Assembly (NCBI GenBank): GCA_021108215.1
Contig: JAIORK010000050.1
Span: forward strand, 10,498-74,497
Source: a bacterium
GTDB taxonomy: Bacteria; Oederibacteriota; JAAXVQ01; JAUVAV01
Direction: 5' to 3'
DNA length: 64,000 nt
Part shown: positions 1-64,000 of the stretch, in pieces
How the letters are laid out: each line of letters begins with the position of its first letter
Numbering within the stretch: position 1 is the first letter of the stretch
Translations under genes and position numbers: made by a program
The notes under the pieces: model-generated
Database searches by the model: none
Told to the model about the DNA's origin: nothing
What the model saw: only the letters and a program-made list of their open reading frames with translations

Positions 1-1178
1 ACATTGACCATAAACATCGGAATCAGCATGGGAACAATGAAACGGAACTGAGTGAACACCCAGGAAGCAGCCATTCCGTACATAAAAACCGCCCCCAGCA
101 ATACAACGAAGCCCTTGATCGGTTTCATGCGGACGCAAATCAGGGACAACACCAATGCCATTAAATAATACAGAATAGTTGCCGCCCAACCGGGAATCAC
201 AGAAAAATAGTCCTCTTCCATAATGGTATTGAGTGCATTGGCATGAATTTCCACACCCGGCGTAGATGAGATTACACCCTTTTGATTTTCTTCCACATAA
301 TGAAAAAACGGAGTGGCATGATCATCCTGAGCTTCTGTAAACAAAGGACCAATCAAAATGATTTTATCCTTAAAAACCCCGGCATCCATAAGACCCTGAA
401 AAATATCATCATCAACAATATTATCAAACGAGATGGTACGGAAGTGTCCGCGCGCGCCCCTGAAATTGATCCGCATATTGGCATTGCGCTCCACGTTAAT
501 TTTCATGGGACCGTAATTAAGAATCCTTTTCGTCAACGTCACCATCGGCTTTTTTATTTTATAGTATCGGGATAATATTTTAAGCGTGAATGACTGGTAT
601 AATTTCCCCTGATGTTTCCTGACCAGCGCCGCATGCCGGACAATCCCATCTTTATCCGCCCAGTAATTGACATACCCGACATGGGTCTTGCCCGGATCAA
701 TATTCGGGATCGGCGCAACATACGACGTTTCCAGACCTGCAGTGGTTTTTTTTGCATAAAATTTACTTCCCAGCACAATCCAGGCACGGGAACGGACAAT
801 CGCATCCCCAAGAATTTTATCCTGCTTGCGTTTTTCTTCATCACTGGGTTCGGAAAAAATTAAGTCAAAGGCCACCACCCTCGCACCGGCTTTGGATAAA
901 TTATCAATCGCTTTGGCGTAAATAGAACGCGGCCAGGGCCAACGCACTTTCAAGGAGCTCAGCGTCTGATCATCAATCGCCACAATCACAATTTTATCTT
1001 CCGGCCCCGGAGCAACCGTATCCATCATCTTGTATCTAAAATCGAGCATCTTGTTTTCATAGACTTCCGCAAAATCCAAATAATCCAATACGGAAAATAA
1101 TGTTGCCACCAAAAGCGCAATAAAAACAGCCATCTTGGTCTTGCTGACCTTTGCCAGATACTCTCGAATATTCAGCAT
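1..1178 (-). CDS. CHASE2 domain sensor protein, N-terminal part (gene continues past window start)
   Basis: Minus-strand reading frame from ATG at 1178 with no stop before position 1. Translation MLNIREYLAKVSKTKMAVFIALL...IVIVAIDDQTLSSLKVRWPWPRSIYAKAIDNLSKAGARVVAFDLIFSEPS carries the CHASE2 extracytoplasmic sensor hallmark, followed by TM helices near the window edge. Not in the ORF track because it runs off the edge. Confidence 0.7.
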   Translation of the reverse strand, partial: MLNIREYLAKVSKTKMAVFIALLVATLFSVLDYLDFAEVYENKMLDFRYKMMDTVAPGPEDKIVIVAIDDQTLSSLKVRWPWPRSIYAKAIDNLSKAGARVVAFDLIFSEPSDEEKRKQDKILGDAIVRSRAWIVLGSKFYAKKTTAGLETSYVAPIPNIDPGKTHVGYVNYWADKDGIVRHAALVRKHQGKLYQSFTLKILSRYYKIKKPMVTLTKRILNYGPMKINVERNANMRINFRGARGHFRTISFDNIVDDDIFQGLMDAGVFKDKIILIGPLFTEAQDDHATPFFHYVEENQKGVISSTPGVEIHANALNTIMEEDYFSVIPGWAATILYYLMALVLSLICVRMKPIKGFVVLLGAVFMYGMAASWVFTQFRFIVPMLIPMFMVN

Positions 1179-2488
1179 GCTTCCCCCCTGGAAACGTGAT
1201 ATTCCTGCCCGTCAAATCCTGTAATACAGCCTGCGGCCAAAAGGCCAGCCTGTCCCGGCAGCTTCATCTGGGCGCGGTCATAGGTCTCGGTCGTGCCCAC
1301 CCAAACTCCGGGTTCTTTTTCCTGTTCCAGCAAAACCTTGACCGCAGATCCGATACGGCCGGTGCAATAGTCCGCATGTAGTTGTTTCCCGATTTCGCGC
1401 AGTTCCCCGGCCCGGTCGGTAATCTCACGCTGCAAAATTTTATCCGGCAAAGCCGCAGCGCTGGTCCCCGGGCGGGCGGAAAACGGAAAAACATGTAATC
1501 TTACCATGTTACATTGTTTTATCAACTCACAAGTATTCTCAAACGCTTCCCGGCTCTCACCGGGAAAACCCACAATCACATCCCCGGTGAAAACATAGTC
1601 AGGCCGGGAACAACGCAGAGTTTCTATACAATGATGAAAATATTCCGCCGTATACGTTCTTCCCATGGCTTGCAAAATAACATTGTCCCCGCTTTGCAAT
1701 GGCAGGTGGAGATGCGGGCAGAGTTTTTCATCTGCATTGATTAGAACGTGGATCAAGTCGTCATTAAGGTGCTGGGGTTCAATCGAAGAGAGCCGGATTC
1801 TGAAATCACCCGGCACTGCCAATAATTCAGGAATCAAGTGTGCCAGTCCAGGCTGCCAGCAACCGATATTCACGCCTGTAATGACGATTTCCTGAAATCC
1901 TTTCTCTACCAACCGGCGCATCTCCGTCAGAATATCCGCCAGCGGCCGGGAAATGGGTTTGCCCCGCGCCAGCCGGACACGGCAAAAAGTACAAATCCCA
2001 TCACAGCCATCTTCTATTTTAATCATGGCCCGGGACTTATTCTGATGAATTTCATCAGATGCTTGCATGAAAAAACCCTTATCAGCACCCTTGGACTCGC
2101 AAACAACTGCCGACTGATGAAGCGCCGCCTCAATCAGCTCACCGGCTTGATCGCGCTTGGCCTGGTCAATGACTGCAATCACGCCCGGCAAAGCGCGTAG
2201 TGTCTCCTTTTCCATTTCCGCCAAACAACCACTGACCGCCACCAGCGTCTGAGGATTTTCTTTTTGCGCCTGCAGGATAAATCGGCGGGAATCACGGTCC
2301 GCCCGCTGCGTCACCGTGCAGGTATGGACCAATACCAAATCAGGTGGTTGCCCGTCTTTACCGGGCTGCCAACCGCGGGCCTCCAGCTGGGCTGCCAGCA
2401 TCGCGGCCTCAACCTGATTGACCTTACAGCCCACAACTTTGACGCTGAATGTATGCTTTTTATTCCGGATCATGCCACCATTATGCAA
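1172..2488 (-). CDS. radical SAM tRNA methylthiotransferase, MiaB/RimO/MtaB family
   Basis: N-terminal MTTase domain (VKVVGCKVNQVEAA), radical SAM CxxxCxxC (CDGICTFCRV), C-terminal TRAM-like region. The N-terminus is MtaB-like. Confidence 0.85.
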   Translation of the reverse strand: MHNGGMIRNKKHTFSVKVVGCKVNQVEAAMLAAQLEARGWQPGKDGQPPDLVLVHTCTVTQRADRDSRRFILQAQKENPQTLVAVSGCLAEMEKETLRALPGVIAVIDQAKRDQAGELIEAALHQSAVVCESKGADKGFFMQASDEIHQNKSRAMIKIEDGCDGICTFCRVRLARGKPISRPLADILTEMRRLVEKGFQEIVITGVNIGCWQPGLAHLIPELLAVPGDFRIRLSSIEPQHLNDDLIHVLINADEKLCPHLHLPLQSGDNVILQAMGRTYTAEYFHHCIETLRCSRPDYVFTGDVIVGFPGESREAFENTCELIKQCNMVRLHVFPFSARPGTSAAALPDKILQREITDRAGELREIGKQLHADYCTGRIGSAVKVLLEQEKEPGVWVGTTETYDRAQMKLPGQAGLLAAGCITGFDGQEYHVSRGEAC

Positions 2489-2533
2489 GAAAACCGTTAT
2501 TGTTCAAATAAAAATAAGAATAAAAATCCATCC

Positions 2534-2624
2534 ACGAATTTACACGAATAGTCACGAATCCAAATCAAATGGGGTATAGCAAAAATCAAAAATACTACGG
2601 GACGTATTTACTACGGGACGTATT
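2534..2624. repeat. short tandem direct repeats (cacgaat x3 at roughly 10-nt spacing; 17-nt tactacgggacgtattt x2)
   Basis: Read directly in the intergenic region between the MTTase start and the higA stop. Confidence 0.6.
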
Positions 2625-2728
2625 TGAATTAAGGAATTAAGAACCATCCACCCTATTTCCCTATTTCAAATACGTCCCCTTATACGTCCCTTATATAGTC
2701 GTAGGGAACGGTCGCGACCGTTCCCTAC
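2614..2728. repeat. palindromic repeat element A
   Basis: A 14-bp inverted repeat (gggacgtatttgaa / ttcaaatacgtccc) encloses a 38-nt loop. A perfect 12-bp-arm palindrome gtagggaacggtcgcgaccgttccctac sits at 2701-2728. The same arm sequence and the ttcaaatacgtcccc motif recur at 19826-19954. Confidence 0.6.
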
Positions 2729-2778
2729 TGTAGTTCATTGTCTCGTCTGATTCGCGGATAGAGCAAAATTATTTAACC

Positions 2779-3066
2779 CTACCGTGATACTTTCAGTCTG
2801 AACCCCAGGGAATGCAGGATGGTGATGATGTTCATGAGTCCGGGATTGCCTTTACCGGATGTCATTTTGTACAAACTAACCCGGTTGATGTCTGTCTTTT
2901 TAGCAATTTTTGACATGCCGCCTTGGGCTTCGGCTACATTGCGTATAGCCATAAGAAAAGCATTTTTTTCTCCAGCTTCCATCGCGGCATTAAGGTAAGC
3001 GATTGCCTCACGTGTATCTTTCAGGTCATGAATAAGGTCTTTCTGGTAGCTTCTGGACGCTTTCAT
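2779..3066 (-). CDS. higA: HTH-type antitoxin, HigA-like addiction module antidote protein
   Basis: About 95 aa with the HTH motif ...REAIAYLNAAMEAGEKNAFLMAIRNVAEAQGGMSKIAKKTDINRVSLYKM. The start ATG overlaps the toxin stop (ATGA), and the gene lies immediately downstream of the killer gene. Confidence 0.7.
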   Translation of the reverse strand: MKASRSYQKDLIHDLKDTREAIAYLNAAMEAGEKNAFLMAIRNVAEAQGGMSKIAKKTDINRVSLYKMTSGKGNPGLMNIITILHSLGFRLKVSR

Positions 3067-3395
3067 AATTTTATTCTCCTTAAATAATCCTGCCAATATT
3101 GCTTTGCTTTTCGGATATCCTGTTTTTGGGTATTTTTTATACCACCGTATAACAAAAGAACTATTTTGCGCCCTTGTTCTCCATAGTATATCCGATATCC
3201 AGGTCCATAATGAATCCGCAGTTCCTGAATACCCTCTCCAAGAAAACGGTGATCGCCTGAATTTCCCAATCGTAAACGGTCCAATCGTGCCCGGACTTGT
3301 GCGCGTACTTTTTCATCATGCAACGAGAGCAACCATTTACGAAACGGACACTTCCCTTCACTTGTTTCAAATTGGAGAATAACCCGAATACTCAA
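3063..3395 (-). CDS. higB: addiction module killer protein, HigB/RelE-like toxin
   Basis: 110 aa. The RelE/ParE-fold family signature is ...FRKWLLSL.D...RAQVRARLDRLRLGNSGDHRFLGEGIQELRIHYGPGYRIYY. The toxin-first, antitoxin-second arrangement is typical of HigBA. Confidence 0.7.
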   Translation of the reverse strand: MSIRVILQFETSEGKCPFRKWLLSLHDEKVRAQVRARLDRLRLGNSGDHRFLGEGIQELRIHYGPGYRIYYGEQGRKIVLLLYGGIKNTQKQDIRKAKQYWQDYLRRIKL

Positions 3396-3757
3396 TCCGC
3401 CACCCCTTAAGTGTAGCCCGTAGTTAACACTTTGTCAATGCCCGGCATACAAGGTGAGACTGATTTTTTTATGTTTTCTTGCATATTATTTTTTTTTTAT
3501 TTTCATACAAGTGGAAAAAGAGTAATTCCAGGCATGGTTTCGTACAATCAGGGAATCAAAGAAACAGCGTTTGGTTTCATCCTGTTATTTTGCTTTTCCT
3601 TGCGCTCTCCGCGCCTTGGCGCGAGGATGATTTTAATTTTACCCTAATATTTTTTATCTGCCGGTCCTACGAATCAAATATTTTAATATCAGAGAGTAGG
3701 GTGGAAGATGTAATTATTTATACTAATTGGTGTATGTGTTTACGCAGAATATTCAAT

Positions 3758-3781
3758 AGGGGCGACCGAATGGTCGCCCCT
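3758..3781. terminator. perfect 10-bp GC-rich hairpin (aggggcgacc gaat ggtcgcccct) downstream of dapL
   Basis: Inverted repeat read directly; no strong T-tract on either side, so the terminator function is uncertain. Confidence 0.4.
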
Positions 3782-3814
3782 ATAATTAATCTCACAAGTC
3801 AACTTAAGACAAAT

Positions 3815-5053
3815 TTAAAATTCAAACTCTACTTCTGACAACCGTTTTTTAATTTCATCAATGACTTTTTTCTCATCCTCCGGTGTGGATGCATCAAAGG
3901 TGGCTGAAAACCGGACAAATGCACCGGCATCATCCCAGGGCACGGTTGAGATCAGTTTTTCACGTATCATAAATTGAGAAAACGCCTCTGCACTCGCAAA
4001 TGACTCGCCGCCTTTAATTCCCTTGGGAATCGGCATATATAAGTAGAAGGTTCCTTTCGGCTTTTCTGCCTTGAAGCCGACTGATTGCAAGGCTTCTGCC
4101 AACAGTCCTAAACGGCGGGAATACTTCTCTTTTGTTTTCTCTGTAATCTCCGGATGTTCCAGACAGTGAATACCAGCATATTGAATCGCCAAAAATTGCC
4201 CGGAATCATTGTTGTCTTTGACAGTTGCAAAAGCTTTCACAATTTTTTCGTTGCCGCATACAAACGCCAACCGCCAACCGGTCATATTGTAGGCTTTGGA
4301 TAGCGACTGAATGGCCACACCAACTTCTTTGGCACCGGAAACTGACAAAAAAGATAATGGCTTGACATCATCATAAACGAGTGCAGCATACGCTTCATCC
4401 GAGATAACGACCACACTGTTTTCTTTGGCAAACTTGATCACTTTTTCATAAAACGCAACAGTTGCCGCCCCACCGGTTGGATTATTGGGATAATTGATAT
4501 AAAACAGCTTGGCTTTTTGTTTCTGCTCTTTTGTCAGCGAATCCAAATCAGGCAAAAAATCATTTTCTTTGGTTAATGGCAAATTCACCACTTCACCGCC
4601 CAAACCTTTTGCCTGCGACCCAAGCACCGGGTATCCCGGCACGGTCATGATGGTAATGTCACCTGGATTGATAAAAGCGGACGGCATCAAGGCCAACGCC
4701 GGTTTGGAGCCAATGGCATGAACCACTTCGTTTACCGGGTCCAAATCCTCCACGCCAAAAACAGTCTTCATATATTTAGCAGCAGCATCTTTAAAATCCT
4801 GACAACCATTATCAGCATAACCGCGATTCCCGGGTTTCTTAGCATTTTCAAACAACGCGTCAACCACTTCCGGTTCAGCCATCCAATCCGGCTCACCCAC
4901 ACCCATATCAATCAATGCCACACCCGGATTCGCTTCCATGACAGCTTTTTTAGCACGTTTGATTTTTTCGAATTTATAGATAACCGTCGATTTCCCAAAC
5001 TGATTCCCACCGAGTCTTTCCGCGATCAATCCTTGAATATAAGTTTCCGACAT
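3815..5053 (-). CDS. dapL: PLP-dependent aminotransferase, LL-diaminopimelate aminotransferase (DapL)-like
   Basis: 412 aa class-I aminotransferase with NYPNNPTG and SLSKAYNMTGWRLAF (PLP lysine) motifs. Length and motifs fit the DapL family. Confidence 0.6.
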   Translation of the reverse strand: MSETYIQGLIAERLGGNQFGKSTVIYKFEKIKRAKKAVMEANPGVALIDMGVGEPDWMAEPEVVDALFENAKKPGNRGYADNGCQDFKDAAAKYMKTVFGVEDLDPVNEVVHAIGSKPALALMPSAFINPGDITIMTVPGYPVLGSQAKGLGGEVVNLPLTKENDFLPDLDSLTKEQKQKAKLFYINYPNNPTGGAATVAFYEKVIKFAKENSVVVISDEAYAALVYDDVKPLSFLSVSGAKEVGVAIQSLSKAYNMTGWRLAFVCGNEKIVKAFATVKDNNDSGQFLAIQYAGIHCLEHPEITEKTKEKYSRRLGLLAEALQSVGFKAEKPKGTFYLYMPIPKGIKGGESFASAEAFSQFMIREKLISTVPWDDAGAFVRFSATFDASTPEDEKKVIDEIKKRLSEVEFEF

Positions 5054-5227
5054 ATTTTCACTCCCTTAGAAATAAACTTCAGCACCCTTCCGCGACAATA
5101 ACAGGACTCCCTTGATTTCCAAAAAAATCACTGTTTTTTAGTAAGCTAAAATACAAGGAATTGCTCATCTCAGCAACCATTTTTTCTCGTCAATTCGGTA
5201 TAAAGTCTTTATTTTTTCTGCCGATGC

Positions 5228-8200
5228 TTGTCCTATCATTTATTATCGGAGGACAATGTGAAAAAAATCCATTTTGTATATCGCATCCCAATTTGTCTTT
5301 TCAGCTTCTTTTTACTTTCTGTCACCCTTGGTCACGCCGCCACCTATACTGTCACTAACACCAATGATAGCGGCGGCGGTTCATTCAGACAGGCTGTGCT
5401 GGATGCCAACGCTAATGGAGGCCCGGATGTTATTACCTTTACCGGCGGCTTGGGAACCATTACGGTTTCTTCCTATATTCCTGTCAATGATACGGTATTA
5501 ATGAACGGCAATGGTACCCAGGTTGTTTCCGGCGGCACAACAACCAATTTGGTTTATTTTGCAGCGGGTAGTGACGGCAGTACGATTACCGGGATGGCGT
5601 TTATTCAATCTTTGGGTTACGGTCTCGGGATTTATTCTAGTTGTAATAAAGTCTACAACTGCCGGTTTGGAACAGACTGGAGCGATACTCCCGGCTTAGG
5701 TAATAACTTTGGTCTATCTGTTAGTGGCAGTCATTACAATGATATTGGCGGAACAACAGGTGGTGAAAAAAACGTCATGTCCGGTAATAACAATACCGGC
5801 TTAGGTGTAAATAATGCTATTGGTACTCGTATCCGCGGTAACCATATTGGAACGAACAGCGCCGGAACAGCCGCTCTGGCCAATCCAACCGGACTCCAGT
5901 TATACGGCAACACGATGATGACTATGGTTGGCGGCAACCGTTCTTCCGGTGAAGGTAATTTGATTGCCGGCAACAGCAGTTATGGAGTTTATTTTAATAA
6001 TACTGAAGTATTTGGGAATACTCTTGTTGGAAATACCATTGGTGTTCAATTAACTCAGGATGCCGAGATTCCTAATCAGGTAGGTATGATGCTATACAAA
6101 TCATCAGGAAATCACATTGGTCTTCCAACCTCAGGCTATGAAAACATTATTGCCGGAAGCAATTCCTATGGCCTCTGGCTTTGGGTCGGCAGCACTTCTA
6201 CAGATCCGCATCCAGCTTGGAATCGTATCCAGAACAACTATATTGGTATCTGCCCTGATACCGGTAATGTCTATCCTAATGTTAATGGTATCTTTCTAAA
6301 TTATGCCGACAGCAATTTAATTGGTGGTGATTATGCCGCCGGTGAAGGCAATGTGATTTCCGGTAATACCTATCACGGTATTTATATGCTGCAAGGCATG
6401 GGCAATACTATTTGCGGTAATTTTATTGGCACTAATTTATCAGGCGCTGCTGAAGCTCATAATTCCGGTTGCGGCATTCGTATTGCTGCCGGCCATGGTA
6501 ATTTAATCGGCGGTCAGAATATCGGAGGAGCTTTCCGTTATGGCAATCTCATCTCCGGTAATTATCAACATGGTATTTCTTTTGAACGGGAAATTGTCGG
6601 TGAGCAACAGCGGGAGAATAAAATTTACGGCAACTGGATTGGCTTAAATCTAACCGGCACCGCTACGATTCCCAATTCGCAAAGTGGTATCAATTTTTAT
6701 ATTAATGCCGGTGATAATTATATCGGTACCTCGAATAGTGATTACCGCAATGTTATCTCCGGTAATGGCTGGTACGGCTTTCGCTCGCACTATGGTTTTA
6801 ATAATAAGGTTTATGGCAACTATATCGGAACCGACATTAATGGAACTGCTTTTCTTCCCAATAGCAATGACGCCCTTTACTGGACGCACAGTTACCGTAA
6901 CCGTATCGGCGGCACCTCTGCCGGCGAAGGAAATATTATTTGCGGTTCCAGCACCAACGGCATTTATTTATCCGATAGTTTTGAAAATACAATTATTGCC
7001 AATTATATCGGCACCTTGGCAAACACAACTGTTACCACTCCAAATCTGACCAATGGTATTTATCTGACTGATTGGAGTCATACCAACTGGATCGGCCTGA
7101 AAGCATCCAATTTGGGCAATATGGTTGCCGGACCGGATAATGGTATTCAAATTGCCCATGACAATGCTGATAGTGTTATGCTCAGCACCAATACAATTTG
7201 TGCCTTCAGCACAGCGGGTATTACCTTGGCCGCCGGCGCCAATAACAACCAGTCGGTTCCTGCCATCACTTCTCACGATGACGATTGGCTCTACGGCACC
7301 TGTGTCAGTGGTGATGATGTGATTGAAGTATTTGTCGCCGGCCGGGGCGAAGGCAGTTCCGGCGGCAGTTTAACTTTTGTCGGACGAACCACTGCCATCA
7401 TCGAAACCTCATGGGGACTTAATGCCCCCGGTCGCTTTAGCACCAGTGGCGATATGTTTACCGCCATTGCAACCAATGGTATGAACAGTTCCGCCTTTGC
7501 CGCAAACTATATGATCCCCTATCCATCAACACCAACCTTTACCGTAACCACCACTCCCAGTATGACACCAACACCTACCATCACATCCACCATCACCCGG
7601 ACTGCCACACCTTCCACCACCATAACGTATACAAGCACCCCAAGCGCAACACCGACGACTACAATAACCAGCACCGCCAGCATGACACCGACTGCGACCA
7701 TAACATCTACAACAACGCCAACCGCCACCGTCACACCAACCAGTACCATCACAATCACCAACACGCCGGGTGACACTCCGACGTTCACTGCCACACCAAC
7801 AATCACGCCAAGCGCCACACCAAGCACAACAGCAACACCAACCCTGACCATAACCCTTACAGCAACTCCGGGTGACACCAGTACCTATACTGCCACCCCG
7901 AGCATAACAGTGACCGTCACGCCAACTGCCACCGCATCCATTACCCGAACCGGTTCCCCCACGCCTACGATCACACCGACGTCTACGGCATCACCTTTTG
8001 TGACCGCCACCCCCACTGCGTCCATTACCCTGACCGCCGTTGTGACCAATACATTTACCACCTCACCGGTTATCAACCCGCCACAAACAAATAAAACAAT
8101 CCCGGCTTTCCCCAACCCTGCAAAAGACACCGTGTTTTTTAGTGTGCCTGAGTTCACGTCCGGGCAATTAAAAATTATTGTTTATAATGTTAACAGCGAG

Positions 8201-8341
8201 CGGGTTTTCGAATTGTCCAGCACCAGCCCCACTGAAATCCTTTCGTGGGATTGCCGCGAAGCCGGTGTTGGTATTTACATTGGTCTTATCACGATTGATA
8301 ATAAAAAAATACGATCATTTAAAATCGCTGTATTAAAATAA
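5228..8341 (+). CDS. T9SS-secreted surface protein: signal peptide, parallel beta-helix repeats, Thr/Pro-rich linker, C-terminal Por/T9SS sorting domain
   Basis: N-terminal signal peptide. Dozens of roughly 22-aa G-N-x-I-G-(T/G)-N repeats typical of a right-handed beta-helix. A 180-aa T/P/S-rich linker (TPTPTITSTITRTATPS...). The last about 85 aa carry T9SS C-terminal-domain motifs (AFPNPAKDTVFF...KIIVYNVNSERVF...GIYIGLITIDNKKIRSFKIAVLK). Confidence 0.85.
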   Translation: MSYHLLSEDNVKKIHFVYRIPICLFSFFLLSVTLGHAATYTVTNTNDSGGGSFRQAVLDANANGGPDVITFTGGLGTITVSSYIPVNDTVLMNGNGTQVVSGGTTTNLVYFAAGSDGSTITGMAFIQSLGYGLGIYSSCNKVYNCRFGTDWSDTPGLGNNFGLSVSGSHYNDIGGTTGGEKNVMSGNNNTGLGVNNAIGTRIRGNHIGTNSAGTAALANPTGLQLYGNTMMTMVGGNRSSGEGNLIAGNSSYGVYFNNTEVFGNTLVGNTIGVQLTQDAEIPNQVGMMLYKSSGNHIGLPTSGYENIIAGSNSYGLWLWVGSTSTDPHPAWNRIQNNYIGICPDTGNVYPNVNGIFLNYADSNLIGGDYAAGEGNVISGNTYHGIYMLQGMGNTICGNFIGTNLSGAAEAHNSGCGIRIAAGHGNLIGGQNIGGAFRYGNLISGNYQHGISFEREIVGEQQRENKIYGNWIGLNLTGTATIPNSQSGINFYINAGDNYIGTSNSDYRNVISGNGWYGFRSHYGFNNKVYGNYIGTDINGTAFLPNSNDALYWTHSYRNRIGGTSAGEGNIICGSSTNGIYLSDSFENTIIANYIGTLANTTVTTPNLTNGIYLTDWSHTNWIGLKASNLGNMVAGPDNGIQIAHDNADSVMLSTNTICAFSTAGITLAAGANNNQSVPAITSHDDDWLYGTCVSGDDVIEVFVAGRGEGSSGGSLTFVGRTTAIIETSWGLNAPGRFSTSGDMFTAIATNGMNSSAFAANYMIPYPSTPTFTVTTTPSMTPTPTITSTITRTATPSTTITYTSTPSATPTTTITSTASMTPTATITSTTTPTATVTPTSTITITNTPGDTPTFTATPTITPSATPSTTATPTLTITLTATPGDTSTYTATPSITVTVTPTATASITRTGSPTPTITPTSTASPFVTATPTASITLTAVVTNTFTTSPVINPPQTNKTIPAFPNPAKDTVFFSVPEFTSGQLKIIVYNVNSERVFELSSTSPTEILSWDCREAGVGIYIGLITIDNKKIRSFKIAVLK

Positions 8342-8347
8342 ATTTCC

Positions 8348-8386
8348 CCAGGGCGGAAATTCTTCAGCATGGGATTTCCGCCCTGG
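8348..8386 (+). terminator. 13-bp stem hairpin (ccagggcggaaat...atttccgccctgg) directly after the T9SS cargo gene
   Basis: Inverted repeat read directly 7 nt after the stop codon. Confidence 0.5.
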
Positions 8387-8466
8387 CATATCACGCTTCA
8401 AACCACCCAAAATTCATTACAAAACACTGTCATCTGCGGATATCCTTCACATTAAAAGCATCCCGA

Positions 8467-9879
8467 ATGATTCCCTTGCCTTTTCCACAGGGAACCTCTA
8501 TACTTTTTTTTATTTCATCAAGGAGACTCAACATGATTCAACCGATCACGCCCGAAGAACTGCAAAGCATCAACAAATACCGGCGTTCCAGTGCAAGTGC
8601 TTTTTTAACCATCATGTTCACATCCATTAAAAATTTCAGTCAAATCCGAAAACTTCAAGGAATTGAGTATATCAAGACCATCCTCGCTCTCCATGATACT
8701 CTCCTGGAAGATTCAATTGAAAAAGATGGCGCCGGTATGGTGGCCAAACGCATTGATGACTCCTATGTCGGTGTCTTTGCTTCTCCGGCGATTGCGATTG
8801 ATCGGGCCATGCAAATTCAGGCAAGTCTCAAAAAAATCAATGACGCGCATCCGGAGCTTGAAAATATCGAGATCATGATTGGTCTGGAGACCGGGCAAGT
8901 CACGGTTGGTGATGAAATCAATGTCGAAATTTTCAACTACCACCTTAAACGGTCCTATGCACTCCAAAACCTGGCTGACGGCAAACAAATTTTTCTTGGT
9001 TTTTCACCGGAAGATTGGTTTTTCGCACAGCAAAACAAGCAATTTGCCTGGAAAAGTCATGGGAAATATCACACCTCGGACCACACCTTGTTGATGGAAA
9101 TTTATGAAGTGGCTGACAAAGAAATTTGCAAAATAACACCCCCGAACAAAGGTAAGAAACTAAAAACCTTTCCCTGGATGGCCGCAGGCATCGGACTGCT
9201 GCTGCTGGCAATGCTGGCAGGCGGTTTTTTCTGGGTAGCCAACAAAACCGCTGTTTGGTTTGTCCATATGCCGGACACCAAAATATTTATTGACCAAAAA
9301 GACCAAATTATTCTGGACGGCACTTTGCAAAATACCGCCCGAAAATGCCTGCGTCCCATCACTCCGGGCAGGCATATCCTGCATTACGATATTCACTACC
9401 AGGTCAAATATTACGCTGAAATCGATATTGCCAAGGGAAAAAATTACATTGACCCGAAATTCAGTGAGACCCGGCTGCCTGATCTTTCCCGGCGTCTGGA
9501 TTTAAATGCCGATAATGACTATACGAATACAGTCACAGCGACCAAGCGTTTTCAATACATCACCTATACCAAGTCAAGTGAGAAAAAATCACATCAGGTC
9601 ATTATCGAATTAACCATCAAAGGGCACAAAGCCACAGAGAAGCCCGACCCGATCATCTTCGAGTTCCTCTCCTCAGTCACGCTGGACGGCAAGGTCGTTC
9701 ACGAGGCAACTCGGAGCATTCCCAGTTCTGCGAGCGAAAAAGAACCTATGCGGGTCAATATTCCAATTTATAATGATGAAGAACATTATTATTTTCTTAG
9801 CTATGGAATTAACCATCCATCAGCAGAGCTGACAATCGGCGCTGCTTATATTGAATACATGAAACCTGCCAAAGAATAA
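8467..9879 (+). CDS. membrane protein with a degenerate class-III nucleotidyl-cyclase-like N-terminal domain and a large extracytoplasmic C-terminal domain
   Basis: 470-aa ORF. The likely start is M at 8533 (MIQPITPEEL). The region AFLTIMFTSIKNFSQI...GAGMVAKRIDDSYVGVFASP...IGLETGQVTVGD resembles the cyclase homology domain but lacks clear catalytic residues. One TM helix (WMAAGIGLLLLAMLAGGFFWV) precedes a 220-aa C-terminal domain of unknown family. Confidence 0.55.
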   Translation: MIPLPFPQGTSILFFISSRRLNMIQPITPEELQSINKYRRSSASAFLTIMFTSIKNFSQIRKLQGIEYIKTILALHDTLLEDSIEKDGAGMVAKRIDDSYVGVFASPAIAIDRAMQIQASLKKINDAHPELENIEIMIGLETGQVTVGDEINVEIFNYHLKRSYALQNLADGKQIFLGFSPEDWFFAQQNKQFAWKSHGKYHTSDHTLLMEIYEVADKEICKITPPNKGKKLKTFPWMAAGIGLLLLAMLAGGFFWVANKTAVWFVHMPDTKIFIDQKDQIILDGTLQNTARKCLRPITPGRHILHYDIHYQVKYYAEIDIAKGKNYIDPKFSETRLPDLSRRLDLNADNDYTNTVTATKRFQYITYTKSSEKKSHQVIIELTIKGHKATEKPDPIIFEFLSSVTLDGKVVHEATRSIPSSASEKEPMRVNIPIYNDEEHYYFLSYGINHPSAELTIGAAYIEYMKPAKE

Positions 9880-9924
9880 TCTCATAGGACAAATTACGTT
9901 TGCCGTCAATAAAACATACCAATA

Positions 9925-9957
9925 AAAAAGTCCCGGGCAAATGACCCGGGACTTTTT
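9925..9957. terminator. bidirectional rho-independent terminator between convergent genes
   Basis: aaaaagtcccggg caaatga cccgggacttttt: a 13-bp stem flanked by an A-tract and a T-tract. Confidence 0.75.
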
Positions 9958-9981
9958 AGTATGTAATGTTAAATAGCCGGT

Positions 9982-11196
9982 TTACAGGCGGCGGCGAACA
10001 GTCACCGTACGGCGACTCCCCAGTGTTTTGGGTTTGAATGTCTCCGGCGGCTGACATTCTTTGGGCAGGGGTTCATCATAGGGAAAACCAGACAAAACCT
10101 TTCTTTCCAGCGGTCTGCCCAACAATTTTTCCACATCCCGGATAATATCATTGTCCTCCCATGTGACCATGGTGAGTGCATCGCCATTGCGTGCCGCCCG
10201 GCCGGTGCGGCCGATGCGATGAATATAGGATGTGGCAGTATCCGGCATATCGTAATTAATGACATGCGAAATGCTCTCGATATCCAATCCCCGGGCCGCA
10301 ATATCCGTGGCCACCAAAATAGGAATATGACCTTTCCGGAAGTTCTTTAAGATTTGCATGCGCTGCCCCTGAGTACGGTTGGCATGCAGGGCATCCGATG
10401 TAAAACCGGCCCGTTTGAGTTTGCGCGCCACCCCGTCGGCCCGGTGTTTGGTCCGGGTAAAAATAAGTACTGATTGTGTCTTCATGTTTTTCAGAACACG
10501 CACCAACAAATCAGACTTCATCATTCGGGAGATGGGATACAGCGTATGGGTAACTGTTTCCGCCGGCGCCTCAATACTCACTGCCAAGCGTTTGGGGTTG
10601 CGCATATTGTTGGCAATTAAATTTTCCAGCACTCTGGTAAATGTTGCCGAGAAAAGTGCGGTTTGACGTTTATTGGGAACGCAGCGCAGCAGCTTGCGAA
10701 TCGGGGGCAAAAACCCCATGTCCAGCATGCGGTCCGCCTCGTCGAGTACCACCCATTCAATATGTTTCAAATCCACTGTTTTTCGCTCCACATGATCCAG
10801 CAAACGCCCCGGACATGCGACGAGAATATCCACACCTTTTCTCAAGCCATCGAGCTGATTTTGCATGCTCATCCCGCCATAGATCGTTATCGACCGGATC
10901 CCGGTGTGTTTTCCCAAAACACGAATGACTTCATGAATCTGTTCCGCCAGCTCGCGGGTGGGTGTAATCACCAGGGCGCGTGCCTGCTTTTTACTCTCGC
11001 TTTGTAATAGTTTTTGCAGAATTGGGAGTACAAAGGCTGCGGTCTTTCCAGTGCCGGTCTGGGCGGTCGCGATCACATCGCGCCCTTCCATCAGCGGTGG
11101 AATCGCCAGAGATTGGATGGGCGTAGGGGTTTTATACCCTGCGGATTTCAGCCCTTTCCACAGTGTTTCGTGCAATTGCATACTTTCAAAATTCAT
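9982..11196 (-). CDS. DEAD-box ATP-dependent RNA helicase
   Basis: Q-motif, Walker A AQTGTGKT, PTRELA, DEAD (VLDEADRMLDMGF), SAT, HRIGRTGRAG, and a basic C-terminal tail. Start assigned to MNFESMQL at 11196; the 466-aa ORF-track start is probably too far upstream. Confidence 0.9.
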   Translation of the reverse strand: MNFESMQLHETLWKGLKSAGYKTPTPIQSLAIPPLMEGRDVIATAQTGTGKTAAFVLPILQKLLQSESKKQARALVITPTRELAEQIHEVIRVLGKHTGIRSITIYGGMSMQNQLDGLRKGVDILVACPGRLLDHVERKTVDLKHIEWVVLDEADRMLDMGFLPPIRKLLRCVPNKRQTALFSATFTRVLENLIANNMRNPKRLAVSIEAPAETVTHTLYPISRMMKSDLLVRVLKNMKTQSVLIFTRTKHRADGVARKLKRAGFTSDALHANRTQGQRMQILKNFRKGHIPILVATDIAARGLDIESISHVINYDMPDTATSYIHRIGRTGRAARNGDALTMVTWEDNDIIRDVEKLLGRPLERKVLSGFPYDEPLPKECQPPETFKPKTLGSRRTVTVRRRL

Positions 11197-11516
11197 TTTG
11201 TTTCCTTTTTTGTCTGCCGACCAACGATAGAATTGATATCCATTTCGATTAATTTTCAGTCGGCAGGATCCTGGTAAACATGGATCTTGAAAACAAGATG
11301 AAAGCGGATTCGTTGATGATTGCGAGGGTTTTCCTAAGACTGTTTCCAAAGGGAAAAAGGCGGGAAGAACAAAGCAAATCATTTATGTCTGGAAAGTATA
11401 CACTATCGCGGCCAAAATAGCGAGCACTATCTTCAGTTATTTCATTAATTTTCAACCCTCCCCGGACATGCTCCGGGCAACCGTGAGCAAAGGGAAACAG
11501 CCCAAAAAAACACCCT

Positions 11517-11729
11517 TTATTTTTTAAGCCTGAGTAAGTTGGTTTTGATCCAGCCCCAGTTTAAAATAATGTGGAACAAAAACAACAAATCCAAAATTAT
11601 GGCATTGTTCATATGCACCGAATGCGCCCATCCCGCATCAAACTTTTTCATGGCAATCCCGGTCACAATCTGCAAAAGCATGGCAACCAGCAACAATGGA
11701 TTAACCACCAACAACAGCTTCATTTTCAT
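11517..11729 (-). CDS. small hydrophobic protein, two predicted TM helices
   Basis: 70-aa ORF immediately downstream of the YihY-family gene. No recognisable family. Confidence 0.4.
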   Translation of the reverse strand: MKMKLLLVVNPLLLVAMLLQIVTGIAMKKFDAGWAHSVHMNNAIILDLLFLFHIILNWGWIKTNLLRLKK

Positions 11730-11747
11730 ACAGTTCCTCCCGGATAA

Positions 11748-12587
11748 TCATTTATTTATTATTCCGTTTTTTCGCTGCTCCTCTTCCCGCACGGTCTGAC
11801 AAGCCCGGGCAATGGCAGCACCCCAAAAAATAGTCAAGGAAGAATAATAAACCCACAGCAAAAGCGCCACCAATGACCGCGAGGACCCATAAAAAACGAC
11901 CATGGGATTGAAGACCCAATATTTTTCCAAACCATATTTTCCAATCTCAAATAAACAGGCTGCCCCCAGGGCACCCATAACCGCATCCTGCCACCGCACC
12001 TCGGTATCCGGCGCCCATTTGTACAGCAAAACAAACATGAGCACGGCAACAAAAAACGTAGTCGCAGCCTCAATCAATTTCCACTTAATCATAATGGACT
12101 GGGTCAGCAATGCAAAGAGTGTGCTCACAAAAAATGAAGTGACCAGAACGGTTGAAACGACCAGCATCATGCCCAATGGCACTGTCTGTTTTTTTAAAAA
12201 TGCCGGCCACTTCCGCTGTTTGCGCGGCGCAACCTGCCAAATCTTATTGAGCACATCATGAATATGGGCAAACACGATGATTGCCGCAAAAAAAGCAATC
12301 AGCAATCCAAAAAAAGTGGAAACCGGACCCTGAAAAATCCCCAGGGTGGTGCGCGTGGTCAGCGAATTAAAGATATCCCGGGCCTGAACAGTCATCATCG
12401 AATTTGCCTGGTGAAGAATCACATCCCGCGGTCCCCGCCCCGCAACATCTGCCAGCCATTGCATAAAAAAGGCGAATGGCGCCAGTGCCATCAATGAAAA
12501 AAAAGCCAGCCCGGCAGCATCAATGAATAATCGTTTTTTAAAAAGTGTGCTCAAAGAGCTGCGCACAATTTTCAGCCATAGAAGCAT
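11748..12587 (-). CDS. YihY/BrkB (virulence factor BrkB / RNase BN-like) family membrane protein
   Basis: FIDAAGLAFFSLMALAPF signature near the N-terminus and multiple TM helices. Confidence 0.8.
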   Translation of the reverse strand: MLLWLKIVRSSLSTLFKKRLFIDAAGLAFFSLMALAPFAFFMQWLADVAGRGPRDVILHQANSMMTVQARDIFNSLTTRTTLGIFQGPVSTFFGLLIAFFAAIIVFAHIHDVLNKIWQVAPRKQRKWPAFLKKQTVPLGMMLVVSTVLVTSFFVSTLFALLTQSIMIKWKLIEAATTFFVAVLMFVLLYKWAPDTEVRWQDAVMGALGAACLFEIGKYGLEKYWVFNPMVVFYGSSRSLVALLLWVYYSSLTIFWGAAIARACQTVREEEQRKNGIINK

Positions 12588-12645
12588 CGAACCGTCCTTG
12601 GGATAACCTGATTTTTAAATACGCTTATCCTACTTGCAATAAGTC

Positions 12646-13752
12646 TTAGTTTTTCCCCCGAGGTGTCTTCCCGCTCGCCATCATAATACCCAATGGCCGC
12701 AGCACCGGAATATGTTCACAGATGATTTTCAAAGCCACCGCAAAAATTACAGATAAAAATGCTCCCAGGATACCCCACAACCAGCCGCACAAAAGTAAAA
12801 AAATCAAAATTACAATCGGACTTAAATCCAGCTGGTCCCCCATAACCTTCGGACTGATCACATTCCCGATCACTTGATTAATGACCAAAATAACCAGCAC
12901 GATAATAATCGCCGGCCAAACATTGGGATAAAATTGGATCAATGCCAGCAAAACCGGTGGCAAGGCCGCAATAATCGAACCAATGGTGGGAATAAAATTA
13001 AGGAAAAATGCGAGCATGCCCCAGGTAAAAGCAAACTTCAACCCCAAAAGCGCACACAAGAGCCAAACCAAAAAACCGGTTATCATGCTCAACAAGGTCT
13101 GCATCAGGATATACTTGGATATTTTATTCGTAACAGACGCTGTAATCCGACTAACCTGTTCCGCCACATCCCGGGTAAACGCACGCTTCAGATTGTGCTG
13201 GGTATAGGGCCGGGCCACCAAAATAAATGCCAAAATAATAATGACGAATATCAAATTGGAAAGAAAGGTGGTCAGACTGCCCAATAATTTACCCAGCATC
13301 GCCATGAGAGATTCAAACGCCTGGGTCAGCCATTTGCTCATCTGGGCGTCAATATTATCATTAAGCTGTACTGGAACATGCCGGAGAATATCCTGAAGAA
13401 TGGCGGAAAACTTTCCCTGCAAGGCGGGCATCTGATTGATGAATCCGGCTGCATTGACGGAAAGCAATACCGCAAACCAGTACATCGCAACCATCAACAA
13501 AACCAGTACCACCGCAATGGAAAGACTGCGGGGAATTTTTTTACTGACAAACCAGCCAATGGGCGGTTCAAGCATCAAGGATAAAAACCAGGCAACCAGC
13601 GGCGGCATAATAACCGCATACCCGACTTTGAATACCGCCAGCAAGAGAACCACCGCAATAAAAACCAGGCACAGCGTGCTGATATTGCCCGGCGAGGCAA
13701 AAAGATTAAACTTAACCGGTTTCTCCGAACGTGTCGTCATCCCATCCCCCAT
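12646..13752 (-). CDS. AI-2E family transporter (UPF0118/PerM-like)
   Basis: 368-aa polytopic membrane protein with the conserved FLNFIPTIGSIIAALPPVLLALIQ region. Confidence 0.8.
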   Translation of the reverse strand: MGDGMTTRSEKPVKFNLFASPGNISTLCLVFIAVVLLLAVFKVGYAVIMPPLVAWFLSLMLEPPIGWFVSKKIPRSLSIAVVLVLLMVAMYWFAVLLSVNAAGFINQMPALQGKFSAILQDILRHVPVQLNDNIDAQMSKWLTQAFESLMAMLGKLLGSLTTFLSNLIFVIIILAFILVARPYTQHNLKRAFTRDVAEQVSRITASVTNKISKYILMQTLLSMITGFLVWLLCALLGLKFAFTWGMLAFFLNFIPTIGSIIAALPPVLLALIQFYPNVWPAIIIVLVILVINQVIGNVISPKVMGDQLDLSPIVILIFLLLCGWLWGILGAFLSVIFAVALKIICEHIPVLRPLGIMMASGKTPRGKN

Positions 13753-13883
13753 ACCGAAGTATATTTTTAATCACTGCCGGCCTAATTCATAAAATATTCT
13801 GACCGGCTTTATCGCGTACTGTCTTTCTTAATTTTGACAAAATAATTTTTAAATATCATAACAGATTTCTTTCTTCGGAAAAA

Positions 13884-14690
13884 TTACTTTTCCAGGGATT
13901 TCAAAATTCCCTGTATTTTGTCCTGATATTCGTCTGAAGTGACATAATCCATGTCATTGTGCCCGCCATCATACGGCAACAGCATTTTAGGCGGAAGCGC
14001 ATTTTGATGCAATAACGAGGCGTGCCGGAAAGCAATCATATCATCATAACGCCCATGTATAATCAACTTGGGTGTTTTAATATGCCGGATTTTCCTGACA
14101 CTGTCATACTTTTGCTGCGTCAACCAGGACATTGGGAGAAAAGGATACATTTCCTTGGACACCTGTTCAACCGAGGCAAATGGACTTTCCAGAACCAGGT
14201 AGCCTACCGGATTATGCAGTGCCAGATCCACGATGACAGCGCACCCCAGCGACTTGCCGTAGACAACAATCTGTTGCGGATCAATGTTCCTTTCGTGAAT
14301 CAGATAATCGTAAGCTGTCTGCACGTCGCGATACAGTCCTTTTTCACTCGGGCGGCCTGTGCTCTTTCCATACCCGCGATAATCAAACATAAGTAAATTA
14401 ACACGCAGCTCCTTGAAAAACGCGACCCGATGCAGCCTGCCCGACATATTTCCGGCATTGCCGTGACAAAAAAGCACAGCTTGTTTTGATTTGGGGGATT
14501 TAATATACCAGGCATGCAGAATTTGTTTATCCGATGTTTTCAGAAAAACATCTTCATACCGCACCTTAATATCCTTCGGTGTTTCCTCAATCTCCTTTTT
14601 AGGAAAATAGAGGCCCTTTTGCTCAATCACAATCGCCAGAATTTTGGCAACCATGATGCCGAGGATGATAATCGCGAGAAAAGTAGTCAT
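13884..14690 (-). CDS. alpha/beta-fold hydrolase
   Basis: N-terminal TM anchor, HGNAGN oxyanion region, nucleophile elbow GKSLG, and later Asp/His residues. Confidence 0.8.
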   Translation of the reverse strand: MTTFLAIIILGIMVAKILAIVIEQKGLYFPKKEIEETPKDIKVRYEDVFLKTSDKQILHAWYIKSPKSKQAVLFCHGNAGNMSGRLHRVAFFKELRVNLLMFDYRGYGKSTGRPSEKGLYRDVQTAYDYLIHERNIDPQQIVVYGKSLGCAVIVDLALHNPVGYLVLESPFASVEQVSKEMYPFLPMSWLTQQKYDSVRKIRHIKTPKLIIHGRYDDMIAFRHASLLHQNALPPKMLLPYDGGHNDMDYVTSDEYQDKIQGILKSLEK

Positions 14691-14703
14691 GTATTATCCT
14701 TTT

Positions 14704-14957
14704 GATAAAAATCCACGGGCTTACCCGGCATCCGGCATGCGCCGGACAAGTACGCCGGGCAGGCTGCCCGTGGTATTTTTGTCGGGAGATGTTCGCCCTG
14801 CCCCAAATACGGCAGGATGTCGCACCGATCTGCCGAAATATCAATTCGGTGCTCCACCTTCAATCGACGATATTTTTACTCGCTTCATCGATGGACTTAC
14901 CCGGCATTCGCCGGGCAAGCTGTCCATCGTGTTCGCGCTAGCACGATAACCAGGGTA
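14704..14957 (+). repeat. dispersed REP/MITE-like repeat, long copy (family core cccggcattcgccggg)
   Basis: Head gataaaaatccacgggcttacccggcatccggcatgcgcc and tail ccatcgtgttcgcgctagcacgataac match the copies at 59611-59766 (same orientation) and 61727-61840 (inverted). ORF-track entries 14644..14949 and 14702..14941 lie inside it and are treated as spurious. Confidence 0.7.
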
Positions 14958-14974
14958 CGTGCGCTCTCTACTGT

Positions 14975-15280
14975 TCACTTCGGCTTGGGCGATTTTCCCG
15001 TACCCCACAAAGGATCGTTCCCGAATTGCCGGCGGACCATTTCCTCGGGATTTTGCCGGTAAAATTCTTCTTGAGAGAATGCAAACCGGTATGCCCCCGT
15101 GTATTCCTGCAATATCCGGTAAGCGGTATTTATTTTCTGCATTTTCTCCGGCTCCTGCGCCCCTGCATCCGGATGATGCTGCTTTACCAATTCCCGGTGC
15201 CGGTCCTGAATTTCCGCGCGCGTAGCAGTTTCCCGAAGGCCAAACACTGCCAATGCAGCCTGCAACTCTTTATAGGTCAT
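14975..15280 (-). CDS. J-domain (DnaJ-like) protein
   Basis: The HPD motif (KQHHPDAG) within a J-domain-like helical region. 101 aa. Confidence 0.75.
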   Translation of the reverse strand: MTYKELQAALAVFGLRETATRAEIQDRHRELVKQHHPDAGAQEPEKMQKINTAYRILQEYTGAYRFAFSQEEFYRQNPEEMVRRQFGNDPLWGTGKSPKPK

Positions 15281-15283
15281 GGG

Positions 15284-15448
15284 TCAACAAGTCCAATCTA
15301 ATAGTGTATTCTGCGGCACCGGCCGCGTCTCAACCGCTTCCTTTATAACATCAAAACAATAACTGGGGAAGCTGACGACCAGCCTTTTTCGTCCCAAATT
15401 ATGGCGTTCCCCAGACAAGCGTGCGGCATTTAACTCCCTGGCTTTCAT
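15284..15448 (-). CDS. hypothetical small protein (54 aa from MKAREL)
   Basis: It fills the gap between the J-domain gene and the methyltransferase gene. No family recognised. Confidence 0.25.
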   Translation of the reverse strand: MKARELNAARLSGERHNLGRKRLVVSFPSYCFDVIKEAVETRPVPQNTLLDWTC

Positions 15449-15459
15449 TATATTCACTT

Positions 15460-16064
15460 TTACTTTTTCATCGCCCGAACAGCGATAAAACTGCCTGAAC
15501 CAAATCCCGGTTCCACTCTTTTGTCCTCGCTCTTGCCGGAAAATAAGGCCTGCCGGTAGACAAAACATGAGAATCCGGCTTGGCTCAAATGAGTTTCCAT
15601 TTCCCTGACTGAATAAAAGGTAGCTCGGGAATAAAATTTGCTCTGGGATTTTTTTTCGTTATATTTCTTTCCCAGTTCGCTCTCCCGGTCAATAAATCCG
15701 ATAATCAGGCTTCCTGCCGGTTTAAGTACACGGCCGGCTTCTCCAAACGCTTTATTAATATCATCAAGAAAACAAACCGAGGTCATCATAAGCGCAAAAT
15801 CAAACTCCGCATCACCAAACGGCAGTGCCTCGGCCGCCGCTTCCCGGATCTCAATTCCCCGCTGCCGGGCCAAAGCCGCCATCCGCGCAGCAGGTTCTAC
15901 CCCGACCGCAATCCCCAGCCGGGACGCAAATCTCCCAGCCCAGTCCCCTGACGAGGAATCAATTCACTTAAGGCTGCGAGTTCATCCTCATACGCTGTTT
16001 TATTTTCATCAAACCAGGCATCATATTTTTCAGCATTTTCATTAAAAACCATTATCTTGTCCAT
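15460..16064 (-). pseudogene. class I SAM-dependent methyltransferase (Methyltransf_11/UbiE-like) disrupted by a frameshift and deletion at SAM-binding motif I
   Basis: N-terminal piece MDKIMVFNENAEKYDAWFDENKTAYEDELAALSELIPRQGTGLGDLRPGWGLRSG* (ATG at 16064). The expected LEIGVGTGRFASRLGIAVGVEPAARMAALA continues in the +1 frame and joins the 15460..15882 ORF (ALPFGDAEFDFALMMTSVCFLDDINKAFGEAGRVLKPAGSLIIG). The core of motif I (E-I-G-V-G-T-G) is missing. Confidence 0.6.
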
Positions 16065-16333
16065 GACGCTCCCTAAAAAAGTTTTTATCTTAGGACCGCT
16101 TGGAAACCAGCGTCAGCTTGTCAACTTAGCGTACCGGCCCTTCCCGAAAATCCAGCCGTGACCCTATTTGGCGCAGCGCTTATCCTTCCTGCCATAAAAA
16201 AAAAGTATCATATTTTTCATTTGATTGGCATTATACAGGATAAAAAAAATAATTTGAATATAGAATCGAGAAATGAAGTGATACGTCAACTAATTAATTC
16301 CGGCCCCTTACAAAAAAGGAACAACTATAAATT

Positions 16334-17095
16334 TTATTCTTCCGGACTTATTTCTTCAGGCGCTTTTTTTCTTTGTTTGGGAAACAATTGATCAATCACA
16401 GAACGCTTTTTAGGTTTTTTACCAAATAAAACATTTAAATTATTCTTGGCCGTGTGATTGTCCGGCCATAGTTCCAAGGCTCTTTTTTGACTCGCGACTG
16501 CTTTTTCGAGCTGACCTTGGTGCCTATGGACGATCCCTAAATTAGTATAGCTGACAGACAATCTCCGCTTTACTTCTAATTGGGCCAACTCAATTTCACT
16601 TATTCTTTTATGCAACACCCTTTTATTCGTCTGAAAATAGGGTTCGATTTTTGTTTTGATCTCTTCGGCATTGAGTTCGCCATAGGTGTTGAGCCATCTT
16701 TCATAAAGTGCATTGCTGGTCAAAGCCGTTTGTTCCGCTTTTATAAGCAGGGGCGACCGCTCGGCCGCCCCTACATTTTTATCATATAAAGCCATTAACA
16801 AGTATGTTGCAGTTCGATTGTTATAAACAATGCCCGGTTCATAAGAATCAGCATATCCAAAAGTATTTTTATAAAGCCCCTCAAGTTCATCAAGCACAAT
16901 AAACGCCAAGGGGTATTTTTTTTCCTCAATGAGCCGGCTGTATTTGGCAAACAAATGCCGGGCTTCTGCAACCCGGGAATCTTCCGCCTGGTTAACGCTT
17001 CGGTAATAAAAATAAGCACCCGTACCAACAATGACTGAAATCGTTACTAAAACGATCAACAGTCTTTTCGTCCCTCTAATCATGTACTTTTTCAA
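16334..17095 (-). CDS. TPR-repeat protein with N-terminal membrane anchor
   Basis: TM helix LLIVLVTISVIVGTGAYFYY followed by TPR-like helical repeats (LGIVHRHQGQLEKAVASQKRALELWPDNHTAKNNL). Confidence 0.6.
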   Translation of the reverse strand: MKKYMIRGTKRLLIVLVTISVIVGTGAYFYYRSVNQAEDSRVAEARHLFAKYSRLIEEKKYPLAFIVLDELEGLYKNTFGYADSYEPGIVYNNRTATYLLMALYDKNVGAAERSPLLIKAEQTALTSNALYERWLNTYGELNAEEIKTKIEPYFQTNKRVLHKRISEIELAQLEVKRRLSVSYTNLGIVHRHQGQLEKAVASQKRALELWPDNHTAKNNLNVLFGKKPKKRSVIDQLFPKQRKKAPEEISPEE

Positions 17096-18767
17096 CTAAG
17101 AATTTTTTAATCTCAACCGGAGTGGGTGCCGTAAATGTCGAAACAACAATATTAACTATAATCGCAACCGGTGCACCAATCCACGCAAAATACCAAGCAT
17201 TCAGCCAGTAAGAAATAAATGCATGCGCAGGCAAGGTTACACCGAATTTCCCGGCCACAAAGTAGGTTAATGAAATTAAAGCGACCGCCATACCGGCACT
17301 CAGACCGGCAATCGCTCCGGCTCTATTGGATCGACACCACCAAATCCCCAGCAAGAATAACGGGAATATCGTAGAACCCGCCAAAGAGAATGCCAATGCA
17401 ACCAATTGTGCAATGAGTGCCAGTTTCATCAATGCGACCACGGCAACCGCCACCGCCATGATGACGGTTCCTAGTCTGGCCATGAGTAATTGTTTTGCCG
17501 GAGATGCGTTTGGATTTAATACTTTAAAATAGAGATCATGTGAAAAGGCCGAAGCACCGGCAACCAACAAACCTGAGACAGTGGAAAAAGCAGCTGAAAT
17601 AGCCCCGGCAGCTAAAAGCCCCACAATAAGCGGATTGATATCCCCCAATTGGGCGGTATAAACAACAATCGCATCTTTGGCCAATTTTCCAACTTCCGGA
17701 TTTGAAGACAAAATCTTTCCAAAAGCGGAATAAACCGGCGCACTCCAGTACAACAAGCAGATAAAGAACAATCCCCAAACAACCGACCATCTTGCATCCG
17801 AAGCTTTTGGCACAACATAAAACCTCTGAATAACATGCGGAAGACCGGCAGTACCGATCATGAGTGAAAAACAGGTGGCAATCCATTGAAAAAATGTTTT
17901 ACCGGTTGCAGAATCCCAGGGCATGGCATATTCCGGACTTGGCATGATGGCAAAACCATGGCCATACACATTCAGCAAAGACACCTGGTCGACGGTCTTG
18001 GGAATGGGAATGCCTTGAACAATATCAGACACAACAGAACCATAACCAATTTGGGGCAGCAGCCAAAAATAATCAAATTTAAATGTCAGCAGGAATAACG
18101 GAATCATAAATGAAATAATAATAATAACATATTGAATCTGCATGTTTTTGGTCACACCCAACATACCCGAAATAAGCGTGTAGGCAAGCACAACCGAAGC
18201 ACCGATAAGTACCGCCCACGCATAATCCACACCAAGGACCCACTTGAACATAAGTCCGATGCCGCCAAATTGTCCGACACAGTATGAAAAAGATATTAAG
18301 ATGGCAACGACTGCGGAAAAAGCTCTAAGCCCTTTTGAGTAGTATCGGTCACCAATAAAATCAGGCGCTGTGAATCTTCCGTATTTCCTGATTTGACCTG
18401 CCATTAAGATGAGTAACAAAACATACCCGCCGGTCCAACCGACAACATAGGATAATCCGTGATATCCAGAACCATACATAATGGCGGCCATCCCAAGAAA
18501 TGACGCGGCACTCATCCAGTTGCTTGCTATGGCCATTCCGGAACCAACGCGGGATATTTTCCGTCCTGCCGCCCAGTAATCATTGGTGTCTTTTGCTTTG
18601 TGAAACAAGCCGACACCAATAAATAAAGCCAACATTGAAATCAAAATAATTGCAGGTCCGATTTTAAAACTCCCTTCCAATGCCGTCACACTCGCCGCAT
18701 TGGAAAAAGCAGGTATACTCAAAAACAATAGCGTAAGCAAACTTTTCATTATCATTCTCCCCATCAC
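17076..18767 (-). CDS. sodium:solute symporter (SSS family), VC_2705/ActP-like subfamily
   Basis: 563 aa with about 13 TM helices and the SSS-family consensus region (GLLAAGAISAAFSTVSGLLVAGASAFSHDLYFK). It is preceded by a DUF4212-like small-subunit gene. Confidence 0.85.
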   Translation of the reverse strand: MMGRMIMKSLLTLLFLSIPAFSNAASVTALEGSFKIGPAIILISMLALFIGVGLFHKAKDTNDYWAAGRKISRVGSGMAIASNWMSAASFLGMAAIMYGSGYHGLSYVVGWTGGYVLLLILMAGQIRKYGRFTAPDFIGDRYYSKGLRAFSAVVAILISFSYCVGQFGGIGLMFKWVLGVDYAWAVLIGASVVLAYTLISGMLGVTKNMQIQYVIIIISFMIPLFLLTFKFDYFWLLPQIGYGSVVSDIVQGIPIPKTVDQVSLLNVYGHGFAIMPSPEYAMPWDSATGKTFFQWIATCFSLMIGTAGLPHVIQRFYVVPKASDARWSVVWGLFFICLLYWSAPVYSAFGKILSSNPEVGKLAKDAIVVYTAQLGDINPLIVGLLAAGAISAAFSTVSGLLVAGASAFSHDLYFKVLNPNASPAKQLLMARLGTVIMAVAVAVVALMKLALIAQLVALAFSLAGSTIFPLFLLGIWWCRSNRAGAIAGLSAGMAVALISLTYFVAGKFGVTLPAHAFISYWLNAWYFAWIGAPVAIIVNIVVSTFTAPTPVEIKKFLVEKVHD

Positions 18768-19420
18768 ACGTCTTCTATGATTTGATATTTTTTGTGAACG
18801 CGATCAATTAAAATGCAGTAGGACAGACACATTAATACAAACAGAATTAATAAAAATTCGGCAGTATACCAATAATGAAAAGGAAATCCTAAGAACCTGG
18901 CATCCGTAAGAACAGATTGATTATGGGTTAAATAAAGGCCCATAATTCCAGGCAGCCGGTCTTTCACATCTTGACCCATGGCATCAACTCTGGTTTCAGA
19001 AAGTTCTACCATAAGCAGTTTCGCTTCAAGGCTTTCCGCAGTCACACCAAGGTGCTCCGATGCTTGCGCTTTGGTTACATCCGGCGAAAGACTATAAACA
19101 CTCCAATTCAAAGCGTTTACCAAAACCGCCCGGTCTGCTTTTTTTACTGTTTTCCCTAAAACAGCTAACAATGATCTTGAAAAAGCTTGTGTTTCTGAAG
19201 GTGTCGCCGACCCTGCGGCAACAGTCTCCCAAACTTGTTCAAAAGCAATAAGACTTTTTTCTTTCGTCGGTTTTTCAATCACTTTTAATAAAATTTGAAA
19301 ACCAAATACCGCAACCGCCCAGATCACGACCATCGTGCTTATGATTTTCATATTTGCTTTGGCATGGTCAGTTCTCGGTTTAAAGAAATGGACTTTATAG
19401 TCAGTATTTTCCATGTTCAC
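18764..19420 (-). CDS. DUF4212-like solute symporter small subunit, long form with C-terminal extension
   Basis: N-terminal HAKANMKIISTMVVIWAVAVFGFQILL resembles the DUF4212 partner of VC_2705-type symporters. An extra roughly 130 aa and a second TM helix are present, and its stop overlaps the transporter start. Confidence 0.6.
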   Translation of the reverse strand: MNMENTDYKVHFFKPRTDHAKANMKIISTMVVIWAVAVFGFQILLKVIEKPTKEKSLIAFEQVWETVAAGSATPSETQAFSRSLLAVLGKTVKKADRAVLVNALNWSVYSLSPDVTKAQASEHLGVTAESLEAKLLMVELSETRVDAMGQDVKDRLPGIMGLYLTHNQSVLTDARFLGFPFHYWYTAEFLLILFVLMCLSYCILIDRVHKKYQIIEDV

Positions 19421-19825
19421 TCCCGCCCCCCATTATGCGTAATAATAAAATCTCACGATCAGATGCTTTAATATACCAAGAGGCGCATGAAAAATCACGC
19501 GCCTCCGCACAAAGAGCAACCATATCATTCCTGCCAAAAAGCGTCAATTTCTTTATTCCGCACTATTTCAAAACAATGATTTCGATATCCAATTCCTAAT
19601 TCCAATTTCACCTAATCACTTCAACAAACTTTATTTACAAAATGATAGTCGAAGCATCCTGTCAAGGATGCCGCTAAAACCTCAAATCATTCTTCACGCA
19701 AAGTTCGCAAAAAAAAATGCAGGGCGGTGTTAGGTTATCAGGTGCATGATTCTCAAATATATGCTGAATACCTTACTACCTAACACCGTCCCACATTTCT
19801 CGTCACGCCCGGGTGTTTTTGTAAT

Positions 19826-19954
19826 GTAGGGAACGGTTTCAAACCGTTCCCTACAGACCCGTCCCCATATCAAATAAGTGTGTTATCTGAATATTCTAAC
19901 TCAGGTAGCGAATCACTGCTTAATTCCTTATTTCAAATACGTCCCCTATCACGC
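19826..19954. repeat. palindromic repeat element B (second copy of the element-A family)
   Basis: gtagggaacggtttcaaaccgttccctac (19826-19854) has the same 12-bp arms as 2701-2728. ttatttcaaatacgtcccc at 19929-19947 matches 2660-2680. Short tatcacgccccctatcac tandem repeats follow. Confidence 0.6.
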
Positions 19955-20252
19955 CCCCTATCACACGCCTTCGCCCACGTCTCCCGCCCCGCTTAGTGAT
20001 CGCAACGTATTGGCATTTCCCAATCCGGGCAACAAGCATATTTATTTTCAACTTCAAACTTCGGCCGGCTCTGAAATTGAAATTAATTTCTATAATTTTA
20101 CCGGTGAGCGGATAGCGATATTAAGACAGCGTTTGGATCAAACCCGGATACTTCCCTGGAATTGTGAGAATATCGCACCGGGAGTTTATATGGCTGTGAT
20201 TAAGCTAGATGGCCGGATATGGGAGAAGCTTAAAATCAGCATCGTCAGATAA
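19878..20252 (+). pseudogene. orphan T9SS C-terminal sorting domain (remnant of a T9SS cargo gene lacking its cargo part)
   Basis: The ORF encodes only ...LAFPNPGNKHIYFQLQTSAGSEIEINFYNFTGERIAILRQRLDQTRILPWNCENIAPGVYMAVIKLDGRIWEKLKISIVR, a T9SS C-terminal domain homologous to the C-termini of 5228..8341 and 20465..22375. No signal peptide or functional domain lies upstream, and the upstream sequence is repeat element B. Confidence 0.6.
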
Positions 20253-20294
20253 AGGAACTTGGGAGATCGTACGCGTCTCTTTAATATTTTTTAG

Positions 20295-20372
20295 AAATAA
20301 AAAACCCCGCACCTTTCGGTGCAGGGTTTTTTATTTCTGGCGAGGCCGAGTAGACGAGTTTCGCACCTGGGG
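20295..20372. repeat. R1: bidirectional terminator hairpin plus tRNA-Asp-3'-end-like segment (tggcgaggccgagtagacgagtttc)
   Basis: aaaaaaccccgcacctttcggtgcagggttttttatttctggcgaggccgagtagacgagtttcgcac. The same architecture recurs at 23527-23600 and 26510-26560. Confidence 0.65.
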
Positions 20373-20464
20373 CCGGACCTGTCCGGCGAATGCCGCATGA
20401 AATTGGCGGCTTAGTGTTGTCCCTGCCAAATCTAATGTGTCAGGTAAATACTGTCTCTGTACAT

Positions 20465-22375
20465 TTAATGTACAATTGCAAGCTTAAGTACTTCGAATTT
20501 TTTCCCATTTTTATTTATTTTCGCGATATAAAAGCCCGGGGCCAACTCTTGACTATCCAAGATAATTACCTGTCCGTGCCCTGCTAATAACTCCTCAGTT
20601 ACAGTAATAGTTTTTTCTCCGGACATATTGTAAATCACAATCTCTATACTAGCAGCATTATCCAGATGCATCAAAAATTTAACTTCATCGCTAGCAGGAT
20701 TGGGATAAGCTAATACTTTTTTCCCGTTCAAATCCAACCCAGCCAAAGCATTGATAGGAGTTGTGGTTAAAGTTATAGTCATTGAGGCCTCAATTATAGT
20801 AACTGTAGGACTTGCGGTTGGTGTATTTGTAATGGTTGCTGTAGGTGTAGCTGTCAAAGTAGGCGTATATGTTTGAGTTGCAGTATTAGTATTAGTATTA
20901 GTAACTGTGGGTGCAACATTGGTAACTATCTGGGTATTTGAAAAAACTGATGTATTATTCGTTCCGCCTTTTGCAGTTGCGATTACAGTTTCACCATCTA
21001 AACAACTAGTACCTGGATTAAAATTCCAGAAACCTGAACCATCAGCAGTCGTAGAACCCACAAAACGCAGAGTATCACTACCATCTGTAGTTACAAATAC
21101 TTCAATATAATCATTAGCACCTGAGATGCCGCTGACCACAATGTTTTCTGCAGCATAATTGATCACAGGTGCAGTACCGGGTGCACTACTGCTATCTACA
21201 ATCATATTCGTGCAAGCTACCATGGTATTTCCATTACTCTCATTATTCGTAGAAATTACTACTGACCCATCTCTAAACCAAATAGCACTGCCAGTAGCAC
21301 TCGAAAACAAATTGCCATTACCATTAGTTAATCCAATATAATTATTCGCTCCACCATATATATCAATTGCATAAGCCAGCGCTGTGGTACTACCATCCGG
21401 CAAAATACCAAAACGATTGTTAACCAAGGTATTGTATTGAGCTAAATTGGAAGCATTGATAGCGCTTTGGCGCATAAGTATCCCCTTACCAAAACTATTA
21501 CCTTCGATCCAGATTCCATCACTACCACCTACAAAAATTGACCAATTTCCATTGGAAATCACTGCATCTCCAGTAGCATTGATTGAAAAATAATTGCCTA
21601 CAAACCGATTGTTATCTCCAACATTTGTAGTAGCAATGTAAATACCATTACTAGAATTACCTGCTATTATATTTCCAGCACCAGCTACTAACCCACCAAC
21701 CAATAAATCACTAACCGTTGCATTAATATGTATGCCCGTTGCTTGTACTCCTAAACCAGCGCTCCCATCAATGTTGGTTCCAATATAATTCCCGCAAATA
21801 GAATTCGAATCAGACTGTCCCCATAAATAAATCCCAGCATTAATATTACAAGAAATTACATTTCGTTGCGCTGCAATCAATCCGCCAATAATATTATTTG
21901 GACTGGAACGAAAATATATACCGTTTGAATTACTTTGATCTGTTGCGCTATTATAATCCGTGCCGATCAAACAACCCGTAATAGTTATTCCAGATATTCC
22001 AGTAAAATTTGTCTGAATTGCATTCTCACTATTAATCAGCACTAAATCATTAATAATTGAATTACTACTACCAGTATCAAAATATAATAATGTTACTCCT
22101 GAAGAAGTTCCGGTTGACTGAATTGTGGTTCCGTAACCTTCTATAATCACTTGATCAGATATAGATAAATCAGCAGTCAATGTGATTGGACCAGATACAT
22201 TAAAATCAATTGTATCAGTTACACTTGTGCTGAGATCCGAAAAACCTATAGCTTCGCGCAAGGAACCTGTTCCATCATTTGCTGTACTAGTAACTGTGTA
22301 AGTGAGAGCAGAAACTTCAGAGACAATTAAAATCAATACAAAAATTGATACTACAAATCGAAATACTTTTTTCAT
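20465..22375 (-). CDS. T9SS-secreted beta-helix surface protein (paralog of 5228..8341)
   Basis: Signal peptide, G-N-x-I-G-x-N beta-helix repeats, a T/N/P-rich linker (TVTNTNTNTATQTYTPTLTATPTATITNTPTASPTVT), and a C-terminal T9SS domain (KVLAYPNPASDEVKF...GFYIAKINKNGKKFEVLKLAIVH). Confidence 0.85.
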   Translation of the reverse strand: MKKVFRFVVSIFVLILIVSEVSALTYTVTSTANDGTGSLREAIGFSDLSTSVTDTIDFNVSGPITLTADLSISDQVIIEGYGTTIQSTGTSSGVTLLYFDTGSSNSIINDLVLINSENAIQTNFTGISGITITGCLIGTDYNSATDQSNSNGIYFRSSPNNIIGGLIAAQRNVISCNINAGIYLWGQSDSNSICGNYIGTNIDGSAGLGVQATGIHINATVSDLLVGGLVAGAGNIIAGNSSNGIYIATTNVGDNNRFVGNYFSINATGDAVISNGNWSIFVGGSDGIWIEGNSFGKGILMRQSAINASNLAQYNTLVNNRFGILPDGSTTALAYAIDIYGGANNYIGLTNGNGNLFSSATGSAIWFRDGSVVISTNNESNGNTMVACTNMIVDSSSAPGTAPVINYAAENIVVSGISGANDYIEVFVTTDGSDTLRFVGSTTADGSGFWNFNPGTSCLDGETVIATAKGGTNNTSVFSNTQIVTNVAPTVTNTNTNTATQTYTPTLTATPTATITNTPTASPTVTIIEASMTITLTTTPINALAGLDLNGKKVLAYPNPASDEVKFLMHLDNAASIEIVIYNMSGEKTITVTEELLAGHGQVIILDSQELAPGFYIAKINKNGKKFEVLKLAIVH

Positions 22376-22529
22376 TTATTCACTCCTTAATTTTGCTAAT
22401 TAATATCCATAGGTTAACACCATTTAAATTAAATTACGATTAAAAACATTTCGACCCCTGTTATAATCGGACAAAACTAAATAGTAGAAATCTGCTATGC
22501 TAAGAGCCTCAAAATCAGGAGACAAAACA

Positions 22530-22621
22530 GTGAGCAAAGGCAAAAAATGGACATCGGAAGAAAAAATGGCAGCAGTTATGGAAGGGCTAAAAGGTCGGCC
22601 AGCTCGTGCTAGGGTCGAGTA
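22530..22621 (+). pseudogene. possible IS3-family-like transposase OrfA N-terminal remnant (frameshifted, 30 codons)
   Basis: Frame 1 reads VSKGKKWTSEEK and continues in the -1 frame as MAAVMEGLKGRPARARVE*. Joined across the 5-A run at 22561-22565, KKWTSEEK-AAVMEGLKG resembles the HTH_Tnp_1 N-terminus of IS3-type OrfA. The call is weak and rests on recollection of the family. Confidence 0.25.
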
Positions 22622-23231
22622 GCCCAGAGGCATCTCACTTCCAGGCTCTCACAGAACCGTACTTAAATCTCTCAATTCATACGGCTCTTACTGTTCGGCC
22701 ATTATGATTAACATAATGACTTGCTTCATGACTAAAGTTCCTCCGGTTTTTCAACAGTTGACAATAGTCACCAAGCTGAACAGTTCGGTCCCGCAGCGAA
22801 ACTTCCATTACAGAAGCTTCTTCACTACTACGAACCGATCGCCCCTATATCATGCCTTGGTACTCACAACCTAACACCGTGCTACGATGCTTGGATGGCT
22901 CCCTTTACATCATGATATAGGTTCCCACGTTCTCCGTAAAAGCCCGAACAGAGCTCATGCCACCTCTATGCCGGATGCCGCACAGCCAGTAAACACGTTT
23001 CCGCTATGCTTGTCCCAAGATTCCAGCAACACCTTGGTTTTGACATCATCATTTTGACTTTCGACACTTTATCAGTGGTTCACTTTCGTTCATCTTCTCT
23101 GTTCATACCTCACCTTGACGCTCACCACCATGTCTTTTGAACACAGCAGCTCAAGGCGGTTTGGCACCTGCTCGTGCAAGCCGATGCCGAAGGACCGACC
23201 CCTTCATCTCTTACGAAACTTCGTGGCACAC
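22618..23231 (-). mobile_element. ORF-less group II intron candidate (or 3' intron fragment) with canonical domain V
   Basis: The minus-strand sequence GAGCCGTAT-GAATT-GAGA-GATTT-AA-GTACGGTTC (plus 22653-22686) reproduces the domain V architecture. That comprises a 9-bp lower stem with the AGC triad and G-U pairs, a 2-nt bulge, a 5-bp upper stem and a GNRA loop (compare Ll.LtrB GAGCCGTATACTCCGAGAGGGGTACGTACGGTTCC). A D6-like helix AGCCTGGA...TCTGGGCT followed by AC lies 7 nt downstream. The candidate 5' GTGTG is at 23231. The 1.37-kb region 22376-23742 has no credible ORF. The boundaries are approximate. Confidence 0.6.
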
Positions 23232-23452
23232 TGCCGGAGTTCAAATGTTCAAATAACACTCCACTATTCCTACCATTTCAAAACGCTAATTTCCAGATAA
23301 TAAAATCCGTTCAATCTTCGGATGCTCAAATACCAGCACCAAGCAACGCTTCCCGATTGGAGGTCGCAATTTGCGATCTCCAATTTTCTGTTTCTTGCTT
23401 GGGTAACCAGAACATAAAATCTCCAGCCAGCTCAATTTAAATTGACTCGATA

Positions 23453-23600
23453 ATTCACGAAAATCGAACAATAGAGCAGTTGAGCAGCAGACCGCCCTAA
23501 ACCACGTAGGGTTTAGGGCTTCAGAAATAAAAACCCCAGTCCTTATTGGACTGGGGTTTTTATTTCTGGCGGGGCCGAGTAGACGAGTTTCACAACTGGT
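23453..23600. repeat. R2: roughly 110-nt repeat (acgaacaatagagcagttgagcag...accgccctaaaccacgtagggtttagggcttcag), terminator hairpin and tRNA-Asp-3'-like segment
   Basis: Near-identical to 26451-26560 over about 110 nt. The hairpin is aaaaaccccagtccttattggactggggttttt and the tail is tggcggggccgagtagacgagtttc. Confidence 0.7.
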
Positions 23601-23742
23601 GCCAAGAAAAACCGGCTGCTCAAATTAGCTTTTACATATAGTGATCGTCCATTATTATAGACTGAATTAATTATTTTTATTTTATTTCATTGAAATAAAA
23701 CCTACACAAACCTAAAAAACCGATTTTCTCTCTAAGACTGCA

Positions 23743-25059
23743 TTATCGCCTCTCATGACGTTCGTTATCTTGCGGAGTAAGCGTAATGGTTTTATCATAA
23801 TCCGATAATAACTTCGAAATACCAATAGCTTGGATTTCTTCATTGGCAGCACCATCAAGATTTAATTGAAGCTGACAGTTATCACATTTGCGATCACAAA
23901 ATACCGGTTCATAAGAATCCGGCTCTTTATAGGTTGTAATAACACCTTCAAAATTACGAAGAATAACTTTGTTCGTAGACCAACTGATCAGATATTGAGG
24001 CATAACAGGTATTTTCCCTCCACCTCCAGGAGCATCGATAACGTAAGTAGGCACTGCAAAACCGCTGGTATGACCAATAAGATTTTCCATTATTTCCATA
24101 CCCTTGCCAACCGGTGTACGGAAATGATTTAATCCTTCGGCCAAATCACACTGATATAGATAATAAGGACGCACACGATTCTGTACGAGTTTATGCACTA
24201 ACCGCTTCATTATCCTTGGACAATCATTAACACCAGCTAAAAGTACTGATTGATTACCTAGTGGTATTCCGCTATCAGCCAATTTGGCCAATACTTCTTT
24301 AGAAGAATTGGTGATTTCTCTTGGATGATTAAAGTGCGTGTTTATCCAAAGCGGATGATGTTTTTTCAATATATTTACTAATTCATCGGTAATACGATAA
24401 GGCAAAACGACCGGCATACGTGTCCCTATCCGAATAACTTCTACATGGTCAATAGAACGCAATTCTGTCAAAATCCAATCGAGGTAATCATCACTTAACA
24501 TCAACGGATCACCACCGGAAAGCAATACATCACGCACTTGTGGTGTTCGGCGAATATAATCCAATCCTGCTTGAATGGTTTTACGATCAGGGATAAAATC
24601 AACATCCCCGACCTTTCTCTTTCTGGTGCAATGTCGGCAATACATCGAACACATATTGCTGATCAGAAAAAGAACACGATCAGGGTAACGATGCGTGATA
24701 CCCGGCGCAGGTGAATCTTTGTCTTCAGCCAAAGGATCATTCATGTCATACTGAACCTTTTCCAGTTCGTGAATAGAAGGAAAAGATTGCAAAAAAACAG
24801 GATCATTCTCAAGATCTGCTTTATCAATCAGCGATAAATAATAAGGTGTAATCGAAAGCGGAAATTTTTCCAGTGTTTCTTCCAAATCTTTTCTTTTTTC
24901 AGTGGTAAATCGAACATCCAGTAGCTTTTCAAACAAAGCAACCGAAGTAATGCGATGCTTTAATTGCCAACGCCAATCATTCCACTGATCAGTGGTATTC
25001 GTTTGATCAATCTTATTGGCAATCGTTTCCTGATGATTTGATAAATCTTTATTCGTCAT
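23743..25059 (-). CDS. kamA: lysine 2,3-aminomutase (radical SAM, KamA/AblA)
   Basis: 438 aa with [10 protein letters not shown] (CxxxCxxC) and the KamA-family motifs ([20 protein letters not shown]-terminal CDxxC region). Confidence 0.85.
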
Positions 25060-25069
25060 ATTTCATCCT

Positions 25070-25984
25070 TCATACTATAGTTTTATTCCAGATATTCATT
25101 GATTCCCAACCGGTTGGCATGCGGCAATTATTCACCAAGCGCCCGCCATAGCCATAACCCAATTTTGCAAAAGCAGCATTGATGCCAACAATAGGCGCAC
25201 GACAAAGTGTATAGTAATCAACAATTCCAAATACGTCCTTCAAAACCCGTTCAAGTTCTCCAAGCAAAACCAGCATCAAACCATGTCCACGATAGTCCGG
25301 ATCGGTTGCACAATCTGTTAATTCAGCTGTTTTTCGTCCATGATCGATTTCAGCTGAAGCACAAGCGATCATTTCATTTTTTTCGTTTTCAACAAACAAA
25401 AATAACGAATCCTTATTTTGAATATTTTGAGCAATCGTTGCCGGTTCCAAAGAAGATGGATAATCAGAAAATATTTTTTTGAGTAAGCCGCTCAATCCGG
25501 CGGCATCTTCTGTTTTGGCTATTTGCACATCAAAATCATTTTGTATCCGAGCCGGATCAATCACCGGTTTTGATTGAACAGATGTGACGATCTTATTTTG
25601 TTCACCTGCACGATCATCTTGCCCCCGATGGTCAGACAAAAAAAAAGACCAAATTACCGAGTCAAGATGACTCTTAAAAAAACCATTAATCTTCCCTTCT
25701 TTGACAAAACCTATTTCTTGCCAAGCTTGATCATCCCCCTGCGTGGTGTACACAATAATCTTTGAAAATACCAGATCAGCATTTGCAGAAGATACAGGCG
25801 GAGAACATTGAGCTTGTATATCAGCAATCGTCACACCATATAACTTCACACGCTCATTACGGGGATCAAAAACAGACTCAAAATCTTTTTGTCCAAACCG
25901 AATAGACATTGAAATCGTCTTTTTGCTATTGATTGCTTTTGGTGTACCAAATGCCTCGTGTAAATAATGTTGAAGTTCAAGCAT
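25070..25984 (-). CDS. ablB: GNAT acetyltransferase, beta-lysine N-acetyltransferase (AblB)-like
   Basis: 304 aa with a C-terminal GNAT fold (ACASAEIDHGRKTAELTDCATDPDYRGHGLMLVLLGELE). Its length and its adjacency to kamA match the ablA-ablB pairing used for N-epsilon-acetyl-beta-lysine synthesis. Confidence 0.6.
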   Translation of the reverse strand: MLELQHYLHEAFGTPKAINSKKTISMSIRFGQKDFESVFDPRNERVKLYGVTIADIQAQCSPPVSSANADLVFSKIIVYTTQGDDQAWQEIGFVKEGKINGFFKSHLDSVIWSFFLSDHRGQDDRAGEQNKIVTSVQSKPVIDPARIQNDFDVQIAKTEDAAGLSGLLKKIFSDYPSSLEPATIAQNIQNKDSLFLFVENEKNEMIACASAEIDHGRKTAELTDCATDPDYRGHGLMLVLLGELERVLKDVFGIVDYYTLCRAPIVGINAAFAKLGYGYGGRLVNNCRMPTGWESMNIWNKTIV

Positions 25985-26124
25985 AATTCTATTCCTTTTA
26001 CATCAATGCTTTTTTCACAGCATCTTGCGAAACTTTGTTCGTACTGAGTACATCTTCAACCGATTGATCAATCCGGTTGTGTTAAATTTTTGGGTGTGAA
26101 TTCATCTTAGAGCGCACACTGGTT

Positions 26125-26439
26125 ATGGAGCTACAAACTCATAACCCAAACGACGTGTACGCCATGAAAAGTGTATCACAAATAATCCAAAAACAAACTC
26201 ACCAACAGCTCAGAAACCGCACCCGTGAAAGTATCCAACCCGGAACGATCCAGGCTGTCTTTGCCCAAGAAATCAATTCCATTATCGGAGATGCTCTCAA
26301 TGCCCAATTGGTTGCTGAGCGGGATGCCGCCCTGGGCTGCGCTGCTTACGAACGCAAATCCGGGGCATCCCGCAACGGCTTCAAGTCAATCAAAGAAAAC
26401 CGGGGAGGTGTGGAGTTCCTCACGCCCACAATGCCTTAA
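26125..26439 (+). pseudogene. IS256-family transposase N-terminal fragment (truncated at repeat R3)
   Basis: ...LVAERDAALGCAAYERKSGASRNGFKSIKENRGGVEFLTPTMP* matches the IS256/mutator N-terminal signature (AERD..LG...YER...RNGY...G.I.L.VP). The ORF stops 12 nt before R3 begins, and no DDE domain follows. Confidence 0.6.
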
Positions 26440-26450
26440 AAAGCTCAAAA

Positions 26451-26556
26451 ACACGAACAATAGAGCAGTTGAGCAGTAGACCGCCCTAAACCACGTAGGG
26501 TTTAGGGCTTCAGAAATAAAAAACCCCACACCGAAAGGTGCGGGGGTTTTTATTTC
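26451..26556. repeat. R3: copy of the R2 repeat plus bidirectional terminator, immediately 3' of tRNA-Asp
   Basis: acgaacaatagagcagttgagcagtagaccgccctaaaccacgtagggtttagggcttcagaaataaaaaaccccacaccgaaaggtgcgggggtttttatttc. Confidence 0.7.
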
Positions 26557-26633
26557 TGGCGGGGTTGACGAGGCTCGAACTCGCGACCTCCTGCGTGACA
26601 GGCAGGCGCTCTAACCAACTGAGCTACAACCCC
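26557..26633 (-). tRNA. tRNA-Asp (anticodon GTC), CCA encoded
   Basis: The minus-strand sequence GGGGTTGTAGCTCAGTTGGTTAGAGCGCCTGCCTGTCACGCAGGAGGTCGCGAGTTCGAGCCTCGTCAACCCCGCCA folds as a cloverleaf: acceptor GGGGTTG/CAACCCC, anticodon stem CCTGC/GCAGG, loop CTGTCAC, T-loop TTCGAGC. Confidence 0.9.
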
Positions 26634-26766
26634 GCGAACACAGTGAGCAGCTCTGCTGTTCTGCTGATCCGCTGTTCAATGTTTAACTTCTCCAGATTCG
26701 AGTTTTCCCTACTTTCAAATTTTTACTCTCAATTGCTCTGCTTTTTCATCCCCAGGACGAAAAAAC

Positions 26767-26843
26767 TGGTGGGCGAAACAGGACTCGAACCTGTGACCCC
26801 CTGCTTGTAAGGCAGGTGCTCTAACCAACTGAGCTATTCGCCC
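26767..26843 (-). tRNA. tRNA-Val (anticodon TAC), CCA encoded
   Basis: The minus-strand sequence GGGCGAATAGCTCAGTTGGTTAGAGCACCTGCCTTACAAGCAGGGGGTCACAGGTTCGAGTCCTGTTTCGCCCACCA has the anticodon loop CTTACAA. Confidence 0.9.
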
Positions 26844-27031
26844 AAAATTTTGCTTCACAAAATTTAGAGCAATTGAGCAACCAAAGGTTCAATTGCGGTC
26901 TATTGTTCAACTGCTCAATTTTCATGTAATATTATCCTGCCCAACAACTAAGGAAAAACAATAATACTAAAATTTCTTAACAAGTCAAGATTTTTTTCTT
27001 AAAAGTCACTGCCCTGTTATCCAGAGACTTT

Positions 27032-27523
27032 TTACCCTTTTTTCTTTTTTTTCAAAGGTTTTTTTACTTTTCGCAGGTCCAGCAAAACTGCAATTTCATT
27101 ACAATTGGGGAAATGCGGGCACTTGATGCAGTCGCTCCAAACCTTGTGCGGCAATATTTCCCGTTTGATCCGCTTAAATTTAAGCTTTTTAAAAAAAACC
27201 GGAACATAGGTCAGAGCAAAAAACTGCTGTATCTTCAATTCCCGTCCCTCTGCCAAACAGGCCTCCACCAATTTCCGTCCCAGCCCTTTTCCCTGATACG
27301 CAGGTTTGACTGCCAGTGATTTAATCTCCGCCAGGTCGTCCCAGCTGATATGTAACCCGCAGACTCCGACCAGCGTATTGCGGGCAATCACAACAAAATA
27401 GTCCCGGATGTTTTCATAAATCTCCGACAAGGACCTTCCCAGCATTTCACCTTTTTTCGCCCGGCTGTTTATCAGCTGATGGATGGCAATGGCATCTTCC
27501 AAGGTTGCTTTGCGGATCATCAT
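27032..27523 (-). CDS. GNAT family N-acetyltransferase (ArgA short-form-like) with C-terminal Cys-rich tail
   Basis: The acetyl-CoA binding motif QGKGLGRKLVEACLAEGRE, and a C-terminal CIKCPHFPNC plus poly-K tail. Confidence 0.75.
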   Translation of the reverse strand: MMIRKATLEDAIAIHQLINSRAKKGEMLGRSLSEIYENIRDYFVVIARNTLVGVCGLHISWDDLAEIKSLAVKPAYQGKGLGRKLVEACLAEGRELKIQQFFALTYVPVFFKKLKFKRIKREILPHKVWSDCIKCPHFPNCNEIAVLLDLRKVKKPLKKKKKG

Positions 27524-28054
27524 TTCCCTGCCACACTTTCCGTGCCCTTTTGCAAAGCAACCAAATTAACCTGCAGGCGTTCCTGTTTGTTGGCAAACCG
27601 GTGCTGAAGTATTTCCCGGATCGGTTCCATATGTACACCGGGGACGATGGCAAGAAAAGCGCCCAGCATAACCAAATTCAAGGGCCCGTTCTCCGGATAA
27701 ATCTTATTGGCAATACTTGATGCAGGAATCGAGATTACTTCCGAACTTTCATTTTCTGCCGGTTGCGAGGCCAGATCTGAGTTAACCAATATTTTTCCGT
27801 TTTCCCTGATAAGTGCACCATAGGTGTTGCGCGCCCGCTGATCAAATGCAATCAAAATATCCGGATGCTTAAAAATAGGTGTGTAGACTTCTTTATTTGC
27901 GACCACCACGTAACAAAATGAGGGACCGCCCCGCCGTTCGGCGCCATAGGTAGGCACATACGTTGCCACCAGGTTTTGCTGCACTGCCGCCCGGGCCAGC
28001 AGCTGCCCGTCAAATTGAATGCCCTGCCCGCCTGAGCCGGCAATAATGATCCGG

Positions 28055-28062
<8 letters not shown>
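27520..28062 (-). CDS. 2-oxoacid:ferredoxin oxidoreductase gamma subunit
   Basis: IIIAGSGGQGIQFDGQLLARAA (PorG/KorC family). Start assigned to MFNRIII, overlapping the beta-subunit stop. Confidence 0.8.
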
Positions 28063-28821
<759 letters not shown>

Positions 28822-28825
<4 letters not shown>

Positions 28826-29916
28826 CGCAGCACCTCCATCGCCTGATCCACAATATCTTCCGCAATCGGGATCGCGCCGCCCGGATTCTGAATCAGACGG
28901 ATATCAACATCTTTAAGACTCTTTTCCCGGGCAATGGCAAGTTGTACATCCTCAATATATTGACCCATGCTCATCTCAACCACGATAAACTTAGAAAGCC
29001 GTTTTGCCAAGTCGGTCAATTCCCGGGTCGGGAAAGGCCACACTGTTATAGGCCTGAACAAACCTGCCTTAATGCCTTTTTTCCGGAGCAACTCCTGGGA
29101 CTGTTTGGCAATCCGCGCACTACTGCCATAACCGGTTAAAACAATTTCCGCATCCTCACATCCGGTCATTTCCACCCGGGTTTCATTAGCTTCAATTTCT
29201 GCATATTTTTTCCCAAGTTTATAATTATGCGCTTCCAAAGCACCCGGCTCCATCAACAGCGAGCGAATGAGCCGTGGTTTCCGGCCTTTGGCACCTGTCA
29301 AAGCCCAGTCCTTGGGCGGCAATTCCCTGCCCCGAAGCAATCCACGCAGACGCTGGGTCTCAGGATCAGGAAACACGACTTTTTCCATCATCTGCCCCAG
29401 CAAACCATCCGCCAAAACCAGAACCGGATTGCGATACAAATCAGCCAGATCAAAAGCATCCATGGTCAATTCAACCAATTCAGTCACTGTATGCGGTACC
29501 AGCACAATGGTCCGGTAATCACCATGTCCGCCGCCGCGAGTGGATTGCCAGTAATCACTCTGGGACGGAGAAATGTTACCCAGACCGGGACCACCCCGCA
29601 TAACATTGGCAATCACGCCCGGCAATTCACAGCCGGCCATATAGGAAATCCCTTCCTGTTTCAGAGAAATCCCGGGTGAAGAGGATGATGTCATCGCCCG
29701 CGCACCCACAACTGCTGCCCCAAAAACCATATTGATGGCTGCCAGTTCTGATTCTGCCTGTAGAAAAGTACCGCCCACCTCCGGCATGCGGCGCGACATA
29801 TATGCCGGAACCTCATTTTGAGGTGTGATCGGGTAACCAAAATAAAAACGACACCCTGCCCGAATGGCAGCTTCCGCCATGGCATCATTACCTTTCATAA
29901 AAACCGCTTCGCTCAT
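28822..29916 (-). CDS. 2-oxoacid:ferredoxin oxidoreductase alpha subunit
   Basis: The PorA/VorA/KorA-family N-terminus (MKGNDAMAEAAIRAGCRFYFGYPITPQNE) and transketolase-like C-terminal domains. Confidence 0.85.
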
Positions 29917-30155
29917 GCTTCGGTCTCCTTGAATATCTCAATTGCCACCTCAGGACATACTAAGGCGCAGGCTTGGCAGCCGGTACAGCTATCTTCATCC
30001 ACACACGCGACGACACGAAACCCGGTTTTATTAATCTTCTCCGAAAACCGGATTATTTTTTTCGGACAGACTGCAATGCACATTTCACAGGCCTTGCATC
30101 GATCCGGATCAATTTTCAATCGAAAAGTCATAAAACCATCTCCTGATTCATACAA
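29913..30155 (-). CDS. 2-oxoacid:ferredoxin oxidoreductase delta subunit (2x[4Fe-4S] ferredoxin)
   Basis: 80 aa with two CxxCxxCxxxCP clusters (CKACEMCIAVCP, CTGCQACALVCP). Confidence 0.85.
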   Translation of the reverse strand: MYESGDGFMTFRLKIDPDRCKACEMCIAVCPKKIIRFSEKINKTGFRVVACVDEDSCTGCQACALVCPEVAIEIFKETEA

Positions 30156-30282
30156 TCAATTCGTCACGAAAAGACGTTTATACCTTCCTTTCGTGGGTTC
30201 AAGCTGATTTTGAAAGGATTTACTCTAGCATTGGGCCTGTGGACTGTCAAGAGCACGAGTAACGAAAATCACTTGAAAAGCA

Positions 30283-30708
30283 TTCACCGCCGAGGCGCTG
30301 AGGACGCAGAGAAAATCATTTAAAAACAAATATTTTACTGAATAATAACTATAACTATTTTGATTTTCTCTGTGTTCACCGCTGAGACGCTGAGAACACA
30401 GATGAAAATATTTATTATGAAAATCGCTTGTTAAAAAATATTAAATATAATTCAAACACTAACACCCTGTTACAAAGCCGGTCAAAATGCTTATTTTTAA
30501 AAGAAAAACCGGCACTGTCACCACATAACCAAGCAAGTTTTGACGATATGGCCCACGAAGGCTATACCTCTATTGATGATGTGTGTTTTTTCTTTAAAAA
30601 TAAGTATTCTGACCGGTCATAGCATCGTCTGTATTACTTAATTTGGACAAAAGTATAATTTAAACCTTCAAATATTGTGGTTTTCTCTGCGTCTTCAGCG
30701 TCTCGGCG
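30283..30708. repeat. three copies of a roughly 33-nt unit (caccgcCGAGgCGCTGAgGACgCAGAGAAAAt) in the oxidoreductase upstream region: two direct, one inverted
   Basis: 30283-30318 (+), 30376-30412 (+, within the imperfect palindrome gattttctctgtgttc...gaacacagatgaaaat), and 30673-30708 (-). Confidence 0.5.
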
Positions 30709-30716
30709 ATGAAATG

Positions 30717-32423
30717 CTAGGATTTTTCTATAAGTTCCCGGGCATGATTAAGTGCAGTATCTGTGATCTGGTCACCTGCCATAAGCCGGGCAAGTTCCTT
30801 GACTTGCGCGTCTCGATCCAGCGGACTCACCTGAGAAATGGTTCTACCTTGTTCCACATACTTACTGATTAAAAAATGACTCCGGGCAAAACGCGCTATC
30901 TGGGGAAGATGGGTAATCACCATAACCTGCCGGTGTTTCGACAATTCCTTTAGTTTCCGTCCAACCGCCTCTGCGGTTGCGCCGCCAACACCGGCATCCA
31001 CCTCATCGAATATCATGGTGGGTACACGCGCGGCAGATGCCGCAATTACCTTAATTGCCAGCATAATACGGGAGAGCTCCCCGCCTGAGGCTATTTTGGA
31101 TACCGGCTTGGCCTCCTCGCCGGGGTTGGGGGCAATCAAAAACTGAATATCATCTGCGCCATGCGGTCCGCATTTATAGTGTTTTCCATCCCAGCTGATC
31201 CATCCGCCGGTATCTTCACGCGGTTCAACTTGAATCTCAAACATCGCCTGATTAAATCCCAGTGATTTTAATTCAAGTTCCAGGGCCTTTGCCAATTCCT
31301 TACCCGCTGCACGCCTTTTTCCCGAGAGTTCTCTTGCTTTTTGCGACAAATCCGCGCTCAAGGCCGCTTCTTCTTGGGCAAGCCGCTCCAATTCTTCATC
31401 TTTGTGGGTCAAACTCTCTTTTTCCACCAGCTTTGATTCATAAAACCCGAGAATGGCCTCTTCCGACTCGCCGTATTTTTTCTTCAATTTATATAAAACA
31501 TCCAGACGTTCTTCCACTGTTTCCAGTTGCGCCGGATCCGCCTCAAATCCTTCAGAAAAATCCGCCAACCGGTCAACCACGTCCGTGATCAAGACCTCGG
31601 CAGACCGCAAATCATCTGCCAGGGAGCCCATCTGACTGTCAAAACGCGCCAGATCACTAATTGCATTCACCGCTTGCGTAAGGCTCTCACGCGCTGAGCC
31701 TTCTTCTTTGCGATGAAGACTATCCAGGGCGGTTATGACATTGGCGAGCATCCGCTCGGCATTGGCCAATTTATTTTTTTCTTCCTGCAACTGTTCATAC
31801 TCGCCGGGTTGAATCCGGGCTTTTTCAATTTCCTCAATCTGATAGACCAAAAGATCAAGCTGGCGTACGCGTTCCGCCTCATCCATGGCCAATTGCTCCC
31901 GCGCTGCCCGCGAAGCACGCAATTCCCCATAGACATCCGCCACCTGTTTACGCAGCGTCTCCAGGCCTGCCCAGGCATCAAGTAAATCACGTTGCTGATG
32001 ACGCTGGAGCAACGATTGATGCTGGTGTTGACCGTGCAGATCAACCAATTCCTCGCCAATGCGCTCCAAAATTGCCAGGGTTGTATAGCCGCCATTGATA
32101 AAACATTTGCTCCGGCCATTGCGTGCCAGCGTCCTTTTGATTACAAGTTGATTATCTTCACAGGGTTCAAGACCGGATTCCTCCAACAACGCATGTACCG
32201 GTGATTGCATCTCCAGGCGAAAAAGGCCTTCCACCGTAGCGGTATCGCAATCCGCCCGGATCAAATCCACAGAAGCGCGCTCGCCTAAAAGCAGCGACAA
32301 TGCTCCGAGTAAAATGGATTTCCCCGCACCGGTTTCACCGGTCAAAATACTCAAACCCTCATCCGGCGCCAGTGTCAATGCAGGAATAAGCGAAATATTT
32401 TTTACGGAAATTTCAAGTATCAT
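30717..32423 (-). CDS. recN: DNA repair protein RecN
   Basis: Walker A GETGAGKS at the N-terminus, a long coiled-coil, and C-terminal signature and Walker B motifs. 568 aa. Confidence 0.9.
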   Translation of the reverse strand: MILEISVKNISLIPALTLAPDEGLSILTGETGAGKSILLGALSLLLGERASVDLIRADCDTATVEGLFRLEMQSPVHALLEESGLEPCEDNQLVIKRTLARNGRSKCFINGGYTTLAILERIGEELVDLHGQHQHQSLLQRHQQRDLLDAWAGLETLRKQVADVYGELRASRAAREQLAMDEAERVRQLDLLVYQIEEIEKARIQPGEYEQLQEEKNKLANAERMLANVITALDSLHRKEEGSARESLTQAVNAISDLARFDSQMGSLADDLRSAEVLITDVVDRLADFSEGFEADPAQLETVEERLDVLYKLKKKYGESEEAILGFYESKLVEKESLTHKDEELERLAQEEAALSADLSQKARELSGKRRAAGKELAKALELELKSLGFNQAMFEIQVEPREDTGGWISWDGKHYKCGPHGADDIQFLIAPNPGEEAKPVSKIASGGELSRIMLAIKVIAASAARVPTMIFDEVDAGVGGATAEAVGRKLKELSKHRQVMVITHLPQIARFARSHFLISKYVEQGRTISQVSPLDRDAQVKELARLMAGDQITDTALNHARELIEKS

Positions 32424-33169
32424 GTCCTACGCTCCGCGAAAAGAAAAAATTCCTGATTACCGTCGGTCCCTTTGATGCAACTGGGCCGCACATTAATTTT
32501 CTTCAAATGACAGTCCGGCAGACACTGCAAAACATGCTGCACCGCACCATCTCTGGCCTGTTTGTCGCGTACGATGCCGCCTTTGCCGATCGCGGCCGGC
32601 CCAACCTCAAATTGCGGTTTAATCAGGGCAATTATTTTTCCGCCTTGGGGTTCCAGTAATTCTGAAACTGCCGGTAAAATTTTGGTCAATGAAATAAACG
32701 AGACATCAATCACTGCCAGATCAAACGTTTCTGCAAAATCTTCCGGTTTGAGATACCGTGCATTCACACCTTCCGAGACAGTCACCTGAGGGTGCTTCCG
32801 AATTTTAAAATCCAGCTGACCCTTGCCCACATCAATACAATGCACACGGACGGCATGATGCTGCAACAGGCAATCCGTAAACCCGCCGGTCGAAGACCCA
32901 ATATCCACACAAACCATGTCGCGCACCTCAAACTGAAAATCCTTGAGCGCGCCCTCCAGTTTGAATCCACCGCGACCGACATACCGCTGCCGCCGGCTTT
33001 TGCGGGACAGCGGTATATCCGCTTTGACCAGATGACCCGGCTTGCTCAACATACTATCATCCGAATAAAGCTCGCCCGCCATGATTCCGGCCTGTGCCTG
33101 ATTGCGGCTCTGGAACAGACCGCGTTCAACCGCCAATTGATCAACCCGACATTTTTTGACTTTATTCAT
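32420..33169 (-). CDS. tlyA: TlyA family rRNA (cytidine-2'-O)-methyltransferase
   Basis: An S4 domain at the N-terminus followed by an FtsJ-like MTase (VCVDIGSSTGGFTDCLL). Confidence 0.85.
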   Translation of the reverse strand: MNKVKKCRVDQLAVERGLFQSRNQAQAGIMAGELYSDDSMLSKPGHLVKADIPLSRKSRRQRYVGRGGFKLEGALKDFQFEVRDMVCVDIGSSTGGFTDCLLQHHAVRVHCIDVGKGQLDFKIRKHPQVTVSEGVNARYLKPEDFAETFDLAVIDVSFISLTKILPAVSELLEPQGGKIIALIKPQFEVGPAAIGKGGIVRDKQARDGAVQHVLQCLPDCHLKKINVRPSCIKGTDGNQEFFLFAERRT

Positions 33170-35079
33170 TTCTTCGTGCCGGATTTCCCGGTCTTTTTCA
33201 TTTTTAAGCGCTTCTTATCCAAAACAGAAAGTGCAACACGCACAATTCCCTCCGAAGTCAACCCGTATTGCTCAAAAAGCTCACAAATCGATCCTTGCTC
33301 CACAAATGCATCCGGCAGACCCAGCCGGGCAATGCTGATGGCCGTCATCTCCTGAGATGCCAGCATCTCCAAAACAGCACTGCCAAAACCACCCGACAAA
33401 ACATGATCTTCGATGGTAACCACCTTGCCGGTTTTCCTGATCTCCCGCAGCAAAGTCTGCGTATCCAGCGGTTTGATACACCGCACATCAACCACCGTTG
33501 TTGCAATTTTTTTGGTTTCCAATACCCGTGCTGCAGCCAGCGCAGGTTCCACCATATTCCCCACTGCCAATAGCGTTATCGCACTGCCCTTAGCCGGTAC
33601 TTTGGCCTTGCCTACCGGAACAGCGGTAATGGTCTTACCCACTTTACCAATCACACCGGCACCGCGCGGATACCGCAAGACTGTCGGCCCCCGCCTGGCC
33701 AGTGCGGTTTTCAACATTCCGGCCAGATCACTTTCATTACCGGGAGAAAAGATAACGAGATTCGGAATATGCCTGAGATAGGCAATATCAAAAACACCAT
33801 GATGTGTCGGACCGTCCTCGCCGACCAGCCCGGCACGATCCAGTGCAAAAACCACCGGAAGATTCTGTAGACAGACATCATGTACAATCTGGTCATAGGC
33901 ACGCTGCAAAAATGTCGAATAAATCGTAACAACCGGCTTATATCCCTGACTGGCCATACCGGCCGCCAGGGTGACCGCGTGTCCCTCGGCAATGCCCACA
34001 TCAAAAAAACGTTCCGGCAGTTGTTCTGCAAATTCATCCAATGCCGTCCCTGAGGTCATCGCCGCCACAATGGCGACAACTTTTTTATCTTGCTTGGCAA
34101 GCCGCAACAGGCTTTGTGAAAAGGCCTGAGAAAATGTAAGCTGAGGACTTAGGCGACACTGTCCGGTCCGGGCGTCAAACTTGGGTGTGCCGTGAAAAGC
34201 CACTGGATTTTGTTCCGCCGGAGAGAACCCCTTTCCTTTTTGCGTCAGAACATGCAATAGAATCGGGCCGGAAAAATCCTTGACGCGTTTCAAGGTTGAA
34301 ATCATTTGTTCGACATCATTGCCATCCACCGGACCCAGATAACGAAATCCCAGTTCTTCAAAAAGAACACCCGGAACAATCAACCCCTTGGTGGCTTCCT
34401 CCAGATAATGCGTCAAACCCAGGGCAGTCTTACCCACTGCCGGAATAGCAGCCAACATCCCCTCGACTTGCGACTTGAGCCGGTTGTACATCCGTCCGGT
34501 AATAATCTGATTCAAATAATTGGAGAGTCCCCCCACCGGACGGGAGATCGACATCCGGTTATCATTTAAGATAACCAGCAGATCGGTTTTTTTATGCCCG
34601 GCATCATTGAGTGCTTCCAGAGCCGTGCCGTTTGAAAGCGACCCGTCACCAATGACTGCAATAATTTTTTGTGGGGATTTGGTAAGATCACGTGCCCGTG
34701 CCATCCCCAGCGCAGCGGAAATCGACGTGGAGGAATGGCCCGTATTAAACGTATCATAAGGACTCTCCTCGCGTTTGGGAAATCCGGAAAGCCCTTTGTA
34801 CTGGCGCAAGGTTGCGAAACGATCGCGGCGTCCGCTTATTATTTTATGCGCATATGTTTGGTGCCCAACATCCCAGACAATTTTATCCTGAGGTGTCTGA
34901 TAAACATGGTGCAGCGCCAACGTCAGCTCAACTGCGCCCAGCGAGGACGCCAGATGCCCACCGGTCTTGGAAACCGCATCAACCATAAATACCCGGATTT
35001 CTTCCGACAATTGTTTGAGTTGAGCGACCGTGAGCTTTTTGACAGCTTGCGGAGAATTGATTTTTTCCAAAAGAGACAT
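33166..35079 (-). CDS. dxs: 1-deoxy-D-xylulose-5-phosphate synthase
   Basis: 637 aa with the TPP motif (GDGSLSNGTALEALNDAG) and the transketolase-like domains typical of Dxs. Confidence 0.9.
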   Translation of the reverse strand: MSLLEKINSPQAVKKLTVAQLKQLSEEIRVFMVDAVSKTGGHLASSLGAVELTLALHHVYQTPQDKIVWDVGHQTYAHKIISGRRDRFATLRQYKGLSGFPKREESPYDTFNTGHSSTSISAALGMARARDLTKSPQKIIAVIGDGSLSNGTALEALNDAGHKKTDLLVILNDNRMSISRPVGGLSNYLNQIITGRMYNRLKSQVEGMLAAIPAVGKTALGLTHYLEEATKGLIVPGVLFEELGFRYLGPVDGNDVEQMISTLKRVKDFSGPILLHVLTQKGKGFSPAEQNPVAFHGTPKFDARTGQCRLSPQLTFSQAFSQSLLRLAKQDKKVVAIVAAMTSGTALDEFAEQLPERFFDVGIAEGHAVTLAAGMASQGYKPVVTIYSTFLQRAYDQIVHDVCLQNLPVVFALDRAGLVGEDGPTHHGVFDIAYLRHIPNLVIFSPGNESDLAGMLKTALARRGPTVLRYPRGAGVIGKVGKTITAVPVGKAKVPAKGSAITLLAVGNMVEPALAAARVLETKKIATTVVDVRCIKPLDTQTLLREIRKTGKVVTIEDHVLSGGFGSAVLEMLASQEMTAISIARLGLPDAFVEQGSICELFEQYGLTSEGIVRVALSVLDKKRLKMKKTGKSGTKK

Positions 35080-35121
35080 AATCGAGCAACACCTGCTTTA
35101 AGGGCAAAACCCTTCCTTAAA

Positions 35122-35598
35122 TTAATAAAAAAACAGACCCCACATAACACCAATCGTCGCACCGGCCATGACCTCCAGCCGGGTATGGCCCAGAAATTCC
35201 TTGAGCCTTCCCTGGCTGATATGCTTATGCTGGGACATGTCGTCTAATATCACATTGAGTATCCGTGCCTGATGGCCGGCTGCCCGGCGTACACCGGAGG
35301 CATCATTCATGACCAGAATGGCAAATCCCAGGGCAAACAGATACAACGGGCTGTCCCAACCGGTTTCCAACCCCACCACGGTGGATAAACACATGACAAA
35401 TGCCGAATGCGAACTGGGCATGCGTCCGGTATCCACCAGAAGTCTAAAATCAAATTTCCTCGCTTTAATTAAATGGAGTACCACTTTAACAAAGGAGGCG
35501 AAAAGCCAGGCAGTGAATACCGTTATAAAAAAATGACTGGTGACTACCGTACTTAAAGCAATCCATGTTTCCTGCAACATCCAAATACCTTTTTCCAA
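35122..35598 (-). CDS. divergent PAP2 family membrane protein (DUF212/YuiD-like)
   Basis: 158 aa with 4 TM helices and the GRMPSSHSAFV...GATIGVMWG motifs. Confidence 0.7.
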   Translation of the reverse strand: MEKGIWMLQETWIALSTVVTSHFFITVFTAWLFASFVKVVLHLIKARKFDFRLLVDTGRMPSSHSAFVMCLSTVVGLETGWDSPLYLFALGFAILVMNDASGVRRAAGHQARILNVILDDMSQHKHISQGRLKEFLGHTRLEVMAGATIGVMWGLFFY

Positions 35599-35602
35599 TA
35601 TG

Positions 35603-36601
35603 CTACACCTCGCGTTCTGTTACGTAGTTTGCAATCGCCGTTAATGGCGCCGCCTTTTTCCCAAAAACTTTAAGCGCTGACAATCCCTTGGCAATAAGTG
35701 TCTCCGCATGTTTTTTAGATTCCTCCAGCCCGAACAGTGCCGGATAAGTCGCCTTGCCTCTGGCTTCATCTGTTCCCACACTTTTGCCAAGATCGCGCAT
35801 TTCTCCGATTACATTTAAAACATCATCCGATATCTGAAAAGCCAAGCCAATGGTCTCGCCATAGACTGAAAGTGCTTTCATTTTTTCAGATGACGCCTTG
35901 GCCAGACATCCCCCGATTTTAAGTGCCGCCTGAATCAGCTGCCCGGTCTTATGCGTATGAATATACTGCAGCATGGGCAGATTAATATCCTGGCCTTCTG
36001 CATCAATATCCGCCATCTGGCCGCCGACCATACCTGCCATGCCTGCTGCCTTGGCAAGAATACGCGACGCTGCTATGACTTGTTCCGCCTCATCCGCTTT
36101 TTTGGGAGAAAATTCCAATTTCCCCATCAGCTCAAACGCAAAGGTCAAAAGTGCATCCCCTGCTAAAATCGCGGCTGCTTCGCCGAAAATTTTGTGACAG
36201 GTCGGCTGCCCCCGACGCAGCGCATCATCATCCATCGCAGGTAAATCATCATGCATGAGTGAATAGGTATGGATGCATTCCAATGCACATGCCGCCGGCA
36301 TCACCGCTTGGGCCGTGCTCCCGCAAGCCTCCGCTGCGGCGATCACTAAAATCGGACGCAAACGCTTACCCCCAGAAAACATACTGTGCCGAACCGCAGC
36401 ATGCAATTTCGCCGGAAAATAATCCTTACGCGGCAAATAACGATTTAAGGCCTCGTCAACCAGCTTCCCCCGGGAAGCCAAATAGGTTTTTAGGTTAAAG
36501 TGGCTGTCATCTTTCACCAAGGACTTCTTTTTAACCGCCGCTTTCGTGACGGTTTTGCGAGATGCTCTGTTTGACTTAGAAGAGGCTTTCCTGATCTTCA
36601 T
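35603..36601 (-). CDS. ispA: polyprenyl (farnesyl/geranylgeranyl) diphosphate synthase
   Basis: The aspartate-rich motifs LMHDDLPAMDDD and the second DDxxD region. The start is uncertain. The 354-aa ORF-track start at 36667 would give a lysine-rich N-terminus that is the +1 frame of the xseB acidic tail. More plausible starts are the ATG near 36601 or the GTG at about 36532 (VKDDSHFNLKTYL). Confidence 0.8.
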   Translation of the reverse strand: MKIRKASSKSNRASRKTVTKAAVKKKSLVKDDSHFNLKTYLASRGKLVDEALNRYLPRKDYFPAKLHAAVRHSMFSGGKRLRPILVIAAAEACGSTAQAVMPAACALECIHTYSLMHDDLPAMDDDALRRGQPTCHKIFGEAAAILAGDALLTFAFELMGKLEFSPKKADEAEQVIAASRILAKAAGMAGMVGGQMADIDAEGQDINLPMLQYIHTHKTGQLIQAALKIGGCLAKASSEKMKALSVYGETIGLAFQISDDVLNVIGEMRDLGKSVGTDEARGKATYPALFGLEESKKHAETLIAKGLSALKVFGKKAAPLTAIANYVTEREV

Positions 36602-36971
36602 CTTCATCTTCGTCTTCGTCGCCTTCTTCATCTTCTTTGTCGCTTTCGTTTTCGTCATCGTCTTCATCCTCGTCTTCTACGATTTTTGAAGCGCTTGCGC
36701 CATTTAATTCATCTTCAAAAGGACGACTCCGCAGCTTAGTGCCTTTATCCTCGAGTAGTTCCACCTTGCGCTCGGCAGCCTTGAGCTGTGTTGAGCAGGT
36801 TCGCGCCAGACCGACCCCTTCTTCATACAGGGACAATGCTTTTTCCAGCGGCGCCTCGGCACCTTCCAATTGGTTCACGATCTCTTCCAGCCGTTCCAAC
36901 GCCTTTTCAAAAGATGGCGCCTTATTGGTTTCCACCTTGTTTTTCGTACTTTTTTGGATTTTCTTAGTCAT
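36576..36971 (-). CDS. xseB: exodeoxyribonuclease VII small subunit with an unusual roughly 45-aa poly-Asp/Glu C-terminal tail
   Basis: The core SFEKALERLEEIVNQLEGAEAPLEKALSLYEEGVGLARTCSTQLKAAERKVELL is XseB, followed by EDEDEDDDENESDKEDEEGDEDEDEDEDQESLF. Start assigned to MTKKIQ. Confidence 0.8.
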   Translation of the reverse strand: MTKKIQKSTKNKVETNKAPSFEKALERLEEIVNQLEGAEAPLEKALSLYEEGVGLARTCSTQLKAAERKVELLEDKGTKLRSRPFEDELNGASASKIVEDEDEDDDENESDKEDEEGDEDEDEDEDQESLF

Positions 36972-37211
36972 GTGACAGGCTTTTCCTTTATTTAGGTAAC
37001 TCAAACATCCCCAAACTCCCCACCAATATACTATATTTCATAGAATAATAAATACTTAAATCCGATTAAATTTACTGGAAAAGGTATTACAAAAGAGCTA
37101 AATGACCGCAAAAAAGGTCTATCAAAAAAAGAAGCACGTCGATAAAAACAGACAACCGGATATTCCCCCTTGCCAAAATCCGGCATCAGGTGAATACCTA
37201 TTCCGGACAAC

Positions 37212-37751
37212 TTACCATTGCATTTGCCAGCGCAATTCTTGTGAATCTATTTCCTTAAAAATAACGACTGCATTTTTGTGCCCGGTCAATTCAAATAGAA
37301 TCAAGAGATGGCCTTTCACAATTTCCCGGGAATACTCCGGATAATCCGGGAATTTCCTCACAACAAAATCCGCACTGTTTTTCGTTATATTCTCGACACT
37401 GGCCTCACCTTTATCATGATACGTTTTCCAAATACCGGCTGCGCGCTTAACAATAAATTGTATATTCGGAATACGCAAAAACACTTTATATATCCCCGTA
37501 TAACTTTTATACGACATTGCTTTTCCCAGCAGAATAAGCCGGTCCGGATTGGTTGGATATAAAATCTGCGCAGCGAAAAAATAAATCTGGGCGACTTCTT
37601 CTTCCGGCGCCCAACTGGTACTGACGACTTTATTGTATATTTTTTCTAAGTCACCGGATAAACTTGCCGTAAATTTCTTTTCCAGCTCCGGGTTGGCTTC
37701 GCTGAATATTTTTCTCAAATTTACGACATCCGAGCATTTACTTAAAGCCAT
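37212..37751 (-). CDS. hypothetical cytoplasmic protein (179 aa), part of the inserted module
   Basis: No signal peptide or TM helix and no recognised family. It begins the AT-rich insert between xseB and xseA. Confidence 0.5.
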   Translation of the reverse strand: MALSKCSDVVNLRKIFSEANPELEKKFTASLSGDLEKIYNKVVSTSWAPEEEVAQIYFFAAQILYPTNPDRLILLGKAMSYKSYTGIYKVFLRIPNIQFIVKRAAGIWKTYHDKGEASVENITKNSADFVVRKFPDYPEYSREIVKGHLLILFELTGHKNAVVIFKEIDSQELRWQMQW

Positions 37752-37944
37752 GGTTCACTCCTAACTACTTTTAGATATGTCTTAGCCTCGCTACCAAAAA
37801 GGCTGAACTTAACCCGGTTTGATAAATATTTTTAAATTATAGAACAGGTGTCCGCATCCTACTCCACCGATTTCTATACTAAATGCAAACTCCAATTAAA
37901 CTGTTTTTCTGCGATTTTTTTAAAATAACTGCGTACATTTAAAA

Positions 37945-39516
37945 CTATTTAAATTTAATAACTCCGCCAATAACCACTTCACTGGAACTTCCATCATTTC
38001 TTTTATTCAGCCTATGCGTCTTTAAATACATTATCTTCCCACTTTCATCCATTCGCGTTCCCCATAATGCATTCGATCCAGATCCCCACATTAAATCACC
38101 TACCGTCTCATCCCCATAATCAGGATCAGCAGCATATTTTACTTTTTGAGGTGACCCGCCATACAATATTCTTGTTTTACAGTCTCCAAAATCATACTCA
38201 CTGACATCCCTCTGAAGTATCGTTTTCCCATCAGCTTGAACTTCATCGCCATCTGTCAGAACACCATAAAAAACCTCTTGATATGTTTTGGGAATAAAAT
38301 CCCCTCCCCCGCTTAAACTATATTCAGCATCCGCACTTAAAAACGTTGCAGTTGTATATGATGTTTTTTTACTTTTTCTTTTAACTTTTTTGTCGAATTC
38401 TTTAATTAGCCTATCAAATTCTGCATTTTTTATTTTTATTGTAAAATTCAAAATAAATCCAACCTCAAGTGTGGCTGTTCTGCCATCTGAATAATATCTC
38501 CAATCTGTATTTTTGGTCCAACCATTTATGATGCCCTCACCTGCTTTTAATTCCTTGATATTGATTTGATCACTTCTAATTTCCTCCCTATTTTCTTCCT
38601 CCGCTTCATCTTTTTTGACGCGGACATTTTTAGTATCCCTATATTTCCTGTTTTTTTTATTGATTTTCGTTGTAGCTTTTATAGCAATCTTGTGTTTCCC
38701 ATCATCTTCTTGTTCAATATCCCAATAATGTTTTAATATTTCGTTTCTTTTGAGTTTTATTGCCTTCACCACTTTTTTATCGATTGCAAGCTGGACATCA
38801 ACCTCTTTCTCCCAAGCTTTCTTCTTGGTCTCCGCTTTTACCATATCAACATATTCCCAACTTTTCCGGAAACCATTATAAGCTTTCAATAATATTTCAG
38901 TGTCACTATGTCCGGCGAGATCATACTTCATGGTCCATCTTTTCCATTTTTTGGGTTTGTTTTTTGTGTCCTCTATCCATTTTTTCTTACTTTCTATCAC
39001 CGCGACTCCTGCCGTGATATTATATTCTGTATTTTGCATAATTTTCGTAAAATCCCACTTATCTTCTTCTAAGCCACTATACTTATTATTAATTTGCATA
39101 ATCCCATAATCAGTTGATTCGACTTCTTTTCTTCTTGTTTTTGGATCAACAATCACTTTTCCGGTCTTATCTATTTTATAGTTTATTCCTTTATACACAT
39201 TGCCGTTTTCATCAAATTGCTGCCAACCACCGCTTTCATGGTATGCAATCACTTTCAGCATTTCGCTTGGTAAGCAGGATTTGGTTTTCTCAAACAATTG
39301 ATCAATTTCGGAATAACTCATATTTTTGTTGCTTTTATTCCGAAACATTTCAGCAATGATGTTTATTGATTCAGAAATAACTTGTTCATCAACCGGTGTT
39401 GTAATTCTTATATCAAAACCACTAGCATTGTTTATAAACAACGAGCTAAAAGTCATTAAGATCAATGTAATTACTTTTATATTAGTCGACGAATATGTCA
39501 TACGGGTCTCCATCAA
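37945..39516 (-). CDS. secreted protein with N-terminal lytic transglycosylase (SLT/lysozyme-like) domain, K/E-rich central region and unknown C-terminal domain
   Basis: A signal peptide (ITLILMTFSSLFINNASG). The SLT motifs are AYHESGGW (catalytic Glu-Ser), STDYGIMQIN, NITAGVAVI and LLKAYNGF. These are followed by about 150 aa of lysine- and glutamate-rich low-complexity sequence and a 150-aa Gly/Asp-rich C-terminal domain. Coding GC is about 35%. Confidence 0.65.
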   Translation of the reverse strand: MMETRMTYSSTNIKVITLILMTFSSLFINNASGFDIRITTPVDEQVISESINIIAEMFRNKSNKNMSYSEIDQLFEKTKSCLPSEMLKVIAYHESGGWQQFDENGNVYKGINYKIDKTGKVIVDPKTRRKEVESTDYGIMQINNKYSGLEEDKWDFTKIMQNTEYNITAGVAVIESKKKWIEDTKNKPKKWKRWTMKYDLAGHSDTEILLKAYNGFRKSWEYVDMVKAETKKKAWEKEVDVQLAIDKKVVKAIKLKRNEILKHYWDIEQEDDGKHKIAIKATTKINKKNRKYRDTKNVRVKKDEAEEENREEIRSDQINIKELKAGEGIINGWTKNTDWRYYSDGRTATLEVGFILNFTIKIKNAEFDRLIKEFDKKVKRKSKKTSYTTATFLSADAEYSLSGGGDFIPKTYQEVFYGVLTDGDEVQADGKTILQRDVSEYDFGDCKTRILYGGSPQKVKYAADPDYGDETVGDLMWGSGSNALWGTRMDESGKIMYLKTHRLNKRNDGSSSEVVIGGVIKFK

Positions 39517-40486
39517 TACTTATTCTTTTTAAAATATTTCCAGTTTCAACATCTAACACAACAACCTCACCGGATGTTGAGGAACTAACAAATATTTTCT
39601 TCCCACCATTAGATAGTCCAGCATTGTATCCTTTAAAACCCATCGAATATGTTTTTACAACAGTATGGTTACCAATATTAATCTTCGCCAATTGACCATC
39701 ACCCGCAACATATAAATAACCATCTTTCAGAATTGCTATTTTTCGAATTTTTTTAATGGTTTCCAATTGAATATGATCCATGCTTCCGTTTTTCGCATTA
39801 AAAACCACCAATCTATATTGACTTCTGGTTGTTTTATTATCGTATGGGTCATATTTATAGATAACCAAATAAATCGTTTCCTCATCTATAACGACAATAT
39901 CGTGAATACGCTCTCCTGCGGTGATATAAAACGTTTTCTCAATCTGGTCGGTTTGAGTTGATATCTTTTTCAAACAATTGTATTCCGCTGCATAAACATA
40001 CTTACCATCTTTTGTAATATCTAAAAATCCGGTTTCCAAACTATTTTTCAACAGTATTTTTATTTGTTTGTTTTTTTTCAGATCAAGCACAAATATCCCG
40101 GATGGATTAACATCATCCCAGGAAATAACACCAACATAAAGCTTTTGAACATCCGGAGCTATTACTGCTTTTGACAACCCCGGGGTTATAACCCCATCAT
40201 ACTCTATATCCCCAAGTTCTTTTAAGGAATGGCGGTCATGAATATTCACAAAAAGAGGATTAATGAAATAAAGCCTATCCCCATTCGCAACAATAATATG
40301 TGCCAATGTATGATTGAGCTTTGATTCCAAAATTTCATAATAATCATCCACACCAAACATCTGTACTGACATAGAATATCTTGTTGTTACTAAAAGTCGT
40401 TCATTTGGCTTTGCTGCTGAAACGGACACACTTGAACTAACTATCGTTAATAAAAAAAAGACAATTGCTATTCGAGAATATTTCAT
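39482..40486 (-). CDS. secreted YVTN-type beta-propeller protein
   Basis: A signal peptide and repeated YVTN/LVIVD-like blades (KKIFVSSSTSGEVVVLDVETGNILKRISIDGDPYDIFV, GYLYVAGDGQLAKINIGNHTVVKTY). AT-rich like its neighbour. Confidence 0.65.
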   Translation of the reverse strand: MKYSRIAIVFFLLTIVSSSVSVSAAKPNERLLVTTRYSMSVQMFGVDDYYEILESKLNHTLAHIIVANGDRLYFINPLFVNIHDRHSLKELGDIEYDGVITPGLSKAVIAPDVQKLYVGVISWDDVNPSGIFVLDLKKNKQIKILLKNSLETGFLDITKDGKYVYAAEYNCLKKISTQTDQIEKTFYITAGERIHDIVVIDEETIYLVIYKYDPYDNKTTRSQYRLVVFNAKNGSMDHIQLETIKKIRKIAILKDGYLYVAGDGQLAKINIGNHTVVKTYSMGFKGYNAGLSNGGKKIFVSSSTSGEVVVLDVETGNILKRISIDGDPYDIFVD

Positions 40487-40550
40487 TAGTAACTCCTATT
40501 AATACTTTTCAATGGTGTCATCTTCAAGACACTTTATTCATTCTTAGTCA

Positions 40551-41840
40551 TTAGACTTCATTTCCAATGATTTCTTTCGTTTTATTCACATCACACTCAA
40601 CCTGTCCTTCAGACAGCTTGATGCGAATTTGATCCCCTTGCTTGAGGGATTTGGATGATTTGATGAGTTGGTTATCCGGCTGTTTATACACCAGTGAGTA
40701 CCCGCGCGACATGACTTTCAAAGGCGAGAGGGCTTCAAGCTGGGCGATCCGGCCTTTAAGTTCCTGGCGGGAAAATCTGAGACGGTTGGTCAGGGATTGA
40801 CGCAAATCAGCGGTTAAATCATCCAGCCGCTGGGCCATGGGCTCAAAAACCGCCAGGGGTTTTTGCAAAAAACGGGATGCGGTCGCACGGTCGAGACGTT
40901 GCCGCATACTGTTGAGCTGCTCATACATCCGGTTGGATAAATGACGCTGCAAGGATTTAACCTGTCCGCTCATCTCACGACGATCGCGTACGACCATTTC
41001 AGCTGCCGCAGTCGGGGTCTCAGCCCGCACATCCGCTGTGAAATCGGCAATGGTATAATCCACCTCATGCCCTACTGCAGAAATAACCGGAATTTCAGAT
41101 GCGGCAATGGCCCGGGCCACGATCTCCTCATTAAAAGCCCAGAGATCTTCCAAAGAACCGCCGCCGCGACCGCAGATAATCACATCCCAGCCGCCTATTT
41201 CATTGAGCCGGTTTACGGCATGCGCAATTTCTTTGGCCGACCCATCGCCTTGGACCCGGACCGGATAGATCGAAATATCCGCCAGGGGCGAACGCCGTCC
41301 GGTGACATTTAAAATATCGCGGATCGCAGCACCGGTCGGCGACGTGATCACCACAATACGGCGCGGGAATTCAGGTAATATTTTTTTTCGTCCCGGATCA
41401 AACAGACCTTCTGCGGCAAGTTTTTTCTTGAGTTGCTCATAGGCAAGCTGCAATGCACCCAACCCGGCCGGCTCCATGCTCTCGATGACCATCTGGAAAT
41501 CACCCCGCGCCGTATAAAGCGAAAGACGGCCCAAGGCAATTACCTTGAGACCGTCTTCGGTCTTAAAACGCATGGTGCGGTTGGCACCACGAAACATCGC
41601 AGCGCGCAACTGGCTGCCGCTGTCTTTGAGTGTGAGATAAAAGTGCCCGGAAGAGTGGTGCTTAAAATTAGAAATTTCACCTTCCACCCAAACACGGGAA
41701 AATGCCCCCTCTAATAACCCGCGGGCACTCTCGACCAGTTCGGAAACCGAATAGACTTTACGCTGCTGGTCGGTTGAATCTATGCTCACTTCTTCTTTTT
41801 CTTCATCTCGTATTTCGAGCCTCCAATGGCGCTTTTGCAT
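40551..41840 (-). CDS. xseA: exodeoxyribonuclease VII large subunit
   Basis: An OB-fold N-terminus (VWVEGEISNFKHHSSGHFYLTLKD), the catalytic core, and a C-terminal coiled-coil. 429 aa. Confidence 0.9.
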   Translation of the reverse strand: MQKRHWRLEIRDEEKEEVSIDSTDQQRKVYSVSELVESARGLLEGAFSRVWVEGEISNFKHHSSGHFYLTLKDSGSQLRAAMFRGANRTMRFKTEDGLKVIALGRLSLYTARGDFQMVIESMEPAGLGALQLAYEQLKKKLAAEGLFDPGRKKILPEFPRRIVVITSPTGAAIRDILNVTGRRSPLADISIYPVRVQGDGSAKEIAHAVNRLNEIGGWDVIICGRGGGSLEDLWAFNEEIVARAIAASEIPVISAVGHEVDYTIADFTADVRAETPTAAAEMVVRDRREMSGQVKSLQRHLSNRMYEQLNSMRQRLDRATASRFLQKPLAVFEPMAQRLDDLTADLRQSLTNRLRFSRQELKGRIAQLEALSPLKVMSRGYSLVYKQPDNQLIKSSKSLKQGDQIRIKLSEGQVECDVNKTKEIIGNEV

Positions 41841-42394
41841 TTTCCGGCGAATTTACCTTTGGGAGAGGCTTTGATGGACTGCTGAAACGCCTCAATCGCT
41901 TCTTCATATTCCTCGATCTGATGCAGTGCATACCCCAGCGCATAATAATCTTCACTCAAAATAGCCCATTTGTTATCCGTATCCGGTGCCTGCGCATCAA
42001 TCTCCACCAGGTATTCATAATACTTGGCAGCACCGTCAAAATCCTCATCTTCCCAAAAAAACTGGGCAAGTTTATTGGCCATGCCGGCATCTGTGGGGAT
42101 CAGTTCAAATCCTTTTTCATAATATTTGAGTGCAGCTTCCAAACTGCCCGCCAATTCCAGCTGACCGCCATGATAGTAATAGGCATTTTTGAAACGTTCG
42201 CGTAATTCTTTATCTTCATCAAAAATAACCGGATCCCTCTGATAAGCCCGTTCAAACGCTTTGAAGGATGCATCATATTTCTTATTCTCGAAAAAAGTGT
42301 TGCCGCGCCGCACATCAGGATCTTGACCCGCACAGCCTGCCATCATCGCCATTATGATCACAACAATCAATCCGTATCCTTTTGCTTTCATGTT
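41786..42394 (-). CDS. TPR-repeat lipoprotein
   Basis: The lipobox MAMMAGCAG after the start MKAKGYGLIVVII, TPR-like repeats, and a poly-K C-terminus. Confidence 0.6.
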   Translation of the reverse strand, partial: NMKAKGYGLIVVIIMAMMAGCAGQDPDVRRGNTFFENKKYDASFKAFERAYQRDPVIFDEDKELRERFKNAYYYHGGQLELAGSLEAALKYYEKGFELIPTDAGMANKLAQFFWEDEDFDGAAKYYEYLVEIDAQAPDTDNKWAILSEDYYALGYALHQIEEYEEAIEAFQQSIKASPKGKFAGKCKSAIGGSKYEMKKKKK

Positions 42395-42457
42395 TTTCCT
42401 CCTGATGATTTTTGTTGCTTCCCCTGCAAAAACGCGGAATTTTTTTCCGTCCGGCAT

Positions 42458-43231
42458 TCACGCTAAAAAATGAAATTCATCACCGGATTTGGCAATATGA
42501 ATTTTCAGTTGCTCCATCTGCGTCACTTCTTCTGAAATAATTTGGGCGAACTGCGGTTTCAAATGATAGAGATAGACAGGCATCTCTCCGCTGCGCCCGG
42601 TCTTGGCAACCTCTGTCGGAATATCTCCGGTTGCAAGGTGCTTGGTCATCCTCGCCAAATCCTTTTGTTCATCGGAAAAAGAACACTCCATAAAAATCGC
42701 ATGAATTTTTCTTTTTTGCGACAGTTTTTTCCATAAATCCAAGGTAGGGCCGGTATCACCGGTAAAGGCCACGCTGCCGTTTTCATCACTGATGATATAT
42801 CCCAGTGCCGCAAAGGAATGGTCCACCGCAATGGGTTCAACCGTATAACCATTGATCTTCAACAACTGATTTGCAACCAAGGGGTTGAAACGAAGAATGG
42901 GATTTTCCGGTGTCGGCAGTACCGTAAAATCAGGCCAAATTTTGTTATTAAAAATATTTTTCTGAATGGTCTCTAAAACCTGGGACAATCCATACACATT
43001 GACCGGCCCGGAAATCCGTCCGATGAGGTTGTCCAGCAAAAACGGGAGTGAATGAATATGGTCCAGGTGAGCATGGGTAATCAATACATCTGAAATATCT
43101 TTTTGCTGCTCCAGCCCGAGCTTACTCCCAATCGTACCGGCATCCACCAGCATGGTGTTATCAATTAAAAATCCGGTCAAATTGTGTCCGGGCGCTTCTC
43201 CACCCGATGCACCTAATACAGTAATTTTCAT
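42458..43231 (-). CDS. MBL-fold metallo-hydrolase (class II cyclic-nucleotide phosphodiesterase-like)
   Basis: The HAHLDH metal-binding motif, with additional His/Asp ligands later. 257 aa. Confidence 0.75.
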   Translation of the reverse strand: MKITVLGASGGEAPGHNLTGFLIDNTMLVDAGTIGSKLGLEQQKDISDVLITHAHLDHIHSLPFLLDNLIGRISGPVNVYGLSQVLETIQKNIFNNKIWPDFTVLPTPENPILRFNPLVANQLLKINGYTVEPIAVDHSFAALGYIISDENGSVAFTGDTGPTLDLWKKLSQKRKIHAIFMECSFSDEQKDLARMTKHLATGDIPTEVAKTGRSGEMPVYLYHLKPQFAQIISEEVTQMEQLKIHIAKSGDEFHFLA

Positions 43232-43289
43232 GACAGAACCCTTTAATTAAGATGGTCGTAAATCCCCACGCTTTTGCGCAGGAAATAAA

Positions 43290-43930
43290 TTATTCTCCGA
43301 ATTCTTCTTTCATCTCCAGATACTTGACGAATTTTTCAAGATTCTCCAAAGATAAAATAACGATCTGTTCACCTTCAAAAGCAATGACTTTGGCTTTGGC
43401 CAGTTTAGCAAGTATATCTCTTACCTTGGACAAATCACTTGTCAAACCTGCTGCATCTGCCAGCTCAACCGCACCATGCCCTTGGCACCCTTCGTGCCAT
43501 GCTTATGTGCCAGCAATGCCAGGGTATTGGCGACACGGCGTTTGTGGTCCTTGACCAAAAGATTTTCAATCTGTTTATTGGCATCCCGCAGGCGGGAGCT
43601 CATATTACGCAGAATTTTTTTAACAATATGAATGTTTGACTGCATGGTGGATTCAAAAACTTCTTGATTAAGCACAATACATTTGGTATCCGTCACTGCT
43701 GTTGCCGATGCGGAACGCGGTTCCCGGTCAATCACCGCCATCTCACCAAAAAAATCACCATCGGAAAGGACTACCAGGGTTTTCTCCCCTTCACTGGTTT
43801 TTTTGTGAATTTTGATCTGACCGTTTTGGATGATAAACATCTCTTCCCCAATATCATTCTCACGAAAAACAATCTTTCCGGCAGAAAAAGTCTTGCCATA
43901 GCGTTCAAAGATCTCTTGGGCCGTTGTCAT
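43290..43930 (-). pseudogene. Crp/Fnr family transcriptional regulator split by a -1 frameshift (or sequencing error)
   Basis: The cNMP-binding domain (43442..43930) ends ...GMVRLSWQMQQV*. The HTH C-terminus GLTSDLSKVRDILAKLAKAKVIAFEGEQIVILSLENLEKFVKYL continues in the +1 frame to a TAA at 43290-43292. The shift maps to caggtttgaca, where cagggtttgaca is expected. Confidence 0.6.
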
Positions 43931-43948
43931 AAGTCCCCCCTTGGTCTC

Positions 43949-46024
43949 CTATTGAGCGTCAGCCTGATTTTGAAGACGTTTCTTCAATGCTTCCAGATCA
44001 ACCCCGGAAGCTTCGCCCAGCGAAATGCCGGGTTTGTTTTGCGGGTTCAAATATTTTTTCATTTCCGCCGCTTCCTGCGCCATAAGCGCCTCGCGGATCG
44101 AAAGACCGATCTTGTGTTCTTCCCAATTGACCCGAATAACTTTAGCCTCAACCATCCCGCCTTCCGTCAGTGGCTCGGGATCATTTTTGGTTTTTTCTTT
44201 TTCCAATTGCGAGATATGAATCAAGCCCTCCACTCCCGGTTCCAATTCCACAAAGGCACCGAACTTGGTATTGCGCACCACCTTTACCTGAACCACGGTT
44301 CCCACCGGATATTTTTTAGCACTGGCAAGCCAGGGATCATCGGTCATCTGTTTCAACCCCAAAGAAACTTTCTTTTTCTCCTGACTGATCTCCAAAATCT
44401 TAACCTTGAGGCGCTCCCCAACCGTGAGTAAATCACCCGGCTGCTTAATTGACCCGTTCCAGGCAAGATCGGAAATATGCAGCAATCCGGTCACACCTTC
44501 CGCCAATTCGATAAAAACACCGTATTTAGCAAGGGTTTTAACCTCTCCTGCAACAATATCACCGCGCTTATGTGATTCTAAAAAAAGCGAAAACGGTTCC
44601 GGTTCCGTCTGGCGAAGACCCAGGGTTATTTTCTTGGCCCCGCCGTCAATCACCAATACCTTGACCCGAACACTATCGCCTTTTTTCAACATTTCCTTGG
44701 GATGACGCACACGCCTTGTCCAGGACATTTCCGAAACCGGCAAAAGCCCTTCCACACCCTCTTCCAGACGCAGAAAAGCGCCGAAATCCGCCAGCGTGAC
44801 GACCTCACCTTCCACCATACTGTCTTTAGGATATTTTTCCGCAATATTTACCCAGGGATCTTCACTTTTTTGTTTAAGACCCAAAGCGACTTTCCCGGAT
44901 TCAGCATCAATGCTTAAAATCAAGACTTCCAGTTCATCTCCCAACGTGACATAGTGCCGGGGGTTGTTCACTTTGGACCAGGACATATCATTGACATGAA
45001 GCAATCCGTCCACGCCGCCAATATCTAAAAATGCGCCAAAATTGGTGATGTTCTTTACCACACCATGTACCATGCGCCCGGGGGTGAGCTTTGAAATAAC
45101 ATCATCCCGTTGCTTGCTGCGAATATCCAACAAATGGCTGCGCCGCGAAACAACAATATTTCCGCGCTCACGATTGAGTTTTTCAATTTTAAACTGAAAA
45201 GACTTATCAAGAAAATCATCAGGATTGCTCACTTGGGTAAGGTCCAACTGGGACGCCGGCAGAAACGCCTGTACGCCTCCCAAGTCAACCATAAAGCCGC
45301 CTTTGCACTTTTGAAAAATCAATCCTTCCATAGACGTGTTATTGGCCAACGCCGCTTTAGCAACATTCCAGCCTTTACGTTTGTCCACTTTTTCTTTGGA
45401 TAATACCAGCAACCCCTCACGGTTTTCCCGGCGCTCCATCAAAACTTCCACTTCATCGCCAACCACGGTATTAAATTCACCCTTGGCATTTAAAAATTCC
45501 TGTTTCGGTATAATACCCTCGGATTTGGAACCAATGTCAATTACAACGCCATCATCATCAATCCGAATAACCTTGCCGCGTACGATCTCGCCGGGTTCCG
45601 GTTCGCTTTCCATGGCTTGGGCGAGTTCCGTTGCAAAGTCACCCTCAGGTTCGCTGGAAACAGCCTCCGGTTCAACTGCGGGCTGTTCCGGTTCCGGCGT
45701 TACTGCGGCTTGCGCAACCGGTTCCGGCTGCGGTACAGACGCAACCACGGGTCCGGGTTCCGATACCGGTGCCACCGGTTCCTTTGCCGGAGGATGTGCC
45801 TCAACAACCGGTGGTTCACTTACTTCCATGGGTTCAGGCTCATTCAAAGGCGTGCCCGGACCAATGCCGACGACCGGATCAAGTTTGTCTTTTGAAACAT
45901 AAAGGGGTGTTTCGGATTCATCAGTATCATGCAGCGGTGTCCCGCCGCTGATCTGTTCATCCTGATCTTTTACGGGTGTCCCCTCGAAACCCGGTTCAAA
46001 ACTTCTTTTTTCATCAACCATCAT
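43949..46024 (-). CDS. rpsA: 30S ribosomal protein S1 with a roughly 140-aa Pro/Glu-rich N-terminal extension
   Basis: Six S1 domains (GEIVRGKVIRIDDDGVVIDIG... and others), preceded by a low-complexity N-terminus (PVVEAHPPAKEPVAPVSEPGPVVASVPQPEP...). Confidence 0.9.
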   Translation of the reverse strand: MMVDEKRSFEPGFEGTPVKDQDEQISGGTPLHDTDESETPLYVSKDKLDPVVGIGPGTPLNEPEPMEVSEPPVVEAHPPAKEPVAPVSEPGPVVASVPQPEPVAQAAVTPEPEQPAVEPEAVSSEPEGDFATELAQAMESEPEPGEIVRGKVIRIDDDGVVIDIGSKSEGIIPKQEFLNAKGEFNTVVGDEVEVLMERRENREGLLVLSKEKVDKRKGWNVAKAALANNTSMEGLIFQKCKGGFMVDLGGVQAFLPASQLDLTQVSNPDDFLDKSFQFKIEKLNRERGNIVVSRRSHLLDIRSKQRDDVISKLTPGRMVHGVVKNITNFGAFLDIGGVDGLLHVNDMSWSKVNNPRHYVTLGDELEVLILSIDAESGKVALGLKQKSEDPWVNIAEKYPKDSMVEGEVVTLADFGAFLRLEEGVEGLLPVSEMSWTRRVRHPKEMLKKGDSVRVKVLVIDGGAKKITLGLRQTEPEPFSLFLESHKRGDIVAGEVKTLAKYGVFIELAEGVTGLLHISDLAWNGSIKQPGDLLTVGERLKVKILEISQEKKKVSLGLKQMTDDPWLASAKKYPVGTVVQVKVVRNTKFGAFVELEPGVEGLIHISQLEKEKTKNDPEPLTEGGMVEAKVIRVNWEEHKIGLSIREALMAQEAAEMKKYLNPQNKPGISLGEASGVDLEALKKRLQNQADAQ

Positions 46025-46142
46025 TCATTGCCTCCATCGTATCAACCCGTTCATTCAATTTCCCCGCTCTGAAAATCGGGGATTTGGATATAATCTGTAA
46101 AAAACCATTATGACTGTCCCGCTTCAGCCCCGGTTAAAAACC

Positions 46143-46180
46143 GAACCTGCCCGGCGAATGCCGGGTGCCGGGAAATTCGC
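46143..46180. repeat. partial copy of the REP-like family core (cccggcgaatgccgggtgccggg)
   Basis: It matches the core of the copies at 14704, 59611 and 61727; another fragment is at 20372-20398. Confidence 0.5.
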
Positions 46181-46187
46181 GGTTGAT

Positions 46188-47060
46188 CTATAAAAAACTC
46201 TTCTCAAGGAATTTGATGCGTTCCATAACGTCATTGATTATCCAATCGGGTGTTGACGTCCCTGCCGTCACACCGACGTGATTCATCTTTTCCAGCCAGC
46301 TACCCTGAATCTCATCCGCTGTTTCAATATGATAAGTCTGCACACCTGCTGTGCGGCTTATCTCCGCCAAACGCGAGGTGTTGGCGCTGTTACGACCACC
46401 CACCACCAGCATTATATCCACCTCTTTGGCAAGCATCTGTGTTTCAGCCTGTAAATCAGTGGTGGCATTACAAATCGTATTCATCACTTTGAGCGTTGTC
46501 GTGCGCGTCAGTAAAGCACTGGTCACTGCCTGAAGATTCTCAAGACTCTGGGTTGTCTGCGCAATCAGTCCATACTTGCTTTTCCGCGGCAACGCAACAA
46601 CTTCTTCTGCACTGCTGATCACCAAAGCAGCACCTTTCACCGCTCCTAAGATGCCTTCCACTTCGGGATGGGCTGCATCACCTAAAATCAGAAGATCATA
46701 GCCTTGTTCCACCAGCTCCTTGGCCAGTTTATGCGCCCGCTGCACAAATGTACAGGTTGCATCTACAATAGACAGTCCTCGGGCGGCCGCTTCTTCCAAT
46801 ACATCGGGTGATACGCCATGAGAACGAATGATTATAACACCCTTTGATATCTCGCTCAAGTTTTTAACAGCAAAAACACCTTCCTTTTCAAGCTTTTCAA
46901 CCACTTGCGGGTTATGAATAATCGGTCCCAATGTATGAATGGCATCATGTCCCGATTCGGCAGTCTCAAAGGCTTTTTTCATCGCAGCCTTAACTCCAAA
47001 ACAGTGACCTGCATGTTTGGCAAGTGTGATTTTCACAAGCCTACCTCTTTTTCTTTTCAA
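46188..47060 (-). CDS. ispH: 4-hydroxy-3-methylbut-2-enyl diphosphate reductase
   Basis: GHCFGVKAAMKKAFE and the conserved Cys/His ligands. 290 aa. Confidence 0.9.
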   Translation of the reverse strand: MKRKRGRLVKITLAKHAGHCFGVKAAMKKAFETAESGHDAIHTLGPIIHNPQVVEKLEKEGVFAVKNLSEISKGVIIIRSHGVSPDVLEEAAARGLSIVDATCTFVQRAHKLAKELVEQGYDLLILGDAAHPEVEGILGAVKGAALVISSAEEVVALPRKSKYGLIAQTTQSLENLQAVTSALLTRTTTLKVMNTICNATTDLQAETQMLAKEVDIMLVVGGRNSANTSRLAEISRTAGVQTYHIETADEIQGSWLEKMNHVGVTAGTSTPDWIINDVMERIKFLEKSFL

Positions 47061-47688
47061 CCAAGGTGATCTCGGTTTCCTTTTTCAAACCGGAAATGGC
47101 GTCCATCACACGGTCCGATATTTGTCGAAGCGTACGTTTCTCGCCTGATTGCAGAAAAAGATCCTCCAACTGAACCTGACTGCCAAAACGAACCGACACC
47201 TTGCCCGGCTTCCACTTACCGCCTTTGGGCCAGGCTTGAAAAGTTCCTCTAACATAAACCGGATAAACCGGCACCTGACACATGTGTACTAAAAGTCCGA
47301 CACCGGTTTTTCCCCGCTGTAATTCTCCGTCTTTGGTCCGTGTCCCTTCAGGAAAAACCAGCAATGCTTCGCCCTGCTCTACCAGATTAACAAACGCATC
47401 CCAGTTTTGCTCGCGGCCTTTGCCGCGAATAATAGGATGGGAATTGACCGCTTCAATAACTTTCCCAAACCAGGCCGGCTTAAACAACGTGGAACGTGCC
47501 ATAAAATGAAGGTTGCGTTTTTTCACTGCCACGCCGACTGTCGGCGGGTCCATATGGCTGGCATGATTACACGCCAGAATAATCCCGCCTTTTTTGGGCA
47601 CCCGATCACGCCCGTAAACCTTAATGCCGTGAAACAGGTGGAGTAACAGCGAAGACATTGTACGCCCAAACCAATAAAGAAAATTCAT
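47041..47688 (-). CDS. plsC: 1-acyl-sn-glycerol-3-phosphate acyltransferase
   Basis: NHASHMDPP (HxxxxD) and FPEGTRT motifs. Confidence 0.85.
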   Translation of the reverse strand: MNFLYWFGRTMSSLLLHLFHGIKVYGRDRVPKKGGIILACNHASHMDPPTVGVAVKKRNLHFMARSTLFKPAWFGKVIEAVNSHPIIRGKGREQNWDAFVNLVEQGEALLVFPEGTRTKDGELQRGKTGVGLLVHMCQVPVYPVYVRGTFQAWPKGGKWKPGKVSVRFGSQVQLEDLFLQSGEKRTLRQISDRVMDAISGLKKETEITLVEKKKR

Positions 47689-48377
47689 AATACTTTTTTC
47701 TCATTCTTTCTGACCGCTTGAATAATCGAATCAATCACCTGATCAATTGTCAAACCAGTCGAATTAATGACCACGGCGTCTTTGACACACTGCAAGGCGC
47801 CGCCGGGCCGGTTTAAATCCTCTTGGTCCCGTTTTTTCAGATCAGCCAGTAATTCTTCAAAGGGCTGTTCTTTTCCTTTGTGCTTCAATTCCTCAAACCG
47901 GCGACGGGCGCGCTCGGTCTGGTCCGCATCCAGATAAATCCTCATCTCTGCATCCGGAAAAACCACGGTGGTAATATCCCGGCCTTCCATCACCACACCA
48001 CCATCCTGCCCCATCTGTTGCTGTTGGGCAACCATCACCCGGCGCACCCCGGCATAATTGGCCACATACGCAGAAACACTCCGCGTCACATCGGGTGTCC
48101 GAATCGCTTCTGAGACATCCCGGCCATCCATTAGAATCGTTCCAATCTTACCGGGGATAAATTGCAGTGAAATCATTTCCGCAATCTGTTCCACTGCCTT
48201 TTGATCGGCAAGCTCGATTCCGCTTTCCATGGACTTCAAGGTAACCGCACGGTACATCGCGCCGGTATCAATATAAAGATAATTCAGCTTCTGTGCCACA
48301 GCTTTGGCCACAGTGCTTTTCCCGGCACCGGCCGGGCCGTCAATCGCTATAATCGGTTTGCTGCGCAGTTTCATACA
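47685..48377 (-). CDS. cmk: cytidylate kinase
   Basis: IAIDGPAGAGKSTVAKAVAQKL; start assigned to MKLRSKPI. Confidence 0.9.
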   Translation of the reverse strand, partial: CMKLRSKPIIAIDGPAGAGKSTVAKAVAQKLNYLYIDTGAMYRAVTLKSMESGIELADQKAVEQIAEMISLQFIPGKIGTILMDGRDVSEAIRTPDVTRSVSAYVANYAGVRRVMVAQQQQMGQDGGVVMEGRDITTVVFPDAEMRIYLDADQTERARRRFEELKHKGKEQPFEELLADLKKRDQEDLNRPGGALQCVKDAVVINSTGLTIDQVIDSIIQAVRKNEKKVL

Positions 48378-49681
48378 CATGCCCCCGCCAACAACTCCCA
48401 GAATCCAGGAAAGGATGTCTTGACACAATCGGAATTTTCAATGGTCACGCCTTTTTCCGAGACCAGCCCGGCAATGGCCAGACTCATAGCCAAGCGATGG
48501 TCGCCATGCGAATCAGCCTTCCCGCCCAAAAGCGGTTTGCCGCCGGTCCCGTGAATAATCATACCATCCTCAAGTTCCTCAATCGCGACCCCGATTTTTT
48601 TCATTTCTTCAACCAACACATGAATCCGATCGGTCTCTTTCACCCGCAACTCTTCTGCATTGCGGACCTCCGTATCCCCCTGGGCCATCGCCGCTGCCAC
48701 CGTCAAAATCGGGACTTCATCAATAAAAGTGGCCAATGTCCCCACTGTTTCAATACGCTGACCGACCAGAAGCTGCCGGTTGCGGATGATGATATCACCC
48801 ATGGCTTCCCCGCCTGAAATCCGCTCATTTTCTATCTCGATTTCCGCACCCATTTGTTCCAGCACACTGAGTACCCCGGTCCGGGTAGGATTGATACCGA
48901 CTGAAGGAATTACCAGTTCAGACCCGGTAATCAATAGCGCCGCAATCATAAAAAACGCTGCCGAAGAAATATCCACCGGCACGTTGACCGGTTGTCCCGT
49001 CAATTTTTGCCCGTCTCTCAAGCTGACCATTTCGGACTGTTCTCCCAGTACGGACCGCGTGAGCTGCACACCAAATCCTTTGAGCATGCGCTCGGAATGG
49101 TCCCGCGAGACCGAGGGTGAGGTTACCGACGTTTCTCCCGCAGCGAACAACCCCGCCAGCAAGATACAAGACTTCACCTGCGCACTTGCAACCGGAGATT
49201 GATATTCAATTCCTTTTAAATTCCCACCTTTAATTTTTAAAGGACATTTCCCGCCGGGTTGACTCTCAATGCCGGCACCCATCATTTCCAGGGGTTTGAT
49301 AATACGATTCATGGGACGACGCTGAATCTGTTCATCACCGGTAATCTCGGATTCAAAATCCTGACCTGCCAAAACACCGGAAAGCAAACGGACACCTGTC
49401 CCGGAATTGCCGCAATCGATTACTTGCGCGGGTTTCTGAAGCCCGTGTAATCCCACACCAGTGATATGCAATACATCATCTTCCCAAACTACCTTGGCGC
49501 CAAGTGATTCACAAGCATGCAGCGTATTCATGCAATCGTCGGCTTGTAAAAAACCGGTTACCACGGTCTCGCCTTCAGCCAAAAGACCTAAAATGGCGGC
49601 ACGATGCGAGATGGATTTATCGCCTGGAATGTGAAGGGTTCCTTTAAACGTCGAGACCGGCTGGATATTTTTTTCAGACAC
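48371..49681 (-). CDS. aroA: 3-phosphoshikimate 1-carboxyvinyltransferase (EPSP synthase)
   Basis: 436 aa with LHIPGDKSISHRA and the EPSP synthase fold motifs. Confidence 0.9.
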   Translation of the reverse strand: MSEKNIQPVSTFKGTLHIPGDKSISHRAAILGLLAEGETVVTGFLQADDCMNTLHACESLGAKVVWEDDVLHITGVGLHGLQKPAQVIDCGNSGTGVRLLSGVLAGQDFESEITGDEQIQRRPMNRIIKPLEMMGAGIESQPGGKCPLKIKGGNLKGIEYQSPVASAQVKSCILLAGLFAAGETSVTSPSVSRDHSERMLKGFGVQLTRSVLGEQSEMVSLRDGQKLTGQPVNVPVDISSAAFFMIAALLITGSELVIPSVGINPTRTGVLSVLEQMGAEIEIENERISGGEAMGDIIIRNRQLLVGQRIETVGTLATFIDEVPILTVAAAMAQGDTEVRNAEELRVKETDRIHVLVEEMKKIGVAIEELEDGMIIHGTGGKPLLGGKADSHGDHRLAMSLAIAGLVSEKGVTIENSDCVKTSFPGFWELLAGACV

Positions 49682-49685
49682 TCGA

Positions 49686-50597
49686 TCATTTCTCCATTTT
49701 CATTCTAAAATGACTTGCCTGTTCCAATTCGCGCAGGAGCTGGACTTTTTGCTGTTTTTTCAGCATGGTTTGCATGCTGCGCATTTTTTTTATAAACTGT
49801 TCTATGGCCAAAGAAACCTGATCATGGTTGGTCATGAGGATATCCAGCCACATTTTCGGCAATCCTCCGGCAATACGGGTGGTATCGCAAAAACCGGTCG
49901 CAGCTGACTCCAAAATCCGCCGGTCTTTTCCGGCAAGTGTCTGTAATTGATTGACCAAGCCTACGGCCACCATATGCGGCAAGTGGGACACCATGGCGAC
50001 AAAAGCATCGTGCTCACGAGGTTTGATCACCATAATCCGCGAGCATCCGGCCGTGCGCCAAATGTGTTTCAACCGTCTCAGTGCCGGAGCATGCTTGGTT
50101 GACACCGGCATGAGCATGCACAAAGAACCTTTGTACAAATCCTTATCCGCCGCCGCGACACCTGATTTTTCCGACCCTGCCATGGGATGGGACCCAATAA
50201 ACACCGGGCGCTTGACCGATGTTTTATTTTTAAAATAGGAATCCAGGGTATGATTTATTTGCCGCAACAACCCCGTCTTGGTGCTGCCAACGTCCGTCAC
50301 CAGACATCCGGGTTCCAGATACGGAAGCATGCTGCGCAGCAATGATGCCGTCGAACTGACCGGACCTGCCAGGACAACAACATCCGCGCCTGCCACTGCT
50401 TTGGAAATCAAGAGCGTCCCTTCGTCAATGCAGCCCATTTTCTTTGCCTGACGCAATGTCTGTTGACGACGGGCCAATCCGACAATGGTCCGGGCAATCC
50501 CGGACCGCTTAACTGCCCTTCCGAGCGAGCCGCCCATAAGCCCAACACCGGCAATCACCATTTTATTAAACTGCGGTTTTTGCTTCATTCTATCCAT
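49686..50597 (-). CDS. tyrA: prephenate dehydrogenase
   Basis: A Rossmann GxGxxG motif (VIAGVGLMGGSLG) and a TyrA-family C-terminal domain. Confidence 0.85.
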   Translation of the reverse strand: MDRMKQKPQFNKMVIAGVGLMGGSLGRAVKRSGIARTIVGLARRQQTLRQAKKMGCIDEGTLLISKAVAGADVVVLAGPVSSTASLLRSMLPYLEPGCLVTDVGSTKTGLLRQINHTLDSYFKNKTSVKRPVFIGSHPMAGSEKSGVAAADKDLYKGSLCMLMPVSTKHAPALRRLKHIWRTAGCSRIMVIKPREHDAFVAMVSHLPHMVAVGLVNQLQTLAGKDRRILESAATGFCDTTRIAGGLPKMWLDILMTNHDQVSLAIEQFIKKMRSMQTMLKKQQKVQLLRELEQASHFRMKMEK

Positions 50598-50614
50598 CCT
50601 TTATTTTAGCTGGT

Positions 50615-51628
50615 TTACCAGCTTACCTTACACAGGGGTGCCAGCTCTTTGATCGATTTCACCACTGCATCAAAGTCTTCCGGCAGTAACGATTGATCGC
50701 CGTCCGAAAGCGCATCCTCCGGATGCGGGTGCACCTCAATGGTCAGCCCATCCGCACCGGCAACCATCCCTGCCCGGGCCATCACACCGATCAAGCTGCG
50801 GCGGCCGGTTGCGTGAGAAGGATCCACCACCACCGGAAGATGGGACAATTCCTTGGCTGCTGCGACAGCTGCCAAATCAAGCGTATTGCGCGTGTAGGTC
50901 TCAAATGTCCGGATACCCCGCTCACACAGCACAACATCATAATTCCCGCGTGACAGAATATATTCCGCCGACATAAGCCATTCTTTAATCGTGGCGGAGA
51001 GTCCGCGCTTGAGCAGGACCGGTTTTTTTATGTCCCCCACTGCTTTGAGCAGATCAAAGTTCTGCATATTCCGTGCACCAATCTGGAGCATATCCGCATA
51101 CTGGGCGATCAGCTCAACGTGATTGACATTCATGACCTCGGTCACAACTGGCAAGCCGGTTTCCACACGCGCTTTGGCCAGGAGTTTCAATCCTTCCTCT
51201 CCCATCCCCTGAAAGGCATAGGGACTGGTACGTGGTTTAAATGCTCCTCCGCGCAGGATATTCGCTCCGGAAGCTTTCACTTTTTGTGCCGCCTCAATGA
51301 GGGTCTCCCAATTTTCTACAGAGCAGGGCCCGGCAATCAACCCAAAATGCCCGCCTCCAATCTTAACCGAACCCACTTGAACCACGGTAGCTTCCTGTTT
51401 GAATTCACGCGAGACCAGTTTAAAGGGTTGCAAAATTTGCACTGATTGCTCGACGCCGGGAAAGGCTTCCAACGGCACTGCCTGCAAAACCCGCTCATCT
51501 CCAATCGCACCTACAATGGTTCGCTCGGTACCCTTGGAAACATGTGCCGCGAGTCCCTTTGCTTTGAGTTTTTCGACCAGATGTTCAATCTGTGCATCGG
51601 TTGCATCTTTACGCATTACAATAACCAT
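50615..51628 (-). CDS. aroF: 3-deoxy-7-phosphoheptulonate (DAHP) synthase, class I-beta with N-terminal regulatory domain
   Basis: An ACT/FL-like N-terminal domain followed by the DAHPS/KDOPS (beta/alpha)8 core ([20 protein letters not shown]). Confidence 0.85.
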
Positions 51629-51732
51629 AATTCATCCTCCGTATATTTAAAACAAGCGTTGTTGTTTAGTGTCATCTCCGCATGTTGTAAGCGGGCATAA
51701 CACTACTTATGTGCTTTACCAAGCCACTGCAA

Positions 51733-52821
51733 TCATCCCACACTCTTTTTTAATGCCCTTAACATTTTATTATTCTCCGCCACTTTCCCCAGCGTGATGC
51801 GGGCATACCCTTCCGGAAAAGGCCGGACAATAATACCGCGCTGCATAAGCGTATCCACCAAATCCTTGCTGTCTGTTGGATTCAACTTCGTAAATAAAAA
51901 ATTGGTCTGACCGGCAACAACCTTGAACCCCATTTGACGGAGCTCTTTGGCAACCCGCTTCCGTTCACTTTTGGCCAAAGCAACACATTTTTTCATATAG
52001 GCCTGATCTCCCAAAGCTGCAATCGCCGCAACTTGGGCCAGACTATTGACATTGAACGGATCACGAACGCGTTCAATTGTTTGCGTCACCTCAGGTGCCG
52101 CCACGCCATAACCAATACGCAACCCGGCCAATCCATAGGCCTTGGAAAACGTCCGCAAGACCACCAGGTTTTTTCGTTCCCGGACCCAGTCGATTGTATT
52201 GACTGCCCACTGCGGGTCAACATATTCAAAATAAGCTTCATCCAACACAATCAAACAACTGCCGGGAATACGATTGATAAAATTCCTCAGCACTTTTGCA
52301 TCCACCAGGGTTCCGGTTGGATTATTGGGATTGGCAATAAAAATCATTTTGGTTTTCGGAGTAAACTTTTTTGCCATGGCTTCCAAATCATAAGCAAAAT
52401 CCCGCATCGGCACCGCGATAAATTCCGCCCCCATGATTTGCGCTACCGTTTTGTATACCACAAAACTCATTTGGGACGTTAACACTTCATCCCCCGGATT
52501 TAAATAAGCCAGACCAAGCAGTACCAACAATTCATTCGAACCGTTGCCAATCATCAGAGTATCCGGCCGGCATTTGAGTTGTTTGGCCAACGCCTGACGT
52601 AAATAGAAACAGGCGCCATCCGGATAAAGCTGCATTTTATCGACCGCATTTTTCACGGCATTTTTCACGCGCACTGACGGCCCCAGGGTATTTTCATTGC
52701 TCGCCAATTTGATGACCGCTGTAATTCCCAGCTCGCGTTCCACCTCTTCAATCGGTTTTCCCGGTTGATATGGCTGCATGCCTTCAATCTGCGTACGGGA
52801 CGTGAGCCGGTTGATCCCCAT
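51733..52821 (-). CDS. hisC: histidinol-phosphate / aromatic aminotransferase
   Basis: LASNENTLGP, NPNNPTG and the PLP-lysine region FSKAYGLAGLRIGY. Start assigned to MGINRL, overlapping the pheA stop. Confidence 0.85.
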   Translation of the reverse strand: MGINRLTSRTQIEGMQPYQPGKPIEEVERELGITAVIKLASNENTLGPSVRVKNAVKNAVDKMQLYPDGACFYLRQALAKQLKCRPDTLMIGNGSNELLVLLGLAYLNPGDEVLTSQMSFVVYKTVAQIMGAEFIAVPMRDFAYDLEAMAKKFTPKTKMIFIANPNNPTGTLVDAKVLRNFINRIPGSCLIVLDEAYFEYVDPQWAVNTIDWVRERKNLVVLRTFSKAYGLAGLRIGYGVAAPEVTQTIERVRDPFNVNSLAQVAAIAALGDQAYMKKCVALAKSERKRVAKELRQMGFKVVAGQTNFLFTKLNPTDSKDLVDTLMQRGIIVRPFPEGYARITLGKVAENNKMLRALKKSVG

Positions 52822-53891
52822 CAATCCGCACTCCTGGGATAGGATCCCAAAACGCGTAATTCCGATGTAAGCGGTTTTAGGGCTGCCAGCGTTTTTTTCA
52901 TGGGTGCATCGCTGACATGTCCCTGGCAATCAATAAAAAAAAGATAACTCCAAACACCGGTCCGGGCAGGACGCGATTCGATATTGGTTAAATTAATTTT
53001 ATTGTGTGCAAAGGGCCTCAAGATACGATGCAATGCACCGACACTGTCTTTGATCGCCAACATAAGCGAAGTTTTATCTTTGCGCGTCGCACCTGTAATC
53101 TGGCGGCCCAGCACCAAAAAACGGGTCTGGTTTTCCGGATTGTCCTCAATACTTTTTTCCAATATCCGCAAATTATAGAGGTTTGCCGCCAATTTCGAGG
53201 CAATGGCAGCCGAGGCCTTGGTCTTGACCGCCATCTGAGCAGCCTTGGCATTGGAAGAGACTTCCACAATTTCAACCTCCGGCATATTACCGTCCAACCA
53301 TAGCCGGCATTGTCCCAATGTCTGAGGATGAATAAAGATTTTTTTAATTTCCGAGCGTACCGTCTCCATCGAAAGCAGGTTGTGAACCACACGCAAGGAA
53401 ACTTCCGCGCATATCTTAACCGTGCTGTTGACAAACATATCCAGCGTATGATTAACAACACCCTCGGTGGAATTTTCAATTGGCGCCACACCATAGTCGG
53501 CCCGGCCGCGTTCCACCTCGCGAAAAACATCTGCAATACTTTTCACTGCCAAATAATCTGCAGAAGAACCGAATTGTTTTTTAGCTGCTTCATGAGTAAA
53601 CGTTCCGGCCGGACCAAAAAACGCAATTTTTTGGCTGCCCTGCAATGCAATGGATGCTGAAATAATTTCACGATAAATCGCCTGAATGGCCTGAGGCGGC
53701 AACGGACCATTTTTTGCCAATGCCTTTAATCGCTGCAAGAGCTGGCTTTCGCGATCAGGCGCAAAAACGGGTTTATTGGTCCGCCTTTTTTGATGGGATA
53801 TTTCCACTGCCAGTCCGGCACGGTCATTGAGTAATTTAACAATTTGTTGATCTATATGATCTATTCCACGCCGAACTTTTTCAAGTTTCAC
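52821..53891 (-). CDS. pheA: bifunctional chorismate mutase / prephenate dehydratase (P-protein)
   Basis: An N-terminal chorismate mutase helix bundle, the PDT domain (IAFFGPAGTFTHEAA), and a C-terminal ACT domain. Confidence 0.85.
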   Translation of the reverse strand: MKLEKVRRGIDHIDQQIVKLLNDRAGLAVEISHQKRRTNKPVFAPDRESQLLQRLKALAKNGPLPPQAIQAIYREIISASIALQGSQKIAFFGPAGTFTHEAAKKQFGSSADYLAVKSIADVFREVERGRADYGVAPIENSTEGVVNHTLDMFVNSTVKICAEVSLRVVHNLLSMETVRSEIKKIFIHPQTLGQCRLWLDGNMPEVEIVEVSSNAKAAQMAVKTKASAAIASKLAANLYNLRILEKSIEDNPENQTRFLVLGRQITGATRKDKTSLMLAIKDSVGALHRILRPFAHNKINLTNIESRPARTGVWSYLFFIDCQGHVSDAPMKKTLAALKPLTSELRVLGSYPRSAD

Positions 53892-53896
53892 TTGAC

Positions 53897-54976
53897 TTAG
53901 CCCCCCCTGATAGTAAGCATTGCTTCAACTTGCCGTATCCTATTTTGTAAGTGCTCGTGATCTTCGCGGCACAAAACCGGTTTGATTTCTTCGGCCATAA
54001 TAATTTCCCGAATAAGACAGCGTTTTTCATACAGAACGATAACGTGCATCATCCGGCTATACAGTGTCTCTTTGTTCCCTTCGCTCCAGGCGGTTTCATA
54101 AGCTTTTAAACCATTTTTCAATTCAGCCGCCTGCGGACGCTCCTGCAAAAGCAGCCATTCCACCAAAATCGTTACCATGGCCGTCAACCCGGTCAAATAG
54201 GCTAAGAGGCGTCCTTTAAGATCAAACCAAAAAAACTTACCCAACCAGCCGATAGGCGTCCCGTCATTATAAGCAAGCCGTTCAAAAAATATCCAACCTA
54301 AAAAGAAAATACCCAGGCTGATGACAATCCCCCGGGCCCAATAGCCGTTCAAATCGGGTCCAATAAGAAAACGGACAATGCCAATGATGGTTCCAAAAAG
54401 CAACCCCCAAACAGCCGGACTGGAACATGCCACCGCGAGCTGTGTATGGCCGATCATTCCCGGCAATTGGGGAAAAATCCCCAAGCTGATTCCTTGAAAG
54501 CTGCCCGCCCCGGGATGGATCACGCTAATTCCAATTTCCAGCCCCACACCCAAACCAAGTCCGAGAATGGAAAAATCCATGATACTCCCGGTGTAGCGCA
54601 AACGGCTTTTAGGCCACAAACAGAGCCCGACCAACAGGGATGTTATCAAGGCCGCTTCAAGCGTCGCGCTCAACGCTGATGCTAAAATCGAGTCCTTACC
54701 CAGAATTAAAATTAAAGGAACCTCAATCACCATGGCAGCGGGAATAAGGAAGATCATCCCGGTTCCCAACGCGACAACAATGGACGAGACGGTCACGGTC
54801 CGGTTCTCCGCACTCAGCATCGTCCAAAAAAACAACATGACCAGTGGTGCTAAAAGCCGGTCCCCCGGCGGAATAAATAAAACAAAAAAAAGAACCGCCC
54901 CACCTTGAATAAAAAAGCGGACCGCAGGAGACAATTTTCGGAATTTTTGATAGGGTGTTTCAATCCAGCCCGCCAT
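53897..54976 (-). CDS. polytopic membrane protein with cytoplasmic C-terminal domain (family not recognised)
   Basis: 359 aa with about 8 TM helices. Confidence 0.5.
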   Translation of the reverse strand: MAGWIETPYQKFRKLSPAVRFFIQGGAVLFFVLFIPPGDRLLAPLVMLFFWTMLSAENRTVTVSSIVVALGTGMIFLIPAAMVIEVPLILILGKDSILASALSATLEAALITSLLVGLCLWPKSRLRYTGSIMDFSILGLGLGVGLEIGISVIHPGAGSFQGISLGIFPQLPGMIGHTQLAVACSSPAVWGLLFGTIIGIVRFLIGPDLNGYWARGIVISLGIFFLGWIFFERLAYNDGTPIGWLGKFFWFDLKGRLLAYLTGLTAMVTILVEWLLLQERPQAAELKNGLKAYETAWSEGNKETLYSRMMHVIVLYEKRCLIREIIMAEEIKPVLCREDHEHLQNRIRQVEAMLTIRGG

Positions 54977-54978
54977 AC

Positions 54979-55146
54979 CTAGATCTCCGAGTCTGTTTCT
55001 GTTTTCTTTGACTGTTCTTCACAAACAATATCCTGCAATACTCGCTGGGAATGCTGCCAGCAGATGCCGATCGTCATGATAACCAAAACTAAAAACCAAA
55101 TAAAGTAGTCCCCTTTGGCCAGCGCCAATCCTGCGGAAAAATCCAT
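54979..55146 (-). CDS. possible 55-aa small membrane protein (not in the ORF track because it is under 60 aa)
   Basis: MDFSAGLALAKGDYFIWFLVLVIMTIGICWQHSQ...: a single TM helix, exactly filling the gap between rluB and the membrane protein gene. Confidence 0.3.
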   Translation of the reverse strand: MDFSAGLALAKGDYFIWFLVLVIMTIGICWQHSQRVLQDIVCEEQSKKTETDSEI

Positions 55147-55149
55147 AGT

Positions 55150-55995
55150 CTACCTCTTGCTACGTGTGTGTTTTTTTGTGCGACCGACCGGTCGCCCACT
55201 TGTCTTCCGAACCGGCCGGGACAAAGAACTGCTTTTCTCCGGCCTAAACTGACGAATCCTGCCAACCTCCGCATCTGATAAATAGCGCCATCGCCCGGCC
55301 AACAGCCCGGCAGAGGTTAAAAATCCAAATTTAATTCTTACGAGCCGGTCAACCGGATGCCCGATGGCCGCGCACATTTTCTTCACCTGATGCTGCCGGC
55401 CCTCGCGCAGCACTAATTCCACCACCGCATTCTTGCCTACCTTCCTGACCAGCCGTGCTTTGGCAGGCAGGGTTTTCTCATAACGACCCGACCAGGCCGG
55501 GATACGCACACCGGCGGCAAGCCTTTGAATTGCAGTTGGGGTGGGAACACCTTTTACGGTCGCATGATATGTTTTGGAAAATCCATAGCGGGGATGCATA
55601 AGCTTTTGCGCCAGATCCCCGTCATTGGTCAACATGAGAGCACCTGATGTATTAAAATCCAGTCTCCCGACCGGATAAACCCGGTACTTAACACCTTTGA
55701 GCAAGTCCACCACCGTGGTCCGCTTTTCCGGATCTTCCACCGTCGAAATAACACCTTCAGGTTTATTCATCAAAATATAAACCAGACGCTGCGGGAAAAT
55801 GCGCTTGCCGGAAACTTTTACGGCATCTTTTTCAACGTTAATTCTGACAAAAGAATCCTTAACTGTTTCTCCATTGACCGTTACCCGGCCTGCTGATATC
55901 ACTTCGTCCGCATCACGTCTGGAACACACGCCGGCATCTGCTAAAAACCGGTTAATGCGCACCTGAGCATCGGACGTCTCATGGGTTTCCATCAT
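55150..55995 (-). CDS. rluB: rRNA pseudouridine synthase, RsuA/RluB family
   Basis: An S4 domain, the catalytic motif VGRLDFNTSGALMLTNDG, and a basic C-terminal tail. Confidence 0.85.
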   Translation of the reverse strand: MMETHETSDAQVRINRFLADAGVCSRRDADEVISAGRVTVNGETVKDSFVRINVEKDAVKVSGKRIFPQRLVYILMNKPEGVISTVEDPEKRTTVVDLLKGVKYRVYPVGRLDFNTSGALMLTNDGDLAQKLMHPRYGFSKTYHATVKGVPTPTAIQRLAAGVRIPAWSGRYEKTLPAKARLVRKVGKNAVVELVLREGRQHQVKKMCAAIGHPVDRLVRIKFGFLTSAGLLAGRWRYLSDAEVGRIRQFRPEKSSSLSRPVRKTSGRPVGRTKKHTRSKR

Positions 55996-57050
55996 TACTC
56001 TCCTGCAGGATCATCTTTTTCCATTTCACTTTGTTGACCGGATGTTTTTTTTTCTTGTTCCAATTCCCCAGCCTGTATCTCGGCAGTCACGATTTCCTCA
56101 GCATGCGCGTGATCATCATTGTGCCCATTGCCGTCTTCCGGATGTGGTTCTTCTTCCAGCTCTGATAAATTGACGTTGTCATCTTCATCAGCTTCATCTT
56201 CATCCGTTTCATCTTCATCCGTTTCATCTTCATCCGTTTCATCTTCATCAGCTTCGTCTTCATCCGTTTCATCTTCATCAGCTTCGTCATTCTCTTTAGA
56301 TGGATCTAACTCTATATCCGGCTTGCCATTACCGCTGTCATCGGCAACGATTTCATTTTCTTCCGCAGATGCTCCCACATCTGACTGGGATACTTCCGGT
56401 TGCTGTTCAGACTCCGCAGCCATGGTCTGCTCCTCGTCCGCTTCGCCTTCTTCGCCAACTTTGACTTTGGCAATTAATTCTCCCTGTTGATTCATTTCCC
56501 AGGCCTGGCCGGCATCATCCGACTCTAAAATATCCTGTAAATCTTTGAGCATGGGCATATCCGTGAGGTCCTTAAGCCCGAAATAGTGCAAAAATTCTTT
56601 GGTGGTGCCATAAAGAATTGGCCGACCTATAACTTCCTTACGTCCGACAATACGTATAAATTTTCTGTCCAGCAGCGCATTGACAACTCCGTCAGCTGAA
56701 ACACCCCGGATATCCTCAATCTCAGCCTTGGTGATGGGCTGACGGTAGGCAATAATCGCGAGTGTTTCCAAAGCCGCGCGCGAGAGTTTATTACTCGTGC
56801 GTGTCTTGAACATTTTTCGAATCCAGGGAGCATACTGTACACGGGTCGCCAATTGATAGCCTTCCGCGATTTCCACCAAGTGAAACGCTCTTCCCTGCAT
56901 ATCATATTCAGCCTTCAATTCATCCAGGCACGCCAGAACCGTTCGGCGGTCCACATCTTCCAGCAGTCCCTGCATAACACCCAAGGACATGGGTTTGTCA
57001 CCCACAAACAACAAACACTCAATAATCGCTTTAATCTCTTTTTGTTCCAT
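55995..57050 (-). CDS. scpB: segregation and condensation protein B with a roughly 170-aa poly-acidic C-terminal extension
   Basis: The ScpB winged-helix core (IIECLLFVGDKPMSL...), then DEADEDETDEDETDEDE... repeats. Confidence 0.85.
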   Translation of the reverse strand: MEQKEIKAIIECLLFVGDKPMSLGVMQGLLEDVDRRTVLACLDELKAEYDMQGRAFHLVEIAEGYQLATRVQYAPWIRKMFKTRTSNKLSRAALETLAIIAYRQPITKAEIEDIRGVSADGVVNALLDRKFIRIVGRKEVIGRPILYGTTKEFLHYFGLKDLTDMPMLKDLQDILESDDAGQAWEMNQQGELIAKVKVGEEGEADEEQTMAAESEQQPEVSQSDVGASAEENEIVADDSGNGKPDIELDPSKENDEADEDETDEDEADEDETDEDETDEDETDEDEADEDDNVNLSELEEEPHPEDGNGHNDDHAHAEEIVTAEIQAGELEQEKKTSGQQSEMEKDDPAGE

Positions 57051-57836
57051 TTAGTCTTCCTCCGTACCACTTGTCGCGATTTCACGCGCTGTACTGGTAA
57101 ATTCATCCATACGATGAATTTCTATTTCATCAAATAAAGCACCCTGGACAATAATGACCGCCTTGAGGCGGGCTAATTCCAGCAATGCCAAAAAGGCGGC
57201 CACCATGGCAACCTTGCTCCCTTGGCGACGCATAAAATCCACAAACTGAATCCGTGCCGTTTCTTCCAGCGCATCTAAAATCTCATTGATTTTCTGACTG
57301 GTCTTGATCTCCTCACGCTGAATTTGTTTGAATGTTTCCGGCGTGGCATAGGCAACCACGCGTTTGAACGCGGTCAACAGATCAAACATGTTCACTTCCT
57401 TAAATTGTACCGCCGGTTCATCCTTGACGTGTTTTTCCAGGTCCTCATCACTGGGGTGGGCGGCCCGCCGCCAAAAAACCCGGCGCTGCTCGATCTCATT
57501 GTGGTCCAAACCACCGGCAACCTCTTTGTACCGTTTGTATTCCAAAAGCCGACGAATCAAGTCGGCGCGCGGATCAAGCTCCTCGCCGTCTTCCAATGCC
57601 AGTGATTCTTTGGGCAAAAGCATGCGCGATTTGATATGCATCAGTGTTGAGGCCATAAGAATGAAATCACCTGCCACTTCAAGATCCATTTCTTTGATCA
57701 AAGAAACGTACTCCATGAATTCTTCCAGAATTTTTGCGATCGGAATATCATAGATATCAATCTCGTTTTTTTTAATTAAATACAACAGCAGATCAAACGG
57801 CCCGTCAAACACATCCAAATTCAGACGGTAGGTCAT
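57051..57836 (-). CDS. scpA: segregation and condensation protein A
   Basis: LDVFDGPFDLLLYLIKKNEIDIYDIPIAKI; start assigned to MTYRLNL. Confidence 0.85.
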   Translation of the reverse strand: MTYRLNLDVFDGPFDLLLYLIKKNEIDIYDIPIAKILEEFMEYVSLIKEMDLEVAGDFILMASTLMHIKSRMLLPKESLALEDGEELDPRADLIRRLLEYKRYKEVAGGLDHNEIEQRRVFWRRAAHPSDEDLEKHVKDEPAVQFKEVNMFDLLTAFKRVVAYATPETFKQIQREEIKTSQKINEILDALEETARIQFVDFMRRQGSKVAMVAAFLALLELARLKAVIIVQGALFDEIEIHRMDEFTSTAREIATSGTEED

Positions 57837-57838
57837 GC

Positions 57839-58852
57839 TCAGCTCCTTCCCGATGTCAATGAAGACCACTGCATGGCTTTCCGGACAGCCTGCATGGTTT
57901 CCTGCGCTCTTTGCCTCGCCCGTTGCGCGCCCTGGGCCAGGATGGCTTTCAACCGTTCCCGATCATCAGCATACAACGCGCGCTTTTCACGAATCGGAGA
58001 GAGTATCCCGTCTAAAATAGGCATCAACGCTTTTTTACAAACCATACAACCACGCTTGCCTTCCCGGCATTCCGTCTCAATCAAAACCGCATCTTTGGAC
58101 GCATACATTTTAAATAAAGCCAGAACAACGCATCCCTTGGGATTACCCGGTGTATTCACGTGGATTTTCTGAGGATCAGTATACATCTGTTTAATTTTTT
58201 TCTCCACGACTTCTGTCGTGTCTGAAAGATGGATTGAATTCCCATAGCTTTTACTCATCTTTCTACCGTCTGTTCCCGGAACTTTAGGACTCTCGGTTAG
58301 CATGGATTGCGGTTCCGGCAGGGTCTCACCGTATAAATGATTGAATCGCCGACCGATTTCCCGGGTAATTTCCAGATGCGGCAGCTGATCCTGGCCCACT
58401 GGAACATGGGTTGCCCGATAGAGTAAAATATCAGCGGCCTGTAAAACCGGATACCCCAAAAATCCCAGGGTAGAAAGATCACGATCCTGCAATTCCTGCT
58501 GCTGCTCTTTATAAGTCGGACAGCGCTCTGCCCAAGCCAAGGGTGTCAGCATTCCTAAAATAACGTACAATTCTGAGTGTTCCCGGACTTCCGATTGAAC
58601 AAACATGGTTGTTTTTTCCGGATCAAGACCCACTGCCAGCCAATCCAGGAGTAATTCCATGGAATTTTGCACTATGTTGCCGGGACCTTTATATTCTGTG
58701 CTCAAGGCATGAATATCCGCCACCATAAAATAACACTGCGCGCCACTCTCCTGCATTTTAAAATAATTTTTCAGGGCGCCTTCCAAATGACCTAAATGAA
58801 GACGGCCGGTGGGCCGCATGCCGCTTAAGATAATTTTTTCCTGCTCAGCCAT
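57839..58852 (-). CDS. trpS: tryptophan--tRNA ligase
   Basis: The HIGH-like GHLEGAL and KMSKS motifs, within the class I TrpRS fold. Confidence 0.9.
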   Translation of the reverse strand: MAEQEKIILSGMRPTGRLHLGHLEGALKNYFKMQESGAQCYFMVADIHALSTEYKGPGNIVQNSMELLLDWLAVGLDPEKTTMFVQSEVREHSELYVILGMLTPLAWAERCPTYKEQQQELQDRDLSTLGFLGYPVLQAADILLYRATHVPVGQDQLPHLEITREIGRRFNHLYGETLPEPQSMLTESPKVPGTDGRKMSKSYGNSIHLSDTTEVVEKKIKQMYTDPQKIHVNTPGNPKGCVVLALFKMYASKDAVLIETECREGKRGCMVCKKALMPILDGILSPIREKRALYADDRERLKAILAQGAQRARQRAQETMQAVRKAMQWSSLTSGRS

Positions 58853-58901
58853 CGTCCATCCTTTCCCTAAACCGCCTGTGCTGCACCTTCGATCGCATCA
58901 T

Positions 58902-59555
58902 TCAAATAAAAGGATTGCCAAACGGCGCCAATAACAATTTTATAAAAAACGAAATCGGAACCATAATAACCCCTAATAAACCCGTGGCAAAAAGCGCCAT
59001 TAAAATCAAAAAAGAATATCTCCCGATTTTCTGAAATTGATATGCCCACGGACCCGGCAGAATCGTTGTGAGAATTTCAGCGCCATCCAATGGCGGCAGT
59101 GGGATCAAATTGAAAGCCGCCAGGATAATATTAATATTCAATGCTGCATATAAAACATTGCGTATTCCATTATTTTCCATCAACCCCATGTATCTTGCCA
59201 GCCAACCAACCAGTAATATCGCGATTGCCATTAGGATATTTGCTGCCGGACCGGCCAGAGAAACCAACAACATATCACGTTTGGGATTTTTAAAATTGTC
59301 CGGTGAGACTGGTACCGGTTTGGCATATCCAAAAACCATGGTTCCGCGCGACATCATAATGAGAAATAAGGGAAGCAACACTGTTCCCCAAAGATCGACA
59401 TGCCGCATGGGATTCAATGTCAATCTACCCATCATTTTGGCAGTAGCATCACCGAGGCGATTGGCCATCCAGCCATGGGAATATTCATGGATGACAATTG
59501 CCAGCAGCAACCCGGGAGCGAAAATGATTATTTGCATTACTAATTGAGAACCCAT
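58902..59555 (-). CDS. site-2 protease family (peptidase M50) membrane metalloprotease
   Basis: HEYSHGW (HExxH) in TM1, and a later LDG motif. Confidence 0.8.
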   Translation of the reverse strand: MGSQLVMQIIIFAPGLLLAIVIHEYSHGWMANRLGDATAKMMGRLTLNPMRHVDLWGTVLLPLFLIMMSRGTMVFGYAKPVPVSPDNFKNPKRDMLLVSLAGPAANILMAIAILLVGWLARYMGLMENNGIRNVLYAALNINIILAAFNLIPLPPLDGAEILTTILPGPWAYQFQKIGRYSFLILMALFATGLLGVIMVPISFFIKLLLAPFGNPFI

Positions 59556-59610
59556 AAAAACCCCACTTTAATATCCTTGCGCTATCTGTTTTCCCAAAAG
59601 GGTGTTTTTC

Positions 59611-59766
59611 GATAAATATCCACGGTCTTACCCGGCATCCGGCATTCGCCCCCGCATACGCGGGGCAAGCTGGGCAAGTACACCGGGCAGGCTGCCCCGA
59701 CCTGATAAATACTATTTCTTTGGGATGCTATCGCAGCCCATCGTGTTCGCACTGGCACGATAAAAC
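59611..59766 (+). repeat. REP/MITE-like repeat copy (same family as 14704-14957)
   Basis: gataaatatccacggtcttacccggcatccggcattcgcccccgcatacgcggggcaagctgggcaagtacaccgggcaggctg...cccatcgtgttcgcactggcacgataaaac. Confidence 0.7.
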
Positions 59767-59945
59767 CTTTTTAATCAAACACTTTTCAGGAATTCACGAG
59801 GAACATAAACCCCCAAAACACGAAAAAAAAATTCTGTAAAATGAAAAAAAGTTTAGCAAAGTTAACCAAGGCTGTCAACGACTTATATAGAACACTTTTT
59901 TTTAAAAAAACAATTGATTTTAAATGTTTTTCAGGGACATTCCGG

Positions 59946-60566
59946 TCAATTCCAGGAAGAAAAATGCTTCAGTATTGTTCGGATTGCGTCTTCATGGCCT
60001 GTCCCAAAAAAAAGCAGTCCTTTTTCATGGCCGCCCATAATAACCGTCCCGCCTTTGAGAACATTACGATCACTTATCAAGGCGGCAATCGCGCGTGCCA
60101 TTTCCGGTGTTCCATAGGTTGCCTGGGAAGACGTGGTGGGCAGTACATTCCGGTATTTTTCCCACATCCCTTGATGATGTATGTGAATCACGTTGGAAAT
60201 ACTTTGAAACTGACGGTAAATGTATGCATGCGTCATGGACTCAGAGGAAGCCTGGATGGGTCCCTGACAGTCAAGCCGGTTTTCTTCCAGATCAAATCCA
60301 ACCACCCGGGTTACATGTTCGGATGCAATAGATACCAGATGACCCGTCTGGGTTCCGGTAACAATGAAGTCATCTGTTTTGTCAATCCGCAGACTGACAT
60401 TGCCGTACCCGATCCCGGCTGAATCCACACCCACCAAACCTTTGGCAAGCAACCGGCTGCGGATGGCATCCATGGCTTTCCACGGCCAGGCAGTATCTGC
60501 CCTGGTTTTGGTCCAGTGGCAATTAAATTTTAAAACACCTTCTCTGGGTTCCGGCATCGAACTCAT
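59946..60566 (-). CDS. class II aldolase/adducin family protein (MtnB-like methylthioribulose-1-phosphate dehydratase candidate)
   Basis: The fold-family His cluster (IHIHH) and size; it is translationally coupled to mtnA. Confidence 0.55.
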   Translation of the reverse strand: MSSMPEPREGVLKFNCHWTKTRADTAWPWKAMDAIRSRLLAKGLVGVDSAGIGYGNVSLRIDKTDDFIVTGTQTGHLVSIASEHVTRVVGFDLEENRLDCQGPIQASSESMTHAYIYRQFQSISNVIHIHHQGMWEKYRNVLPTTSSQATYGTPEMARAIAALISDRNVLKGGTVIMGGHEKGLLFFGTGHEDAIRTILKHFSSWN

Positions 60567-61687
60567 CGGTGGTCGGGATAAAGACTCAGGATACTTCTTT
60601 CTTCCGCCTCACAGACTCCCCGCTCCGTAATCAATCCGGTCACAAGATGTGCCGGGGTCACATCAAATCCGTAATTAGCGACCGGACTACCCTTCGGGGT
60701 CAACAATACCTGTTTGATTTCCCCGTCGCATACGCCCTGAATCTTCCTGACTTCTTCCCCGCCCCGTTCTTCAATGGGAATTTCCTGCAACCCATTGCGC
60801 ATGGTCCAGTCAAATGTGGAAGACGGCAGCGCGACATAAAAAGGAACCGTATTATCTTTGGCAGCCAGTGCTTTTAGGTAGGTCCCGATTTTATTGGCCA
60901 CGTCACCTGTCCGGGTCGTGCGGTCACTCCCCACGATCACCATGTCAACCATCCCGTGCTGCATCAGGTGACCGCCGGCATTGTCCACAATCACGGTGTG
61001 CGGAACATGATGCTGTCCCATTTCCCAAGCGGTGAGACGCGCACCTTGGTTCCAGGGGCGTGTCTCATCCACCCAGACATGCACCGGGATGCCGGCATCG
61101 AACGCAGCATAAATCGGTGCGGTTGCTGTTCCATAATCAACACATGCCAACCAACCGGCATTGCAATGCGTAAGAATGTTGACCGGCTTCCCGTCCTTGG
61201 ATTCGCTGATTTTCCTGATAATATCCATACCATACCCGCCAATCTTCCGGCATGCGTCCTCTTCCTTAAGTGCAATGGCAATGGCATTGCTCATCGCAAG
61301 CGATTTTTTCTCACCCAGGTCATTGCCTTTGGCTATTTTGGAAAACTGTAAATCAACCGCCCAGGCCAAATTCACTGCAGTAGGACGTGATGCTTTCAGT
61401 TTTTCAGCGGATTCCATCACAAAAGCATCAAACCGGTCGGCCGGCGCTTCCAATGTGGCAATATACATCCCATACGCCGCTGCCACACCAATCAAAATCG
61501 CACCGCGAACATGCATCTCCCCGATAGCACGCACAAAATCATCGACCTGTTTTAATTCCTCAATTACAAACGCATGCGGTAGACGTGTTTGATCAATAAT
61601 AAATACCGTATCTTTTTTCCGGTCATTGAGCCAGATGGTCTTCGTCGCTTTCCCATTAACTTTCATCACTTCCTCCAGGTTGATCAA
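60563..61687 (-). CDS. mtnA: S-methyl-5-thioribose-1-phosphate isomerase (eIF-2B alpha/beta/delta-like)
   Basis: 374 aa with the MtnA-family motifs (VFIIDQTRLP, HCNAGWLA, VGSDRTTRTGDVANKIGTY). Confidence 0.85.
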   Translation of the reverse strand: MINLEEVMKVNGKATKTIWLNDRKKDTVFIIDQTRLPHAFVIEELKQVDDFVRAIGEMHVRGAILIGVAAAYGMYIATLEAPADRFDAFVMESAEKLKASRPTAVNLAWAVDLQFSKIAKGNDLGEKKSLAMSNAIAIALKEEDACRKIGGYGMDIIRKISESKDGKPVNILTHCNAGWLACVDYGTATAPIYAAFDAGIPVHVWVDETRPWNQGARLTAWEMGQHHVPHTVIVDNAGGHLMQHGMVDMVIVGSDRTTRTGDVANKIGTYLKALAAKDNTVPFYVALPSSTFDWTMRNGLQEIPIEERGGEEVRKIQGVCDGEIKQVLLTPKGSPVANYGFDVTPAHLVTGLITERGVCEAEERSILSLYPDHR

Positions 61688-61726
61688 TTGCTTGGCATTG
61701 TAGCATAGGTGAGGAACCCCGCCGTG

Positions 61727-61840
61727 CTATTTATCGTGCCAGCGCGAACACGATGGACAGCCTGCCCCGCGAACTTGCCCAGCTTGCCCCGCGTATGCGG
61801 TGGCGAATGCCGGGTGCCGGGTAAGCCCGTGGATTTTTAT
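61727..61840 (-). repeat. REP/MITE-like repeat copy in inverted orientation (minimal roughly 115-nt form)
   Basis: Its reverse complement reads gataaaaatccacgggcttacccggcacccggcattcgccaccgcatacgcggggcaagctgggcaagttcgcggggcaggctgtccatcgtgttcgcgctggcacgataa. Confidence 0.7.
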
Positions 61841-62946
61841 TTCTTCTTAGAAAAATTTTCAGAAAGCATTTCAAAAAGCAGCGCCTCTGTCACCGTATAG
61901 GGATTATTCATATGATTGTGTGAATGAATTGCCTTGGCAGCATAGCATTTTTGTTCTTCTTGGGTCAGGACTATTTTTTTTGGAAAAATTTTTCCCAAAA
62001 AAACCTGAAATGCTCCCCAGTGTTCCAGGCGCAAAAGACTCAAAACCCGGTTGGCCTTGCTGCTCACGCTTGCGCATCGCTTCATCTGGCTGGTTAAAAG
62101 ATACCCATTGGCCCGTCCATGGGGTATCTTTTTATGATACGTCAAGGGATATCCCAAGGCATGCACGGTTGCGGTTCCGGCGGTTGCGATCACCATCCCC
62201 CCCAGTGTGGATGCCAGCATGAGCTTTTCCCGTACCCCTCGGTTGATATCCTCGTGCTCCAGATTGAGCATACATTCGCGAAAAATTTGAAGTCCTTTTT
62301 CAGCCAGGGTATCGGTTAAAACATTGGCTTTTTTTGAAATGTACCCTTCCAAAAGATGCGAGAGCGCATCAATTGCGGTATCCAGGGTAATGGCCCACGG
62401 GAGATCCAGTGTATAGACCGCATCAACCAACGCCAGCTGGGGAAATGTATAATAGCCGGCAAATGCCCTTTTGGACCCTTTCCTTTGATCTGTCAACACG
62501 CCATACGGTGTTACTTCGGTTCCGGTCCCCGCCGTAGTGGGTATTGCCACAATGGGCAACGCCGGTGTCAAATAGTCCATCGTATACAATTGTTCCGGTG
62601 CCATACCGGGATTTGCCATCAGGACGGCCATGGCCTTGGCCGCATCAATGGCAGAACCACCGCCTACCCCGACAACCACGCTTACCGCTGCTGCGCGTCC
62701 ACAGGCCGCACCGTTTTCCACGGTTTCAAAGGAAGGATCCGGTTCAACGCCGCAAAACAATTCATAACCTAAATCGGCCTTTGCCAGACTTTTTTTCAAA
62801 TCATCCAGGGAACCGTTTTTCGCTGCCGAAGTTTTACCGGTTACCACCAGTGCTTTTTTTCCAAACCGCGTCCATTCCTTGGTTTGCGCTGTCACACAAT
62901 GATTGCCAAAAAACAGTCGCGTCGGATTATAAAATTGAACAGACAT
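61837..62946 (-). CDS. iron-containing alcohol dehydrogenase
   Basis: GGGSAIDAAKAMAV and the His metal ligands (HALGYPLTYHKKIPHG). Start assigned to MSVQFYNP. Confidence 0.85.
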   Translation of the reverse strand: MSVQFYNPTRLFFGNHCVTAQTKEWTRFGKKALVVTGKTSAAKNGSLDDLKKSLAKADLGYELFCGVEPDPSFETVENGAACGRAAAVSVVVGVGGGSAIDAAKAMAVLMANPGMAPEQLYTMDYLTPALPIVAIPTTAGTGTEVTPYGVLTDQRKGSKRAFAGYYTFPQLALVDAVYTLDLPWAITLDTAIDALSHLLEGYISKKANVLTDTLAEKGLQIFRECMLNLEHEDINRGVREKLMLASTLGGMVIATAGTATVHALGYPLTYHKKIPHGRANGYLLTSQMKRCASVSSKANRVLSLLRLEHWGAFQVFLGKIFPKKIVLTQEEQKCYAAKAIHSHNHMNNPYTVTEALLFEMLSENFSKKK

Positions 62947-62961
62947 CAAGCCGCCTCTCAC

Positions 62962-63417
62962 TTAAAACCAGGGTGTGTCCACCAACTTGATAACCGGTTT
63001 GAATCGCTTTTTCCACGCACTCAAAATCGGCTCTCGAATTTCGGGATAAAACGTCAACTGCTTTAGCTCTGCCGGTGTAACCCAGCAAACACCTTTCAGT
63101 CTGCGGTCGGGATTCAAATGAAGCCGGCCACCTTGCAAGCGGGCATAAAACGTCAAATTTAAAATATGCCGTTTTCCCCGTGGTGCAATGGATTCATTAA
63201 TAAAAAGCAAGGAACCCACCTTTATTTCCAAAGAGAGTTCCTCCATAAATTCACGCGCCAAACCAGCCTCACAGGTCTCACCCCACTCAAGTCCGCCTCC
63301 GGGAAGTAAAAAATATTCCTTGCCCGCACGGTGATGTTTAACCACCAGCAACTTACCCTTTTGTACCACCACACCGCCCAAACGAATACGGGGTAACCGC
63401 TCTTGGGCAGTACTCAC
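62962..63417 (-). CDS. NUDIX hydrolase
   Basis: Nudix box [24 protein letters not shown]. Confidence 0.85.
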
Positions 63418-64000
63418 AATAAGCTCCCCTGTTCTCTTGGCGGCAGGCTTATCCCCAGATGTGTATAGGCTGCCAACGTTACCTTGCGCCCCATCGAGGT
63501 TCTTTGTAAAAACCCGGTTTGAATTAAAAACGGTTCATAAACATCTTCCAGCGTCCCGGTTTCTTCCCCCAGGGCAACCGCAATGGTTTCAATCCCTACC
63601 GGTCCGCCGTTATAATGTTCAATAATGATCTTCAGCAGCCGGCGGTCCATCATATCCAATCCCCTCGCATCAATTTCCATCATCCCCAATGCTTCAGATG
63701 CAATCTGTTTATCCATCTTGCCGGCGTTTTTTACTTGCGCATAATCCCTGACTCTTTTTAGCAACCGGTTGGCAATACGCGGCGTCCCTCGCGAACGACG
63801 CGCAATCTCCAGGGCGCCATCCTTATGCAAGACGAGTGAATAAACCGATGCTGATCTCTCGATGATTTGCTGCAATTCCTCGGGTTGGTAAAAATCCAGC
63901 CGGTGCGAAACTCCAAAGCGGTCCCGCAGCGGCCCGGTGATCAGCCCGGCCCGGGTGGTCGCGCCAATGAGCGTGAATTTGGGTAAATCCAAACGAATGG
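63414..64000 (-). CDS. ruvB: Holliday junction branch migration helicase RuvB, C-terminal part (gene continues past window end)
   Basis: [20 protein letters not shown] (sensor 1 / arginine finger region) and a winged-helix C-terminus. The reading frame is open to position 64000. Confidence 0.85.

Follow-up and report, generated by a model that had tools for sequence, protein, structure and literature searches.

What brought three AT-rich genes between xseA and xseB, and what do they encode? In the 64,000 nucleotides of bacterial DNA that we analysed (hereafter the window), three minus-strand genes lie between the coding sequences of the large and the small subunit of exodeoxyribonuclease VII. 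The locus thus raises the questions of their origin, of how they entered a core operon, and of what their products may do.

An insert at the xseA–xseB junction

An earlier note on this DNA had described three AT-rich minus-strand genes splitting xseA from xseB and had proposed that they were acquired horizontally, and our analysis confirms both points. The interval holds three ORFs of 334, 518 and 179 aa (genes 1 to 3, Table 1), and after xseB the gene order continues with ispA, a DUF212 gene, dxs, an FtsJ-like gene and recN. With a GC content of 0.351, compared to 0.47 in the window and a mean of 0.46 (sd 0.036) for its 3.57-kb stretches, the island is the lowest-GC stretch of this length in the whole window; the next non-overlapping minimum is 0.391. 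GC3 likewise has its window minimum here, with 0.28 and 0.31 in genes 1 and 2 and 0.43 in gene 3, compared to 0.49 ± 0.07 in 47 host genes.

The edges of the island are resolved to the base pair. An exact 11-nt direct repeat, ATGACTAAGAA, which is identical to the start of xseB, stands at both of them. The chance of such a repeat in two 100-nt boundary zones is about 0.002, and its 10-mer core has just two occurrences in the 64 kb, one at each island edge (expected 0.09). One copy provides the working start of xseB at position 36971, from which the public gene call also derives the 131-aa protein. The other is the leftover xseB start, now reading M-T-K-N-E-stop. The duplication of the initial 11 nt of xseB leaves both xseA and xseB intact. 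The junction before insertion read TAATG, with the xseA stop overlapping the xseB start. The earlier note had thus located the island properly, but its limits of 37,212 and 40,486 were drawn slightly too narrow; the repeats place them at 36,972 and 40,540. Just inside one end lies a stem-loop, which has the xseA stop on one side and the ribosome-binding site of the propeller gene on the other.

Table 1. Coordinates of the features at the xseA–xseB junction, numbered along the window.
Feature	Position	Strand	Basis or remark
xseA, exodeoxyribonuclease VII large subunit, intact	40551..41840	-	TIGR00237, 487 bits
Direct repeat copy 1, ATGACTAAGAA	40541..40551	-	shares the final base of the xseA stop (TAATG)
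Stem-loop GTGTC...GACAC	40514..40533	-	just inside the left island end
AT-rich inserted island, interior between the repeat copies	36972..40540	-	3,569 nt; GC, repeat, synteny
Gene 1, predicted exported seven-bladed YVTN-type beta-propeller, 334 aa	39482..40486	-	ORF and profile matches
Overlap of genes 1 and 2, 20 nt	39482..39501	-	gene 2 ATG inside the conserved ...PYD... codons that end gene 1
Gene 2, predicted exported, 518 aa: signal sequence, apparently split Big_7 Ig-like domain, nested SLT, orphan C-terminus	37945..39501	-	ORF, profiles, model
Predicted first Big_7 strands, residues 30-53, preceding the SLT insert	39343-39414	-	model
SLT (GH23-like) core, residues about 63-227	38821..39315	-	Pfam SLT, motifs, model
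Predicted Big_7 Ig-like sandwich, C-terminal part, residues 233-295	38617..38805	-	AF2 strands, pLDDT >90
Orphan C-terminal region, residues 296-518	37948..38616	-	Lys/Glu-rich linker, then Gly/Asp/Tyr-rich part
Gene 3, 179 aa, no signal sequence	37212..37751	-	GC3 0.43
Direct repeat copy 2, ATGACTAAGAA	36961..36971	-	working xseB start; public records call xseB from its ATG
xseB, small subunit, intact, 131 aa, acidic tail	36576..36971	-	TIGR01280 and PF02609

An assembly artefact is ruled out by identical junctions in other assemblies: 6 kb spanning both junctions are 100% identical in two of them, and a third also covers the junction between xseA and the propeller gene. Synteny points in the same direction. 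None of 80 cross-phylum xseA loci carries the island genes, and in all 58 of these loci in which xseB was detected it lies at most 520 nt after xseA. Together with the target duplication, this shows that the island is, almost certainly, a horizontally acquired 3.57-kb insert exactly at the xseA–xseB junction, with a conserved two-gene cassette as its cargo. The locus thereby offers a base-pair-resolved case of foreign genes that sit inside an essential conserved operon (xseA-xseB-ispA-dxs) and leave it unbroken.

The encoded proteins

For gene 1, the earlier reading as a signal-peptide YVTN propeller is supported by profile searches. The family profile matches the PDB entries 1L0Q (E 1.5e-32), 5C2V_B (hydrazine synthase beta, 2.1e-18) and 3VGZ (YncE, 5.5e-9); three of nine family members match PF21783, and gene 1 as a single sequence reaches 23 bits with TIGR02276, under the cut-off of 27.85. 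Its N-terminus, MKYSRIAIVFFLLTIVSSSVSVSA, looks like a signal sequence, and the propellers of the family generally begin with hydrophobic, signal-like stretches. Homology to YVTN/YncE propellers (1L0Q, 3VGZ; PF21783) is hence clear at the profile level, and a periplasmic or surface location is probably common to both. However, gene 1 belongs to a distinct and very rare subfamily that is found only beside its SLT partner, and function is not transferable to it from YncE or S-layer proteins.

Gene 2 can be read as the 523-aa ORF described previously, which starts at a TTG (37945-39516). We nevertheless favour the ATG at 39501, giving 518 aa, because it agrees with the public gene calls and with the overlap with gene 1 that is conserved in the family. 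Its N-terminus is again signal-like. The assignment of the following part as a family 1 lytic transglycosylase is supported, even though the Pfam SLT score of gene 2 itself (18.0 bits, E 0.0022, residues 73-222) stays below the gathering threshold of 21.3 bits. Relatives match PF01464 at E <= 0.01 in 8 of 12 full-architecture sequences (best 2.7e-9), 38 of 41 core sequences and 43 of 52 distant ones. The family 1 motifs E-S, G-(L/I)-M-Q and A-Y-N-G are all kept, as E89-S90 (E89 codon 39235-39237), DYGIMQIN at 131-138 and AYNGF at 207-211, and E89, G133, Y208 and N209 are invariant in an alignment of 33 sequences. In the AF2 model, the SLT core is helical with pLDDT >90. Gene 2 shares the motifs and the invariant catalytic Glu with enzymes such as Slt70 and MltE (PF01464, GH23), and it probably encodes an SLT enzyme that acts on the cell wall with Glu89 as the catalytic residue. 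Unlike these enzymes, it is very divergent and carries an insert of about 25 residues between the Glu and GIMQ motifs; its SLT domain is apparently nested in a Big_7 domain and fused to a hypervariable C-terminus, and it always follows an overlapping propeller gene.

The nesting of the SLT domain in a Big_7 Ig-like domain is suggested by profiles and the model. Pfam finds Big_7 in members of the gene 2 family, and Big_7-repeat proteins match the family profile at positions 14-57 and 240-292 as separate segments. With Foldseek, the Ig-like part of gene 2 matches a phage bacterial Ig-like domain (prob 1.0). Such an arrangement would be of structural interest. It also replaces the coiled coil of roughly 150 aa that had been proposed for this part of the protein: residues 233-295 are modelled as Ig-like strands with pLDDT >90, and the Lys/Glu-rich stretch is confined to about residues 296-320.

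Database searches bore out that neither the C-terminal domain of gene 2 nor the product of gene 3 matches a known family. The C-terminal region of gene 2, modelled with pLDDT <50, finds no Pfam or PDB match and no relative even inside its own family, whose C-termini are hypervariable and differ between members. The 179-aa protein of gene 3 retrieves only itself among 5.8 billion proteins and has no match in Pfam, NCBIfam, PHROG, PADLOC, PDB or plasmid records. It is also missing from every other propeller–SLT cassette. The three-gene module assumed earlier therefore reduces to a conserved pair, and gene 3, judged from these sequence comparisons, is a passenger of this island copy only.

The pair in other genomes and its mode of insertion

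The conserved unit consists of a YVTN propeller gene followed by the gene of a divergent SLT lytic transglycosylase. We found it in the window, in L004, L005 (twice), L100, L101, L102, L103 and L104, and on the P0012 contig. Wherever the gene upstream of an SLT family member can be seen, it encodes a homologous propeller, and the propellers of all pairs are mutually homologous. The two genes overlap by 8–20 nt in nine of nine pairs (20 nt in seven, 17 nt in L103, 8 nt in L100), and the partners co-diverge (r = 0.79). The family is very rare, with 12 representative clusters in 1.8 billion, and patchily distributed.

Its six contexts are unrelated: xseA|xseB, pilP|pilQ, before pyrC, before leuS, in a glycosyltransferase cluster and on short contigs. 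In uncultivated bacteria that are not related to each other the pair lies, co-oriented, inside core operons, and that the same cargo lands so repeatedly in unrelated uncultivated phyla makes it of wider interest. In five of the six contexts it is AT-rich relative to its host: GC3 is 0.28-0.44 in the pair, compared to 0.80-0.86 in the L100 host, 0.74-0.88 in L005, 0.50-0.51 in L004 and 0.54-0.61 in L103. The exception is the low-GC Elusimicrobiota contig L104, where the pair has 0.27-0.31 and the host 0.28-0.41. A second insertion is also bounded by a repeat. In the FCPU426 genome L100, the pair lies between pilP and pilQ with a perfect 21-nt repeat on both sides, which is the duplicated 3' end of the pilP-like gene. 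Between hosts that share 86% identity in their PilP-like and pilin-like proteins, the cassettes are only 39% identical. In L005, an intact propeller gene stands beside an SLT gene shortened to 63 aa, resembling, by analogy, an orphan immunity gene.

How the cassette moves is less easily assigned to a known element. No recombinase was found among the three island proteins or the two cassette proteins of L100, no transposase within the island, no terminal inverted repeats or shared end sequences among the cassettes, and no phage or plasmid homologues of the cassette. The target duplications are unequal, 11 nt from the 5' end of xseB and 21 nt from the 3' end of the pilP-like gene. An IS element or transposon was rejected on the grounds of the missing transposase, the missing terminal inverted repeats and the duplications of 11 and 21 nt. 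As with integrative elements that duplicate the ends of their target genes, direct repeats taken from the target gene preserve the flanking genes, and like promoter-less integron cassettes the unit is small, co-oriented and apparently promoter-less. In contrast to integrase-borne integrative elements, which carry the recombinase inside the element, the cassette has no tyrosine or serine recombinase. It differs from both integrative elements and integron cassettes in that no integrase, attC-like site, inverted repeats or common ends are present, the repeats are of unequal length (11, 21 nt) and the insertions lie at unrelated target sites. Unequal target duplications without a mobility gene would suggest a way of insertion that escapes the present annotation tools for mobile elements.

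Possible functions of the pair

Three roles had been offered for these genes at the outset: a peptidoglycan-remodelling or secretion-associated machine, an inter-bacterial toxin with immunity, and a phage or tailocin remnant. Among them, we infer that toxin plus immunity fits best. To a horizontally inserted cassette that encodes an antagonistic wall toxin and a propeller protector, as the explanation of the whole locus, we assign a probability of roughly 0.45. Tentatively, the gene pair itself may specify an exported peptidoglycan-cleaving toxin and a co-translated periplasmic protector. The cassette, which apparently lacks a recognisable promoter, would be transcribed from the host operon. 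Ribosomes that end the propeller gene would re-initiate on the enzyme gene, and the propeller would therefore be made first and in proportion. Both proteins would then reach the periplasm, where the enzyme would cut the glycan strands of peptidoglycan. Its most likely role would be that of an antagonistic, bacteriocin-like cell-wall toxin with targeting set by the variable C-terminus, and the propeller would act as the producer's own periplasmic inhibitor.

Several traits are toxin-like, namely the hypervariable C-termini, the divergence of cassettes between close hosts, the intact propeller gene beside a truncated SLT gene in L005 and the very rare, patchy family. As in toxin/immunity pairs, the genes are adjacent and coupled (the overlap is seen in 9/9 pairs), and the partner is predicted to be exported. 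Known systems offer a parallel: Tsi1, X-Tfi XAC2610 and PliI-Ah are periplasmic inhibitors of peptidoglycan hydrolases with a common propeller-like topology; in the case of Tsi1 and PliI-Ah, a loop that enters the active site blocks the target (PMC3391265, PMC10933484). The cassette resembles Tse1-Tsi1, X-Tfe XAC2609/X-Tfi XAC2610 and lysozyme/PliI in that a predicted wall-cleaving enzyme is combined with a probably periplasmic all-beta propeller-like partner, and it has the bicistronic pairing, the patchy mobile distribution and the polymorphism in common with them. Unlike in those pairs, no T6SS or T4SS lies nearby and the enzyme seems to have its own Sec-type signal. The partner also differs from Tsi1, X-Tfi and PliI; it is a full YVTN propeller, encoded upstream and without detectable homology to them, and inhibition is suggested by analogy.

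Some observations count against the toxin–protector reading. The known inhibitors are small partial propellers, whereas gene 1 has the full seven blades. SLT enzymes are mostly housekeeping enzymes, and the pil operon context alone would suit an assembly role. In searches with Pfam, NCBIfam and PADLOC, neither a delivery system nor a toxin-marker domain nor an immunity family of known type turned up, and none of the six contexts contains T6SS, T4SS, CDI or bacteriocin release genes. The 179-aa protein is left unexplained because the other cassettes have no third gene. If a Sec-exported peptidoglycan toxin is indeed held in check by a full-size propeller inhibitor, this would be a new effector/immunity architecture and a new way to inhibit lytic transglycosylases, which are targets for antibiotic adjuvants.

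A wider proposal, which we consider rather unlikely as a whole, is that the pair represents a new type of small mobile cassette without recombinase or promoter. It would insert precisely at tightly coupled gene junctions of core operons (xseA|xseB, pilP|pilQ, before pyrC, before leuS) and duplicate 11–21 nt of the target, so that the neighbours survive and the host operon transcribes the cassette. Its cargo would be a so far unrecognised Sec-exported wall toxin, with the SLT domain nested in an Ig domain and a C-terminus that can be exchanged, together with a YVTN propeller that confers immunity and, by translational coupling, is made before the toxin. Among Elusimicrobiota, FCPU426 and related candidate phyla, it would then serve as an operon-parasitising competition or addiction module.

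The strongest alternative to the toxin–protector reading, although still an unlikely one, is a peptidoglycan-remodelling accessory that spreads by benefiting the cell: the SLT enzyme would open the wall locally, for instance to make room for an envelope-spanning machine such as a type IV pilus, with the propeller as its scaffold or regulator. Both proteins appear to be exported, and the enzyme has kept its catalytic residues. Machine operons that include a specialised transglycosylase are established (VirB1, BfpH, EtgA, SltF), and in the FCPU426 lineage the pair stands between pilM-N-O-(P-like) and the pilQ secretin. It was this pilMNOP-pilQ context that made a secretion-machine role look attractive. 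However, at the pil site, too, the pair is AT-rich and was inserted, as the 21-nt target duplication shows, and this is a single landing site out of six. Compared with VirB1, BfpH, EtgA and SltF/FlgJ, whose genes belong natively to a machine cluster, the pair shares the position in a machine operon, between pilO/P and pilQ, in one lineage only, and there as a secondary insertion. The other five contexts (xseA|xseB, pyrC, leuS, glycosyltransferase cluster, short contigs) contain no machine genes, and no pil genes were found within the window. Hypervariable C-termini and cassette swapping between close hosts would also be unexpected for a housekeeping helper. Should the pair be a wall-remodelling helper nevertheless, it would show that such helpers can be mobile.

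Improbable, in our view, is an enzyme whose substrate is the surface of its own cell or some glycan that is not peptidoglycan. Binding would then fall to the Ig-like and C-terminal domains, the propeller would be a co-factor, and the pair could serve nutrition, adhesion or the attack of a host-dependent bacterium on prey or host cells. Ig-like and variable C-terminal domains are indeed typical of surface or secreted glycan-active proteins, the hosts are lineages of uncultivated candidate phyla, and the window encodes T9SS-type cargo proteins. Yet the C-terminus of gene 2 has no Por_Secre_tail or other sorting domain, the motifs of its SLT domain are the ones known from peptidoglycan lytic transglycosylases, and nothing ties the propeller to glycan use.

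Very improbable is a remnant left by the lysis or entry module of a phage, tailocin or plasmid: tail and virion proteins of phages do contain SLT domains, the island is foreign, AT-rich DNA, and two weak Foldseek matches (E about 0.01) lead to phage baseplate and Ig-like proteins, but no PHROG matches at E <0.04, tblastn gave 0 matches in 50,697 phage (INPHARED) and 72,556 plasmid records, IMG/VR holds no relative, and no phage genes accompany the pair in the six contexts. Hardly credible at all is that the genes are native and owe their low GC to amino-acid composition or local mutation bias, as the matching GC3 of pair and host in L104 might suggest; the pair is missing from all 80 xseA loci and its contexts differ between genomes, GC3, on which amino-acid constraint has little bearing, lies up to 0.5 off the neighbours, and repeats and synteny, with target duplications at two independent sites, already contradict it.

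An AT-rich island between xseA and xseB

At 0.351, the island's GC content is lower than that of any other stretch of 3.57 kb in the window (mean 0.46, sd 0.036; the runner-up non-overlapping low is 0.391), and the profile runs at 0.32–0.38 over 37.0–40.5 kb vs about 0.50 to each side. GC3 amounts to 0.28 and 0.31 for genes 1 and 2 and to 0.43 for gene 3, compared with 0.49 ± 0.07 for the host genes (n = 47). The island proteins carry the locus tags K8S19_12155-12165 (MAG in NCBI). For gene 2, the public gene calls favour the ATG at 39501 as the start, as does the conserved overlap with gene 1, giving a protein of 518 aa. Past xseB follow ispA, a DUF212 gene, dxs, an FtsJ-like gene and recN. 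Because the 6 kb over both island junctions is 100% identical in two other assemblies, the arrangement is not a chimera; a third other assembly also covers the junction between xseA and the propeller gene.

On the coding strand, the 3' end of xseA reads ...GAAGTCTA-ATGACTAAGAA-TGAATAAAG... and the 5' start of xseB reads ...CCTGTCAC-ATGACTAAGAA-AATCC... The shared 11-mer ATGACTAAGAA comprises the start codon of xseB and the eight following bases. Its 10-mer core has no further occurrence in the 64 kb on either strand (0.09 expected), and two 100-nt boundary zones would share an 11-nt identity by chance with a probability of about 0.002. Since the repeat stands at both edges, the ancestral junction was xseA-TAATG-xseB, with overlapping stop and start. 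The island came in with an 11-nt target duplication that left both xseA and xseB whole, and the left repeat copy is a dead mini-ORF (M-T-K-N-E-stop).

For the synteny comparison we used the 80 loci with the best xseA relatives, which are at most 50% identical and come from many phyla. xseB was detected in 58 of them, in every case no more than 520 nt from the xseA match and never at a distance of 3.5 kb, and relatives of any island protein are encoded in none of the 80. An exact-match search of JGI metagenomes with the predicted empty-site 37-mer gave no match, and no island-free sister strain was found. The insertion that the earlier note saw splitting xseA from xseB is thus borne out by the repeat, the GC minimum and the synteny, just as its three ORFs in AT-rich DNA are confirmed by the ORF analysis, the GC profile and the other assemblies. 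That the genes are native to the host is effectively excluded.

Features of the window and of related contigs
Contig	Feature	Position	Strand	Remark
Window	Island	36972-40540	-	
Window	Direct repeat ATGACTAAGAA, two copies	40541-40551 and 36961-36971		both island edges
Window	Gene 1, propeller	39482-40486	-	334-aa ORF
Window	Gene 2, SLT protein	37945-39516	-	ORF as first read, 523 aa from TTG
Window	Gene 3, orphan	37212-37751	-	179-aa ORF
Window	xseA flank	40551-41840	-	TIGR00237, 487 bits
Window	Hairpin, then U-rich run	37150-37211		right after gene 3
Window	9-nt-periodic repeats	36576-36700		xseB tail
Window	ispA ORF	35603-36667		
Window	Por_Secre_tail protein	5228-8341		also NosD-like domain
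Window	Second low-GC block	19500-26900		
Window	Por_Secre_tail protein	20465-22375		636 aa, GC3 0.24
Window	Radical-SAM/LAM_C gene	23743-25059		GC3 0.31
Window	Acetyltransferase gene	25070-25984		GC3 0.30
Window	tRNA-Asp	26557-26633		
Window	tRNA-Val	26767-26843		
Window	Intergenic stretch	30200-30800		GC about 0.36
L100	Type IV pilus operon	2477-11765		FCPU426
L100	Repeat GCAAATCGTATTCACCTTGCG, two copies	6908-6928 and 9535-9555		second copy 20 nt past SLT-like stop, just 5' of pilQ
L005	Tandem pairs	5557-9071		likewise L006-L010
L103	IS3-like element	5925-7288		host-like GC

The 64-nt gap after xseA contains a ribosome-binding site. It showed no promoter-like site, nor did an Rfam search and folding of the island spacers yield anything. 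Right after the 179-aa gene we observed a hairpin followed by a U-rich run (CCGGAAUAGG...UAUCCGG UUGUCUGUUUUUAU), which could be a terminator. If it terminates, xseB-ispA-dxs would need a promoter in the AT-rich final 180 nt of the island; the consensus scan listed neither a terminator nor a promoter at this place. At 131 aa, the adjoining xseB is unusually long and ends in about 45 residues rich in Asp and Glu, encoded by 9-nt-periodic repeats. Read in another frame, the same DNA adds a Lys-rich stretch to the N-terminus of the ispA ORF, giving an overlap of about 90 nt between the two ORFs.

The propeller and its SLT partner

Among 5.8 billion proteins, the propeller and the 518-aa protein each have a single relative besides themselves, while the 179-aa protein finds nothing but itself. 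From the contigs of these relatives and the matches of an exhaustive profile search we read the contexts of further pairs: wherever the upstream gene is visible, a homologous propeller gene (326-396 aa) precedes the SLT-like gene. This pairing was seen in the window, L004, L005 (two pairs), L100-L104 and the P0012 contig. The propellers are all mutually homologous (E 1e-18 to 1e-78), and the start codon of gene 2 falls within the conserved ...PYD/E... codons that end gene 1 (tATGAt). The overlap is 20 nt in seven of nine pairs, 17 nt in L103 and 8 nt in L100, a geometry that, judged from sequence, corresponds to translational coupling, the propeller being translated first. The pairwise identities of the two partners co-vary over the loci (r = 0.79), and the propeller is every time the more diverged one (25-38% vs 32-46%).

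The profile of the propeller family matches 1L0Q, the YVTN propeller of a Methanosarcina S-layer protein, at E 1.5e-32, hydrazine synthase beta at 2e-18 and YncE at 5.5e-9. On this homology, the gene 1 product is a seven-bladed YVTN-type propeller; at the N-terminus, MKYSRIAIVFFLLTIVSSSVSVSA resembles, on inspection of the sequence, a Sec signal peptide that lacks a lipobox.

The 518-aa protein scores 18.0 bits against Pfam SLT, where the cut-off is 21.3. A two-sequence profile of its first 290 residues retrieved 117 representative clusters among 1.8 billion: twelve keep the full N-terminal architecture of about 280 residues, about 40 are short proteins that match the core alone, and the remainder are long and wall-associated. 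PF01464 is matched in 8/12 full-architecture, 38/41 core-type and 43/52 remaining relatives. The family-1 motifs E89-S, D-Y-G-I-M-Q-I-N and A-Y-N-G-F are retained, with E89 (the putative catalytic Glu), G133, Y208 and N209 invariant in a 33-sequence alignment. On this sequence evidence as a whole, we accept that gene 2 encodes a putative, divergent SLT/GH23 domain. Searched against PDB sequences, the family profile gave nothing significant (lysozymes match at E 0.5-0.9), and a scan of metagenome contigs for the family returned six distant stand-alone SLT loci and nothing more. L095 holds an ordinary chromosomal SLT gene without a propeller.

AlphaFold on the single sequence reached a pLDDT of 30. 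With the 33-sequence alignment, residues 30-295 are modelled at pLDDT >90 and the rest is not rescued; the order is two strands (30-53), a helical core (63-227) and five strands (233-295). Some family members match Big_7, profile positions 14-57 and 240-292 are matched separately by Big_7-repeat proteins, and Foldseek aligns the model with a phage bacterial Ig-like domain (prob 1.0, 68 columns), which together points to an SLT domain nested within a Big_7 Ig-like domain. In most family members, the N-terminal alignment shows two cysteines, located in the first Ig strand (F-C-I-K-I) and in P-N-x-C-x-K-N; both are missing from the window and L005 proteins. Such a pattern fits an optional disulfide of an exported domain.

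Residues 296-518, outside the confident model, have no match in Pfam or PDB and no relative within the family, whose C-termini form small groups unrelated to one another. A T9SS sorting signal was considered here for the conserved terminal G-x-I-x-F-K strand and the T9SS cargo of the host, and was rejected as Por_Secre_tail gave no match. The 179-aa protein lacks a signal sequence and matched nothing in the libraries searched, and its gene occurs in no other copy of the cassette. Both this protein and the C-terminal domain of the window copy were found in the window alone. The shared uniqueness would fit a cognate toxin-domain/immunity relation, a reading weakened because the other cassettes have no third gene.

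Of the proteins described in the earlier note, the YVTN propeller, the family-1 lytic transglycosylase N-terminus, the C-terminal domain of no recognised family and the small cytoplasmic protein of unknown function all stand. Its coiled coil has for the most part to be replaced by the modelled strands that follow the helical core, and its three-gene module becomes a gene pair.

Recurrent insertion of the pair with target duplication

The pair was found in six unrelated neighbourhoods, co-oriented with both neighbours throughout.

Contexts of the pair and GC3 of pair and host genes
Context	Locus	GC3, pair	GC3, host
Between xseA and xseB	window	0.28-0.31	about 0.5
Directly 5' of pyrC-pyrK-pyrD	L004, L099	0.31-0.35 (L004)	0.50-0.51 (L004)
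Directly 5' of leuS	L104, Elusimicrobiota	0.27-0.31	0.28-0.41
murG...glycosyltransferase...murJ cluster, beside IS3-like element	L103	0.34-0.36	0.54-0.61
Between PilP-like gene and pilQ secretin, in pilT-like/pilin/pilM/N/O operon	L100, candidate division FCPU426	0.34-0.44	0.80-0.86
Same	L005 (FCPU426-like; one of L005-L010, related to L100)	0.35-0.41	0.74-0.88
Short contigs, neighbours not visible	L101, L102		

The pair matches its host solely in the low-GC Elusimicrobiota contig L104, which makes such lineages a plausible donor pool. In L100, a perfect 21-nt repeat, GCAAATCGTATTCACCTTGCG, corresponds to the 3' end of the PilP-like gene. From aroE up to the stop of the PilP-like gene, L100 and L005 are 80% identical at the DNA level; homology breaks off there, and their cassettes share just 39% protein identity. 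The start of the L005 cassette lies a few bases downstream of that in L100, which suggests that the same junction was hit independently. In L005, two pairs stand in tandem, the first with an intact propeller gene and an SLT-like gene truncated to 63 residues, which are a true N-terminal piece of the family (E 1e-4 to 5e-10).

The second, complete pair starts 79 nt after the truncated gene, and this tandem arrangement recurs in many contigs from several sequencing projects. The L100 operon itself comprises a pilT-like ATPase, a 164-aa prepilin (N_methyl motif), pilM, pilN, pilO and a 137-aa PilP-like gene, followed by the inserted pair, pilQ, aroC and aroK.

The pair is a mobile, AT-rich cassette with recurrent insertion and target duplication; the duplications of 11 and 21 nt involve unrelated target sites, each a gene junction. 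No cassette contains a recombinase; shared ends, terminal inverted repeats and attC-like sites were not found, and the cassette ends share no 8-mer. The only mobility-type gene seen near any copy belongs to the IS3-like element of L103 (108-aa HTH-like orfA, 328-aa rve_3 orfB), which lies upstream of the pair at a distance of about 0.5 kb. The edges of the L103 pair carry a 10-nt repeat, set aside as chance level in AT-rich DNA. The component superfamilies are already known; for the pair, the nested architecture and the recombinase-free cassette behaviour in core operons, we found no earlier description in the literature library searched.

A possible role, and the host

The 64-nt gap without a promoter-like site and the co-orientation in all six contexts suggest that the cassette would rely on transcription from the host operon. 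Coupling would then yield the propeller first and in fixed proportion to the enzyme, both proteins would go to the periplasm, and the SLT enzyme would cut peptidoglycan. We tentatively read the pair as an antagonistic, bacteriocin-like toxin with its protective partner (probability about 0.4), arguing from how such a pair would work and not from family membership. This reading draws on the strict pairing, the polymorphic C-termini, the cassette replacement between near-identical hosts, the resemblance of the L005 propeller to an orphan immunity gene, and the extremely rare, patchy occurrence. The literature also offers a precedent in Tsi1, X-Tfi XAC2610 and PliI-Ah, periplasmic peptidoglycan-hydrolase inhibitors with a propeller-like topology in common (PMC3391265, PMC10933484). 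The window propeller, however, is a full seven-bladed YVTN type, and no homology to those inhibitors was detected. It also counts against a toxin with its protector that no delivery system is linked to the pair.

The pilus-operon context speaks for a wall-remodelling helper, the main rival, which we consider less likely than the toxin; this context is but one of six and itself an insertion. A type IV pilus accessory was rejected as a general explanation: L100 is an insertion, and the L103 and L104 contexts are unrelated. Plasmid and defence-system origins were dismissed for lack of homologues in plasmids or PADLOC, and a phage remnant is effectively excluded by their absence from phage records, IMG/VR and PHROGs.

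Among GTDB representatives, nothing exceeds 50% identity to the host xseA, whose best relatives are spread over several phyla, the closest being MAGs of Ratteibacteria, Omnitrophota and Elusimicrobia. Two window proteins carry a T9SS C-terminal sorting domain (Por_Secre_tail), which suggests that the host has a type IX secretion system. A short low-GC intergenic stretch lies between recN and a ferredoxin / 2-oxoacid oxidoreductase operon. Finally, the second low-GC block, which adjoins tRNA-Asp and tRNA-Val and contains one of the two Por_Secre_tail proteins, may be another acquired island.
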